From sequence record OZ035799.1: a stretch of DNA of 64,000 bases. One strand, 5' to 3'. The stretch is from Justusliebigvirus alia. The position numbers and the translations under genes are program-made. Numbering within the stretch: the first letter of the stretch is position 1; every line of letters begins with the position of its first letter. Below are positions 1 through 64,000 of the stretch, piece by piece. The notes beneath the pieces were generated by a model. It was not told the origin of the DNA. It saw only the letters and a program-made list of their open reading frames with translations, and did not search any database.

Positions 1-18306: not shown

Positions 18307-21182
18307 TGTCAAGAATTAAGCACAGAATTGACAATGTTTTTCAACTGATCGATGGACATATTCAGTTCTTAGATCGTAATACAGGTTTAACTGTAGATCC
18401 TACAGTGCAACACTATGTATTAAACCCACAAAACGTTCTAGCTAATAACAGACACTTTATAAACTGGACTGCTCAAGAAGGGCAACCAAACGGGGATGCT
18501 ACAACAGAAGGTCAATCCGTGCTTATTCTTGGTTGCGCTTATGCATACCTAGCTTCCGGCGATACAAAGTATTTAGACTCTGCTAAAAAATATTGGCAAG
18601 CCTATATAGATTACTTCTTTGGTGGTCAACCTATCCCAGATCCGCCAGCAAAATATCGCCCTAACTGGATTATTAACGGTAAAGAACCACGTCTTGCACA
18701 CTACCCTCTTACAGATGATGGCTACCCTACACACGGAGGTTTTAAGGGTAGCTTAATGACGTGGACTAACGGTAGAACAGTTATTCCTCATGGTGCTCCT
18801 CATTGGGGAGAATACCTTGACAAAGCATGGTTTGCTTTTAATGGTAATCTAGGATGGAACTCTGTAAACGCTACAGTATATGCTGTTAATGCAGATGGTA
18901 CAACAGATTGGTCTAAGAAGGGAGATCAATGGGATGTTGATTGGATCATTGATCGTCTAGGACGTAAAGTTGATTGGGATGGAAATATCTTAGAAGAAGG
19001 TTTTCCAACATCTCAATACGGAACAGTTCAACTAAAAAATACTTCTGTAAACGGTACATATAAATTTAACTACGCGACTTGTAACCCTGTTGAACACGGT
19101 GGTTATTTAATGGAGCGTAACACTATGTGGCATAACAGACCAGTTAACGTTCCGGTAGAAATGGGCTTTCAGGATAATGCGTCAGATGCTGAAACTTGGT
19201 GGTGTGATGCTAATTACCTGATGTACCAAATTACAGGAGAAAGAAAATATTGGCTATGCTGGCAGTCTTCACTGTTAGTGTGTCAAGATTACTCAAACAT
19301 TGATATGTTTGATAAATTCTTCCGTAAGTCTACATATGCAACTATCCCGTTTACAGATGGCATCTCTTACGATTATTCATATCCATCTACAGCAATACCT
19401 AAATATTCAAGAGATACTTTAGGCTATATTGTTATTAGACAAGATGTTGCTGCTCAAACAACATTAGAACAGCAAGCCATTTGGTTTAAAGTTGATCAGA
19501 ACTCTAAGTTACGAGTCCAGTTTCAAGGTGTAGATGACGCAGGACATGGTATTCTTTTCCGTCCAGAGTTGGAATTAAGTAAGACCAAAGATGAAAATAA
19601 CACAGTAACTTACCGCTGTGGCTTACCACTAGGTACAGCTAATATGACAAGCATGGATATTCCACTATCCAGCTTTATGAGAAGTACCCCTCCTAGTGGT
19701 GGAACATATATTATTGCAGATCCGCGAATTATTGTTGACTGGGGTGACAATACTGTGGTACAATATAAGTATGTAACAGGTATTGCTGGAACTAATAATG
19801 ACCAGATTGTTACTGCATCAATGGATACGGATGGTGGTGTTACTGTTGGTTTTTGGTTAACTCCTACATCAAAAGCTAATGTTAAGTCTATTACATATAG
19901 AACATATGAAGATGACTTTAACATGACTATCACGGATGCTCAAGGTTGGAGATGGTGGGCTATGCTGCCTAAAACGCAAGGGGCATGGAGTACGAAGACT
20001 TTATCAGCCTCTGCTTTTAAGTTAAGTGCTTACCAGCCTAATCATCCAGAAACAGATCCTAAACCTTCAGCAATAAATCTTACTGCTGTAGATCAGGTAA
20101 ATTTAGTTCTTGATACGGCTCCTGTCAATGGTTTAACAGGAACAATAGATTTCTATTGTATTAACGATGTACCTGAAAGATATTCGTCATCTTCTGGTGA
20201 TGATTATACCATGTACTTCCGTATTACTGTACAGGCTTCAAGTCCTCATACTGCTAAGTTAGGTGATTGTACTATTATTGACTATAAGTTAAATAGTCTT
20301 AATTACACACCAGGAATAATTCCATTCTCTAATATCAGTGACCCAAACACTGCATTATACGATGGATGGCGTGGTATTCCATACCCAGGATACCAGTATC
20401 CTTCCTTATACTGTTTCGCAGGTAGGGATATTGATTGGACACGTTTAAACAACAGTATTGATTTCTTGTATGATGCTCAAATGTGGTTTTATAACACGTT
20501 TGATCCTGTGATGCCTGGGCCTATGGCACAAGCATATGTGTGGGATCGTTGGGATGCAAGAAAATACGGTGAACCTAATACGTTTACAATGAAACACTGG
20601 AATGAAAAAGCGTGGGATGGTTATGAAGCTCGTGCATTCTATTGTGCTTGTCATGCTGTATACGAACTTGTACAAAGAGGAGAAACACCTCCTGAAAAAC
20701 TAGTAACTGTTTGTAAAAATTGGATCAACTACCTTAAATGGTTCCAAGACAATAATGATGGAAGAACACCAACTATCTTTAATCCAGATGGTACAGTTCT
20801 TGCACCTATAGATGACTTTACTAGTCATATGTCTGCACTGTTTATGGCGGGTTGTTCAATCATGGGCTTGGCAGGTTATGATTCACAAATTCCAAACATT
20901 GGTATTGTAGCAGACAGATGTTTTGATCTGATTCAGCAAAACTATATTGTGCTTTCCCCTAACCATCCGATGAATGGTTCCTGGAGTGTTGCACCACGCC
21001 CAGATTCAGATAACGGAATGTTCTTTGGTTTCCATGCTGGAGAACTATTACGTGGTTTTGGTTTATATGCCTTGTATCGTAAACTAAACCCTCAAAACGC
21101 TTTACCAATTTTGGATAATAGTAACATACCGACACTAACTGTTCTAACTATGAATGATATTAGTGTTGATGTAACCAAATAA
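18306..21182 (+). CDS. Large baseplate/structural protein
   Basis: 958 aa ORF in the baseplate operon; Trp/Tyr-rich. Confidence 0.4.
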   Translation: MSRIKHRIDNVFQLIDGHIQFLDRNTGLTVDPTVQHYVLNPQNVLANNRHFINWTAQEGQPNGDATTEGQSVLILGCAYAYLASGDTKYLDSAKKYWQAYIDYFFGGQPIPDPPAKYRPNWIINGKEPRLAHYPLTDDGYPTHGGFKGSLMTWTNGRTVIPHGAPHWGEYLDKAWFAFNGNLGWNSVNATVYAVNADGTTDWSKKGDQWDVDWIIDRLGRKVDWDGNILEEGFPTSQYGTVQLKNTSVNGTYKFNYATCNPVEHGGYLMERNTMWHNRPVNVPVEMGFQDNASDAETWWCDANYLMYQITGERKYWLCWQSSLLVCQDYSNIDMFDKFFRKSTYATIPFTDGISYDYSYPSTAIPKYSRDTLGYIVIRQDVAAQTTLEQQAIWFKVDQNSKLRVQFQGVDDAGHGILFRPELELSKTKDENNTVTYRCGLPLGTANMTSMDIPLSSFMRSTPPSGGTYIIADPRIIVDWGDNTVVQYKYVTGIAGTNNDQIVTASMDTDGGVTVGFWLTPTSKANVKSITYRTYEDDFNMTITDAQGWRWWAMLPKTQGAWSTKTLSASAFKLSAYQPNHPETDPKPSAINLTAVDQVNLVLDTAPVNGLTGTIDFYCINDVPERYSSSSGDDYTMYFRITVQASSPHTAKLGDCTIIDYKLNSLNYTPGIIPFSNISDPNTALYDGWRGIPYPGYQYPSLYCFAGRDIDWTRLNNSIDFLYDAQMWFYNTFDPVMPGPMAQAYVWDRWDARKYGEPNTFTMKHWNEKAWDGYEARAFYCACHAVYELVQRGETPPEKLVTVCKNWINYLKWFQDNNDGRTPTIFNPDGTVLAPIDDFTSHMSALFMAGCSIMGLAGYDSQIPNIGIVADRCFDLIQQNYIVLSPNHPMNGSWSVAPRPDSDNGMFFGFHAGELLRGFGLYALYRKLNPQNALPILDNSNIPTLTVLTMNDISVDVTK

Positions 21183-21190
21183 GGAAAATA

Positions 21191-23350
21191 ATGAAACAGG
21201 CTATTTTTACTGTAACTCGAAATACGAGAGTAAATGCCAGTTCATTCAGCTATAAGACCGTCGATGGAACGGCGGTCGCTGGTAGAGATTATGTAGCTAA
21301 ACAGGGAACAGTAACGTTCCCTTCTGATGCAGATTCTGCTACTGTAGTGGTTGATGTATATGAACGTCCGGCAAACTCTTTAGATCTTTATTTTACTCTT
21401 GAGATTACTAGCATAAGTCAAAATAACATGATGATCAATGAAGAAATTCGTTGTGTTATTACGACTGATCAATCGAATACAACCCCGCTAACTTGGCCTG
21501 TTGTGAAGTCTAGAATGTTTGATCCTAAGTTTTGGACAATAGATTCTCAAGCAACAGAGAGTTGTTCTATTATCTCTAATGGTGATTCTTTCACAGCAAG
21601 AATGGTTAATAGGACAGTGGCTGGTCTTGCTGGGATTATTTGGTCAACTTACGATAAATATGATCACAAAGGATTAGGCTACCAAGAACATTCTGACTTA
21701 AGTAAAGAGAAACTTTGGTTTAAAATGGAACTTAGTCAAGGTGTTCCTGGATTAAAAGAAGAAAAATTAATACCATCCTTAACAGTGACACTGAAGGATG
21801 AAACAGTTCATTATGTATCTCTAAACTTTTATGCAGAAGAAGTTTCAGAAGATGGTAAGACAGCAACAATCAAACTAGATTTCTCAAATTTAAAATCTGG
21901 GCCAGAAAATGATATTGTTGTTGACACTACACAGATAGATAATATGTTCTTCTCCTTGATCTCCACAAGGTATCAAGAAATTGAAGATATTATTCCTGTA
22001 GACAATGTGGATCTTTCCTTTAAGTTTACCATACTGGAGCCTGATACTGGTTACAGTATGATGAATATGGGTAATTTAAATGTTCCGGCGCACACCATAA
22101 GAATGTGTACATCTTATGATGATATGTATAACCTAACCCCGGAGCGAGTTATTTCTAACACCTATAGATTAGGTTATAGAGATATGATTAACCATTATAA
22201 TGGTATGTCACACTATTATCAATTTAGTTGGGATGCTGGCTCTAATAAATGGGCTTTGAACAGAACAGAATATTTAAACCCAGCAACAGAAGCCTGGTTT
22301 GATAATTTCCACGCTAATGCAAAAGCTATGGGCTACACAGTAATGAACTCCTTAAGTTTTGAACTTATGAGTACAGTGTGTCCTGTAGAATGGGTACAAC
22401 ATACTTGGAATGATGATCTGGCTGCTACAGGTTATGAGCCACCAAGTTATGTTTTATCGCCTTCAATTGATGAAGGGATGAATTATTTACAAGGTGTAAT
22501 AAATAAGATAGCTTCTATATCCGCTGCTAATGATCTTCCGGTTATTATTCAGGTTGGTGAACCGTGGTGGTGGTATAACACAGCTACCAATCTACCGTGT
22601 ATTTATGATTATACAACCAAAGTTGCATTTAATAATGAAACTGGATTATATGCACAAGATGTTGGTACAGTTAAGAATTATAAAACTGGTACACCATATG
22701 ATGAATATTATGCATTCCTATCTAAAACATTAGGACTGCGTGTTGCTAAATTTGCAACAGATACTAGATTAGCATATCCTGGAGCAAAAGTTACATTGTT
22801 ACCATTTGTACCATCCATCTTAGGTAACGGTATGATGGAATTTGTTAACTTCCCTAAAGATTATTATATCCCAGAAAACTTTGACTTTTATTGTTCAGAA
22901 TGTTATGATTGGTTGTTGGAAGGTAAGATGGAAAGATCTTTTGACGCTATCACAATACCTAATGAGCAACTAGGTTTTAGTTATGATAAGATACATTATC
23001 TTGCAGGGTTTGTTCCAGATGCAACTCTAGCACCATTATATGGCTTTGATCCTGAATCAAACTATAGGACATATTTGTGGAAAATGATTATAGGTAATAT
23101 TGTATTGAATGACCAGAAGTTTGTTGGTTTATATCAATACATATGGGCTTATCCACAAATAATGCATGATTCAATAACTGTTCTTAATTCAAAATCCCAA
23201 GTTTTTTATATGGGTAATGTGCCTTTGAATTGCTATTTGCAAGATATCACTCTTAAACAGGTAAATGTTACGATTGCCACCATAAGTGGAATTACATTAG
23301 CCACTAAATCTGGAGAAGATTTAGTAACAACACAAAAATTTTATATATAG
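21191..23350 (+). CDS. Large structural protein (baseplate or fibre-associated)
   Basis: 719 aa ORF between baseplate genes and the first tailspike. Confidence 0.4.
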   Translation: MKQAIFTVTRNTRVNASSFSYKTVDGTAVAGRDYVAKQGTVTFPSDADSATVVVDVYERPANSLDLYFTLEITSISQNNMMINEEIRCVITTDQSNTTPLTWPVVKSRMFDPKFWTIDSQATESCSIISNGDSFTARMVNRTVAGLAGIIWSTYDKYDHKGLGYQEHSDLSKEKLWFKMELSQGVPGLKEEKLIPSLTVTLKDETVHYVSLNFYAEEVSEDGKTATIKLDFSNLKSGPENDIVVDTTQIDNMFFSLISTRYQEIEDIIPVDNVDLSFKFTILEPDTGYSMMNMGNLNVPAHTIRMCTSYDDMYNLTPERVISNTYRLGYRDMINHYNGMSHYYQFSWDAGSNKWALNRTEYLNPATEAWFDNFHANAKAMGYTVMNSLSFELMSTVCPVEWVQHTWNDDLAATGYEPPSYVLSPSIDEGMNYLQGVINKIASISAANDLPVIIQVGEPWWWYNTATNLPCIYDYTTKVAFNNETGLYAQDVGTVKNYKTGTPYDEYYAFLSKTLGLRVAKFATDTRLAYPGAKVTLLPFVPSILGNGMMEFVNFPKDYYIPENFDFYCSECYDWLLEGKMERSFDAITIPNEQLGFSYDKIHYLAGFVPDATLAPLYGFDPESNYRTYLWKMIIGNIVLNDQKFVGLYQYIWAYPQIMHDSITVLNSKSQVFYMGNVPLNCYLQDITLKQVNVTIATISGITLATKSGEDLVTTQKFYI

Positions 23351-23358
23351 GAGTAAAA

Positions 23359-25608
23359 ATGTCAACTACAATTACTAATTTACCCGAAACATCAAAAGTT
23401 AATGGTTCTGATTACCTGGTTTTAGACCAACCTGATAAGACTGTTAAAAGCACAGTTTCCAACTTTCTTACTGACACTGGGGTGGTTTTAGCCACCCAGC
23501 TAAAAGATGTTTCTGGAGCTACCAAGTATCCAGAACTTCAGATTGCACGCTGGCGAGACGAGGGAGATATCAGAGGGTGGGGCACGGAAACGAACGGTGA
23601 TGTTACCGAAGCAATCATTAAGGCGGTAGCGGCGACAAGCGGCACTATCATTGTGCCTTCAGGCAATTATACGGCCACGCCAACCTTGGAGCAGGTTCCT
23701 TCTGTACTGAAATTGCTTTCACAAGCAGAGTTTCGAGGATCATTAGATATCAATCTCCCTGCGGGAACAGTTAACCTTTCTGAAAAAACGGTAATACGTT
23801 CGCAAAATGTCCATAACCTGTCTATCTCTGGGGTTAAATACTCGACATCCCTAACCGGTCTGGTAAGTGTTAGTGGCAGTCCAAAGGCATATCTGGTAAC
23901 TATCTCTCTGGCAGATGCATCGAATGTTTCTGTCGGCGACGTGGTGATGATTCGCCACGACATCTCAGGAACTGGAGGGTATCACATTCACTGTGGTGGG
24001 TGGGTTGTGGATGCGGTATCTGGTAATAATGTCACCGTAAAAAATACCTGCCACCTTTCTGCATTCCCGACATCAACGATTACTAGTGGGTCGGTAGTCA
24101 TTCTTAAAAGCATTCTGAAATACACTGGCTGTGATGGTATTGTGGCTGCTGGCTCGGGATGTATTAAGACGATAAATGGTGTCGCTATTGTCGGTGATTA
24201 TGATCTGGCAACAGGCTCTGGAACTATCGGGGCACACGGCTTCTCCCTTACTACTCCAGACATAACCGTTGCTAGTCCAGACCCATCCAATGAAGTTTTT
24301 GATGCATCAGGCTGCATAGCTATTGGGCCTGATTTGGCGATTGTTGGGTTCGGTGAGCAGGGGTTTGTAGCGTCAGAGAGATCTGGTGTGGTTTCAAACT
24401 TTATATCTTCATGCTCTAACCGCAAGCGCGGTGTATATTCTGAAGGCGCTCATATACGCGGTAAATTTATGCTTTGCTCAGGGAATGGTGAGGATGGGAT
24501 TATTTCAGACATTGGTGGCGCAATTCAGGCTAACGGTTCAGTTTGCTCAGGAAATGGACTTAACGGTTTTTGGTCATTCAACCACAGTCTCTTGAGTGCT
24601 CCTGGCGGGATTTCGTGTGGTAACTTCACGAATGGTGCGGAAGCGCGCGGACCAGGTGCATTAAATCTGCAAAATGGGAAGAGCTATTTAAACAGGCTAA
24701 TTGGTGTAACCGCGTCAAATGGTGGGACGGTTATTTTTACTGGCTCAACATCAACGCAGAATGGCACGGATGGACTGGTTGCAGTTTATGATGGTTTGAT
24801 CTCTGCCGCCAATGCCAGCTCAGTGGGCAACGGACGCTATGGGGTTGCCGTAACTCACGCAAAAATTGTGCTTACAGGCTCAGGAAGCGTAAGCGGAAAT
24901 TCAACTGTAGATTTCATCGATAACGGCGAGGGTACTATAATTAAGCCGGATGGAACGATGCTGCCAAGAAAGGCTGCCCCGCAAAGCATCCTTTCTATTC
25001 GTAACGCCAATCTTTCCGGTGCTGATGTTACGGCATCATCAATTGGTGATATTACCGTCTCGCAAAGAAACACATCCTCGGGTGCATTAACCCCCCTGTA
25101 TGTATTCAAATCTGACGGAACCCAGCATCCAGTCAATGATGCCACGCAGAACCTTGGCAGGGCAAGCAATCGCTACAATGTTGGTTTCTTCGCTGGCGGA
25201 ACACAGTCAACTTCAGATGCCACACTTAAAGACCCTATCCGAGAGTTCAATCAGGCCGAACTCAATGCAGCAATGCGCATCTCGAAAATGTTTGGATTCT
25301 GGACGTGGCTTGATGATGACAATAAGCGTTTGCATGCAGGGACTACGGTTCAAGCAGTGTTAGCTGTTCTGGAAGAGGAAGGTCTAGACTGGCGTAGCTA
25401 TGGATTTATCTGTTTTGATGAATGGGATGATGAATATACCCCAGTAACCATTGAGGTAGATGGCGAAGTCGTTGAAACAGGGGAAATGAAATTAGTGCGT
25501 GAGGCTGGTTCTGTCTGGCAACTGCGCGATCAGGAATTTGACCGTTTCGTTATGCGTGGACTTTCTGAAAGGCTGAGTATTATAGAAAGTAAGCTGGATT
25601 TACTGTAA
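23359..25608 (+). CDS. Tailspike/tail fibre with parallel beta-helix and C-terminal intramolecular chaperone (peptidase S74-like)
   Basis: Gly/Ser/Asn-rich beta-helix repeats (SGNGEDGIISDIGGAIQANGSVCSGNGLNGF). C-terminal ~130 aa begins at TSDATLKDPIREFNQAELNAAMRISKMFGF, resembling the autocleaving chaperone domain of T5 L-shaped fibre and endosialidases. GC content rises sharply within the gene. Confidence 0.7.
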   Translation: MSTTITNLPETSKVNGSDYLVLDQPDKTVKSTVSNFLTDTGVVLATQLKDVSGATKYPELQIARWRDEGDIRGWGTETNGDVTEAIIKAVAATSGTIIVPSGNYTATPTLEQVPSVLKLLSQAEFRGSLDINLPAGTVNLSEKTVIRSQNVHNLSISGVKYSTSLTGLVSVSGSPKAYLVTISLADASNVSVGDVVMIRHDISGTGGYHIHCGGWVVDAVSGNNVTVKNTCHLSAFPTSTITSGSVVILKSILKYTGCDGIVAAGSGCIKTINGVAIVGDYDLATGSGTIGAHGFSLTTPDITVASPDPSNEVFDASGCIAIGPDLAIVGFGEQGFVASERSGVVSNFISSCSNRKRGVYSEGAHIRGKFMLCSGNGEDGIISDIGGAIQANGSVCSGNGLNGFWSFNHSLLSAPGGISCGNFTNGAEARGPGALNLQNGKSYLNRLIGVTASNGGTVIFTGSTSTQNGTDGLVAVYDGLISAANASSVGNGRYGVAVTHAKIVLTGSGSVSGNSTVDFIDNGEGTIIKPDGTMLPRKAAPQSILSIRNANLSGADVTASSIGDITVSQRNTSSGALTPLYVFKSDGTQHPVNDATQNLGRASNRYNVGFFAGGTQSTSDATLKDPIREFNQAELNAAMRISKMFGFWTWLDDDNKRLHAGTTVQAVLAVLEEEGLDWRSYGFICFDEWDDEYTPVTIEVDGEVVETGEMKLVREAGSVWQLRDQEFDRFVMRGLSERLSIIESKLDLL

Positions 25609-25673
25609 TTAAGAGCCGCTATCTCCTACTATGATGGCGGCAACCTTAAAATATTTAAGTGGGGAGCCACCTA

Positions 25674-25919
25674 ATGAGAAAATTTTTAATAGGTATGTTT
25701 TGTACATATCCTAATAATAAAGTCAGTTCTACTAAAGTTTGGAATGCTATTGGTATGATTGTTATGTCCAGTATGTTTATTTATTTGGGAATTGATAAAG
25801 AAATTCCTGAATGGATGGGCTGGGCTTTTGTTTTTATGATCACACCATCCAGATTAATGAAGAATTTAATAGATTTACGTTGGGGCAGATCACCTGCCCC
25901 TGATAAGGAGGATAATTAA
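25674..25919 (+). CDS. Small membrane protein (two predicted TM helices)
   Basis: Start moved to the ATG at 25674 (RBS GGGGAG). Hydrophobic segments FLIGMFCTY and IGMIVMSSMFIYLGI / WMGWAFVFMI. Confidence 0.4.
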   Translation: MRKFLIGMFCTYPNNKVSSTKVWNAIGMIVMSSMFIYLGIDKEIPEWMGWAFVFMITPSRLMKNLIDLRWGRSPAPDKEDN

Positions 25920-27406
25920 TGGCAGATTATGGTTTAACAGATGCTGGTTTTGTAATTCCAACGTTTGATGATATTTTAAATAATTATATGACAGCATTGA
26001 AAAACACTTTCGGTGCAGATACAGCTACATCTGAAGATACTGTCTTTGGTCAACTGTTCCGTATTATTGCATACACAGATTACACCCTTTGGGAAGGTAT
26101 GCAAGGTGTTTACAATACCCAAACCTTAGATGGTGCAGAAGGTATTTACCTTGATGAAATCTTCTCTAAAAGAGGTTTTTATCGTAAAGCTGCTTCTGCT
26201 GGTAGTGGTTATGCTTATGTTAAATCTAACAATAAGGCAGCTTGGACTTATGAGCTAAGCACAGATGTTTATTTTAATGCCGATAACGATTTGACATATT
26301 ATGTCAGTGCACCAACAATGTTGAATGCTAAGATTGGAGCATATACCATTTCTAAAGCAAACGCAACAGCTTCTGGTGAAACTTCTATTACTTTCTACAT
26401 TCAAAGTGCTATTGATGGTGGTCTTAACAGTAAAACATTAAGTCCTAGCAATACAAACTTTATTTTAGATCTCACGAATTTCATTAAAGCTAACGTATCA
26501 ACAACAGATCGTGCTTTAGTATGGAATGATGCTAGTAATGTTTATATGGGTTATAATCCAGAAGATAATGTTAACCCAATAGGTCTAGTAACACCAGTGA
26601 AATTTTACGCATCTATTGCAATTGGTACAAAATGGAGTGAAATTCCAGTTACGTGTTCAGACGTTGGTTATAATCCAGTAGGTACAGAAAGTATCACAGG
26701 TATTTCTTCAACGTTTACAGGCTTTTTAGATACAGGTAACTTCTATCCATTCTCTCCAGGTACAGATGTTGAAACAGATGCAGAATTCCGTTCTCGTTTC
26801 AATGATAATATGGATGAAGCTAATGCTGCTACTCGTGCTGCTATTGTTAAAGCTCTGCTACTGACAGATGGTGTGACAAAGGTTAAGATTTATGATAACC
26901 CTACATTACATGATCAGGAACATGCTCCAGCTATGACATTCCAGACTATTGTGTATGGTGGTACAGCAGAAGAAGTTGCACGGGTTATTTATAATACTAA
27001 GCCTATTAACACCTTAACTTATGGTACAACAGCAATTACTATCATAACAGAAGACGGCGGTCAAGAAGTAATTCGTTTTTCTCCTGGTGACAATGCTGAA
27101 TATTCACTTAGACTAGTATATCAAACTGGCAATGGTAGTGTGTTAAGTACAACAGAAAGAGAAAATATTGTTTCTGCTCTTTCAAATCTACAGGCTTATT
27201 TTGAGCTAGGGTCAACAGTAACTAACGATCAGATAAAAGGTGTAATTTATTCTGCACTTGCGTTCGGACGCTTGACTTCTCTCCGTGTTTATGTTAAACT
27301 TAATACTGAGGATGACAGTAAATATAATGAGGGAGATATCACTCCAGCGTACAATGTTGTACCATCCTTTGACCTTGATAATATTTCCTACGAGTACGGA
27401 GTCTAA
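25919..27406 (+). CDS. Tail fibre/baseplate-associated structural protein
   Basis: 495 aa ORF with overlapping stop/start; position only. Confidence 0.4.
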   Translation: MADYGLTDAGFVIPTFDDILNNYMTALKNTFGADTATSEDTVFGQLFRIIAYTDYTLWEGMQGVYNTQTLDGAEGIYLDEIFSKRGFYRKAASAGSGYAYVKSNNKAAWTYELSTDVYFNADNDLTYYVSAPTMLNAKIGAYTISKANATASGETSITFYIQSAIDGGLNSKTLSPSNTNFILDLTNFIKANVSTTDRALVWNDASNVYMGYNPEDNVNPIGLVTPVKFYASIAIGTKWSEIPVTCSDVGYNPVGTESITGISSTFTGFLDTGNFYPFSPGTDVETDAEFRSRFNDNMDEANAATRAAIVKALLLTDGVTKVKIYDNPTLHDQEHAPAMTFQTIVYGGTAEEVARVIYNTKPINTLTYGTTAITIITEDGGQEVIRFSPGDNAEYSLRLVYQTGNGSVLSTTERENIVSALSNLQAYFELGSTVTNDQIKGVIYSALAFGRLTSLRVYVKLNTEDDSKYNEGDITPAYNVVPSFDLDNISYEYGV

Positions 27407-27408
27407 AA

Positions 27409-28038
27409 ATGGCAGTGAGTGTTGACCATGTGACAACGTGGGATAGTATCAATGAAGATGTTAAAGACCTACTGATTGAAGATTTTAAATCTTCTCCGAA
27501 CATTGTCAAACTACTCTATATCATTTCTAGCGAAAAACAAAAGATAGATCAGGCAATGATCTATCTTGCCAAACACCGCTTAATCTCTACTGCAACTGGT
27601 AAGTATTTAGATCTTATTGGTGAAGAGATGGGGATGGAAAGAAATGGTGCTACAGATGAAGAGTATCGTACAATATTAAAAATCAGGGCTTATCGTGTTG
27701 CGTCTTCTGGTACGCGAGATGATATCATTGATATGTTCGCTCGTTTTACAGGAACAGAAAAAGAAACGATTAATACATACGTTGGATTAAATAAAACATT
27801 CGACGTATTCTTTTATAATTTGTGTCTACAATCCGATCAGGCAGTAGCACAGTTACTTAACGTTTTCCCGATCCTAAGTAGTTATCGCTTAGGTGCGAAA
27901 GCGGGTGCAGCCTTTGGTTTCACTTCCTATTATGCCACAACTCCACCTCATGGTATAGGTGGTTTAGGTTCTCTTTACACAGAGGCTGAAGGAGATGATA
28001 CAGGGCGAATGACTATGCTGATAGCTCAAATAGAATAA
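27409..28038 (+). CDS. Hypothetical structural protein
   Basis: ORF in the fibre module. Confidence 0.35.
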   Translation: MAVSVDHVTTWDSINEDVKDLLIEDFKSSPNIVKLLYIISSEKQKIDQAMIYLAKHRLISTATGKYLDLIGEEMGMERNGATDEEYRTILKIRAYRVASSGTRDDIIDMFARFTGTEKETINTYVGLNKTFDVFFYNLCLQSDQAVAQLLNVFPILSSYRLGAKAGAAFGFTSYYATTPPHGIGGLGSLYTEAEGDDTGRMTMLIAQIE

Positions 28039-28051
28039 GGAGTTACTCTTA

Positions 28052-29035
28052 ATGGCAAAGCCACAATACTACCCTGACTGGGCGACACAAACAGTAACCC
28101 TCCCAGGAACGGGAAACACAAACAAAATTAGACCAAAAGAAACCATCCGTAATGTTGGTATGGACTTTGGTCAGATTATGACTTGTGAAGAAATGAACTG
28201 GATCTTAAACAATATTGGGTCTTGGATTCGCTATATGCAAGATGAATTCTTCCCAACATTGCCTACTACATATCTTCCTATAGTCGGTACTAAAATTACA
28301 ATGGCAGGTGATGCTACAGGTGAAGTTACATGGAATGGTAATGCTGCTGTAACATTATCTATTCAAGTCGTAGATAACAGCCATAATCACTTATCAGCTA
28401 ACATTACAGACGCAACATCAAACCAAGTTGTAGGGAATGTCCTTGTTAAGCGTGATAATGGTGGTGCTATCTATGCAGGTGATATTTACACTTGTGGTAC
28501 AGGTGCTACAGATCCTGCAACATTATTTTTTAGAAACTATAATGGACAAACAGTAGGCAATATGTCTTCTGAACCAGGTGCAGGTGGTCAACTCTATATT
28601 TATAGAATAAATCCATCTACTGGAGGAACATCTTGTGGAGTCCGTTTGTATGATGCAGGTTATGTTTTAATAGACAATCCTCGTTCTAATTCTGGTCAAG
28701 ATACTGGCAATGGTAATGCTCTTGTAAGATTAGATTATCTTAACTCAAGACTAAACTCATTGCAAAGTACACTGCAAAATAATATTAACAACGTTAATAG
28801 CAACTTGCAAGGCCAAATTAATAGCATTAACAATAGAGTTTCTTCTGTTGTGTCTGCTATCCGTCTTGGAACACGTATCCAAGCTGGTGTATCTGAATCT
28901 CCTTTCTATGCTGGTCACGTGATCACAGGTTGGGGTTTTGGTGACAAGAAAGAACTTCGTGGTGCTTGGTATTGGTCAGCCCCGCTACAATATTATATTA
29001 ATGGTAGCTGGATAACAGTAACCAACGTTTCGTAA
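28052..29035 (+). CDS. Side tail fibre protein
   Basis: Central coiled coil rich in Asn/Ser/Gln heptads (LDYLNSRLNSLQSTLQNNINNVNSNLQGQINSINNRV). Followed directly by a fibre assembly chaperone. Confidence 0.55.
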   Translation: MAKPQYYPDWATQTVTLPGTGNTNKIRPKETIRNVGMDFGQIMTCEEMNWILNNIGSWIRYMQDEFFPTLPTTYLPIVGTKITMAGDATGEVTWNGNAAVTLSIQVVDNSHNHLSANITDATSNQVVGNVLVKRDNGGAIYAGDIYTCGTGATDPATLFFRNYNGQTVGNMSSEPGAGGQLYIYRINPSTGGTSCGVRLYDAGYVLIDNPRSNSGQDTGNGNALVRLDYLNSRLNSLQSTLQNNINNVNSNLQGQINSINNRVSSVVSAIRLGTRIQAGVSESPFYAGHVITGWGFGDKKELRGAWYWSAPLQYYINGSWITVTNVS

Positions 29036-29044
29036 GGAGAGTCT

Positions 29045-29596
29045 ATGAAAAAAGACGTTATTTTTACAGGTTTTGAATTGTATGAACCAGAATTAACAGA
29101 AGAAAATATTCTTTATCTTTCTGTTGGTGGTGGTTTTTTGCAAGACAAAGATGGTAACGACTGGTATCAGCTTCAAAAAACTTTGATGGTAGAATATCCC
29201 GACGCTTATTTTATTACCTTAGATGATAATAATATTGTACGTGGTGCTACTAAAGATGTTACTACCTATTTCCCTGCCGGACAATCTATTTTAGTTACAT
29301 ATAATGTACCAGATAAAATAGAAGATGAAAGTAATATTGGCTCTTGGCAATATGTTGAAGGTAAGTTTGTTCCTCACAATAATCTTGCTATTGAAGATGC
29401 TACTCTTAAGTTAGAAAAGGAGCTAACTTGGGCTACGAATCAAGTGTCTGCGATTCAAGATTTAGAGGAATTACAAGGTTTATCTGAAGAACAAAAAGAT
29501 TGGTTAGGAAAAGTTAAACTCTATCGTGCAACATTAATTCAAATTAACGTTGAAGATGCACCTAATATAACTTGGCCTACAAGACCTAAGAAATAG
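29045..29596 (+). CDS. Tail fibre assembly protein (Tfa-like chaperone)
   Basis: C-terminal motif EEQKDWLGKVKLYRATLIQINVEDAPNITWPTRP matches the conserved Tfa C-terminal signature (...W..Y...L..vd...ap.i.WP..P). Confidence 0.65.
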   Translation: MKKDVIFTGFELYEPELTEENILYLSVGGGFLQDKDGNDWYQLQKTLMVEYPDAYFITLDDNNIVRGATKDVTTYFPAGQSILVTYNVPDKIEDESNIGSWQYVEGKFVPHNNLAIEDATLKLEKELTWATNQVSAIQDLEELQGLSEEQKDWLGKVKLYRATLIQINVEDAPNITWPTRPKK

Positions 29597-29605
29597 GGGC
29601 AATGT

Positions 29606-29947
29606 ATGGAGCTAACAGAAGTATGGGATATCGCTAAAGAGGCGATTATCCCTCTTATTGGCGTAATCTGGGTGGTCTTCAAACAGAAGATAGATGATAT
29701 GGCAAGTGATTTGGATAAAATGGAAGACAAATACCGCGAACTAGAAAAGAAGTTGGTGTTTGTTGAATCCACTTATGCTACCAAAGCAGAACTTGCTCAA
29801 ATGCTTAACCAGATCAACTCTACATTAATGGCAAATAATACTGCCTTAGAACAGAAGATTGAAAAAATAATGGATTTAAAAAATGCTCCTGTTCAATTAA
29901 TGTTAGAGGAGATTACGAAGCGCACACAAAGTAAGGACAAAAATTAA
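29606..29947 (+). CDS. Membrane-anchored coiled-coil protein
   Basis: N-terminal hydrophobic helix IIPLIGVIWVVF followed by a predicted coiled coil; sits inside the fibre module. Confidence 0.4.
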   Translation: MELTEVWDIAKEAIIPLIGVIWVVFKQKIDDMASDLDKMEDKYRELEKKLVFVESTYATKAELAQMLNQINSTLMANNTALEQKIEKIMDLKNAPVQLMLEEITKRTQSKDKN

Positions 29948-32361
29948 TGGCGAATTTTCCAACATATCCTGCTACGACACTAGAACAAGGTGTTGATCTG
30001 GTTATATTCTCGTCTAACCAGATGCATGATGTTATTAATGGGGATGCTACAGCAACTGTAGAAACCGAAACAGGTTTAATACCTACACTGCGTAAAGCAC
30101 TTGTTGATAACTTCTTCTTTAAGAGTCCTGTTGCTTGGTCAGCAGGATCAACTGAAACTGTATTTAACCAGTTACGTTATTTTGAAAACGGTATCTTGAG
30201 TGGATACTATTATGCCCCATCTGCCACTACTGCTAACCCTGTACCTATGCAGGGTACACCTGTAGGAGATAGTAACTGGACTCTGTACGCTCTTAAAACT
30301 GAACAGTTAGCTTCAGATGTGTATCCTTGGTATTTTAAAGGTGCTACAGGATATGAAACAGAAATCAGTCCTCCTTATATCTTTGATAATGCTATTGTCA
30401 CCATTAACGGTGTAATTCAGATTCAAGGTGAAGCATTTACTATCAAAGATAGTAAAATTATTCTGGCAGAACCATTAGGTTTAGATCCGTCTACTGGTCT
30501 ACCTAACAAATTGTTTGCTTTTATTGGTAAAACAACAGCCTCTACTTCTTACGTAGAAAAAAACCTTTTGTCATCTACCACTGGTGCAGCAATGGTTGGT
30601 CTTCCATCTGGAGGCAACCTGTTACAAGCTCAATACTTTGTAACGCCTGAGCAGTTTGGTGCAATTGGTGATGGAGTTACCGATGATACCCAAGCAATTT
30701 TAAAAACCATTACTTTCGCTAACACGAATAACATTCAAGTACGTGCAGATAAGAATTATAGATTCACAAGCTCAATTGCTATGTCTGGTATTCGTTGGTA
30801 TGGTGGTACATTCACTGGTAACGGTGGAACAATGATTTCTACTGTGTCCTGTTGGATGGAAAACGTTCGCTTTGAAAAATGTTATGTTAAGATGTTAGGT
30901 GGTGATTGCCGATTCTATCGTAATATCTTCTCCAACGCAACATCTACAGCAGCATTCTTAATGCAAGCAATGACAAGTGAAGGTACGTTGGACTTCAGTT
31001 ACAACGAAATGTATGGTTGTAAATATGCGATCCTGCAACAAGGTACTGGAGAAGTAATGACCTACGGGCGTTACTCTAACAACTATATTCACGATATTAA
31101 AGGTGATGCTATTGAACTTAACGTAGTTCAAAAACACTACACTGAAGGTTTGATTATCGAGAATAACCACATTGCTAACGTAGATGCTTCTGGACAAGGG
31201 GCAAACTGGGGTATTGGTATTGGTGTAGCAGGTAGTGGCCCATATGGTGTTGATGTTCCTGATTCACAATATGTACGTAACTTCAGTATCGTTGGGAATA
31301 GGGTTTACAATTGCCGTCAATGTTTACACGTTGAAATGGGTAAAAACTTCACAATACGTGATAATGAAGTTTATCCTAACACAGCAGTTTCAACAGGTAC
31401 AGGTTTAACTACTTGTGGTGTTGCATTATACGGATGCCAAGATTTTGAAGTTGATGGTTTAACTGGTTATCTGCTTAATGATCCGTCTGTTTCAACACGC
31501 ATGGTCTTTATTGACTGGGGTGTTAACAGTGGAAGATATGCGGGGCCACCAATTAACTTTACAATTAAGAATTTGGATATTCCAGAATCTTCAATTGAGA
31601 TTGCAACATCTGGATCAGATGACTGGGAAAACTCTACAATTGTTAGTAATATCAATTGTAATGTTTTTAAATGGCGTGGGCTACCATCTAGCTCTACCTT
31701 TAATAATATTCGTTGCCGTAGTATTGACTTTATTGGTCAACACGGAAGCGGAGAAGGAAGTGGTGGCGGTTTCTATACTCGCAGCCAATTCACGTATATG
31801 AAGTGGGTAGGATGTACAGCACTTAGCGGAGATGAAACAACAGTTTCTTTTGCTAAAATCTACACTGATCGTTGCGATCAGGTTGGAAATAACTTTGGTG
31901 TTCCAACTGCTGTTGATGGAACAGGTCATCGTGGGCCAGTTTTAACTACTATCTCTGAACAATATTTTACAGCTTATGATGAATTCCCAGGTGGGCGTGA
32001 ATTCCCTACTGGAACAGTTATTCATTGTGCAAGCGGTAAAAAACATGTTGTTACAGTAGGTGGTGCTTTCTTTAGTGCCAACGAGAAAATAAAAGCAACT
32101 GTTACAGGTCAAACCTATCTACAGTCTAATGCTTTAAACTGGGCTAGTAATGGCTACGCTAAAGCAGCAGGTACTAAGATTGTTATTCCAGGTGCAGGTG
32201 CAAATGGCGGCGATCTTGTGACAACTATAGCACGTGCTACATATGTGACAAATAGTTTGTACACAATAGATATTGCAGATCCAATTGTAACACCTACAGC
32301 AGAGAATACACAAATTAAAGCTCTGAATCCTGTTACTTTTGTTACTGTCAACAATGCTTAA
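29947..32361 (+). CDS. Tailspike with pectate-lyase-like right-handed beta-helix (putative depolymerase)
   Basis: Motif TPEQFGAIGDGVTDDTQAILKTI resembles the N-terminal signature of pectate lyase superfamily / polysaccharide-degrading tailspikes. 804 aa. Confidence 0.65.
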   Translation: MANFPTYPATTLEQGVDLVIFSSNQMHDVINGDATATVETETGLIPTLRKALVDNFFFKSPVAWSAGSTETVFNQLRYFENGILSGYYYAPSATTANPVPMQGTPVGDSNWTLYALKTEQLASDVYPWYFKGATGYETEISPPYIFDNAIVTINGVIQIQGEAFTIKDSKIILAEPLGLDPSTGLPNKLFAFIGKTTASTSYVEKNLLSSTTGAAMVGLPSGGNLLQAQYFVTPEQFGAIGDGVTDDTQAILKTITFANTNNIQVRADKNYRFTSSIAMSGIRWYGGTFTGNGGTMISTVSCWMENVRFEKCYVKMLGGDCRFYRNIFSNATSTAAFLMQAMTSEGTLDFSYNEMYGCKYAILQQGTGEVMTYGRYSNNYIHDIKGDAIELNVVQKHYTEGLIIENNHIANVDASGQGANWGIGIGVAGSGPYGVDVPDSQYVRNFSIVGNRVYNCRQCLHVEMGKNFTIRDNEVYPNTAVSTGTGLTTCGVALYGCQDFEVDGLTGYLLNDPSVSTRMVFIDWGVNSGRYAGPPINFTIKNLDIPESSIEIATSGSDDWENSTIVSNINCNVFKWRGLPSSSTFNNIRCRSIDFIGQHGSGEGSGGGFYTRSQFTYMKWVGCTALSGDETTVSFAKIYTDRCDQVGNNFGVPTAVDGTGHRGPVLTTISEQYFTAYDEFPGGREFPTGTVIHCASGKKHVVTVGGAFFSANEKIKATVTGQTYLQSNALNWASNGYAKAAGTKIVIPGAGANGGDLVTTIARATYVTNSLYTIDIADPIVTPTAENTQIKALNPVTFVTVNNA

Positions 32362-32365
32362 TTAA

Positions 32366-32390
32366 AAAGGGGCGAAAGCCCCTTTATAAA
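32366..32390 (+). terminator. Hairpin terminator after the tailspike gene
   Basis: AAAGGGGC-GAAA-GCCCCTTT, then ATAAAAGG (weak U tract). Confidence 0.45.
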
Positions 32391-32402
32391 AGGAGTAGTA
32401 AA

Positions 32403-34364
32403 GTGATTTTAACACGTCCAAATAGTGCCATTGCAGACATGGTAGAGTCTCGCTATAGAAAGCGTAGAAGTTTTGCAAGTGGTTTTACCTTAAGAGATGC
32501 TCGTGAAGCATTGCTCTTTGAAACTGACGGTAACTACTATCAGTGGAAAGGTTCTCTACCTAAAGTTGTACCTGCTAACTCTACTCCTACATCTACTGGA
32601 GGGATTTCAGATACAGCTTGGAAAAATGTGGGTAATGCAGATGACATTGCTCAAATAGAATCAGAATTAGATGCTATTGAAGCTGAAATTGAAGATCTTA
32701 GAGAATCCATTCCAGAAGCTGGTAAATCAGCTTACCAGATTGCCGTAGACAATGGTTTCCAAGGTACTGAGACAGAGTGGTTGGCTTCTTTAAAAGGTGA
32801 TCCAGGTGCTCCATTAAAGCTGCTAGGGACACTATCTAATACCAACCAATTACCTACAACTGGAAACAATGCAGGAGATGCATGGATTGTAGGCGAGAAT
32901 ATGTATGCTTGGGATGGTACTGCTTGGAGAAAAGTAAACTCACAGGGGCCAGAAGGTAAATCAGCTTATCAAGTTTGGCTTGCAGCAGGAAACCAAGGTA
33001 CAGAACTAGATTATCTTGCTTCAATTAAAGGTGATAAAGGGGAACCTGGCCCAGAGGGGCCACAAGGTGTACCAGGTAATAATGCTAATGGTTTTGATTA
33101 CCAAGGTGCAGCTAATTCCGTTTCAGATCTTCCTTCTGCATCTCCTGGAAACACATCTCAAGCATGGAGTATTGGTACATATCTATACGTGTCAAACGGT
33201 GTAGAATGGATCAATATGGGCGCTATAGTGGGGCCAAAAGGAGATAAAGGCGACAAAGGAGATAAGGGTAACACTGGTGATTCTGCTTATCAAGTCTGGT
33301 TAAATGCTGGTAACGTTGGTACTATTGACGAATATATTGCCTCTCTGAAAGGAGAAAAAGGTGATAAGGGAGACAAGGGTGATCAAGGTGAGCAGGGTAT
33401 ACAAGGCTTGACGGGGCCAACTGGTGCAGGGTTGACAATTATTGATATTCTGACTGACACTTCTGAACTACCACAAACTGGAGAAGATGGTGATGGTTAT
33501 CTGATCAATAATGAACTTTGGGTCTGGTTGCAAGGAGCCACAGAGTGGACAAACGTTGGTCGTTTAGCTGGTACTCCAATCACTGCAAAAGGACACGTTG
33601 CGTCTGCAAGTGCACTTCCTCCTACATCCAATTACGGTGATGCTTATTTGACGGAAGATACAGGTCATCTTTACATTTACACCTATGATGAACAAACTCA
33701 AACTGCTGAATATGTAGATATGGGTAGTTTGAAAGGTGATAAGGGTGAGAAAGGTGACGCTGGTACTAACGGTACGGATGGTGCAACTTGGATTGTTAAA
33801 ACAACAGATCCAATTTCTAGTGATGGTAAACAAGGTGATTATGCCTTTAATATCTCCACTGGTGAGGTGTTCTTAAAAACATCTGCAACTGCCTGGACTT
33901 CTCAAGGTACACTGCCTAGCATCACAGATGCACCTAGTGACGGTAAGATCTATGCTCGTAAAGATGGAGCATGGGAAGAACTCACTAGTTCTGTAGATGG
34001 TCAAGATATAGTTCCAACAAAAGTAACAACTAATTTTATAGAGGTTACAGCATACACCAACAACTCTGTTACAGGTGACTGGACACCTCCAGGAACACAT
34101 AACATGAATGTGTTGAATCTTACTGGTAACGCTACTATAAAAGCATGGCCTGGTGTCGAAGATAGTACAAAACCTAAACCATTCTCTGCAATAGTTTATC
34201 TTATCCAAGATGCCACTGGAGGTCGTACTGTTACTTTAGATCCATCTTACAAAGTAATTGGTTCTAGTGATATTAATACAGATCCTAACGGAGTAACAAT
34301 ACTACAACTAACATATTGTGGTGTTGGCGATTACGTGGATGCTATTGTTGCTAAACGCACATAA
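32403..34364 (+). CDS. Tail fibre with collagen-like G-X-Y repeats and phage fibre repeats
   Basis: Three copies of a ~30 aa module (KSAYQIAVDNGFQGTETEWLASLKG, KSAYQVWLAAGNQGTELDYLASIKG, DSAYQVWLNAGNVGTIDEYIASLKG), each followed by collagen-like GDKGDKGDKG or GEKGDKGDKGDQGEQGIQG. Confidence 0.6.
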   Translation: MILTRPNSAIADMVESRYRKRRSFASGFTLRDAREALLFETDGNYYQWKGSLPKVVPANSTPTSTGGISDTAWKNVGNADDIAQIESELDAIEAEIEDLRESIPEAGKSAYQIAVDNGFQGTETEWLASLKGDPGAPLKLLGTLSNTNQLPTTGNNAGDAWIVGENMYAWDGTAWRKVNSQGPEGKSAYQVWLAAGNQGTELDYLASIKGDKGEPGPEGPQGVPGNNANGFDYQGAANSVSDLPSASPGNTSQAWSIGTYLYVSNGVEWINMGAIVGPKGDKGDKGDKGNTGDSAYQVWLNAGNVGTIDEYIASLKGEKGDKGDKGDQGEQGIQGLTGPTGAGLTIIDILTDTSELPQTGEDGDGYLINNELWVWLQGATEWTNVGRLAGTPITAKGHVASASALPPTSNYGDAYLTEDTGHLYIYTYDEQTQTAEYVDMGSLKGDKGEKGDAGTNGTDGATWIVKTTDPISSDGKQGDYAFNISTGEVFLKTSATAWTSQGTLPSITDAPSDGKIYARKDGAWEELTSSVDGQDIVPTKVTTNFIEVTAYTNNSVTGDWTPPGTHNMNVLNLTGNATIKAWPGVEDSTKPKPFSAIVYLIQDATGGRTVTLDPSYKVIGSSDINTDPNGVTILQLTYCGVGDYVDAIVAKRT

Positions 34365-34366
34365 TC

Positions 34367-34392
34367 AAAGCCCCTTCGGGGGCTTATTATTT
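34367..34392 (+). terminator. Rho-independent terminator
   Basis: AAGCCCC-TTCG-GGGGCTT followed by ATTATTT. Confidence 0.6.
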
Positions 34393-34403
34393 AAGGAGAT
34401 TAA

Positions 34404-37217
34404 ATGTATCCTATTCCTTTATTTATGTCAACAACATCAGCTTCAGTAGTAACAGCTACATCTATAACCACTTCATCTATTGGTATTGCAATAGTTGGTA
34501 GTAAAAAGCAACTGACATACACAGTTTCACCGGAAGATGGTGCGTTATTTGATATAGCTTTTTCATCTTCAGATAATACCAAAATGGTTATAGATAATAG
34601 TGGTATGATGGAGTTTGTTGCCGAAGGTGGTTTTGATGCAATAATGACAGCTAAAAATAATTTAGGTGCTGTCTTAACTGATCAATCTGGGGGTTATGCT
34701 TCAGAATTAAGCGTGTACACTGAAAGTCTATCAGCTATGGATGTAGGCACTACTCAACAGTTGGTTGCTACAATCAGTCCAGAAGGTGCTAAAGATCTTC
34801 CAGACATGGTAATTACGTACACCACAACAGATCCAGAAGTAGCTACTGTAAGCCCTACAGGATTAATAACTGCTCTTAAAGATGGCAATTGCCGTATAGG
34901 TTGTACTGCAACGTATCAAGGAACAGTTGTGGCCTCTGATAGTTCTTATTTAGGTGTTAATGCTATTCCTGTTATTTCTAATGTAACAGCCGTGGCAAAC
35001 AGCTATGGAGACGTTCGTGTTGCTTGGGATGTAACTGATCCTCTAGATGGTGATACTTATACTGTAGAAGTATTAGATTTAAGTAATAACAGTGTCCAGT
35101 GGACTACAACAACCACGAATACTTACGCCTACTTTGATATCTCTGACTCTATTCCTCTTTATGGGTTTGCTCCAACATACCTTAAAATTAGCGTTAAGAG
35201 CACCAAAGCAGCAGCCGTTATCTTTAATAACTCAATAGCTACAGATGATTCATTCATTAAAGAAGTTATTGTCTTTGCTGGACAAGATAACGTAAATGCA
35301 CACTTTACAGAACTATCTGGTGCAAATAAAGCAGCAATGAGTAGCACAACAGCCCGTAATGCATATGCTACGCAACGTGGTTTAGCAAATGCTGAAGTTC
35401 TTCCGTTAAATACAGCTTCTGGATCATCAGCAGCAGATAAATATGCTGACGATAAAGCTGGAACAGGTACACCAGACAACTACTGGTATGATCTGGATAA
35501 CACAGCAGATGGGCCATGCTTAACTAACTTTATCACTAAAGTCACACCTTATGCAAGTAAGGTTAAAGCCATTATTTGGGGACAAGGTGAAAATGATGCT
35601 GTATCAGCATCTTCAACTGTTGCAGGTAGATACAGTAACACTACACGTTACCATGATGCTACGATAGCTATCTTTGATAAGATGCGTACAATAGTTCCTG
35701 CTTCTCAAGCAAAAATTGTTTGGCAGATCCTGGGACGTTCTTATTTATATGGTGTAGAAGTTAATGGTGTGGATTGGCAGAAGTACAGAAATGTACAAAG
35801 AACCATCTCTACAGCACGTGATGATGTTATCATTGGTTCTTGGGTAGATGGTGCTGAACGTTACAGTGGTTATGTTTATGAAGAAGGTATTGATGGTCGT
35901 ATCCATTATATTTCTTCTGTATACCAAACAGCAGCTACAAAACTTGCTAAATCAGCAGCAGACGGTACAGACTTAACATCAACGTCACCTGTTTGGGTTG
36001 ATATGGCTGTTCCAACTGGAGCAACAGCTACTTCCCAACCTAATCAAGATACAATTTTAGCATGGGATGCTCAAGGCTATAGTAAACACTACTTCCGTAA
36101 TATTAACGTCTTAACCGCATCTGTATTAACTGAACAAACGCTTAATACGAACAGTTATACGTTTACCTATGCAGATCAAGTAGAACAATATGGTTTTGCA
36201 GCAGGAACTACTGTATTTGATGTTGCATATTATGACGAAGCAAATGATGTGTTATCTCCTTTAGTACGTTTTAATGTTAATGTTACACCAGGAACTGTCG
36301 TGATGGATTATGATTTGACACAAGAAACTCTTCCAGCAGATGTGCGCGTAAACAGGAGCAACCATTATGCTAGGGCTTCTGGAGATATCCTTGTACCGAC
36401 AGAGGTTTCTGCTCCTATAGCACCTTTAGAATATATTGGTACAACGCCACAAGGTAGACGTGTTGTAGCAGCCAGCCGTACATATATCTTTATCAACAAT
36501 AACTTGACAACAGCTTCCCCGTGGTTGAAGACGAACTTGACAGTTACAGCATCAACAATCAACTCTCCGGTTGGAACTACAGCTAACACTTACAAGTTAA
36601 CACCTTCTACAACTTCAGGACAACATATTTTATCAGCGGTGAATACAGCTTCTGATATTACAGCAGGTAAACAATGGGCTGCATCTGTATTCTTGAAACC
36701 AGACGGGATCACTAAAGTCAAGCTCAAATTGACTTCAGGAGATGAGGTTAACGAAGGGACTTATGATCTTGAAGCTGGAACATTTACAGGCACAGATGCA
36801 AATATGATCGACATGGGGAATGGTTGGTATCGTGTAATCTTACATAAAGTAACGATTGCTAAACAAGCCTCTATGACTTATGAGATTATAGCTTTGAATG
36901 CCAGTGGATCAGACACTTTTGCAGGAGACGGCACTGGAGGTCTTATTGCTTGGGTTCCACAACTTGAAATGGGTGATATGACAAACCCAGTTTGGGCGGG
37001 GACACCATTTGTTTGTACTTATGCACGAGACACAGATAGTGCTGCCACCTTCACTATTCCTAAGAACGGACACACTGGCGTGGATATTTACCACACAGAT
37101 GGAACTGTGCAAAGAGAGATTTTCACTGGCACAGCTACTACTTGGATGTTGTCATTCAACGCCGCAAGTGCGGATTGGGGATCGAAATTCATTTCTGGTT
37201 TGAAATATTACGACTAA
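34404..37217 (+). CDS. Receptor-binding protein with Ig-like (Big_2) domain and SASA-like carbohydrate esterase domain
   Basis: Big_2-like segment (VATVSPTGLITALKDGNCRIGCTA). Esterase motifs FAGQDNVNAHF (GQSN-like) and IIWGQGENDA (WxQGExD-like), typical of sialate O-acetylesterase (SASA) family. 937 aa. Confidence 0.55.
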   Translation: MYPIPLFMSTTSASVVTATSITTSSIGIAIVGSKKQLTYTVSPEDGALFDIAFSSSDNTKMVIDNSGMMEFVAEGGFDAIMTAKNNLGAVLTDQSGGYASELSVYTESLSAMDVGTTQQLVATISPEGAKDLPDMVITYTTTDPEVATVSPTGLITALKDGNCRIGCTATYQGTVVASDSSYLGVNAIPVISNVTAVANSYGDVRVAWDVTDPLDGDTYTVEVLDLSNNSVQWTTTTTNTYAYFDISDSIPLYGFAPTYLKISVKSTKAAAVIFNNSIATDDSFIKEVIVFAGQDNVNAHFTELSGANKAAMSSTTARNAYATQRGLANAEVLPLNTASGSSAADKYADDKAGTGTPDNYWYDLDNTADGPCLTNFITKVTPYASKVKAIIWGQGENDAVSASSTVAGRYSNTTRYHDATIAIFDKMRTIVPASQAKIVWQILGRSYLYGVEVNGVDWQKYRNVQRTISTARDDVIIGSWVDGAERYSGYVYEEGIDGRIHYISSVYQTAATKLAKSAADGTDLTSTSPVWVDMAVPTGATATSQPNQDTILAWDAQGYSKHYFRNINVLTASVLTEQTLNTNSYTFTYADQVEQYGFAAGTTVFDVAYYDEANDVLSPLVRFNVNVTPGTVVMDYDLTQETLPADVRVNRSNHYARASGDILVPTEVSAPIAPLEYIGTTPQGRRVVAASRTYIFINNNLTTASPWLKTNLTVTASTINSPVGTTANTYKLTPSTTSGQHILSAVNTASDITAGKQWAASVFLKPDGITKVKLKLTSGDEVNEGTYDLEAGTFTGTDANMIDMGNGWYRVILHKVTIAKQASMTYEIIALNASGSDTFAGDGTGGLIAWVPQLEMGDMTNPVWAGTPFVCTYARDTDSAATFTIPKNGHTGVDIYHTDGTVQREIFTGTATTWMLSFNAASADWGSKFISGLKYYD

Positions 37218-37250
37218 TAAAAAAGGAGCCTATTGGCTCCTTTTCTTTTA
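37216..37250. terminator. Bidirectional terminator at the point where the two gene blocks converge
   Basis: AGGAGCC-TATT-GGCTCCT flanked by an A-run upstream and a T-run downstream. Genes switch from plus to minus strand here. Confidence 0.7.
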
Positions 37251-37252
37251 TC

Positions 37253-37684
37253 TTAATCAGTGAAAATTACGCTTACATCTTCTTTAGAAAAGAGTTTATG
37301 ATCTTCACCTTTTGTCTCAAGAGTTTCATACAGGTTAAGAAGTTCTGAAACATCTTTCTCTACCAGTTTCTTCAATGTTGCAATTTTCTGTTTGCGACTC
37401 TTAATACGTTCAGCTACAACCTTACGTTGGTATCCAGCAGTACGATAACCTGAGAAAGTTACACCAGTGAGACTTGCAGTTACAGGATCGTAATGACGTT
37501 CAATCTGAAATTTATTAAAAGGTACAGCGTCATCACGAATAATCTTCCCGCCATTACTTACTTGACGAAGACCAGTAACTTGTTCTAGTCGTGCCATAGA
37601 AATCTTTGGAGACAGACCAGAGTCCAGGTTCATACCATTGTTAATCAGTGCTTTCAGGGTGATTTTGCTGTTCAGTGTACTCAT
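37253..37684 (-). CDS. Hypothetical protein
   Basis: 143 aa ORF with GGAGGA RBS located inside the 3' end of the methyltransferase gene; no recognised motif. Confidence 0.45.
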   Translation of the reverse strand: MSTLNSKITLKALINNGMNLDSGLSPKISMARLEQVTGLRQVSNGGKIIRDDAVPFNKFQIERHYDPVTASLTGVTFSGYRTAGYQRKVVAERIKSRKQKIATLKKLVEKDVSELLNLYETLETKGEDHKLFSKEDVSVIFTD

Positions 37685-38372
37685 TTAGTCGTTCCTCCGC
37701 TTGCTTAAAAATATTTACATCGGCTTCACAGCCTAAGTATTCTCTACCTGTTAAAAGTGCCGCAACTTGTGTTGTTGCACTTCCAGAGAAGAAGTCTAAG
37801 ACTACATCTCCTTCGTTGGTGTGTATATTAATAAGGTCACAAAACAAAGTCAAGTGTTTTTGTGTTGGATGAAAACGATCTGCTCCTTGATAGATAGGAT
37901 ACTCAAACACACCCTTATGGTAGGAAGCATTGAAGGTTGGCTTAGAACCTTTAACACAAACAATAGCCATTTCTTTAGCGTTACTAAGATAGTTAACACC
38001 ACTGTTGATGGGTACAGGGTTTGTTTTAATCCATTCGATAGTACGGAACATACGAAAACCAAGCGGTTCAAGGATTTCACGTAGCTCCTGGATCTTCCAG
38101 ATATCATACCAAACTATGCAAGTACCACCTTTTCTAAGCACCCTATAGGCTTCTTTGAATACTTCTTTAAAGTAAGGAATATCTACAACATCCCAATCAC
38201 CAAAGTTGTAAGATACACGGAATCTATCCGTATCTTTTCCAGTAGGCTCTCCAGACTGAAAATTTGTGTCACGAGAAATAGCATATGGTGGGTCAGTAAG
38301 AATCAAATCTACACTATTGCTTTCGAGGGTTTGCAGGTAGTTTAATGCAGTGTTGTTTACAAATTCGCTCAT
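37641..38372 (-). CDS. DNA methyltransferase (amino-methyltransferase, DPPY motif; N6-adenine or N4-cytosine)
   Basis: Motif IV LILTDPPYA precedes motif I VVLDFFSGSATT (beta-class order). No restriction endonuclease partner seen, so it looks like an orphan methyltransferase. Confidence 0.8.
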   Translation of the reverse strand: MSEFVNNTALNYLQTLESNSVDLILTDPPYAISRDTNFQSGEPTGKDTDRFRVSYNFGDWDVVDIPYFKEVFKEAYRVLRKGGTCIVWYDIWKIQELREILEPLGFRMFRTIEWIKTNPVPINSGVNYLSNAKEMAIVCVKGSKPTFNASYHKGVFEYPIYQGADRFHPTQKHLTLFCDLINIHTNEGDVVLDFFSGSATTQVAALLTGREYLGCEADVNIFKQAEERLNEYTEQQNHPESTD

Positions 38373-38377
38373 TATAT

Positions 38378-38410
38378 CTCCTTCAAAGAAAAGGAGCCGT
38401 TAGGCTCCTT
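38378..38410 (-). terminator. Hairpin terminator between the SSB-like gene and the methyltransferase gene
   Basis: On the minus strand: AAGGAGCC-TAAC-GGCTCCTT followed by TTCTTTG. Near-identical stem to the bidirectional terminator at 37224. Confidence 0.5.
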
Positions 38411-38432
38411 ATATTCACACAATACTTAACTA

Positions 38433-39380
38433 TTAGAAACAGTGCAGGAAGTTTCGACCATACTGCAAACCAATAGGAGCAAATGGGATATCATCATCGA
38501 AATCTTGAACAACAGGTTCTGGTTCTTTCGGTGCTGGCTCTTTCTTCTCTACTTTTTTAGTTTCTTTCTTAACTTCTTGTACTGGGGTAGACATTCCACG
38601 GATAGCAGCAGCTACTTTATCAGACAAAGCAAGAACTTCACGAGCAGCTTCAATAATCTCTTCTGCCGTTACAGTTTTACCTGTATGATCACGACAAGCG
38701 TTAAGAATTGCGTGTCCAACTGAAGCACCAAGATCATAGTCAGTCACATCAACGCCACGATCTTTAGCAATTTCTGCTTTCAGAGTAACAGTTGCAGATT
38801 GTACCACACCAGCCAAGTCGAAAGCATCACCTTTCACACCAGCACGTAGAAGCTCCAGAGCGCCGTTTACAGCGTGTCCTGTTTCAATCCCTACGGTATC
38901 ACGTTTTTTGTAGTTAGGCTTGCTACCTTCGTTATTAGATGGCTTGTTTCCACCTTTTGAAGAAGATTGTGCTTGCTGAACACCTTCTGTTGAAAGAATA
39001 GTGATTTTACCTTTAGAGGAATTGTAGTATGTTTTGCCATTCCATTCAGAAGGTTTAACATCCATAGTTAGTTCTACACCTTTTTCGATAGTAACCCACT
39101 TGTCACCATCTTTAACTTGCAGGTTTTCATGTTCTGGATGCAGTTTAACTTCACCTAGGCTAACCCAAACACCTTTATCATCAGCACTAGCACCTTTCTC
39201 TTTAATAAGCAGAGATGCTTTGTGAGTTGATTCAATTTTCTTATCTGGCTGACCTGCAACCTTAATATAAGAGACTTTCATTTCATCAAACTTATCCAGT
39301 TTGACATATTCAACGATACCTTCAGCCCAGAATGCTTCTTTTTTAGTACGACGGTCAATTTCAGAATTAATTACTGGCAT
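38433..39380 (-). CDS. SSB-like protein with an internalised DDDIPF motif (putative single-stranded DNA-binding protein)
   Basis: Acidic tail EPEPVVQDFDDDIPF matches the bacterial SSB C-terminal partner-binding motif, but here it is followed by 15 more residues (APIGLQYGRNFLHCF). Gly/Ser/Asn-rich linker. Sits in the replication block. Confidence 0.4.
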   Translation of the reverse strand: MPVINSEIDRRTKKEAFWAEGIVEYVKLDKFDEMKVSYIKVAGQPDKKIESTHKASLLIKEKGASADDKGVWVSLGEVKLHPEHENLQVKDGDKWVTIEKGVELTMDVKPSEWNGKTYYNSSKGKITILSTEGVQQAQSSSKGGNKPSNNEGSKPNYKKRDTVGIETGHAVNGALELLRAGVKGDAFDLAGVVQSATVTLKAEIAKDRGVDVTDYDLGASVGHAILNACRDHTGKTVTAEEIIEAAREVLALSDKVAAAIRGMSTPVQEVKKETKKVEKKEPAPKEPEPVVQDFDDDIPFAPIGLQYGRNFLHCF

Positions 39381-39396
39381 AAATTCTCCTCTATAA

Positions 39397-39795
39397 TTAC
39401 ATTACTTTAACACAAAACTCTCGTAAAAGAGTAGCGTCAGTTTCTTCCAACAGGTATTTACCAAGACCAATACCAAATCCTATTTCACCACTTTCAAAAT
39501 GGAGGATTTGTATCTTTTCTCCACCAAGGTTAATTACTTTTGCTTTTCCAGGATTATCCAAAACATCTCGTATTGTATCCTGTAGTAGCATTAGTTCACG
39601 TTTTGTGATAGTGGTTTCAGATATCTCTTTGTTTTCTACTCTCACTGTTAAACGGTTGTATCCACCAAAGAGACATAGTATTTGAATAAAAAAGGTATTA
39701 TCTTGAGGTTCAACATCTTTTTTAGTTAGCTCAAGACGATTAGTTTCTCTACTGTAGAACGTCTCGACTAAGATTTTAGAACGATTATCTATCAT
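39397..39795 (-). CDS. Hypothetical protein
   Basis: 132 aa ORF; no motif recognised. Confidence 0.45.
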   Translation of the reverse strand: MIDNRSKILVETFYSRETNRLELTKKDVEPQDNTFFIQILCLFGGYNRLTVRVENKEISETTITKRELMLLQDTIRDVLDNPGKAKVINLGGEKIQILHFESGEIGFGIGLGKYLLEETDATLLREFCVKVM

Positions 39796-39838
39796 TCAAG
39801 TCCTCATAATAACACATAATTATAATGTTTGTCAACAC

Positions 39839-40432
39839 TTAAATCTTAAATTCTTCACTGTTAAATGAATCCAGTGTACGTACTTCTGGTTCTTTGGGAA
39901 TGAAAACGTCTTTTACAAAGCGGAACATAGGGAAACGTTCTGCCATTTTACGGACGTGTGCTTCTTTACCTGTGTATCGGTGATTAATAGTACAAATATT
40001 AGTTTTCAGTGCAAATTCAAAATCTGGATGATATACATAATTTTGACCATCCCAGTAACACAGGCAAATAGCTACATCAAAGTTCCATACGATTTCACTG
40101 CGTACACCCTCTTCCATGATCATAAAGTTAAACTTAAGATCTTTATAGTATGCTTCAAATACCCATTTCAAATGTGGTAGTTCGGCATAAGTGTGTTCTG
40201 TTTGCTTAGTAAGTTGTTTAACATTACGTGCACCAACACCCAACATCAAAAATTTCTCTACTAGTACGAGTGTATTGTGGTTAGGCATACGCAAGTAAAT
40301 GTCAATATCTTGCGCAGGTTTCTCTAATCGCCAGTCACGTACAGCGCCGCCAGCTACAATTGCAAACGGATCTACCAGTTGGCACATACGTAATACTTCT
40401 AAAGCTCGTACTTTTTGATCTTCAATATTCAT
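39839..40432 (-). CDS. Pol-beta superfamily nucleotidyltransferase (CCA-adding enzyme / poly(A) polymerase head-domain-like)
   Basis: Motif IVAGGAVRDWRL...DIDIY matches the GGxVRD...DxD signature of class II tRNA nucleotidyltransferases. Only ~200 aa, so head domain only. Start moved to the ATG at 40432 (RBS TAGGAG). Confidence 0.55.
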   Translation of the reverse strand: MNIEDQKVRALEVLRMCQLVDPFAIVAGGAVRDWRLEKPAQDIDIYLRMPNHNTLVLVEKFLMLGVGARNVKQLTKQTEHTYAELPHLKWVFEAYYKDLKFNFMIMEEGVRSEIVWNFDVAICLCYWDGQNYVYHPDFEFALKTNICTINHRYTGKEAHVRKMAERFPMFRFVKDVFIPKEPEVRTLDSFNSEEFKI

Positions 40433-40440
40433 ATTTTCTC

Positions 40441-41037
40441 CTATCGTTTCCACTCTTTGTGTTGTTCTACATGCTCAAGCATTTCATTATATAGTGCTTT
40501 AAGATGTGGAACAACTCTTTCATCTTCAATTTCAAAGAATTTTGTAAGCTGTTCTGCCTTAGCCTTCAACCAACAAAGATGCGCTTCAATTTCAGTATTA
40601 AAACGTCCCAGCGTTTTCATGCGACCGTCTACTTTTATGTTGGCTTTATACTTTTTACGATCTTTCTCGTAACTACAGCCTACCATAGTCCCATGAGATC
40701 TTTTACTTACCCTATAAGCTAAGAACTTATTAAGATCTCCTGTTACTAAAAGACAGGTATTGGGAGAGTAAACTCTCCCTCCTATAATATCTTTATCAAG
40801 TTCTAAGTTTTCCCAGTTATCCCAAGTTTGCAACCAGGAGTAGAAATTGGAGAACAGTTTCCATTCTTCACAAACCGTCACCCCCTTATAACAAGGATCA
40901 CGTTCTTGTTGACAAGGGGAGTAACACCTCCCCAACATAGCCATCCATTTCATATAATGCGGCGTTAGTTTCTTACTACCAGGTAGCGTACTCTCGCCTT
41001 CCAAATCATTAATACCTTCACCATATACGGTAAGCAT
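40441..41037 (-). CDS. AP2-domain protein, putative free-standing homing endonuclease (HNH-like N-terminal region)
   Basis: C-terminal YKANIKVDGRMKTLGRFNTEIEAHLCWLKA fits the AP2 DNA-binding domain pattern. N-terminal Cys/Trp-rich region (WMAMLGRCY...VCEEW) is of the type seen in phage HNH-AP2 endonucleases. Confidence 0.5.
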   Translation of the reverse strand: MLTVYGEGINDLEGESTLPGSKKLTPHYMKWMAMLGRCYSPCQQERDPCYKGVTVCEEWKLFSNFYSWLQTWDNWENLELDKDIIGGRVYSPNTCLLVTGDLNKFLAYRVSKRSHGTMVGCSYEKDRKKYKANIKVDGRMKTLGRFNTEIEAHLCWLKAKAEQLTKFFEIEDERVVPHLKALYNEMLEHVEQHKEWKR

Positions 41038-41064
41038 AAAAACTCCTTTAAAATCAAAGAGTTG

Positions 41065-43644
41065 TCAGTGACAACTGGCCCATGAGTTACCAACATCGTA
41101 ACCAGCAGTGAGAGGTACATTAAGATTGTAATACTCACCAGCTTTATTAACAGCGATAGATGCTAATTCTCCAGCACGACTGTAGGCTGTAAACCAACCA
41201 CCTTTTGGAGATTCATGTACGTTAGCCCAAATCTTGCCAGTACGTTTCTCTTCCTCTTCTTTCCAAGCATTAACTTTATCCAAACATTCTTTATCAATTT
41301 TCTTTTGTTCTTCTGGATCATCAACTTGAGTCCAACCTAAAGATTCTTTAGAGAACCATTTAAAATGCACCAGATCACGAGTTACTTCAAGCTGTGCTTC
41401 ATCGTGATATGCAATCATTTGTTGAACGAATGACTTATTTTTCCAGTCATCAACAAAAAAGTCAACAGCTAATCCTTCTTCTTCGATAAGATCGTCGTAG
41501 ATAACCATTGCTCTTTTTGCACAAATAACACCACCACTCTGGAACAGAGAGTTAAGTATTGCGTGTGCAGATCGTGTAGGTACTTTTCTACCATCAATAC
41601 CAAGAATGTATTTCTTACCTGTTTTAACCCAAAAATCATGCAGACGTTCTTTAAGAAGCGCAAGAGGTTTTGCAGCTTCCCAGAAAGCATCGTATACAAG
41701 CTGTCCTGTATACATATCACTACCTATAGTTTTTGCTACTTTTGCAGCTTGAGCACCATAAGTAATACCATACTTAACAGATTTAGCAGGGCTTCGTTCA
41801 AACTTACGACCAATAGTGTCAGAAATACGTCGAGCCATCATTGTATGAACATCATTAGGTTTTTCCAACAATAGAGCATTACAATATTCGTGTGGTTCCT
41901 GCTCGTACCGCCAACAGTAGTGGGATTCTATTTTTGCCTCAAGAGAATCAAAGTCATAACCAATTTGGAAGTATTTTGGAACTTCTACACCAAATAAGTT
42001 ACGCATTTCATATCCGTACAGAGATGTTACACGTGGGATATTTGCTACTAACCTATGTTTCATACGAGATGTAGCCGCATCACACGTTGCAGCAGGAGTT
42101 GGTATACGACCATCAGCCCTTACTGCTGCCAGATAACCCTTATCGTAATCCTCTTCATCTTCTTCCCAATCAGCACCACCTCCTAGAATAGAGTTCCTAC
42201 GGTGTTTATACGTAAGATACTGCACAATCTGCGTAGCATAAGGAAACTTTTCACCCAGTGCTTCCAAGTTAGGACAAATATCTTTCTCTTGCCCTTTTGT
42301 AAAGGAAGGGTTAGTAAGCACTTTAACACCACGACCTTTAGCTTTAGCAATACGATCTCTTAGTTTCCATTCCAAAGTTTCTGGTGTGCACTCCAGATGA
42401 TCACATCTGTCCTGGCAGAAGTTAGATGCTAACGTTTGATCAACATAGTCACGAATAGCTTTCTCCATCTGTGCTTCATCTTTCTTAATCTTAGTGCCAG
42501 ATTTAAGAGTGATATCTTTATCTTTATATTCAGATGGACTCCAACCTAAACCAACTAACCAGTTTTTAATATGTGTAGTGTCGTCTAAAGTAGCAGGTAC
42601 TGTAGGATCACAAATAGGTTCTTCTGCTGGAATAGGGAGTTTAAACTCTTTACCTAATGCAAATAACCACCAACCATCTTCTTTTTGTACAAGTTCACCA
42701 GAATGTTTCTCTGCAAACTTTATCATGTTACTTGAAGGTTCACCATTCTTTTTAAACTGTAGTTTAGGTGGAATGAATGATTTCAAATAACCTTTAGTAG
42801 CAGGTTTAGGAGGTAGCACAGGTTCTGCCTCTAAACGACATGCTTCCATTCGAGCATCCAGATCACGAATATTATCTTCTGCTTGTTTCATATTGAAAGC
42901 AAAGCCACGGTGCTCTTGACGTGTAATAATATCCGCTACACGTTGTTCTAAGTTAAATGGTTCAGACCACTTATTATAATCACCCCACTCTTCCATCAAA
43001 TAACGGAACACTGCGGTGTTAGCTTTGTTATCGTAAATACAGTAATACAGCATATCTGCTGCAAATGTTTTAAATCTTTCAGTTTCAGGAATGTTTTTTC
43101 TAAAATCAATTTTAACATCCCCTCCAGCTTTTTTAGATAACTCTGCCAGACTATGACCACCGAAGCGATCAGGGTTTAGTGTCTTACTTAAGATCATAGT
43201 ATCACAAATTTCAATGTTACTATTACCCCAAGTATTGTACTTAATACTGTAGTTGAGTTTAAAAAATAATTTAATTGCCAGTAAGTCGAAGTTAATGATG
43301 TTGTGTCCAACTACTTTGGTAATTTTATAGTTTGAATTACCTTTAAATTTACCTGTTCCGTTTACAAAATCAGGAAAATCTTTAAGAGGGAAATGGGTAT
43401 ATTCTAAATGCTCATATTCCTCCAGTCGGTATTCATACTTTCCGTCAGTCTCAATATACGGACGACCATCGAAAAGATATTTATCACCATCATGGAAAGC
43501 AATAATCTCTCCAGTATCATGACTTTCGCACACAATACAGTGCATTGCAAAACTATCTTTTAAACGATATGGACTTGCCAAGTAATCTACACTTTCGTCA
43601 TTAAGCAAGTTGTTACTTTCAATGTCGAAAGTAAAAGCTCCCAT
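41065..43644 (-). CDS. DNA polymerase, family A (with 3'-5' exonuclease domain)
   Basis: 859 aa. Exo I-like motif FTFDIESNN at the N-terminus. Length and position next to the primase-helicase fit a T7/T5-type replicative Pol I. Confidence 0.85.
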   Translation of the reverse strand: MGAFTFDIESNNLLNDESVDYLASPYRLKDSFAMHCIVCESHDTGEIIAFHDGDKYLFDGRPYIETDGKYEYRLEEYEHLEYTHFPLKDFPDFVNGTGKFKGNSNYKITKVVGHNIINFDLLAIKLFFKLNYSIKYNTWGNSNIEICDTMILSKTLNPDRFGGHSLAELSKKAGGDVKIDFRKNIPETERFKTFAADMLYYCIYDNKANTAVFRYLMEEWGDYNKWSEPFNLEQRVADIITRQEHRGFAFNMKQAEDNIRDLDARMEACRLEAEPVLPPKPATKGYLKSFIPPKLQFKKNGEPSSNMIKFAEKHSGELVQKEDGWWLFALGKEFKLPIPAEEPICDPTVPATLDDTTHIKNWLVGLGWSPSEYKDKDITLKSGTKIKKDEAQMEKAIRDYVDQTLASNFCQDRCDHLECTPETLEWKLRDRIAKAKGRGVKVLTNPSFTKGQEKDICPNLEALGEKFPYATQIVQYLTYKHRRNSILGGGADWEEDEEDYDKGYLAAVRADGRIPTPAATCDAATSRMKHRLVANIPRVTSLYGYEMRNLFGVEVPKYFQIGYDFDSLEAKIESHYCWRYEQEPHEYCNALLLEKPNDVHTMMARRISDTIGRKFERSPAKSVKYGITYGAQAAKVAKTIGSDMYTGQLVYDAFWEAAKPLALLKERLHDFWVKTGKKYILGIDGRKVPTRSAHAILNSLFQSGGVICAKRAMVIYDDLIEEEGLAVDFFVDDWKNKSFVQQMIAYHDEAQLEVTRDLVHFKWFSKESLGWTQVDDPEEQKKIDKECLDKVNAWKEEEEKRTGKIWANVHESPKGGWFTAYSRAGELASIAVNKAGEYYNLNVPLTAGYDVGNSWASCH

Positions 43645-43737
43645 TCTCCCTCCTTAAAATATTTCTAAAGTCTTAATTTGTTAATACTGTACCACAAATT
43701 AATTGTTTTGTAAAGGGGCTTTCGCCCCTTCTTGTTA

Positions 43738-44130
43738 TTAATTGTCAGCACTTAGTTGTACTTTAATAAGGCAATTAGGGACACCATTGGTATTTCTCAA
43801 GCCTACACGTTCGATTTTAACAGTGCCTGTCAAACCATTAAAAGTGGAAACAATGTTATTAATGTTTTCATCCTTACTAGTGATATCAAGAACAACTTTA
43901 TCACTAACATTTTTCAACATACGATCTACAAGCTCTCCCACAAAACCACTGGTAGTTTGAATGAGAAGGTATAGACAACCATCCTCAAACCACAAATGTT
44001 CACCATAAGCATAACCGTATGGTTCTAATTCCGATCCGTCTTGGAATTTAAACTTAGCAATAGTTTTCGTATAATCATACGCTAAAGCAGAAGGGGATAC
44101 CCCATAGAGGATGTTTTCGTTGTCTTTCAT
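43738..44130 (-). CDS. Hypothetical protein
   Basis: 130 aa ORF between primase-helicase and polymerase; hairpin at 43713-43730 follows its stop. Confidence 0.45.
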   Translation of the reverse strand: MKDNENILYGVSPSALAYDYTKTIAKFKFQDGSELEPYGYAYGEHLWFEDGCLYLLIQTTSGFVGELVDRMLKNVSDKVVLDITSKDENINNIVSTFNGLTGTVKIERVGLRNTNGVPNCLIKVQLSADN

Positions 44131-44141
44131 ATTTTTTCTCC

Positions 44142-45914
44142 TTAATAAGAACCAGCAGGAATATTCTCTGGGTTACTTGTGTATTGATCGTAATCGTGAA
44201 GTGTAGCTGTTTTAATCTCATAGAAGAAACTACCTGCTGCACCAGTCTCTGAGAACTCACGGTTCTTTAGAATGTAGCAATATGTGCGGTTACGTTCCAT
44301 AGGATCTTCAGCTTGTTTATCACGCTCCAGCGCAATTGTGATACCAGCACCTTTAGCAAGGAAGCTACTACCCATTGCATCATCTTCTACAATATGTTCA
44401 TTACTATTGTTAGAAGACTTTTTAACGTGTGAAATTACAACAATGGTTATTGCATACTCTTTCATAATGCGTTTCAGCCACGTCGCAAGTTCCTCTTGTT
44501 GTGACACGTCCATACCAGAAAGCAAATCAGAATAAGGGTCGATAACAAGAATGGTTACTCCGAAATAAATAATCATTTCCAGAACCTTCTCTTTAATCAC
44601 ATCTACGTTAGCTCCACGATCATCACAAACATAGAAACGTGGTGTTCCATCTTCCCGTTCGTAAAAATCACGAATCTTTTCTTCATTATCTTTTAAAATC
44701 TTTTCCTTCTCTTCTTTCGTTTTACGGTGAAGAGGGATATGCAAGAATGAAGACAGTAAGTTACGAGAATACTTCTTATACGTTGCCTCCAAAGATAAAA
44801 TACCAAGAGTATGTTCTGGGTGTGCAAGAATAATGTGTTTCGTAATCTCGTTAACCAACAGTGTCTTACCGATACTTGTTTTTGCAAGTATAACAGTAAT
44901 TTCTTCTTCTACCAAGCCTCCACCTAACATATTAGAAGCAACACGCATGAATGGAGGAAGGGTAATCATTTTAGCTTCCAGGCATTCCAAGGCTGCTTCA
45001 TACAGTACGTTAGAAGCGTAAACACCAGCAGGTGTGTATAGTTTAGCTTTGAAAAAGCGATCAATAAAATGATCAATTTTTCCTTCTACTAGTGCCTGGT
45101 TAGGATCTTTAACATCAGTTAGCTCCATCACGTAAACTTTATTACGTGGTAAGATTTTAACACATTTCTCAACTGCTGCACGTCCAGCTTCATCATTGTC
45201 CATACATAGAACAATCTTTTTAAATTGGTCTAAGAATTTATAACGATGTTGAAGCTGTTTATGCAGAGATGTTTCGCCACAAGTACCAGATACTACAGCA
45301 GGAACAGGATATTTACCACCCTTGTTATAATCTTTTAGCATCTGTGTTGCAGCCAGCATATCGTGTTCACCACCAACGATTAGAATAGTACCGCTGTGGT
45401 TACGATATTTAAACTCCCCAAAAAGATCACAATCCTTTCCTGTTTCACCGATAGGATGCGAGAAATCTTTTGGATCGATACGTTGTTTATACCCAGCAAT
45501 ATTGTAATCTTTAGTTGTAGGGTATAGTGTTGAAATTACTTCGCCAGTAGCTTCATCGTACATATAGCGTACACCGAAAGGTTTAGAGATATCTTCACGA
45601 ATACCGCGATAACCTTTTGGATTAGTTCCAGTGCTGGCTTTTAGTTTATCATGTACTTCTGGATTAAACTCACTACCCAAGATATCCTCCTCTTCAATTT
45701 CTTCGCCGTGTGCATTTAACCATTTTTGATCAGGGATAGTAAAGCCACAAGAAAAACAATGTGCGCCTCGATGGTCTTCATCGGCATCTAAGCCATATAC
45801 CATCAAATTGTTTTGTGATCGATCACGCCCTCCTTTCATACAACGAGGACACCCAGTATGTCCTTCTTGACTTAGATCAATGTTATACCCATATTTATTT
45901 ACAACATAAGACAC
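44142..45914 (-). CDS. Primase-helicase (T7 gp4-like: zinc finger, primase, DnaB-type helicase)
   Basis: N-terminal zinc ribbon CPRC...CFSCGF. Helicase Walker A SIGKT and Walker B-like VIDPY. Confidence 0.8.
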   Translation of the reverse strand: MSYVVNKYGYNIDLSQEGHTGCPRCMKGGRDRSQNNLMVYGLDADEDHRGAHCFSCGFTIPDQKWLNAHGEEIEEEDILGSEFNPEVHDKLKASTGTNPKGYRGIREDISKPFGVRYMYDEATGEVISTLYPTTKDYNIAGYKQRIDPKDFSHPIGETGKDCDLFGEFKYRNHSGTILIVGGEHDMLAATQMLKDYNKGGKYPVPAVVSGTCGETSLHKQLQHRYKFLDQFKKIVLCMDNDEAGRAAVEKCVKILPRNKVYVMELTDVKDPNQALVEGKIDHFIDRFFKAKLYTPAGVYASNVLYEAALECLEAKMITLPPFMRVASNMLGGGLVEEEITVILAKTSIGKTLLVNEITKHIILAHPEHTLGILSLEATYKKYSRNLLSSFLHIPLHRKTKEEKEKILKDNEEKIRDFYEREDGTPRFYVCDDRGANVDVIKEKVLEMIIYFGVTILVIDPYSDLLSGMDVSQQEELATWLKRIMKEYAITIVVISHVKKSSNNSNEHIVEDDAMGSSFLAKGAGITIALERDKQAEDPMERNRTYCYILKNREFSETGAAGSFFYEIKTATLHDYDQYTSNPENIPAGSY

Positions 45915-45926
45915 ATGATTCTCCTA

Positions 45927-46196
45927 CTAAAATGATTCGTTTGTCTCCATAATATATTGCATTTCCAAATCTTCCATATGTTTCTTAAATTGGTAAACAA
46001 TTTCCGATGGGGAAATATCTATATCAAAAAGTTCTTTTGTACCAGAATAAAACCTAATACCATCAACAATAAGACCACCATAATAATCCCAATCACTTTC
46101 TCGTGAGAAAGGGTTAGGTTCTTCATAATAGTAATCTACTTCAACAATAATAGGTTCTTTATTATCTTGTTTATACTCAAAATCAAAAGTGTTCAT
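45927..46196 (-). CDS. Hypothetical acidic protein
   Basis: 89 aa ORF, stop overlaps start of the downstream gene. Confidence 0.4.
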   Translation of the reverse strand: MNTFDFEYKQDNKEPIIVEVDYYYEEPNPFSRESDWDYYGGLIVDGIRFYSGTKELFDIDISPSEIVYQFKKHMEDLEMQYIMETNESF

Positions 46197-47140
46197 TATA
46201 AATCCTCGATAAGCAGTCTGCGGGTTTCATTTAAATCATCAATATTGTAGTTATCTCTTACATACTTAGCAAGAGCCAATCCTTTCTCAATACAAACATC
46301 AGGAGATTCGATTAAGTATTCTACAATATCTTTCCACTCTTTAACTGAATCAGCAAAGAAGATTAGATCTTTAAATTCTTCAGTATAATAGTTCTCTCGT
46401 GGCGAACAAACGAGTGGCAAACCTTTAGCACCAGCTTCAAGAATTTTTAAATTACTTTTGGCATTATTAAAATGATTATTTACTAACGGAGCTATGGAGA
46501 TTTGATGACCATCGTATGCTTCCATATAACACTCATAAGGACGAATACCTTCATAAACACAATCTGGTTGAATATCTTCTTTAATTTGCAACCATTGAGC
46601 ACTACTTAACTCTTCGTGATCTCTACGAAATCCACATAAAGTTAAATCTTTACCAAAACCAGGAAGAATAGCTAAATCATGTTTATGTGTTTCACTTCCC
46701 GCCCAAACCAGTGGACTTTTAGAATAACGGTCTTTTGTCAAAGTAAATTGACCTTCGTCGTAAGGTAGTGCGTTTCTAATAACGACAACATTACGATTTA
46801 AATGACGAATTTTGTAAGCTAGGTATTCTGTTGTTACAGTAACAACATCTGCTAACTTGACCATCTCTACGATAGTCTTTGAGTGATTAGCAAATACGCC
46901 AGCCATATAATGTTCAGGATTAAGTGAATAAAAGTCATCTAAATCAACAATAATCTTAACACCTTGTGCCTTGAGGCGTTTAACCTCGTCTGCTCCATGA
47001 GAATACACTCTATTAAAAACCAAAACGTCTTTCTTAGGTTTAAACGTATTTCCAGCAAATGGCATTACAATACGATGGTAATCACAACCACTGCCTAACT
47101 TATTATCACACTTAAGTACAGGAGTATTAGGATTTACCAT
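46196..47140 (-). CDS. Glycosyltransferase, GT-B fold (family 1-like)
   Basis: C-terminal motif SNLKILEAGAKGLPLVCS resembles the GT1 signature (K..EA.A.G.PvV). Start moved to the ATG at 47140 (RBS GAGGAGG). Confidence 0.6.
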   Translation of the reverse strand: MVNPNTPVLKCDNKLGSGCDYHRIVMPFAGNTFKPKKDVLVFNRVYSHGADEVKRLKAQGVKIIVDLDDFYSLNPEHYMAGVFANHSKTIVEMVKLADVVTVTTEYLAYKIRHLNRNVVVIRNALPYDEGQFTLTKDRYSKSPLVWAGSETHKHDLAILPGFGKDLTLCGFRRDHEELSSAQWLQIKEDIQPDCVYEGIRPYECYMEAYDGHQISIAPLVNNHFNNAKSNLKILEAGAKGLPLVCSPRENYYTEEFKDLIFFADSVKEWKDIVEYLIESPDVCIEKGLALAKYVRDNYNIDDLNETRRLLIEDL

Positions 47141-47813
47141 GTTTTTGAGCCTCCTCATAAGAGATAAAAGTTTTACCATTGCGAAGATCCTCCAGTGATT
47201 GTTTATATTGTTCCCAGTTTACACCAATCCCCTGTTCTTTCTCTTCTTTTGACAGATTCGCAAAAGGTAAAGGATTGTCTCCAAACACATCGTCAGGATG
47301 GATAAACGCCATAATTCGAATAGGACATGGTACGCCTTGAATACCTCGGTTCAAACCTGCCAGTGGAACGCGATGAATCCACTCTGCATCTTCATATCCA
47401 TAACCGTGGGTGTATGAGCGGAAATAGCCAGCTTTCTCAATAACTGCACGGGAATACATACCAAACTGGCACATTCCTAGCTCCCAAATAACCACTTCCC
47501 CTTCAATACCTTTTACTTTATCTTTAAAGTATTCAGGCATACCAAAGAAATCCCAACCATTTTCCTTCGCCTGTTTTACAAAATATGTTTCCCAACCTTG
47601 AACAACAGGATAGCAATCATCATCAAAAATAAACCAGTAATCATACCCTTCATCATAAAACTTTTTCATCAGTTCATTACGGGCATATGCAACACCTTTT
47701 CGTTCACGATCATACTGCACAACAAAAGTAGCATTAGGATCAGTCACAAGATAATCTTTAAGAGGACGCTTACCTACAGTAATAACACCAACACCGATTT
47801 TTGTATTTTCCAA
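47127..47813 (-). CDS. Glycosyltransferase-like protein (GT-A fold, DxD motif)
   Basis: FIFDDDCYP acidic motif and GYGYEDAEW; general GT-A-like layout. Weak, motif-only call. Confidence 0.4.
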   Translation of the reverse strand: MENTKIGVGVITVGKRPLKDYLVTDPNATFVVQYDRERKGVAYARNELMKKFYDEGYDYWFIFDDDCYPVVQGWETYFVKQAKENGWDFFGMPEYFKDKVKGIEGEVVIWELGMCQFGMYSRAVIEKAGYFRSYTHGYGYEDAEWIHRVPLAGLNRGIQGVPCPIRIMAFIHPDDVFGDNPLPFANLSKEEKEQGIGVNWEQYKQSLEDLRNGKTFISYEEAQKHGKS

Positions 47814-47822
47814 AATAACTCC

Positions 47823-48386
47823 TTAAATAATTTTATTCATGTCTTGACAATGTAAAAGGTGTGAAACAGCTTTCCTAGGATCATCACTACCTAAACGGTA
47901 TGTGTGAAATAAATATAACCCACGTAATAAACCTAGCCTTTTGTTGTTAGCATGTAATGCTTTAGAGAAAATTATATCAAACTGTATTGACCTTTCCTCA
48001 AAAGGTATTTCATTCCACAGGCTCTTACGAAAGAGAAGAAAGAATCCTGCTAAGATAGCATCTGTAGGTACTTCCTCTATTGAGTTTCCCCATTCTAGAT
48101 GTGCTCTTTTTGCAATCTCAATGTGGTGTAATATATTTGGATCTTCACTTCTTTCATTATTAAATAATTGATATGTTGATCCCAATCTATTACAAGATGC
48201 ACCAAGAACATCAAAATCAGGATTTGAACGGACTATTGATTCCAACCAAGCAGGTTGTTCTGGAAGAAGAAACATTGTATCAATGTCTCTTAGGCAAATC
48301 CAACTATCTTCTGGTAAGACACTTATTGTGTCATTGATACCTTTTCCAATATCTCCAGAAAGATAGGGAGTTATGTGAAATATCAT
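47823..48386 (-). CDS. Putative glycosyltransferase-like protein
   Basis: ICLRDIDTMF (DxD-like). Adjacent to two other glycosyltransferase candidates. Low-confidence motif call. Confidence 0.3.
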   Translation of the reverse strand: MIFHITPYLSGDIGKGINDTISVLPEDSWICLRDIDTMFLLPEQPAWLESIVRSNPDFDVLGASCNRLGSTYQLFNNERSEDPNILHHIEIAKRAHLEWGNSIEEVPTDAILAGFFLLFRKSLWNEIPFEERSIQFDIIFSKALHANNKRLGLLRGLYLFHTYRLGSDDPRKAVSHLLHCQDMNKII

Positions 48387-48443
48387 ACTCCCTCCGTATT
48401 ATTACTTTAGCATTTTTAGACTAAAAAGTCCAAATGGTTTTAC

Positions 48444-48638
48444 CTATTGATTACGTTTTGCGAGTTCCATTTGGATAGCTAAACTGTGATCTCGTGCTTC
48501 CATATACTCTTTATATGTTTCATTAAGATGATCACGACAAACATCACGCAGTTTAATCAGTTTATCTGTAGGGATACCACTAAGATCATCCCAAGATTTT
48601 ACAACTTCACCAGTATCATTGATCCCAATGGTTTTCAT
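48444..48638 (-). CDS. Hypothetical small protein
   Basis: 64 aa ORF in a run of tightly packed small genes. Confidence 0.3.
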   Translation of the reverse strand: MKTIGINDTGEVVKSWDDLSGIPTDKLIKLRDVCRDHLNETYKEYMEARDHSLAIQMELAKRNQ

Positions 48639-48846
48639 CTACAACCTCCTTAATTGCTACAGCACAGTTTTTGCAGATACACTGCCCTTTACCTTTAGAA
48701 ATCTGGATGTAAGGTTCATTTTCATTTTCGCCCTTACGTGAGTCATATATTACAGAATTGAAGCACACAACGCAAATATTTTTTAAGATTGTATACTTAT
48801 CAACTTTCTTTTTTGTTTTAAAGTTAACTTCAATAACATCAGCCAT
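48616..48846 (-). CDS. Zinc-ribbon small protein
   Basis: Two CxxC pairs (CVVCF ... CICKNC). Start probably the internal ATG at 48846, coupled to the upstream stop. Confidence 0.35.
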   Translation of the reverse strand: MADVIEVNFKTKKKVDKYTILKNICVVCFNSVIYDSRKGENENEPYIQISKGKGQCICKNCAVAIKEVVDENHWDQ

Positions 48847-49124
48847 CAGTGTAACACTCCCAGTATGTTGCTTTGTGACATAACCATAGAACATTCAACA
48901 TTATCGTGACTACGTGAAAAACGTTCCCAAACATCTTCATCGACTCGTAAAGCTATACAAGGATAGACGTTATCATTGATCATTTCAATTGAATAAACAT
49001 CTATATTGTCTTCGTCTTCGATGAACATCATTGCAAACTGTTCTAAATGTTTCCTAATGTAATGTACATCCTCTTCTGTAAGACCAATAACAAGATAACT
49101 TGCAACGATAACGCCATCTTTCAT
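48846..49124 (-). CDS. Hypothetical small protein
   Basis: 92 aa ORF. Confidence 0.3.
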   Translation of the reverse strand: MKDGVIVASYLVIGLTEEDVHYIRKHLEQFAMMFIEDEDNIDVYSIEMINDNVYPCIALRVDEDVWERFSRSHDNVECSMVMSQSNILGVLH

Positions 49125-49134
49125 CTATATCTCC

Positions 49135-49644
49135 TTAGCGATAGAATTGATGTTCTTTGTAGCGGTACACTAGAACCATATCTTTTTCCCAGTGTGCTCT
49201 TATTGTAGATTTTTTAAAGTATAATGCTCCTTTTGTAATATCTAATGCAATTCGTAATTCTGGAAAATGCGTATCGAGATAAAGTAGACGTTCTGCTATA
49301 GCCTTAGCTTCCTTCCACTTATCACGTTCCATAACGTTGAATGTCTTTGTGTAAGAGAATTGTCCTTTTTGAAACAAAACTTCTTTTATAGTATCAGGGA
49401 AATATGAATCTCTAGCCCTATTTAATACTACATTACCAACAGCAGACATACCGCGCTTTCCTTGATTACGACTTTCTGCATAGATTGCACAAGCTAATAG
49501 ATTTTCTTTACTATCACGCTTTGTACACTTGTGAACTACTTTAGCAGTTTTTACGTTTGCAGCTTCGGCTTGCGCCACAACAGGTGTAAATGTAAAAGCA
49601 GTTAAGGATAGTAACGCAATTGCGACAAAGGTTTTTATTGACAA
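49135..49644 (-). CDS. Secreted cell-wall hydrolase (SleB/CwlJ Hydrolase_2-like), putative endolysin
   Basis: N-terminal signal peptide (IALLSLTAFTFTPVVAQA). Motifs LLACAIYAESRNQG, AVGNVVLNRARDS, FPDTIKEVLFQKGQFS match the SleB-type hydrolase family. TTG start with AGGAGG RBS. Confidence 0.6.
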   Translation of the reverse strand: MSIKTFVAIALLSLTAFTFTPVVAQAEAANVKTAKVVHKCTKRDSKENLLACAIYAESRNQGKRGMSAVGNVVLNRARDSYFPDTIKEVLFQKGQFSYTKTFNVMERDKWKEAKAIAERLLYLDTHFPELRIALDITKGALYFKKSTIRAHWEKDMVLVYRYKEHQFYR

Positions 49645-49675
49645 ACTTGCCTCCTATTTTGTTAAACGAACTTTT

Positions 49676-49704
49676 ATTGTAACACAGAAGAGGCTGTTTT
49701 GCAA
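49676..49704 (-). promoter_or_regulatory. Sigma70-like promoter (minus strand) for the hydrolase gene
   Basis: On the minus strand: TTGCAA - 17 nt - TACAAT, located just after a hairpin and 30 nt upstream of the RBS. Confidence 0.5.
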
Positions 49705-49735
49705 GTGGAGGGGGATAATCCCCTCTTACACCCTG

Positions 49736-50338
49736 TTAGATGTTGTAAACCTTCGTATGAGTTACTACACCATCTTCTACAAAATCAATACGTTCTTGAT
49801 CCGTAACTAGTGCAGACAATACTTTAAATTTAATTGTTACACGTTCAAAAGCTGGTTGACCATCTTTAAGATAATTATGTTCAGTTGTTACTGTCTTGTT
49901 TACAAAATCAACTTTTGCTTTACCGTTTTCACGCAAGTGGAATGTTTTTCCTGCTTTATACACAATTTCAACATTACCTTCGAGAGTAATTCCTTCGAAA
50001 AGTTCACCCTCTTCTTCATTTTCTTCACTTTTGAACAGACGACGAAACTCTTCCATATCAAGATAAACAACATCTTCAGAATAACTATCAGTAAGGTATG
50101 TCTTACCATCCATTAACCCGAAATATTGCCAGATCGCAGAATAAACATCACTAGTTGATCCAAGGGTATCTCTGAGTTTAGTTCCACGGATTACTTCATA
50201 AACTTCAAAATTGAAACCAGACTGCAAAGCATTAAACAGTACATCACTAACTTCTAAAGCATAATCTTCATTGTTGTCAATATCCACAAGAAAATTGCCG
50301 CTACGAATAAGTTTTTGACCTTCTAAAGTAATACTCAT
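49736..50338 (-). CDS. Hypothetical protein
   Basis: 200 aa ORF with AAGAGGAG RBS, downstream of TerD. Confidence 0.45.
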   Translation of the reverse strand: MSITLEGQKLIRSGNFLVDIDNNEDYALEVSDVLFNALQSGFNFEVYEVIRGTKLRDTLGSTSDVYSAIWQYFGLMDGKTYLTDSYSEDVVYLDMEEFRRLFKSEENEEEGELFEGITLEGNVEIVYKAGKTFHLRENGKAKVDFVNKTVTTEHNYLKDGQPAFERVTIKFKVLSALVTDQERIDFVEDGVVTHTKVYNI

Positions 50339-50349
50339 TGTTTTCTCCT

Positions 50350-50383
50350 CTTCTATTTAAAATATGCGCCCCGAAGGGCGCTA
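50350..50383 (-). terminator. Hairpin terminator after TerD (minus strand)
   Basis: GCGCCC-TTCG-GGGCGC followed by an A/T-rich tail. Confidence 0.45.
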
Positions 50384-50390
50384 TGATTTA

Positions 50391-50987
50391 TTACTCGAAC
50401 CAATCGTCGCCAGCGCCAAACGCTTTAACTACATCATAAATGTCAAGTCCAGCTTTACCTACACCATATGCTTTCAGTTTCCATTCGTTATCTTCCCGCA
50501 CCAGGGAGGCAACGTGGCAAATGGTATTACCTGCAAGTTCTGGAGCCAAGAAGTCAAAGTCCAGCAGTTCAACGTTACGTTCATCATCGAAGATTTTAAG
50601 GAAACCTTCGGTAGCGTGACCAAGGCGTTTCTTACCCGTTTCGTCATCAATAGTAATTACGAATGCAATTTCCTGTGCTTCAGCAGAGATATTATCCAGT
50701 GTAACATCAATCTGCTCCATTTGCCCTACACCGTCACGAACATCTTCACCTGCAAAAGTAGAACGTTCAGGATCAAATTTCTGTGCGTAGCATACCAAGT
50801 GGCGAGGAGACAACAGTTCCGGCAGACCAGATGCATTGTGTCGGCAAATCAGAGCACTAACATCCAGATCCAGTTTTTCGTTAGATTTCCAAGAGAATTC
50901 CAGACGAATGCGTTTCAGTGCTGGTGCAATCTTTTTCAGAGAAACTTTTTCGCTAGAACCTTTTTTCAGGGAAATTTTCTGAGTCAT
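50391..50987 (-). CDS. terD: TerD-family stress protein (tellurite resistance TerD/TerE/TerZ-like)
   Basis: Matches TerD across its length when compared by eye with E. coli TerD as recalled: ISLKKGSSEKVSLKK, LDLDVSALIC, Ca-site-like FAGEDVRDGVG, IAFVITIDD, and C-terminal NEWKLKAYGVGKAGL. Confidence 0.85.
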   Translation of the reverse strand: MTQKISLKKGSSEKVSLKKIAPALKRIRLEFSWKSNEKLDLDVSALICRHNASGLPELLSPRHLVCYAQKFDPERSTFAGEDVRDGVGQMEQIDVTLDNISAEAQEIAFVITIDDETGKKRLGHATEGFLKIFDDERNVELLDFDFLAPELAGNTICHVASLVREDNEWKLKAYGVGKAGLDIYDVVKAFGAGDDWFE

Positions 50988-51059
50988 AATTTATTATCTC
51001 CTTTGTTGTTAATTTACGTTGTCTATTTTACTAATCTTTTCTACAAAGTCAAGCGTTTT

Positions 51060-51854
51060 TTACGCTTTTGCTCCAAATTTTTTAACCCACTCGCCAAACT
51101 CTTCAGATAGCAGTTTATCGTAAAGTTCTTCGTCAGACAAGGACAAATCTGCAATACCGATAAAATCAACATTATCGTATTCTTTTGCCAAGTCTTTCAG
51201 GAATTTAAAGTTTGCATTACCTACACCAACCATAAACCAGTAAACAGGAGTGTTGCGGTGTTTGTTCAGCAAACTACGTACTGCTGAAGTATCCATGTTC
51301 TCCCCGTCAGTTTGGAAGAAAATCATTGCAGGAGTACGATCAACTTGTGCATCAGTATCTACAACCTGTTCTACAACAGTACGTGTAACTTCTACACGTT
51401 CTTTTTTACCAGTTAGTTTAGCAAGGAAACCCTTAGCCGGAACTTCTTCATATTCAACGACTTCGCGTGTAATATTTTTCGTAGGTACACTACCGAAGTA
51501 TGTACCATAGATCTCTTGCATTACTGGAGCATAAGCTGTACCACCATTGATGCAAACATTAGACATGCAAGAGCCGACATAATCATCATATACATCAGCC
51601 GTTGCAGGAGGCAGTTCAAAAGAAGAACTATTGAAAGCCCACATGTCAATCTGTGCATTATCATCAAACTTCATACCAAACGGCAGCAGCTTACCTACAA
51701 AATCACTAACAGTGCCATCACGATACAGCTCACACATACTCCCCGAAATATCTAAGGCGCTACCGACACGAAGAACAACATCGTTAATCTTTTTCTTACG
51801 CAGAGATACAGTAAGAGTTTCTTGACGTTTTTTAAGACTGATTTTATTGGACAT
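51060..51854 (-). CDS. von Willebrand factor A domain protein (TerY-like)
   Basis: MIDAS motif DISGSM near the N-terminus, downstream Thr/Asp ligand candidates; adjacent to TerD. Confidence 0.65.
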   Translation of the reverse strand: MSNKISLKKRQETLTVSLRKKKINDVVLRVGSALDISGSMCELYRDGTVSDFVGKLLPFGMKFDDNAQIDMWAFNSSSFELPPATADVYDDYVGSCMSNVCINGGTAYAPVMQEIYGTYFGSVPTKNITREVVEYEEVPAKGFLAKLTGKKERVEVTRTVVEQVVDTDAQVDRTPAMIFFQTDGENMDTSAVRSLLNKHRNTPVYWFMVGVGNANFKFLKDLAKEYDNVDFIGIADLSLSDEELYDKLLSEEFGEWVKKFGAKA

Positions 51855-51855
51855 A

Positions 51856-52125
51856 TTATTTCTCCTTTCTGAGTGTAATGTTAGTAACTTCTAAATCCAC
51901 TTCTACCATTTCTGTATCATATGAAATACAGCTAAGTTGACCTCTTTGTGAACCGTTCAGACACATTGCTTGGTTTGTATTAACCTTAATAAACACTAAG
52001 TTTCTGAACGTATCTAAACCAGAATCTTGATAGGCAACATAATATACAAATGTATCACCTACGTCAAGTTCTCCAAAACATTTAGGTTCATCTGATTTGT
52101 CGTCTTTGATATTAAATTTAAGCAC
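51856..52125 (-). CDS. Hypothetical protein
   Basis: 89 aa ORF, coupled to neighbours. Confidence 0.35.
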   Translation of the reverse strand: MLKFNIKDDKSDEPKCFGELDVGDTFVYYVAYQDSGLDTFRNLVFIKVNTNQAMCLNGSQRGQLSCISYDTEMVEVDLEVTNITLRKEK

Positions 52126-52681
52126 TATCTCCTCCTTTACCTACTTTCCAACCTAAATAGAAAGCCTCTCTAGTGATTTTTTGCAACTCGTTTAAAGAGA
52201 TAGTTACAACTAAATCATCTTCAATTTCTAGCTTTGAGTCTTCTTCTGTCTCAATGCAAGTATTATGCACTTTGTGGTAAGGATTGTCAACACGTTTAAA
52301 TTTATTATTTTCAGTGCTGAAGAAGCAATCTGGATCTTCTTCCCCATCACCCCAACCCTGGTTAGGATCTTCTTCAGATCTTTCTGTTGGGATCTCGCCT
52401 GTAAAGTGCTCTTCTAATACCAGAGCAATCCCATCTCCAAGATCGGAAGAGAACATCAAATTACAAACTTCTTCCCAAGGCATAGACCACTTAAATCTTT
52501 TACGATTGCCATGTTTATCTTCTTCGTTAGAGAAAACACTACCATAACTATCATAATTCCCATACATCTCTTCGACAACCTTACCACCTTTCAAAAGAAA
52601 TAGGTAGCAAGGAGAGCCATCGAAAGAGGTAGAAAGAGCAGCATTACCAGACTCTTTGCACAAGAAACTAAAACACCCCAT
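52118..52681 (-). CDS. Hypothetical acidic protein
   Basis: 187 aa. C-terminal motif SLNELQKITREAFYLGWKVGKG is repeated in the next small ORF. Confidence 0.4.
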   Translation of the reverse strand: MGCFSFLCKESGNAALSTSFDGSPCYLFLLKGGKVVEEMYGNYDSYGSVFSNEEDKHGNRKRFKWSMPWEEVCNLMFSSDLGDGIALVLEEHFTGEIPTERSEEDPNQGWGDGEEDPDCFFSTENNKFKRVDNPYHKVHNTCIETEEDSKLEIEDDLVVTISLNELQKITREAFYLGWKVGKGGDSA

Positions 52682-52881
52682 TATACACCAGCCTTAAGAT
52701 CAATTAAGGCCAAAGTTGTTTCAGAGTGTGTTTGCTCGTCTACAGGTGCAGTCATATGATAATACAAAAAATCTTCGGCATCATACCAATCTGATTCTTG
52801 ACCTTGTTTCCAACCATCAATGAAAGCATCTTCCATAATGGTTTGCAATTCTTCACGAGTTAAGTGAATATCTTTACTCAT
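52681..52881 (-). CDS. Hypothetical small protein (paralogous motif)
   Basis: LTREELQTIMEDAFIDGWKQGQ repeats the motif at the C-terminus of the 52118 ORF. Confidence 0.3.
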   Translation of the reverse strand: MSKDIHLTREELQTIMEDAFIDGWKQGQESDWYDAEDFLYYHMTAPVDEQTHSETTLALIDLKAGV

Positions 52882-53087
52882 TACACATTCTCCTCTTTTA
52901 CCAATTCCATCGTTGAATTGTCAAAACCATCTTTAGAAGAATAGGTATAGACAGAACGTAGTTCTCGCAGGACAGTGAATACATTAGGATCATCTAACCA
53001 AGTATCCTGGAGGAGAACATAACGATCTTCATTGTCATACTGAACAGCAATCATAGAACCAGACAGTTTGTAAATTTTAATATTCAT
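52881..53087 (-). CDS. Hypothetical small protein
   Basis: Small ORF coupled to the TelA-like gene; start uncertain. Confidence 0.3.
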   Translation of the reverse strand: MNIKIYKLSGSMIAVQYDNEDRYVLLQDTWLDDPNVFTVLRELRSVYTYSSKDGFDNSTMELVKEENV

Positions 53088-53100
53088 AATATATTTCTCC

Positions 53101-54204
53101 TTAAAGTAGACCACGTTTAACAGTTTGAATCATACCATCTTCAAGAGATTGCACTTCTTGAATGTAATCAATACGAGCAGCACGGGCTTCAGTGTTGATT
53201 CGGTTAGTTTCTTCCAACATTTTAACTAAGTTTTCTTGATCACGACGCAATGTTTCAATATCCAATACTTGACGATTAGCAAGTTGTGTAGCTTCAATTT
53301 GGTTTTGTGCAGCCAGATCACTACCCATTGCAATAGCAGCATTAAATTCATTCAGTACATTGTTCTGCGTATCGGCTGCTTTCTTCTGGCGTAGACTTTC
53401 AATATACATAGAAAAGTTTGCAGAGTAAGCAGGAATAACATTATTCACAATATTACGGGCTGATCGCATCAAACTTGCAGATACTTTCTGCATACTTTGT
53501 ACACGTGGCCCCATCTGAACACACAGTAAGCGTAAGGCTTTCAGGTCTGCAATACGAATTTCAAGCAGATCCATAGTATCACGAGTACGTTGACGCTCTT
53601 CTACCTCATTTTCAGGTAGTGTATTAAGGCGAATTTCTTCTTTTTCATAAGTAGCTGTTAGAAGCTCTATATCCCTGTTTAAGCTAAGAGCATATTTTGC
53701 AATAGCTTCTTCTAAACGTTGCAGATATCGTAAAGAATCTTCTTCTTTTTTCAAGTCTGTTTGGAGTGTCTTTACCAAACCTTCAATACGGTTATTGATG
53801 GTGTCAAATTCTCCAAACAAATCTTCTTTCATACCTAAAACTTTCTTAACTAGTTTACCTAAACCTTTAGATTGTTTAATAGAGTTAGGATCAAGTTGCT
53901 TTGCTTGCTTAATAAGTGCAGTTAAACGTTCACTCATTTCATCTCCCTGAGATGAACGCTGGTGTTTAAGCACTTCAGCATTAAGGTTACGAAGAGTAAG
54001 TCCTGCATCAGCACCAACCTGTTCAATCTCTTCACGAGACATTGGAGGCAGCATTTGTACAGGTCGTGCAACAGCAGGGGCATATACAGGGCTTGCATCC
54101 ATAGCACTTGGAGCAAACAAAGACTTACTTTTTTCTGTTGTTGCCGTGAATACACTCATTTCAGACGGTTTGCTTTTTACGGCACTGATAAAAGGACTGG
54201 ACAT
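53101..54204 (-). CDS. TelA-like (toxic anion resistance family) coiled-coil protein, putative
   Basis: 367 aa with a disordered N-terminus and long coiled-coil body. Size and architecture fit TelA/KlaA proteins and the Ter gene context. No strict motif was verified. Confidence 0.4.
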   Translation of the reverse strand: MSSPFISAVKSKPSEMSVFTATTEKSKSLFAPSAMDASPVYAPAVARPVQMLPPMSREEIEQVGADAGLTLRNLNAEVLKHQRSSQGDEMSERLTALIKQAKQLDPNSIKQSKGLGKLVKKVLGMKEDLFGEFDTINNRIEGLVKTLQTDLKKEEDSLRYLQRLEEAIAKYALSLNRDIELLTATYEKEEIRLNTLPENEVEERQRTRDTMDLLEIRIADLKALRLLCVQMGPRVQSMQKVSASLMRSARNIVNNVIPAYSANFSMYIESLRQKKAADTQNNVLNEFNAAIAMGSDLAAQNQIEATQLANRQVLDIETLRRDQENLVKMLEETNRINTEARAARIDYIQEVQSLEDGMIQTVKRGLL

Positions 54205-54272
54205 TCAATTTCCTCCATATTCTTTAGTAGATGGTGATACCTCTGTACCACCATCATAACACAAATTAAGTA

Positions 54273-55124
54273 TTAAACAAACATATCTAAATAATTTGTA
54301 GTAATAAATGCTCCATCTGCTTCCAGATTAACATAACCAGTAGCATTAGTGGTTAAGAAATCCAGATCGAAGGACTCTTTAACACCCCGTACCTCAATAC
54401 GAGAGATATCGAATACAGGTAGTGTAACAGCCTCTTCGTGCAATACCGTACCTTTGTATGTTGCCTTAATGATAAACTTGATATTACCCGTTCCAGCATC
54501 ATACAAAACACTTTCAAACCCTTTGAGAGTATACTTATCACCAGAAGTGAAGTGCAAAGTTGCTTTGTTTACAGTACGTTTCTTACGAGGAGTTCCTTTC
54601 ACACGTTTATGATCACTACGTTTTTTGTACTTAGGAATGAATACAAACGATACATTCTGAAGAAAGGTATCAACATCCAGGATTTTAATATCCTCTGTTG
54701 CAGCAAATTTTGAAGTCGTTGCATCAAAATGCTTTTCCCTGCGATCATACATAAAGATATCAAACCGATCTTCTAAATCAAACAAATTATGTATTTTAAT
54801 TTCAGAATGCTTGCGCATTGCAGCAACCTTGAACTCTTCAAAACGTGGGTGTTCTACAAGTTCTTCAAGTTTTACACCAAAGACAGTATATTGTTTCGAA
54901 GTTTTTTCTGGCGTTGGCATTACAGAAGCATAATCACCGATTGCGCTTTTAAAGCAAAATTGTTCTTGACCTGTATTTTTACCAACGAATTTACAGTATT
55001 CGTCATCGTGCATACTTTCTTTGGTAGTACCAACAAACTCAAAACCATCTTTATTCTTCTCAAGAATTTCTTGATTAAAGATCCAACCTTCCAGGCGATA
55101 CACTTTACCAACTTCTAGTTTCAT
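54273..55124 (-). CDS. Hypothetical protein
   Basis: 283 aa ORF with AAGGAG RBS in the Ter island. Confidence 0.45.
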   Translation of the reverse strand: MKLEVGKVYRLEGWIFNQEILEKNKDGFEFVGTTKESMHDDEYCKFVGKNTGQEQFCFKSAIGDYASVMPTPEKTSKQYTVFGVKLEELVEHPRFEEFKVAAMRKHSEIKIHNLFDLEDRFDIFMYDRREKHFDATTSKFAATEDIKILDVDTFLQNVSFVFIPKYKKRSDHKRVKGTPRKKRTVNKATLHFTSGDKYTLKGFESVLYDAGTGNIKFIIKATYKGTVLHEEAVTLPVFDISRIEVRGVKESFDLDFLTTNATGYVNLEADGAFITTNYLDMFV

Positions 55125-55159
55125 CTGTTTCTCCTTCTTATTTAATCTGTATTAAATTA

Positions 55160-55750
55160 TTAACGACGACGTGAGCTACTAAAACTACGTTTCGACGAAG
55201 AATAACTTTTCGAAGACTTACTATAAGAGCTAATAGGGCTTGAGTAAGACTTACGAGCAGAGTAATCACTATTCACTTTTGTTGTTGACGGGCGTGAATA
55301 CGTTTGTACACTTTGCTGCTTAATTGTGTTTTGTTTAGTGGTTGTATATGTATTTCCTTGTTTATCATAAAAACTATGCTTTTGTGTTGTATATGCTTTA
55401 CTGTTAGTTGTAGGAGCAGCGTTGTTATTAATAATTGTTGTGCTGCTACCACCATCTCTATAACCGCCACCGCCACTATTACCACTCAACATATGACCAA
55501 GAAGCATACCTGTAGCAAACTCACCTACGCCAGAAGAACCACTGCCGCCTCCTTGCACAACAACTGTTGAAGGTTGTGCAGGTGCTGCTTGAACAACTTG
55601 AGGTGCAGGCTGATTTACATATTGTTCATCTACCATCTGATTTGGTGTTTGTTGGTAACGTTGATTTTGTACATTTTCAGAATCATCACAACCTACCAGC
55701 AATGCACTACCTAATACAACTGCAACAATAAAAGATTTAATGTTTTTCAT
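55160..55750 (-). CDS. Lipoprotein with Gly-rich and Ser/Tyr/Thr-rich low-complexity regions
   Basis: Signal peptide plus lipobox (VVLGSALLVGC). Start moved to the ATG at 55750 (RBS GAGAGG). Gln/Pro-rich linker, GGGSGSSG, then S/Y/K repeats. Confidence 0.5.
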   Translation of the reverse strand: MKNIKSFIVAVVLGSALLVGCDDSENVQNQRYQQTPNQMVDEQYVNQPAPQVVQAAPAQPSTVVVQGGGSGSSGVGEFATGMLLGHMLSGNSGGGGYRDGGSSTTIINNNAAPTTNSKAYTTQKHSFYDKQGNTYTTTKQNTIKQQSVQTYSRPSTTKVNSDYSARKSYSSPISSYSKSSKSYSSSKRSFSSSRRR

Positions 55751-55943
55751 TTGTAACCCTCTCATTTAAAGTCTCAACACAATTTTTAAAATCCCTAGAG
55801 AAACAATACATCTGTTCTCCGTTCCTGTTGATAGTAATTGTATGGTTATCAATATATGTTGTCAAGATAAAAATCAAACAAAACAACCCTAGAGCAAAAC
55901 AAATATTTTCAAACAGAATCCAAAGAACACGTAAAACCACCAT
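55737..55943 (-). CDS. Small membrane protein
   Basis: Single hydrophobic helix LWILFENICFALGLFCLIFIL. Confidence 0.3.
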   Translation of the reverse strand: MVVLRVLWILFENICFALGLFCLIFILTTYIDNHTITINRNGEQMYCFSRDFKNCVETLNERVTNEKH

Positions 55944-55956
55944 CAGATCACCTCAA

Positions 55957-55978
55957 CAAAGCCCCCGAAGGGGCTTAA
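55957..55978 (-). terminator. Hairpin after TerC (minus strand)
   Basis: AAGCCCC-TTCG-GGGGCTT; weak U tail. Confidence 0.4.
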
Positions 55979-55982
55979 TGAA

Positions 55983-56960
55983 TTAAGCAACAGTCTGGTC
56001 TTCTTTTTCAGGGAAGATTAAACTTGCAATAACACCCAGCCCAAGAGTACCTAACACAATATACATACTGATCGTCGGATCAATGTGTGCTGGCAGGAAA
56101 CTCACTTTTGCGTGCAGAGTTTCTGCAAACGGGTGATACATCAGTTTTACACCCACAAATACCAGGACTACGATAACTGCTTTCTCCAGATGAACCAAAT
56201 ACTTCAGTGCAACACTAAGAACAAAGAACAGAGCACGTAAACCTAAGATTGCACAGAGCATCGAAGAGAACACCAGCAGAGGTTCTTGTGTCACCGCAAT
56301 TACTGCTGGAACAGAGTCTACTGCAAAGATTACGTCAACCATTTCCATTACAAACACACAAACCAGAGCCGGAGTTGCTACACGAACACCATTTTTGATT
56401 GTGAAGAACTTCTCACCATCCATCTGATCAGATACAGGGAACAGCTTACGAACAATGCGAGTAGCCCAGTGTTTAGAGTAATCAACTTCTGCATCATTAT
56501 CCCCAGCGAATACCATTTTAGCCGCACAGAAAAGGATGACAGCACCGAAGAAGATATTAACATACCAGCCCAAACTCAACAAGTAAGTGCCTACTGCTAC
56601 AAACACACCTCGGAAGACAATCGCACCTGCAATACCCCAAAGTAGAATTTTGTGCTGCAAGTGTGTGCTTTTAATACCAAAACTTGCGAAGACTGCCACA
56701 AATACTACTAAGTTATCTACAGAAAGAGATTTCTCCAACACATACCCACTCAAGAACAAGCTCGCAAAATCAGCACCGTGTTGGAAGTATACAAAACCAT
56801 AGTAGGCTAATGATACCCCAATCCAGAAAATTGACCAGCCAATTGCAGATTTAAATGAAATTTCTTTGTTTTCTCTGTGTCCAAAGAAGTCAATACAAAT
56901 CGACAAGACTAAAATACCCACTAAAACAACCACATCAATAATTGGGAAACCCAGTTGCAT
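55983..56960 (-). CDS. terC: TerC-family integral membrane protein
   Basis: Multi-pass membrane protein with the TerC signature YVLEKSLSVDNLVVF and a second-half repeat VDVIFAVDSVPAVIAV. Confidence 0.8.
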   Translation of the reverse strand: MQLGFPIIDVVVLVGILVLSICIDFFGHRENKEISFKSAIGWSIFWIGVSLAYYGFVYFQHGADFASLFLSGYVLEKSLSVDNLVVFVAVFASFGIKSTHLQHKILLWGIAGAIVFRGVFVAVGTYLLSLGWYVNIFFGAVILFCAAKMVFAGDNDAEVDYSKHWATRIVRKLFPVSDQMDGEKFFTIKNGVRVATPALVCVFVMEMVDVIFAVDSVPAVIAVTQEPLLVFSSMLCAILGLRALFFVLSVALKYLVHLEKAVIVVLVFVGVKLMYHPFAETLHAKVSFLPAHIDPTISMYIVLGTLGLGVIASLIFPEKEDQTVA

Positions 56961-57037
56961 TCTTTTCTCCTCTTTAATGCGGAGGACAATCCTCCGCTCT
57001 ATGTCTTATACTATAAACTGTTTTTAAAGAAAGTCAA

Positions 57038-57286
57038 CTAGTTCAGTTCTGTAATTTTAAGTTTATCTTCTTTGTTAATGATAGGGAAAGCTACAGCATC
57101 ACCTACGTCATCAATAAAGCAAATAGCAAGACCACCTTCCACTTTGCTAATCTGACCATTAAAGGCGTGATACGGGGCAGGAACTTGATCTCCATCTTCA
57201 AGGAGAATAGCCTCGTAAACCTTGCCGATAGTACAATCACGAGTGTTTCTAAATTTTTCAAGCACTTCAACATTTACTTTACGCAT
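57038..57286 (-). CDS. Hypothetical protein
   Basis: 82 aa ORF; hairpin GCGGAGG-N5-CCTCCGC at 56979-56997 lies between it and the TerC RBS. Confidence 0.35.
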   Translation of the reverse strand: MRKVNVEVLEKFRNTRDCTIGKVYEAILLEDGDQVPAPYHAFNGQISKVEGGLAICFIDDVGDAVAFPIINKEDKLKITELN

Positions 57287-57300
57287 ATAAAAATCCTCTC

Positions 57301-57507
57301 TTATTTGTTAGATTGAAAGATACCACGAAGTACCGCAAGAATGAACGTCACACAGACTACACTCCAAAACGTTACAGGAACATGATGCCAGTCTAAGCCG
57401 ATAATGTCAATCATATAATTGTATGCTAAAAGCAGTAGCCAACTAGGGATTAACACAATCAAGAACACAACAATAAAACAACCTAATACTGCTAAAACAC
57501 CTGCCAT
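57301..57507 (-). CDS. Small two-TM membrane protein
   Basis: Hydrophobic segments VLAVLGCFIVVFLIVLIPSWLLLL and VTFWSVVCVTFILAVL. Confidence 0.35.
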   Translation of the reverse strand: MAGVLAVLGCFIVVFLIVLIPSWLLLLAYNYMIDIIGLDWHHVPVTFWSVVCVTFILAVLRGIFQSNK

Positions 57508-57516
57508 ACTTTCTCC

Positions 57517-58233
57517 TTATTTCAGTTTGTAAACAATTACATTTAAACCTTTGTTTACTAGAGTTTCTTCGATCATAAGTTTTACAATATTCCAAGAACC
57601 TCCAGCCAAACCACAACCAAGCATTGGTAAACCTACAATTTTACCGCCTGAAGATACAACATCGTCTCCCATACTATCTAACGCATTATAGATAGCTTCA
57701 TAATTCAGGTCACGCTTGCCTTCCTCACGACGACTATAACCATATTGTCCATATAAATTATAAATTGTCAAATTGTTTTCTGTATACTTGGTAAACGTAC
57801 CTAATTTTTTATAATCACCACGTTTAGTGGCACAATCTGCTTTAAACGCACCAGGCCACTTGCTTTTAATTTTTGGTGCAATACCACTACCCATAGTGCA
57901 AAAACAGTTACAGCAGTGTGCTATAGCGTCTATATCGCCTCTCTCGGCTGCTGCTAAAAGATCACCGTATACCTCAATGATACCTGCTGGATAACTTGTT
58001 ACAATTTCATCTTCCCAGTACATTTTCTCTACACCACCGATCAGTGCAAAGTTTTGTGTAATGCGATCATCAATATAGTTAAGACCTGAAACATACACAG
58101 CGTATTCATCCTGTGCTGTAATACCTTGCACACGAATTCTTAAGACACCATCTTTATCTGTTGCTACACGCCCAAAATCTTTTTCTGTAATATTGGTGAT
58201 AGGATCTCCGAAAGTCATTACTTTATTAGACAT
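57517..58233 (-). CDS. Macro-domain protein (putative ADP-ribose / ADP-ribose-derivative binding or processing)
   Basis: Compared by eye with MacroD-type proteins: GDLLAAAERGDIDAIAHCCNC (DAIVNAAN-like), MGSGIAPKI (GGGV..AI-like), KIVGLPMLGCGLAGGS (IAFP.ISTGIYG-like). ATG overlaps the PRTase stop (ATGTCTAA). Confidence 0.5.
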   Translation of the reverse strand: MSNKVMTFGDPITNITEKDFGRVATDKDGVLRIRVQGITAQDEYAVYVSGLNYIDDRITQNFALIGGVEKMYWEDEIVTSYPAGIIEVYGDLLAAAERGDIDAIAHCCNCFCTMGSGIAPKIKSKWPGAFKADCATKRGDYKKLGTFTKYTENNLTIYNLYGQYGYSRREEGKRDLNYEAIYNALDSMGDDVVSSGGKIVGLPMLGCGLAGGSWNIVKLMIEETLVNKGLNVIVYKLK

Positions 58234-59083
58234 AATAATCCCCTTTAACATTAGATTTGTTGATAATGTTGCTTTCAAAAAATTGACGTAGGAAATCAAA
58301 GTTCTCTTTATATTTTTCAATGTTATTGTAGCCTTCTGCAAGGCAACCAAAGAACAGTTGTTCTACATAATACAAAGGAAGTTGTGAAAGTGCAATTTTA
58401 AAATCAACTTCGCTTTGACTCATTAGATACTTAATAGGACGAACCAAACATTTAGCATCAGTTTCTTGCTTAATCATTTTAATAAAAGCTGCCAGGTTAT
58501 TGATATAGTTGAAGTTAAGTGCAGCTTCGGTATTGGCTTCTGTACCTTCATACTTTGCAAAGTACAGGAAAAACGTATCGTTTTCAACACCTTCTTTGTC
58601 TAAAATTTCAATAAGTTTTTCTTCGTGCGTTCCTGTAATATTAACATCATCAATGAAAATCAGAGTTTTATTACCCCAGAAATCACGATTGATAGAGAAA
58701 GTGTCACCATCGATCAAAGCCTTACGATCTTCTTTGCTAAGAAATCCATAATCATTGATATAGCTCACTTTACGATGAACGATATCCCACTCCACTGGTT
58801 TACCACCTTTGATAGAGATTAGGTAGTTGAGGTGGTCTACAAAATGTTCAGATAACACTGTAGCTGCATTTTTCACATAGTTATATGGAGATGGAATAAC
58901 AACAAAACTTTCATTTACCAGTCGTTCTTCATACTTAGAAAAGAAACTTTCAGCCAGAATGCGCCCCATTCTTTTTGCTGCCTGGTTACTACCAAACTTT
59001 AGTTTGGAATAATCTGCAATGTTAAATTTTGCTTCCTTCAGGTTAGTAAAAGTATTAGCAAAATGTTGAATTTGATTACGCAT
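58226..59083 (-). CDS. Phosphoribosyltransferase-like protein (type I PRTase fold) with C-terminal helical extension
   Basis: PRPP-binding loop motif KTLIFIDDVNITGTHEE (hydrophobic-DD-xxTG-T). Start overlaps the stop of the upstream HAD gene. Confidence 0.55.
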   Translation of the reverse strand: MRNQIQHFANTFTNLKEAKFNIADYSKLKFGSNQAAKRMGRILAESFFSKYEERLVNESFVVIPSPYNYVKNAATVLSEHFVDHLNYLISIKGGKPVEWDIVHRKVSYINDYGFLSKEDRKALIDGDTFSINRDFWGNKTLIFIDDVNITGTHEEKLIEILDKEGVENDTFFLYFAKYEGTEANTEAALNFNYINNLAAFIKMIKQETDAKCLVRPIKYLMSQSEVDFKIALSQLPLYYVEQLFFGCLAEGYNNIEKYKENFDFLRQFFESNIINKSNVKGDYYV

Positions 59084-59732
59084 TAATAAGTTCCTCTTTT
59101 TTAAGTTTAGCCAACAAGTCTTCTGGATTAATAATATGACAGAACTTCATCCCTATGTCAACAGCTTTTCCATCATAGATCAAACTATCTCCAACGTGTA
59201 AGATCTCCTCTGGTGCGAGATCAAACGTTACCATTTCATCAAAAGAGAGTTTAAAAAACCTAGGATCTGGTTTACACAAGCAAAACTCATCAGAAAAATG
59301 CATAAAGTCAAATGGTAATTTTGTCAAGCCAGAATATACAGCTAAGAAACTACCAGGTACAAAATTGGTATTGCTCTTAATACTCAAAGAATAGGTTGAA
59401 CTTAGCTCTTCCAACTTCTTGCAAAGTTCAGGGTTTAATGTTGGAGGATGTTTTATAAACATTGCTAAACAGTCTCTTTTTAACCCATCTACTTTATCAA
59501 GATCAATGTTCAAACGAGCAGAAAGTGTTTCCCAAGCATTTCTAGATGTTCCACAAATGCCTTTTTCTGCTTTTAAATCCAGGAGAGTTTTTACCTCTTT
59601 ATATACGGTAGCTGCTTCTACCTCAGAACAAGAGGCATACTCGGCAATAACCTTGTTGCGTTCTTCTGCATACAAAGGATTAGCAGTAATAAGAGTATTC
59701 CATACATCAAAAGAAATATGCTTAACAGTCAT
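59076..59732 (-). CDS. HAD-superfamily hydrolase (phosphatase/dehalogenase-like)
   Basis: Motif I-like HISFDVWNTLI (DxxxTL) and motif IV HVGDSLIYDGKA. Start moved to the ATG at 59732 (RBS GGAGGA). Confidence 0.55.
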   Translation of the reverse strand: MTVKHISFDVWNTLITANPLYAEERNKVIAEYASCSEVEAATVYKEVKTLLDLKAEKGICGTSRNAWETLSARLNIDLDKVDGLKRDCLAMFIKHPPTLNPELCKKLEELSSTYSLSIKSNTNFVPGSFLAVYSGLTKLPFDFMHFSDEFCLCKPDPRFFKLSFDEMVTFDLAPEEILHVGDSLIYDGKAVDIGMKFCHIINPEDLLAKLKKEELINA

Positions 59733-59901
59733 TTTTAATCCTCCGTCCAAAAGAATATCATCTGCTTAATTTTATTGATCTCTTGATGTAGTAACTTTCC
59801 AGCATGTGATTGATCTTTAATATTGACAGCAAGAATTTCAAGCTCCGTCAGTTTTTCTTGGATAGCTTTATATTCATCATCTGTAAGCATTTTCTTCCCC
59901 T

Positions 59902-60093
59902 TTAGAATGGTAATCTTTGTATGTCACTTATCCCCACACCAAGAAGTCTAGCAATATCCTTATCTAAAAGCAACTCTTTTTGTTCTAAAATGTTAATCAG
60001 ATCTCCTAATACTTCTTTAATGTCACGATCATTTTTAGCAACGTGACCACCTGCCGTATCAACTTTATCTTTAAAAACAAAGTAATGATCCAT
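59902..60093 (-). CDS. Hypothetical small protein
   Basis: Short ORF after the AAA+ ATPase terminator; start likely at the internal ATG with GGAGGG RBS. Confidence 0.3.
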   Translation of the reverse strand: MDHYFVFKDKVDTAGGHVAKNDRDIKEVLGDLINILEQKELLLDKDIARLLGVGISDIQRLPF

Positions 60094-60099
60094 AATACC

Positions 60100-60133
60100 C
60101 TCCATATAAATAAAGGAGGCTTTCGCCTCCTTT
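60100..60133 (-). terminator. Rho-independent terminator after the AAA+ ATPase gene (minus strand)
   Basis: AAAGGAGGC-GAAA-GCCTCCTTT followed by ATTTATAT. Confidence 0.55.
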
Positions 60134-60139
60134 TATCAC

Positions 60140-61300
60140 TTAGTAAGAACGACCACCAAACACATACTCTGTGTAGTTTTTACGTTCTTTGTTTTTAATA
60201 ACAACTTCAATGTTGTTGCCTTTATCATCGGTGAACACAAAGTGATAACCGTCACCACCCATTGTACGGATGTGTTTTTCATCATACGTCAGCAAGATAC
60301 GGTCTACACCCCAGTAGTAGTCACCTTCTTCATCTTTGTCTTCTACTGTAACGACCCCTTCCATTTCAGGAAGATGCTCTTCTCCTAGCTTATGGTCTAC
60401 AGCTACAACATAACGATTACCGCTAAACAAACCCTGTGCTGTCATACCGTCAATATCGGTATCTGCCGAAACATCTCCTGTACGATCTACACCGTTGACT
60501 TTCAGAAGTTTAACTTCTTTTGCAGCATAGCGGTGTTCAGTAATACTGATACCCATTAATGCAAGTGCATCAGAGAATTTGTCATTAGGGTAACGGTTAA
60601 GTTCTTCTACTAATGACTGAACAATATCAAAGTTCAAGTCCACGGACAGATTATAAAGCGTTTCAAAATCTGGTAAAAAGGCTTTGTTCTCCAGATTTTT
60701 AGCCAGATAGTCATCCATAGTAGCTTTAGGTAGTTTCTTATAGCTAAAGCTGTAGAAAATACGGCTAGGGCGATTACGCAAAAATTCTGATACATAACCA
60801 TCATTTTTAGTCAATACAAACAGCTTGTCATAGCCACCAACACCATCCAGCAGGGTAAGCAAACCATCCTGTGCATCTTTTTCAGCATACAGTTTATCAA
60901 ATTCATCGATCATAATCATCACAGGTTGTGTGATTTTAGACATAAAATTGATAAAGCCTTCACCATTAAAAGCACTACCGATAGAAATAGTAGGAATACC
61001 CATTTCACGAAGAGCAGAAGACAGCATTTTAGCTTGCAAAGTTTTACCGCTACCCTTCGTACCCTCAAGGAGAACACCTGTGTTTTTACCTTTACGGCTA
61101 AGGAACGTCTTGATAATACGTTCTGATTTATCATCAGTATCACCGTATGTTACTGAAGGGACTTCCATATCGTTTTTAGGATACAGGAAGAACTCACCAC
61201 TTTGAGTAACACCTACACCAAAAGTTCCTGCTGGAATTTCTTCAATATCTGTGCCAGACTTCTGACGCAGGAAGATTTGATTGCCGAATACTGTAAACAT
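60140..61300 (-). CDS. AAA+ ATPase
   Basis: Walker A GTKGSGKT, Walker B VMIMIDEFD, sensor-1-like VLTKN, Arg-finger-like RNRPSR. Confidence 0.55.
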   Translation of the reverse strand: MFTVFGNQIFLRQKSGTDIEEIPAGTFGVGVTQSGEFFLYPKNDMEVPSVTYGDTDDKSERIIKTFLSRKGKNTGVLLEGTKGSGKTLQAKMLSSALREMGIPTISIGSAFNGEGFINFMSKITQPVMIMIDEFDKLYAEKDAQDGLLTLLDGVGGYDKLFVLTKNDGYVSEFLRNRPSRIFYSFSYKKLPKATMDDYLAKNLENKAFLPDFETLYNLSVDLNFDIVQSLVEELNRYPNDKFSDALALMGISITEHRYAAKEVKLLKVNGVDRTGDVSADTDIDGMTAQGLFSGNRYVVAVDHKLGEEHLPEMEGVVTVEDKDEEGDYYWGVDRILLTYDEKHIRTMGGDGYHFVFTDDKGNNIEVVIKNKERKNYTEYVFGGRSY

Positions 61301-61320
61301 AGTTTTCTCCTCTGTTTAAT

Positions 61321-61791
61321 TTAGTCAGATTCCCAAATGTTGTCTTTCTTAATCCACATTCGTTGATTATCTGAACCTCTATAACGTTTCGTTGTTGGTT
61401 GATTCATATCATACTTACCATCTATCACTATGTCAACCAGTTTTTTAATTTTTTCTGGAATTTCTTCAAAAAGATATCCTGTATATAAGACAATATCTTT
61501 TTTGTTTCCAAAACAATCTCTTACCTTTTCAAGAACATACTCTACAGTGTCAATGTTCTCTTTGTCAAGAGGTTCACCACCTAAAACGGTTAATCCTTTA
61601 ATGAAAGGTCGAGATAAATCTTTCAAGATAAGATCTAATGTTTCAGTAGTGAACTCTTGTCCGTAGTTATACGACCAGGCTTTCTGGTTAAAGCAGCCAC
61701 GGCAACCGTGGCTACAACCGCTCACCCACAAAGAGCATCTTACACCGTCACCGTTGAGCATGTCAACAGGTTCATATCCGGCGTAATTCAA
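61321..61791 (-). CDS. nrdG: Anaerobic ribonucleotide reductase activating protein (radical SAM)
   Basis: Cys cluster CSLWVSGCSHGCRGC (CxxxCxxC) near the N-terminus, ~156 aa, directly downstream of and overlapping nrdD. Confidence 0.8.
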   Translation of the reverse strand: MNYAGYEPVDMLNGDGVRCSLWVSGCSHGCRGCFNQKAWSYNYGQEFTTETLDLILKDLSRPFIKGLTVLGGEPLDKENIDTVEYVLEKVRDCFGNKKDIVLYTGYLFEEIPEKIKKLVDIVIDGKYDMNQPTTKRYRGSDNQRMWIKKDNIWESD

Positions 61792-62729
61792 AAATGTTTC
61801 TCCCTTTCTAATACTTCTTGCATTTTACCTTTATTATAAGGGCGAGAGTTAGGGGCAGAAAGGTATCCTGACACTCTTCTGATTACAGATATAGATTCTT
61901 CCTCATGATTGCCACAACTTGGACACTCGAAGCCTTTAGCTGTTGCCTTAAATTCACCATGAAAACCACATTTGAAACACTGATCTACAGGTTGGTTCAC
62001 GCCAAAATAAGGAATTTTGTTGTAGGCATAATCTACAAGAGTTTCCAGTGCTTGCAAGTTATTTTTAAGGTTTGGTGTTTCTACATAACCTATGTTCCCA
62101 CCATTACTGATTTGTGCAAAACCTTCCTCATAATCCCACTTTTGGAACGGGGTAGTGTGCATCCACACAGGTTGATGGAAAGAGTTTGTCAAGTAGTCAC
62201 GATCAATAGAACCTGGATAGCGATCATTTAATGCTTTGGCAAATTTATAGCACAAGGATTCTGCTGGTGTTCCATACAAACTAAAAGCTAAACCAGAACG
62301 TTCTTTAAATGTGCCACAGATATCCTTCATATATTGAAGGATGTTTTTACCCATTGCTTTTGGATTGGTGTTACCTGGGTATAAAATCTCCATAGCTTCT
62401 GCTAAACCTACATAACCGATACTAATAGAGGCATAACCACCTTCGAATAGCTTACCAATCTCTTCATTAGCTTCTAGTCGAGCTAAAGCCCCTTCCATAA
62501 ACAATGTAGGGTTTTGAGATGCTTTGGTATGTCTAATACGGTTAACACGTAGTATATGTGCCTTATACGCCATCTCCATATGTTGTTCCAACAGTTCAGT
62601 AAATAAGATGCCCTTTTCACGGGACTCTGCTGCAATGATAGGTAAGTTTAAAGAAACCACGCCTAAGTTGAAACGACCATCATATTTTTCACCTTGCTCT
62701 GTTGCATAGTATGACAAGAAACTTCTACA
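61788..62729 (-). CDS. nrdD: Anaerobic ribonucleoside-triphosphate reductase, exon 2
   Basis: Glycyl-radical motif RRVSGYL and C-terminal Zn ribbon CFKCGFHG...CPSCG. The ORF-track N-terminus MALRATLNIM is intron-derived; the exon probably starts at the CRSFLS codon. Confidence 0.8.
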   Translation of the reverse strand, partial: CRSFLSYYATEQGEKYDGRFNLGVVSLNLPIIAAESREKGILFTELLEQHMEMAYKAHILRVNRIRHTKASQNPTLFMEGALARLEANEEIGKLFEGGYASISIGYVGLAEAMEILYPGNTNPKAMGKNILQYMKDICGTFKERSGLAFSLYGTPAESLCYKFAKALNDRYPGSIDRDYLTNSFHQPVWMHTTPFQKWDYEEGFAQISNGGNIGYVETPNLKNNLQALETLVDYAYNKIPYFGVNQPVDQCFKCGFHGEFKATAKGFECPSCGNHEEESISVIRRVSGYLSAPNSRPYNKGKMQEVLEREKHF

Positions 62730-63009
62730 CATTATGTTCAAAGTGGCTCGCAAGGCCACTCCCGCACCATTACGTGCTGCTGCATGTCACCATGCAGATC
62801 AGACTATATCTTCATGCTTAAAGCATGTCTACCATTTGGGGTGTCATAGGCTTACACCCTACGCTGCTACATTCATCACAGCTAGTCGTTAGGCATTTCG
62901 TAATAGTACCCCCCTTCTTCTGTGTTGGGAGTTCTGTTACGTTTAGCACGGGATTGTCTCGTTGAGAGTTCCCCCGTTTAGGCAGATTTTACATGAGCAG
63001 TTATAGTTT
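62730..63009 (-). ncRNA. Group I self-splicing intron in nrdD (~280 nt, no internal ORF)
   Basis: Minus-strand sequence contains the conserved core elements in order: P-like AAACGGGGGAAC, Q-like ACAATCCCGTGC, R CCTAACGACTAGC, S AAGATATAGTCTG. 5' exon ends in U, intron ends in G. Reading frame is interrupted by a stop just inside the intron. Confidence 0.75.
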
Positions 63010-63867
63010 ACCCATGCTTGTGACGCGACCATCTGAAGATCCTGTAACTTCTTTGTTTAAAGGTACAGAGATAAAATCAGGATAAATGCGTTCAGCACAA
63101 CACTCCATTGCCAGTTGCTTCAAATCATAGTTTGGATCGCCAGCTTTCATGTTAACACCATCTTCCAAGAAGAAGATAACTTTAGGAAACACAGGAGTTA
63201 CCCTATCTTTTCCTAATCCTTGTTTGTGCACCATTAGGTAGTTTTTAGTGATCATTCTACCAAAAGCAGAGGTATCCAAACCTAAACTAATTGTTATAAA
63301 AGGTGACTGACCATTTACACTCATTAGAGTGTTCACTTGGTAGATTAAAGTTTGCATTGCATCATAGACCTGTTTATCTACCATACGCATAGCAATATCA
63401 TAATCACCAACATCAGCATATATTTTATTAAAACTTGCTTTAACGTATTGACTAAGCCCAGTATCAACATGTGCACAAGTTTGTCCACCATATTGGCTAG
63501 AAGCTACTGCTTGAATAATTTGAGTTAGGACAGTAGTCGCTACACCGATAGATTTTGGTTTTTCAATATGTGCATTACCAATACGGAAACCGTTCTCAAG
63601 CATATCTTGGTAATTTACCAGGCAACAATTAGTTAAAGGTGAGAGTAAATAATCTAAATCGTGGATGTGACCATACCCACTTTTATGCCATTCTGCCAGA
63701 TCTTCCGGTAAAATATGGGTCATTGCCATGTGCTTGCTTAGGATACCTGCTAGTAAATCTCGGTGAGTATTAACAATCATTGCAGGTTTGTTTGCATTTT
63801 CACGAGTAAATTCTTCGGATGTTTGTTCGAGGAATCCGATTACATCCTCATATAGTTTTTGGGTCAT
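63010..63867 (-). CDS. nrdD: Anaerobic ribonucleoside-triphosphate reductase, exon 1
   Basis: 288 aa N-terminal part ending ...DGRVTSMG; joined to exon 2 gives a ~602 aa NrdD. RBS GGAGGA before the ATG at 63867. Confidence 0.8.
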
Positions 63868-63875
63868 TAATCCTC

Positions 63876-63910
63876 CGTGGAAAATAAAAGCCAGCTTAAT
63901 GCTGGCTTTA
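63876..63910 (-). terminator. Hairpin terminator/attenuator immediately upstream of the nrdD RBS
   Basis: AAAGCCAGC-ATTA-AGCTGGCTTT followed by TATTTTCC, then RBS GGAGGA. Confidence 0.5.
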
Positions 63911-64000
63911 GGGTGGATCTTTATTTTAAATCTTTTTCGTAAGATTGTCCTTGATCTTAGTCAAGGTTTTTGGTAATACGTGTACAACCGTCAGAAGTCA

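Follow-up and report, generated by a model that had tools for sequence, protein, structure and literature searches.

The Ter system is common among pathogens, and for decades it has been associated with resistance to tellurite, colicin and phages. Anantharaman, Iyer and Aravind reportedly predicted in 2012 that it includes a biosynthetic module built on a phosphoribosyltransferase (PRTase) and a HAD phosphoesterase, the full form of which is also said to contain ATP-grasp amidoligases, a TIM-barrel C-C lyase and further PRTases. Iyer et al. (2021; PMC7824862) pointed out the PRTase–HAD pairing of Ter systems in phages, placing the phage-borne version in Acinetobacter phage ME3 and ‘certain other smaller tailed phages’. 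The other relevant systems are phage macrodomain proteins of the AdfM type. Tk.4 of phage T4 is AdfM, and genetic evidence in a preprint shows that T4 needs it to resist DarTG2 (bioRxiv 10.1101/2025.11.20.689424), while PhiKZ gp104, also AdfM, has been found by biochemistry to take DarT2-added ADP-ribose off DNA (Cell Rep 2026, PMC13309987).

Here we analysed a 64,000-nucleotide window of OZ035799.1, from a phi92-like Escherichia coli myovirus (Justusliebigvirus), in which genes for a HAD-superfamily protein, a PRTase and a macrodomain protein (hereafter HAD, PRTase and macro) follow one another. This Justusliebigvirus coliphage is virulent, with a genome of 148 kb. With moderate confidence, we read the locus as a Ter-type HAD–PRTase module sharing one transcription unit with a separate counter-defence macro protein of the AdfM/orphan-DarG type. 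The decisive context, absent from an earlier interpretation made from the letters of the DNA (the sequence-only reading), is a phage-borne Ter cluster encoding TerD, vWA-TerF, TelA and TerC, which lies just downstream (0.1–8 kb) of the three genes (Table 1).

Table 1. Features of the HAD–PRTase–macro locus and the adjoining Ter cluster, in transcription order (positions are those of the window).
Feature	Position	Strand	Length	Family and remarks
Terminator-like hairpin + T-run	60112..60133	minus		between AAA ATPase gene and orf67; terminator annotation also in phage Paula
orf67	59902..60105	minus	67 aa	phi92 gp189 family; phrog_17780
Small ORF	59735..59890	minus	51 aa	ends 2 nt upstream of HAD start; phrog_24275
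HAD gene	59076-59732	minus	218 aa	PF00702, HAD-superfamily hydrolase, Ter-linked subfamily
PRTase gene	58226-59083	minus	285 aa	type I phosphoribosyltransferase, PF15610 PRTase_3 (‘ComF-like’)
Macro gene, whole	57517-58233	minus	238 aa	N-domain + macrodomain
N-domain of macro protein	57994..58233	minus	~80 aa	N-terminal, phage-specific
Macrodomain	57517..57984	minus	aa 84-238/238	BT1257/SCO6735/TARG1/DarG clade; T4-type Tk.4 (AdfM) homologue
Hydrophobic protein ORF	57301..57507	minus	68 aa	9 nt downstream of macro gene; phrog_16065
82-aa ORF	57038..57286	minus	82 aa	phi92 gp183 family; last gene before TerC; phrog_17459
GC hairpin + sigma70-like promoter match	56979-56997 (hairpin)			ahead of TerC gene
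TerC/Alx-family integral membrane protein	55983..56960	minus	325 aa	PF03741 1.2e-38; TIGR03718 322.8 bits, above cut-off
TelA-family protein	53101..54204	minus	367 aa	PF05816 7.9e-34
vWA-TerF-like protein	51060..51854	minus	264 aa	PF10138 1.6e-38
TerD-domain protein	50391..50987	minus	198 aa	PF02342 4.1e-28

The terminator-like hairpin is likely to be the upstream boundary of the minus-strand transcription unit. The first gene past it, orf67, is conserved upstream of HAD in the Stephanstirmvirinae (tblastn matches in four loci), and the gene for the 68-aa hydrophobic protein, which probably has two transmembrane helices, is kept after the macro gene in sister genera (tblastn, four loci). A sigma70 promoter scan returned 23 matches against 17 ± 3.5 expected and so was uninformative on operon boundaries, and an Rfam search of 55.5–60.5 kb found no riboswitch or other RNA, including no yybP-ykoY element before TerC.

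The three domain identities given in the sequence-only reading all pass curated thresholds, and the gene overlaps that it described were also confirmed: three minus-strand ORFs lie at the coordinates in Table 1 with an 8-nt overlap at both junctions, the HAD stop and PRTase start having ATGCGTAA in common and the PRTase stop and macro start ATGTCTAA. A separate Shine-Dalgarno sequence precedes each of the three starts (GGAGGA, AGAGGA and AAGGGGA). Co-expression, which had been claimed from these overlaps, is plausible, since the genes form one tightly packed minus-strand unit. Overlaps are, however, frequent in this genome, since in the annotated near-identical relative EmilieFrey 16 of 48 junctions between neighbours overlap and the spacing is 15 nt or less at 33; two in succession are therefore unremarkable. 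Judged by gene order in distant phages and bacteria, the non-random feature is the HAD–PRTase adjacency or overlap kept across them. Among relatives, HAD/PRTase overlap or abutment is widely kept, whereas the PRTase/macro overlap was seen only in Justusliebigvirus: the two genes are separated by a 1-nt gap in the sister lineage L037 and a 13-nt gap in phAPEC8, other genes intervene in Klebsiella and Citrobacter phages, and within the Stephanstirmvirinae the interval holds zero, one or two extra genes.

The macro protein has both a macro fold and a Pfam macro match above the curated threshold. Its sequence resembles Tk.4 of Tequatrovirus (BLASTP E 1e-15, 28% identity) and of phage JSE (tblastn, 34.7% identity). 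The nearest folds are BT1257, DarG and TARG1; by sequence, macro matches SCO6735 and BT1257 best (E ~3e-15), with DarG behind (E ~6e-4). Alignment with HMMER and MAFFT places Gln163 at the catalytic Lys of DarG (K80) and TARG1 (K84), and Ala210 at TARG1 Asp125; BT1257, SCO6735 and Tk.4 carry the same substitutions at TARG1 K84 and D125. By analogy, macro looks like an AdfM-type anti-DarT2 enzyme, separate from the HAD–PRTase pair, and would most likely strip DarT2-type ADP-ribose from thymidine in phage DNA.

The order of the sequence matches, the replacement of the catalytic Lys by Gln163 and the presence of an N-domain that could redirect specificity would also suit an enzyme that is not an anti-DarT2 DNA eraser, and that instead targets ADP-ribosylation of protein or RNA (SCO6735-like, Glu-linked), ADP-ribose-1''-phosphate (Poa1p-like), O-acetyl-ADP-ribose or TIR/Thoeris-type signals. 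We consider this unlikely. The same Gln is found in T4-type Tk.4 (LYTQ), which is genetically needed against DarTG2, and within the PADLOC and NCBIfam libraries macro matches DarG alone, the NCBIfam DarG model scoring 48.9 against a cut-off of 250 and aligning at model positions 4–147 of 338 only. A validated anti-DarT1 NADAR enzyme is already present in the near-identical relatives Bas60–62, and this suggests that DarT systems have exerted selection.

Macro homologues were found in ~2,970 phage genomes (2,972 records), only 69 of which cover the N-terminal part; a word-indexed search with the N-terminal 91 aa gave two fragments only, and an exhaustive HMMER search found the N-domain in 6 proteins among 1.84 billion representatives. 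The domain has conserved motifs (GR[IV]A, RI, F.LIGG and MYWED) and is retained at 53% identity in a second fusion lineage, P0129. AF2 modelling gave pLDDT 33–53 from a shallow alignment and no fold assignment. The N-domain is homologous to the N-terminus of a separate gene, X, in Klebsiella phi1_175008 and Citrobacter Tr1, the C-terminal part of which is MazG-like by PHROGs, with no match in Pfam or PDB. The fusion, itself a new detail, probably arose by in-frame deletion of the MazG-like part of this upstream gene, a deletion that would also have made the 8-nt PRTase–macro overlap.

HAD and PRTase have near-identical distributions, with 155 and 156 phage records, respectively, compared with 142 for TerD. 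HAD lies directly before PRTase_3, mostly overlapping it, in phAPEC8, XaC1, RHph_Y65 and CcrColossus, and the same order holds for the Klebsiella and Citrobacter phages and for 7 metagenomic phage contigs; all phage contexts examined contain the pair, one gene being inserted into it in a single case (L042). Among bacteria, HAD is immediately upstream of PRTase in 20 of 21 loci (Rhizobiaceae, Bacteroidales, Peribacteria and Pedococcus). This conserved adjacency lends good support to the proposal that a PRPP-type transferase works with HAD. Several of these loci are Ter loci: one in Bacteroidales contains three TerD genes, three vWA/TerY genes, PP2C, a kinase, HAD, PRTase_3 and a P-type ATPase, one in Pedococcus contains DUF475/TerC, vWA-TerF, two TerD, HAD and two PRTase_3 genes, and in 5 of the 7 metagenomic contigs Ter genes are found no more than 10 kb from the pair. 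Ter genes are absent from the vicinity of the pair on rhizobial plasmids (beside repA), in Rhizobium phages and in XaC1-like phages, where its surroundings are an RNA-repair neighbourhood, so that dependence on Ter is not obligatory. A tblastn search of plasmids with PRTase matched rhizobial and Hymenobacter plasmids only and no classical enterobacterial ter plasmid; likeness to R478/O157-type ter PRTases was thus undetected at E 1e-3.

The macro gene does not follow this pattern. The sequence-only reading had placed macro with the other two proteins in one pathway or complex for the synthesis or breakdown of a small molecule that contains a phosphoribosyl or ADP-ribosyl group; in one version of such a three-step scheme, PRTase would form a ribotide, HAD would trim it and macro would bind or hydrolyse an ADP-ribosyl derivative. 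Such a pathway would fit the single unit with 8-nt overlaps at both junctions, the position of macro, downstream of PRTase and within one operon with it in all Stephanstirmvirinae lineages examined (Justusliebigvirus, Phapecoctavirus, the Klebsiella/Citrobacter relatives and L037), and the nature of the gene that intervenes in sister phages, a MazG-like nucleotide enzyme with an N-domain in common with macro. This retention means that a local functional link may exist. However, all 21 bacterial loci lack a macro gene for ~10 kb around the pair, and neither four other phage groups (including Xanthomonas, Rhizobium and Caulobacter phages) nor the 7 metagenomic contigs have macro next to the pair, one of these contigs having a macro gene 6 kb away. 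The macro family is also ~20 times more widespread than the pair (~155 phage genomes), PRTase–macro spacing and gene content vary, overlaps are common in this genome, and the homologous T4 Tk.4 and PhiKZ gp104 act alone against DarTG2. On this evidence macro as a third step is not supported, and we think a three-step pathway quite improbable. The three-gene synteny search proposed earlier likewise divides: HAD–PRTase order recurs across phages and bacteria, whereas adjacency of macro was not seen outside the Stephanstirmvirinae.

PRTase matches PF15610 PRTase_3 at 143 bits (E 1.5e-41; cut-off 28.7) over profile positions 14–264 of 264. Its PRPP loop, LIFIDDVNITGTH, is intact, with D145-D146..T150-G151-x-H153, and this loop and 39 invariant residues are conserved among homologues (n = 67). 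The protein has a type I fold with a flexible loop at about residues 101–130 and a C-terminal helical domain. A sequence search against the PDB returned nothing meaningful (one spurious match, E 0.09), and in the literature searched we found no paper naming PRTase_3 or PF15610 and no characterised member. NAD salvage by a Nampt-like PRTase with an NMNAT was rejected, as PRTase is type I and ComF-like and no NMNAT lies near the pair; a Rhizobium-phage neighbour annotated ‘NMN adenylyltransferase/NUDIX’ matches NUDIX only.

HAD matches PF00702 marginally (27.1 bits; cut-off 26.4), with further support from PDB 2om6 (E 4.6e-9, aligned over residues 3–211), several NCBIfam HAD-IA models (E ~1e-8 to 1e-9) and phrog_14393. 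Motifs II–IV are intact in the alignment (SIKSNT, CKPDP and HVGDSLIYDG), and the helical insert between motifs I and II is read, from the sequence, as a putative C1-type cap. Motif I, FDVWNTL, keeps the nucleophile Asp and has Trp at Asp+2. D-x-W-x-T-L is invariant across 19 phage and bacterial HAD homologues, and D-x-W in place of D-x-D across the family is a new detail. Because the Asp+2 general acid/base is replaced by this invariant Trp, a phosphatase step is doubtful; of the earlier label ‘phosphatase’, HAD family membership stands and the activity is uncertain.

We suggest that HAD and PRTase_3 form a minimal ‘biosynthetic module’ of the Ter system, operating with the phage’s own TerD, vWA-TerF, TelA and TerC. 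As a type I enzyme, PRTase would transfer ribose-5-phosphate from PRPP to a small base-like nucleophile, and the capped HAD would then process the product, classically by removal of the 5′-phosphate, to give a nucleoside-like metabolite. This could act on or through Ter proteins, namely the TerD/TerB-type ligand binders and the membrane proteins TerC and TelA, and the effect in infection might be to harden the cell against stress or to exclude superinfecting phages.

Alternatively, the pair could be a counter-defence or salvage device that rebuilds nucleotides (or an NAD precursor) from bases freed by host nucleosidase or NADase effectors, or that consumes PRPP or a defence signal, its proximity to Ter reflecting accessory anti-defence clustering. 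The flanks in sister genera (AbiEi-like gp047, a DarG-like macro and MazG-like gene X), the occurrence of the pair away from Ter genes and a PRTase fold nearest to ComF and to purine/pyrimidine salvage PRTases are consistent with this, but a purely viral counter-defence leaves unexplained why the pair lies inside Ter operons in at least two phyla (Bacteroidota and Actinomycetota). It is not obvious why a salvage enzyme would require HAD as an obligatory partner, one that would reverse its nucleotide synthesis; there is no NMN adenylyltransferase close by, the candidate in Rhizobium phage being the NUDIX match above, and PADLOC gave no match for the pair. We therefore give such a device little credence.

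Less probable again is a writer/eraser set controlling the Ter membrane machinery, in which D-x-W HAD and PRTase_3 would make a new ribosylated small molecule or macromolecular ribosyl modification, and N-domain enzymes (macro here, MazG-like in sister phages), recruited to the same complex through the N-domain, would edit or degrade the product or an ADP-ribosyl analogue.

If the locus is a Ter-type module beside an independent counter-defence gene, the PRTase_3–HAD pair would be the most tractable enzymatic handle on the Ter system. Virulent E. coli phages that are easy to manipulate, such as phi92 and the BASEL phage Bas61 (EmilieFrey) with its close relatives, would, by carrying the minimal pair alongside TerD, vWA-TerF, TelA and TerC, offer a compact genetic system that could expose both the identity of the metabolite and the role of Ter proteins in infection. 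The macro gene would extend the AdfM class of orphan-antitoxin counter-defences to the Stephanstirmvirinae, and the domain swap, in which MazG-like and macro enzymes share an N-domain, may show how enzymes of this kind find their targets. For annotation, the lesson is that adjacency and overlap alone over-predicted a three-enzyme pathway.

Among known systems, AdfM is one of those closest to macro. Both are phage macrodomains without the DarT-binding domain of DarG, at 28–35% identity for the Tk.4 type, and macro keeps the conserved Asn of H-x-x-N, has a fold close to that of DarG and, like Tk.4, has Gln at the TARG1 K84 position. In comparison with Tk.4 and phAPEC8 gp050, macro alone has the additional ~80-aa N-terminal domain, and PhiKZ AdfM retains the catalytic Lys (K78), which macro does not. 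DarG itself differs in having a C-terminal DarT-binding domain and, with TARG1, in the catalytic Lys that is Gln163 in macro, and TARG1 has Asp125 where macro has Ala210; macro is not paired with a DarT toxin, no darT-like gene being found among the neighbours annotated or scanned around it.

The best sequence matches of HAD are the REG-2-like/PH0253-type HAD-IA proteins (2om6; TIGR02252/TIGR02253), none of which has a defined substrate. The motif I of 2om6 contains exactly the same DVWNTL and motifs II–IV are conserved, while scores against the curated NCBIfam HAD-IA models fall far below the cut-offs (36 versus 155–170 bits). PRTase shares only 12% identity over 147 residues with the PRTase domain of ComF/ComFC (Helicobacter pylori, PDB 7p0h), lacks the N-terminal zinc-finger module of those proteins and has a C-terminal helical domain unique to PRTase_3; its context is Ter and HAD, whereas theirs is competence. 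Relative to the full Ter module, the locus is minimal, with one PRTase and one HAD and, among the ORFs scanned at 47–61 kb, no ATP-grasp, TIM-barrel C-C lyase or PRTase_1/2; it resides in a virulent coliphage genome, and the D-x-W of HAD makes the ‘phosphoesterase’ step insecure. What it has in common with the Ter biosynthetic module is the arrangement of bacterial Ter operons, with PRTase_3 directly after HAD in a TerD/TerC/TelA/vWA-TerF neighbourhood.

By megablast, the window makes up the first 64 kb of a Justusliebigvirus genome; the phage belongs to the Stephanstirmvirinae and is a phi92-like myovirus of E. coli. Identity is 100% to OZ035770.1 and 98–99% to phi92, to Paula and to EmilieFrey, JohannJBalmer and PaulScherrer of the BASEL collection. 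Every gene of the region is on the minus strand. The HAD, PRTase and macro reading frames were found exactly where the sequence-only reading had placed them, with 8-nt stop/start overlaps at both junctions (ATGCGTAA and ATGTCTAA), and all three domain identities hold, that of HAD with a marginal Pfam match. Overlap by itself is weak evidence here: EmilieFrey, an annotated twin, has 48 neighbouring junctions, of which 16 overlap and 33 measure ≤15 nt; a good Shine–Dalgarno sequence also precedes each of the three genes individually. The trio sits in the middle of a packed seven-gene unit (orf67, orf51, HAD, PRTase, macro, orf68 and orf82), with TerC as the next gene downstream. On balance, we lean towards two modules within one transcription unit: a HAD + PRTase_3 pair linked to the Ter (‘tellurite-resistance’) system, and a macrodomain resembling AdfM, the phage anti-DarT macrodomain, with a borrowed N-terminal domain. 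Elsewhere in the window, a group I intron splits the anaerobic ribonucleotide reductase gene nrdD, which is uninterrupted (1.8 kb) in the relatives EmilieFrey and Paula.

Features of the window, with the matches or context by which each was recognized
Feature	Position	Strand	Evidence or context
TET-associated glycosyltransferase-like	47127-47813	-	PF20691, weak, 24.1 bits, below cut-off
TerD protein	50391-50987	-	
vWA-TerF-like protein	51060-51854	-	
TelA	53101-54204	-	
Lipoprotein-like Ser/Gly-rich protein	55160-55765	-	amid Ter genes
TerC/Alx membrane protein	55983-56960	-	
GC hairpin	56979-56997		precedes TerC, as does a promoter-like site
macro	57517-58233	-	PF01661 Macro, 31.3 bits
PRTase	58226-59083	-	PF15610 PRTase_3, 143 bits
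HAD	59076-59732	-	PF00702, 27.1 bits, marginal; PDB 2om6 E 4.6e-9; motifs II–IV
Terminator-like hairpin	60112-60133		upstream bound of seven-gene unit
nrdD ORF	61788-62759		
Group I intron	62780-63055	-	Rfam RF00028, 72.3 bits, E 2.6e-18, full-length model
nrdD ORF	63001-63867		

The macrodomain occupies residues ~84–238 of the macro protein. DarG was its sole match in PADLOC, the defence-system library (1.1e-13), and in NCBIfam, the NCBI naming library (5.5e-13); the NCBIfam score is far under the equivalog threshold, and that match is confined to the macrodomain. It is 28–35% identical (BLASTP E 1e-15) to T4-type Tk.4, which is AdfM and is required for T4 resistance to DarTG2, as found by transposon sequencing and a clean knockout (preprint, bioRxiv 10.1101/2025.11.20.689424). 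Chimallivirus macrodomains, independently named AdfM, strip DarT2-made ADP-ribose from DNA (2026, PMC13309987). By likeness to these, the macrodomain of the window would most likely erase DarT2-type DNA ADP-ribosylation. In Bas60-62, near-identical relatives of the window’s phage, a NADAR enzyme has been shown to neutralise DarT1; a second eraser, directed against DarT2, would fit beside it. The catalytic Lys of DarG (K80) and TARG1 (K84) is replaced by Gln163 in the macro protein, and TARG1 Asp125 by Ala210; a mechanism other than DarG’s must therefore be at work. BT1257, SCO6735 and Tk.4 carry the same two substitutions. SCO6735, described as a protein-Glu de-ADP-ribosylase, outscores DarG by sequence against the macro protein. 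These substitutions and the better SCO6735 score make a protein, RNA or soluble ADP-ribose target, in place of DNA, a live alternative, albeit an unlikely one.

Homologues of the macrodomain were found in 2,972 phage genomes, roughly 20 times as many as carry the pair, and matches reached the N-terminal part in only 69 records. No macro homologue lay within ~10 kb of the pair at any of 21 bacterial loci, and none was adjacent to it in phages XaC1, RHph_Y65 and CcrColossus or in seven metagenomic contigs (distance 8 kb in XaC1 and 6 kb in one contig, L039). Throughout the Stephanstirmvirinae, macro is always downstream of PRTase, at a variable interval: the genes overlap in the window, are 1 nt apart in a diverged sister lineage and 13 nt apart in phAPEC8, where the macro protein has just 157 aa, and are separated by one gene in Klebsiella phage phi1_175008 and two in Citrobacter phage Tr1. 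The sequence-only reading had taken HAD, PRTase and macro for one pathway or complex; the HAD–PRTase pairing is indeed kept across phages and bacteria, but macro is not a conserved partner of it. A single three-enzyme pathway, favoured by the persistent PRTase–macro proximity in this one subfamily and by an N-terminal domain common to the macro protein and a MazG-like neighbour gene, is therefore improbable.

This N-domain spans residues 1 to ~80 of the macro protein, outside the macrodomain, and its fold was not predictable (pLDDT 33–53). It shares 31–36% identity with the N-terminus of a distinct gene located between PRTase and macro in phi1_175008 (187 aa; L014:9847-10410) and Tr1 (142 aa; L015:9850-10278), the C-terminal half of which is a MazG-like pyrophosphatase (phrog_1247, E 5e-21). 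An exhaustive HMMER search of 1.84 billion representatives returned six relatives only, including a 71-aa stand-alone form, a MazG-like fusion and one other fusion. The domain (~75 aa, phage-specific, with the motifs GR[IV]A, F.LIGG and MYWED; present also in P0124, P0125 and P0127) occurs alone or fused to a MazG-like pyrophosphatase, a macrodomain or another C-terminal region. An independent contig carries a second N-domain–macro fusion, 53% identical and again after PRTase, in which GR[IV]A, F.LIGG and MYWE are kept; the conservation of these motifs shows that the extension is translated and maintained by selection. The simplest history would be an in-frame deletion through which the upstream gene lost its MazG-like half, its N-domain becoming fused to the macrodomain and the macro start coming to lie against the PRTase stop, so that the proposed domain swap would itself account for the overlap. 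We speculate that the N-domain has a targeting or partner-binding role, because it heads two different nucleotide-processing enzymes.

The HAD–PRTase order is widespread. In tblastn searches, PRTase was found in 156 phage genomes and HAD in 155, with identical taxonomic spread, and TerD in 142. HAD lies directly 5′ of PRTase, mostly overlapping it, in phAPEC8, in XaC1 (a Xanthomonas jumbo phage), in RHph_Y65 (Rhizobium) and CcrColossus (Caulobacter), in phi1_175008 and Tr1, in 20 of 21 bacterial loci (drawn from contigs, one genome per species) and, with one exception, in seven large metagenomic phage contigs. Judged by this gene order, the conserved unit at the locus is the HAD→PRTase_3 pair. 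In one of the contigs (L042:8311-10825), the sole phage case seen with the pair split, a 302-aa gene with a faint DUF4379 match and a 60-aa ORF are inserted. A 201-aa gene just upstream of HAD in the sister genera (phAPEC8 gp047, L003:6745-7350; phi1_175008, L014:7742-8347; Tr1, L015:7744-8349) matches PADLOC AbiEi antitoxin models (E 4.7e-13) and may be a further counter-defence gene of orphan-antitoxin type; it is absent from the window, where orf67 and orf51 precede HAD instead. Three records labelled as phages of Campylobacter jejuni (A145, MG065645; A110a, MG065689; B15, MG065650) encode PRTases 99.6% (A145 and A110a, phi92-like) and 64.7% (B15, phAPEC8-like) identical to that of the window, and the A145 macro protein is 98.3% identical; the host labels look doubtful.

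Bona fide bacterial Ter operons contain the pair: in a Tannerella MAG (Bacteroidales) with three TerD, three vWA/TerY (one with TerY_C), PP2C, a protein kinase and a P-type ATPase, and in Pedococcus with DUF475/TerC, vWA-TerF, two TerD and two PRTase_3. Ter genes lie ≤10 kb from the pair in five of the seven metagenomic phage contigs. Ter linkage is not obligatory: in rhizobial plasmids the pair adjoins repA without Ter genes, and none was found within 8–10 kb in Rhizobium and XaC1-like phages. XaC1-like jumbo phages (L009/L010, L040 and L004) hold the pair in an RNA-repair-like neighbourhood of RNA ligase, DUF2828/DUF7788 (vWA-like), 2H phosphoesterase, CCA-adding enzyme, NUDIX and YqeY genes. 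That the pair is a Ter-independent salvage or counter-defence device, as such loci might suggest, seems quite unlikely beside its place in bacterial Ter operons.

Four Ter genes, overlooked in the sequence-only reading, lie directly downstream of the trio on the same strand (50391-56960), and conserved ORFs without an assigned function are scattered among them; no yybP-ykoY riboswitch was found ahead of TerC. Near 47127-48386, the EmilieFrey annotation gives glycosyltransferases or disaccharide synthases as neighbours, and this region may be linked to DNA or surface glycosylation. The Ter comparative-genomics study of Anantharaman, Iyer & Aravind 2012 reportedly defined PF15610 among its PRTase families and predicted Ter-linked PRTases and HAD phosphoesterases to make a nucleoside-like metabolite. 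The model was restated in the same group’s 2021 jumbo-phage paper (Iyer et al. 2021, PMC7824862). We found no mention of the PRTase_3/PF15610 family in the literature searched.

The PRTase has a confident predicted structure (pLDDT 92). Invariant across 67 homologues are D145, D146, T150, G151 and H153 of the PRPP loop, Y108, D111, G113 and R120 of a low-confidence flexible loop, and R215, K218 and E250 of a family-specific C-terminal helical domain; these are the features to be expected of a type I PRTase that is active and whose acceptor pocket is unusual. HAD retains the nucleophile Asp and motifs II–IV. The helices inserted between its motifs I and II look like a C1-type cap, a feature that in HADs suggests a small-molecule substrate. 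Its motif I is F-D-V-W-N-T-L, and Trp replaces the Asp+2 general acid/base in each of the 19 homologues aligned from phages and bacteria (D-x-W-x-T-L), as in PDB 2om6, the closest PDB entry. The ‘phosphatase’ label is therefore an assumption, and HAD may need another proton donor or perform different chemistry. The classification of HAD and PRTase_3 as the minimal Ter-linked biosynthetic pair is well supported; on balance, the pair would work with the phage’s own Ter proteins and use PRPP to make a ribosylated small molecule, a chemistry and role that we infer.

The main value of the locus is as a tractable way into the unsolved Ter chemistry. Both modules are of kinds described or predicted before: phages carrying the Ter-linked PRTase/HAD pair have been on record since 2021 (PMC7824862), and phage AdfM macrodomains were described in 2025–2026 (bioRxiv 10.1101/2025.11.20.689424; PMC13309987). 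New here are the placing of phi92-like coliphages in both kinds, the family-wide D-x-W motif that casts doubt on HAD as a phosphatase, and the proposed N-domain/MazG-to-macro swap.

Follow-up and report, generated by a model that had tools for sequence, protein, structure and literature searches.

A compact group I intron lacking an ORF in the nrdD gene of a phi92-like coliphage, with relatives at the same site that carry an endonuclease gene

Introns described in phage nrdD genes

The closest described relative of the element analyzed here is found in phage phi92 (NC_023693 / FR775895), a member of the same genus, where an intron 99.3% identical in sequence and also devoid of an ORF occupies the same insertion site. 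The 2012 record of phi92 includes a two-piece "spliced variant" CDS (gp192A) with exactly the junction that we find below, and the phi92 gene spliced at the junction that we deduced is an exact match to the deposited protein (CCF23320.1 / UniProt I7IDU2). The rV5 paper mentions introns only for the terminase, and this site of nrdD is not mentioned in the 2013 survey of phage RNR or in the 2010 reviews of T4. The documented prior knowledge of the intron is the GenBank annotation of phi92, and the intron was therefore already known rather than being a new occurrence. The splice is annotated in phi92, whereas it is unannotated in the record studied here (Justusliebigvirus alia, OZ035770), of which we analyzed a stretch of 64 kb, hereafter called the window.

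The second system of reference is the nrdD (sunY) intron of T4, which resides in the same host gene and belongs to the same intron sequence family. It is inserted at codon 179/180 (QAYE/YEVNT, the slash marking the insertion point; 2488-3520 of the T4 locus, L006), around 110 codons upstream of the site in the window. Its endonuclease, I-TevII, is of the GIY-YIG type and is encoded downstream of P9, in contrast with the HNH gene found in P6 of the relatives of the window intron. The nrdD genes of phage JSE (Krischvirus) and of Vibrio phages F99 and 184E37.1 are interrupted at the same MG/C site as that of the window, by ORF-containing introns with a homologous core (80% identity for JSE and 72% for the Vibrio members) and a homologous HNH ORF in P6 (around 51% amino acid identity).

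The insert separates the two exons of nrdD next to the finger-loop cysteine

The window comes from a phi92-like coliphage of the Stephanstirmvirinae and carries the nrdD-nrdG operon on the minus strand. A preliminary description of this DNA had proposed that nrdD is broken between DGRVTSMG and CRSFLSYY by an intron at positions 62730-63009, and both the intron-less alleles and a check of the reading frame gave exactly this interval. The locus is organized as follows:

63010-63867, minus strand: nrdD exon 1, codons 1-286, ending in ...SSDGRVTSMG (from the ORF list)
62730-63009, minus strand: group I intron of 280 nt, IA-type layout, without an endonuclease ORF (from Rfam RF00028, intron-less alleles and covariation)
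61788-62729, minus strand: nrdD exon 2, starting with CRSFLSYY..., whose first codon is the conserved finger-loop Cys
61321-61791, minus strand: nrdG (activase), downstream in the nrdD operon and overlapping the end of nrdD (from the ORF list and the annotation of the homologues in phi92, VEcB and muut)

Exon 1 ends with ...AGC ATG GGT at 63010 and the intron starts with AAACUAUAA at 63009. The intron ends with ...AUAAUG, its terminal G being at 62730, and exon 2 starts with TGT AGA AGT TTC at 62729. Read on from exon 1, the frame runs into a stop at the third codon of the intron (GGT AAA CTA TAA). Excising 62730-63009 results in a NrdD of 599 aa that agrees at 597 residues with the NrdD of the sister phage muut, whose gene is not interrupted. 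In muut and in the original Escherichia phage alia record (NC_052655), nrdD has no gap and reads ...ATGGGT/TGCCGT... at the predicted junction. Since the intron-less alleles are fused at that very point, the boundaries of the excised segment are exact and do not derive from a model. The spliced product also aligns without gaps across the junction with the sequence of the T4 NrdD structure (1h78, E 5e-164), and in all of these comparisons (muut, NC_052655 and 1h78) precise excision restores an intact host gene.

A codon count on the T4 locus and the alignment with 1h78 show that the Cys following the junction corresponds to residue 290 of T4 NrdD, which we take to be the finger-loop cysteine at which catalysis is initiated. 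The intron lies between this Cys and the Met-Gly that precedes it in the finger loop. Homing elements typically insert at the most conserved stretch of a gene with an essential function. In all RNR classes, the radical chemistry begins at the finger-loop cysteine, and the Met of this loop is mechanistically important too (PMC4493059).

The insert has the structure of a group I intron

The preliminary description had proposed a covariance search as a check, and the Rfam model RF00028 matched positions 62780-63055 (minus strand) over its full length (1-253), with 72.3 bits relative to a gathering score of 50 (E 2e-16). It was the single Rfam match in the whole window. We derived the secondary structure by hand, and it comprises P1, P3, P4, P5, P6/6a/6b, P7, P7.1, P7.2, P8, P9, P9.1, and P9.2, but no P2. 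Its elements, all on the minus strand, are:

63010-63016: 5' strand of P1, CAUGGGU, the last 7 nt of exon 1, pairing with the guide GCUCAUG
63002-63006: candidate guide for P10, CUAUA, which can pair with UGUAG at the start of exon 2 over 5 nt (by eye, and by a duplex energy of -3.1 kcal/mol)
62992-62998: internal guide sequence GCUCAUG, 3' strand of P1, with 7/7 pairs to the exon sequence CAUGGGU and a U.G wobble at the splice site
62948-62986: 5' strand of P3 (62981-62986), P4 (62972-62977 with 62948-62953) and P5 hairpin (62957-62967) (covariation helices 3-5)
62893-62947: P6 and its long P6a/P6b extension (from aligning it to the introns of VEcB, SYGMH1 and JSE that contain the ORF)
62883-62887: 5' strand of P7, GACUA, within element R, pairing with UAGUC at 62802-62806
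62839-62882: P7.1 hairpin (62863-62882) and P7.2 hairpin (62839-62859), peripheral elements of subgroup IA (covariation helices 9-10)
62802-62833: 3' strand of P3 (62828-62833), P8 hairpin (62813-62827), and J8/7 with the 3' strand of P7, AAGAUAUAGUC (element S, 62802-62812)
62730-62797: P9 with a GUGA tetraloop (62780-62797), P9.1 (62764-62777), P9.2 (62743-62759) and the 3' tail up to the terminal G (covariation helices 12-15 and MFE fold)

We assessed this structure by covariation in a MAFFT alignment of ten family members, from which the ORF and the distal P6 insert were trimmed. Standard pairs make up 94.7% of the cells in the ten sequences, and only 30-45% when the partners are slid by 1-3 columns. 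Compensatory pairs amount to 31 of 76, relative to 13.4±2.3 in column shuffles, none of the 500 shuffles being as high. An unconstrained RNAfold MFE prediction recovered all the helices outside the pseudoknot (-85 kcal/mol, z -2.9). The fit to a group I secondary structure, on which the preliminary description had made its proposal depend, is thus seen both in the covariation of every core helix and in the MFE fold.

The individual helices behave consistently. P1 has 7 bp (-6.8 kcal/mol) and is fully paired in the 10 sequences; phage JSE shows a compensatory change between exon and guide (GAUGGGU/GCUCAUC vs CAUGGGU/GCUCAUG in the window). P3 and P4 are paired at 100%, with 3 and 2 compensatory pairs, as is P8, where 5 of the 6 pairs are compensatory. 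P6a shows compensatory changes in JSE and F99. The R and S elements reported earlier are indeed present and form P7: element R, CCUAACGACUAGC, contains the 5' strand of P7 at 62883-62887 and pairs with element S as GACUA/UAGUC, with 100% pairing, four invariant pairs and one compensatory pair in the ten sequences. P7.1 and P7.2, placed between the 5' strand of P7 and the 3' strand of P3, are 98% paired and have 4 and 2 compensatory pairs. These extra hairpins place the intron in subgroup IA (phage type), and we take it to be IA2-like, IA2 being the class presumed for the T4 sunY intron. The fifth pair of P9.2 (C-G) is found only in the lineage of the window, phi92 and VEcB, and is a C.A mismatch in the other nine rows (columns 275/283), including PD06 of the same genus.

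The core helices P3 to P8, the P3/P7 pseudoknot, the U.G pair in P1 and the terminal G at 62730 are all present, the splice-site U and the terminal G having been pointed out before. Judged from its sequence, the 280-nt insert in nrdD is a compact ORF-less group I intron, delimited to the base.

Proposed splicing and alternative fates of the interrupted gene

We infer splicing itself from structure and conservation. If the standard chemistry of group I introns applies, the nrdD-nrdG pre-mRNA would fold into P1 to P9.2, and the guide GCUCAUG would pair with the last seven bases of exon 1, leaving a U.G wobble at the splice site. The P7 pseudoknot would hold the G-binding site, and a free guanosine bound there would attack after the splice-site U. 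The freed 3'-OH of exon 1 would then attack behind the terminal G of the intron (62730), so that ...SMG and CRSF... become joined in an enzyme of 599 aa. Ribosomes entering the unspliced RNA would stop three codons into the intron. We consider it very probable that nrdD holds a splicing group I intron which is a decayed mobile element, its endonuclease gene lost and its ability to home by itself gone. The element is well supported as a remnant of a mobile intron, and is an ordinary member of a textbook class.

The ribozyme could instead be dead and nrdD made as two polypeptides (288 aa, and 323 aa from a GTG at 62759) working as a split enzyme. The phi92 record also lists each half of nrdD as a CDS of its own and places a ribosome-binding site within the intron, the C-terminal CDS being annotated from the GGGAG-GTG in the P9.2 stretch. 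In the window, the GTG-initiated ORF (61788-62759) is in frame with exon 2, has GGGAG upstream and starts inside P9.2. Split RNR that are not spliced do exist in phages, as exemplified by the mobE-split NrdA of Aeromonas phage Aeh1 (PMC3653736, PMC7344957). However, we regard a split NrdD as highly improbable here, given that the core helices, the splice-site U.G pair and the terminal G of the intron are all intact, with compensatory selection, and that the internal GTG is not conserved, being GUA in JSE. The break would also lie within the finger loop, a single residue ahead of the catalytic Cys, and nine foreign residues would be added there. The exons are around 99% identical to functional intron-less alleles.

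Should the interrupted nrdD be a decaying pseudogene, with an insert devoid of function, one could expect the endonuclease gene of the intron to be already lost, as it is. Furthermore, the phage may not need nrdD when grown aerobically in the laboratory. Yet both exons are open and encode 597 of 599 residues as in the intact gene of the sister phage, and covariation shows that the RNA structure is maintained. The same ORF-less intron is found with intact exons in 12 listed records (11 without the duplicate entry of phi92), in addition to the six that have an independent deletion. This makes a pseudogene extremely improbable and leaves splicing of the intron as our preferred reading.

Loss of the endonuclease gene

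The ORF list contains no ORF of the size of an endonuclease inside 62730-63009, so that the intron does not encode its own homing endonuclease and is compact, as first described. In contrast, its relatives have the same intron in a form of 762-771 nt with an ORF of 169 aa in the P6 loop (VEcB, arall, phiWec187 and SD2 of Justusliebigvirus; nieznany and nepoznato of Phapecoctavirus; and many rV5-like Vequintavirus phages, among them SYGMH1, JEP1 and HMD-6). These introns are inserted at the same SMG/CRSF site, their ribozyme core is 99% to 90% identical to that of the window, and both forms have the exon-2 signature TGTAGAAG in common. The 169-aa ORF is annotated as a homing endonuclease in several records. 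It has HNH_3 and I-HmuI NUMOD-like matches below the Pfam cut-offs in VEcB and SYGMH1, the NUMOD-like match of JSE being the only one that passes (32.3 bits vs a cut-off of 27). At the gathering threshold, Rfam gave no match for the ORF-containing versions (loci L002, L004, L005, L015, and L009, which is F99), presumably due to the insert of around 500 nt, and we placed these introns in the family by alignment to the ORF-less forms.

The comparison with VEcB locates the missing segment. VEcB reads ...GAAGGGGGGTACT[GATATG...507-nt ORF...GAGTTCT]GTTACG, in RNA form ...GUAACAGAACUCCCAACACAGAAGAAGGGGGGUACU[GAUAUG...ORF...GAGUUCU]GUUACG..., and the window has identical flanks without the bracketed part, the deletion junction being at 62899-62908. 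The P6 extension of the window keeps a hairpin, CUCCC...GGGGGG, over the Shine-Dalgarno sequence of the ORF (62909-62917), and this retained 30-nt stretch is identical in sequence to VEcB and SYGMH1 until 6 nt before the ATG. Because the scar with hairpin and Shine-Dalgarno is kept and the flanks are those of VEcB, the comparison identifies the window intron as secondarily ORF-less, by deletion of the HNH endonuclease gene, and not primitive. The 290-nt variant of the intron (PD06, ECGD1, and others) still holds around 17 nt of the 3' end of the ORF, which identifies the PD06-type intron, on comparison, as a second, independent deletion. An endonuclease provided by a co-infecting relative might still mobilize the ORF-less intron.

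The window and phi92 copies differ only slightly in this region. The window intron has 280 nt and that of phi92 279 nt, the former having an extra G in the G-run of P6b, and P6a is CUAUUACG in the window, with a C.A mismatch caused by a G-to-A change, where phi92 has CUGUUACG. Both differences lie in the peripheral scar, outside the core.

Some members of the family are compact in another way. Avunavirus phage 18-1-2, three uncultivated phage contigs and the T4 core have an unrelated P6a hairpin of 14-16 nt, and the short P6a of T4 is unlike the long P6a/P6b of the window. These forms probably show the ancestral layout, and since short-P6 forms without a scar exist, 18-1-2 and the uncultivated contigs having them at the same site, an ORF-less ancestor would have existed deeper in the family. 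One could extend this to the window and propose that its intron is ancestrally ORF-less, the HNH gene having invaded later in VEcB-type phages. We find this highly improbable, since the window keeps a hairpin and a Shine-Dalgarno that serve only the ORF in VEcB and SYGMH1, the PD06-type intron retains coding sequence from the 3' end of the ORF, and the intron sequence is around 99% identical between ORF-containing and ORF-less forms. Deletion of the endonuclease gene remains our reading for the window.

Polymorphism within the genus, and signs of horizontal spread and co-conversion

We surveyed the 54 Justusliebigvirus GenBank records that are covered by a 1-kb intron-less query, with the following result:

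Intron-less allele: 31 of 54 records
ORF-less intron of 279/280 nt: 12 of 54 records
ORF-less intron of 290 nt: 6 of 54 records
ORF-containing intron: 5 of 54 records

The genus is thus polymorphic for the presence of the intron (31 intron-less and 23 intron-carrying records), even within the species Justusliebigvirus alia, where the site is empty in NC_052655 and occupied in OZ035770. The 279/280-nt forms are at least 98.9% identical. The locus provides a snapshot of the homing cycle within one genus, with empty sites, endonuclease-carrying introns, and two independent derivatives that have lost the endonuclease. This makes it a convenient system to study the gain and decay of introns, although it does not change what is known of group I introns.

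The intron family is also present at the MG/C site in Vequintavirinae, Phapecoctavirus, Avunavirus, the T4-like phage JSE and Vibrio phages. Relative to the lineage of the window, Phapecoctavirus nieznany is 99% identical in the intron, 99.4% in the HNH ORF (compared with VEcB) and 81% in NrdD, and the corresponding values for Vequintavirus SYGMH1 are 90%, 91% (compared with VEcB) and 67%. Intron and endonuclease are thus far better conserved across genera than nrdD, and this sequence comparison indicates that the intron has spread horizontally between genera, including by very recent transfer.

The flanking exons bear the traces of such events. Exon 2 of nieznany matches the window exactly over its first 38 nt, after which the identity drops to around 76%, and exon 1 diverges starting at position -7. 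In Justusliebigvirus, the intron is linked to no other exon differences than the synonymous ones at positions +3, +4 and +6 (TGC CGT to TGT AGA), which are in complete linkage with it. TGT AGA (62724-62729 in the window) is found in every intron-carrying coliphage allele, i.e., in Justusliebigvirus, Phapecoctavirus, Vequintavirus, Avunavirus, JSE and three UViGs, and TGC CGT is the start of exon 2 in every intron-less allele, including that of T4. Vibrio phage F99 differs from the coliphage lineage in that its exon 2 starts with TGCCGA and can form a strong canonical P10 of 8 bp (-11.4 kcal/mol).

The TGT AGA codons could represent a co-conversion tract, immunity of the endonuclease site or tuning of P10. 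The P10 duplex is weak, with an energy of -3.1 kcal/mol for the intron-linked exon 2 and -3.9 kcal/mol for the intron-less sequence (in another register), which gives the former no clear advantage, and co-conversion from a donor is the simpler reading of the linked codon changes relative to a strengthening of P10. We found no intron-less alleles with TGTAGA, which would be the mark of precise intron loss, every single-piece match having at least 3 mismatches. Neither of the exact intron-less junctions, sought with both codon types in IMG/VR, was found. Presence/absence polymorphism and co-converted sequence in the adjoining exon are what is expected of a homing intron, and the traces match those that endonuclease-driven homing with short, 3'-biased co-conversion, followed by loss of the endonuclease, would be expected to leave.

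Relation to the nrdD intron of T4

The preliminary description had compared the insert with the nrdD introns of T-even phages. This comparison stands for the core and the guide, which are homologous, but not for the insertion site: the site of the window matches T4 codons 289/290, between which T4 has no interruption, its own intron being at codon 179/180. The two introns are 69.7% identical over 184 nt (blastn) and around 72% over 226 aligned positions. With the members of the family, the T4 core shares 70-77% identity, the same degree of closeness as between the Vibrio phage member and the coliphage ones, and the T4 intron has the best Rfam score of the set that we compared (105 bits). The guide GCUCAUG is identical in T4 and in the window, and P7.1/P7.2 and the GUGA loop of P9 are shared, whereas the partner of the guide differs (UAUGAGU in T4 vs CAUGGGU in the window). 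The exon contexts are partly alike beyond P1, with CAAGCTTATGAGT before and ATGAAGT after the T4 insertion point, and CAAGCATGGGT and TGTAGAAGT at the respective positions in the window.

One may tentatively propose, although we hold it to be rather unlikely, that T4 sunY and the introns of the MG/C site form one ribozyme lineage that occupies two sites of nrdD around 110 codons apart, an ORF-less ancestor having moved by RNA pairing (reverse splicing, reverse transcription, and recombination). Under this hypothesis, the unrelated endonuclease genes (GIY-YIG after P9, HNH in P6) must have been acquired after the split of the lineage, and a switch of sites guided by RNA pairing would fit, because the guide would have remained unchanged and the endonucleases would have been acquired independently. 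We know of no direct evidence for the reverse-splicing route in phages. If the hypothesis is true, the same lineage has since crossed at least three unrelated groups of coliphages (Stephanstirmvirinae, Vequintavirinae, and Krischvirus).

The host phage had also been described as differing from T-even phages in head and tail type. It does belong to the Stephanstirmvirinae and not to the Straboviridae, but phi92-like phages are presumably still contractile-tailed myoviruses.

Annotation and surroundings of the nrdD locus

In most GenBank records of phi92-like and rV5-like phages, nrdD is split into two genes or listed under hypothetical proteins, and the recognition of the intron corrects this annotation to a single enzyme of 599 aa. 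Other records of the family have particularities of their own. F99 (L009) has an additional HNH endonuclease gene directly upstream of nrdD (1-241), and in its annotation exon 2 is divided into two abutting CDSs (2288/2289). In Escherichia phage 18-1-2 (L007, 1729-2981), exon 2 is annotated as two pieces around 360 nt apart (2242-2600). Rfam identified no second intron in this gap, which could correspond to a second intervening sequence missed by Rfam, or to an assembly or frameshift problem in a partial scaffold. Four records labeled "Campylobacter phage" (MG065639, MG065645, MG065656, and MG065689; host C. jejuni) are around 99% identical to phi92-like coliphages across nrdD and have the same intron, and further records with this label match rV5-like phages. 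The Campylobacter host labels of these records look doubtful.

Beside nrdG, the phi92 record has a "hypothetical tRNA" antisense to the AAA-ATPase gene (4850-4937 of the phi92 locus, L001), and neither ARAGORN nor the Rfam tRNA model found a tRNA at the equivalent place of the window (around 60573-60660, plus strand). A scan for promoters and terminators around the nrdD locus was of little information, with 11 promoter-like sites relative to 7.8±2.7 in shuffles. Just upstream of the ribosome-binding site of nrdD there is a terminator-like hairpin (63887-63909, minus strand), of 9 bp followed by a T-run, which suggests that nrdD-nrdG may be transcribed at least partly separately from the upstream gene.
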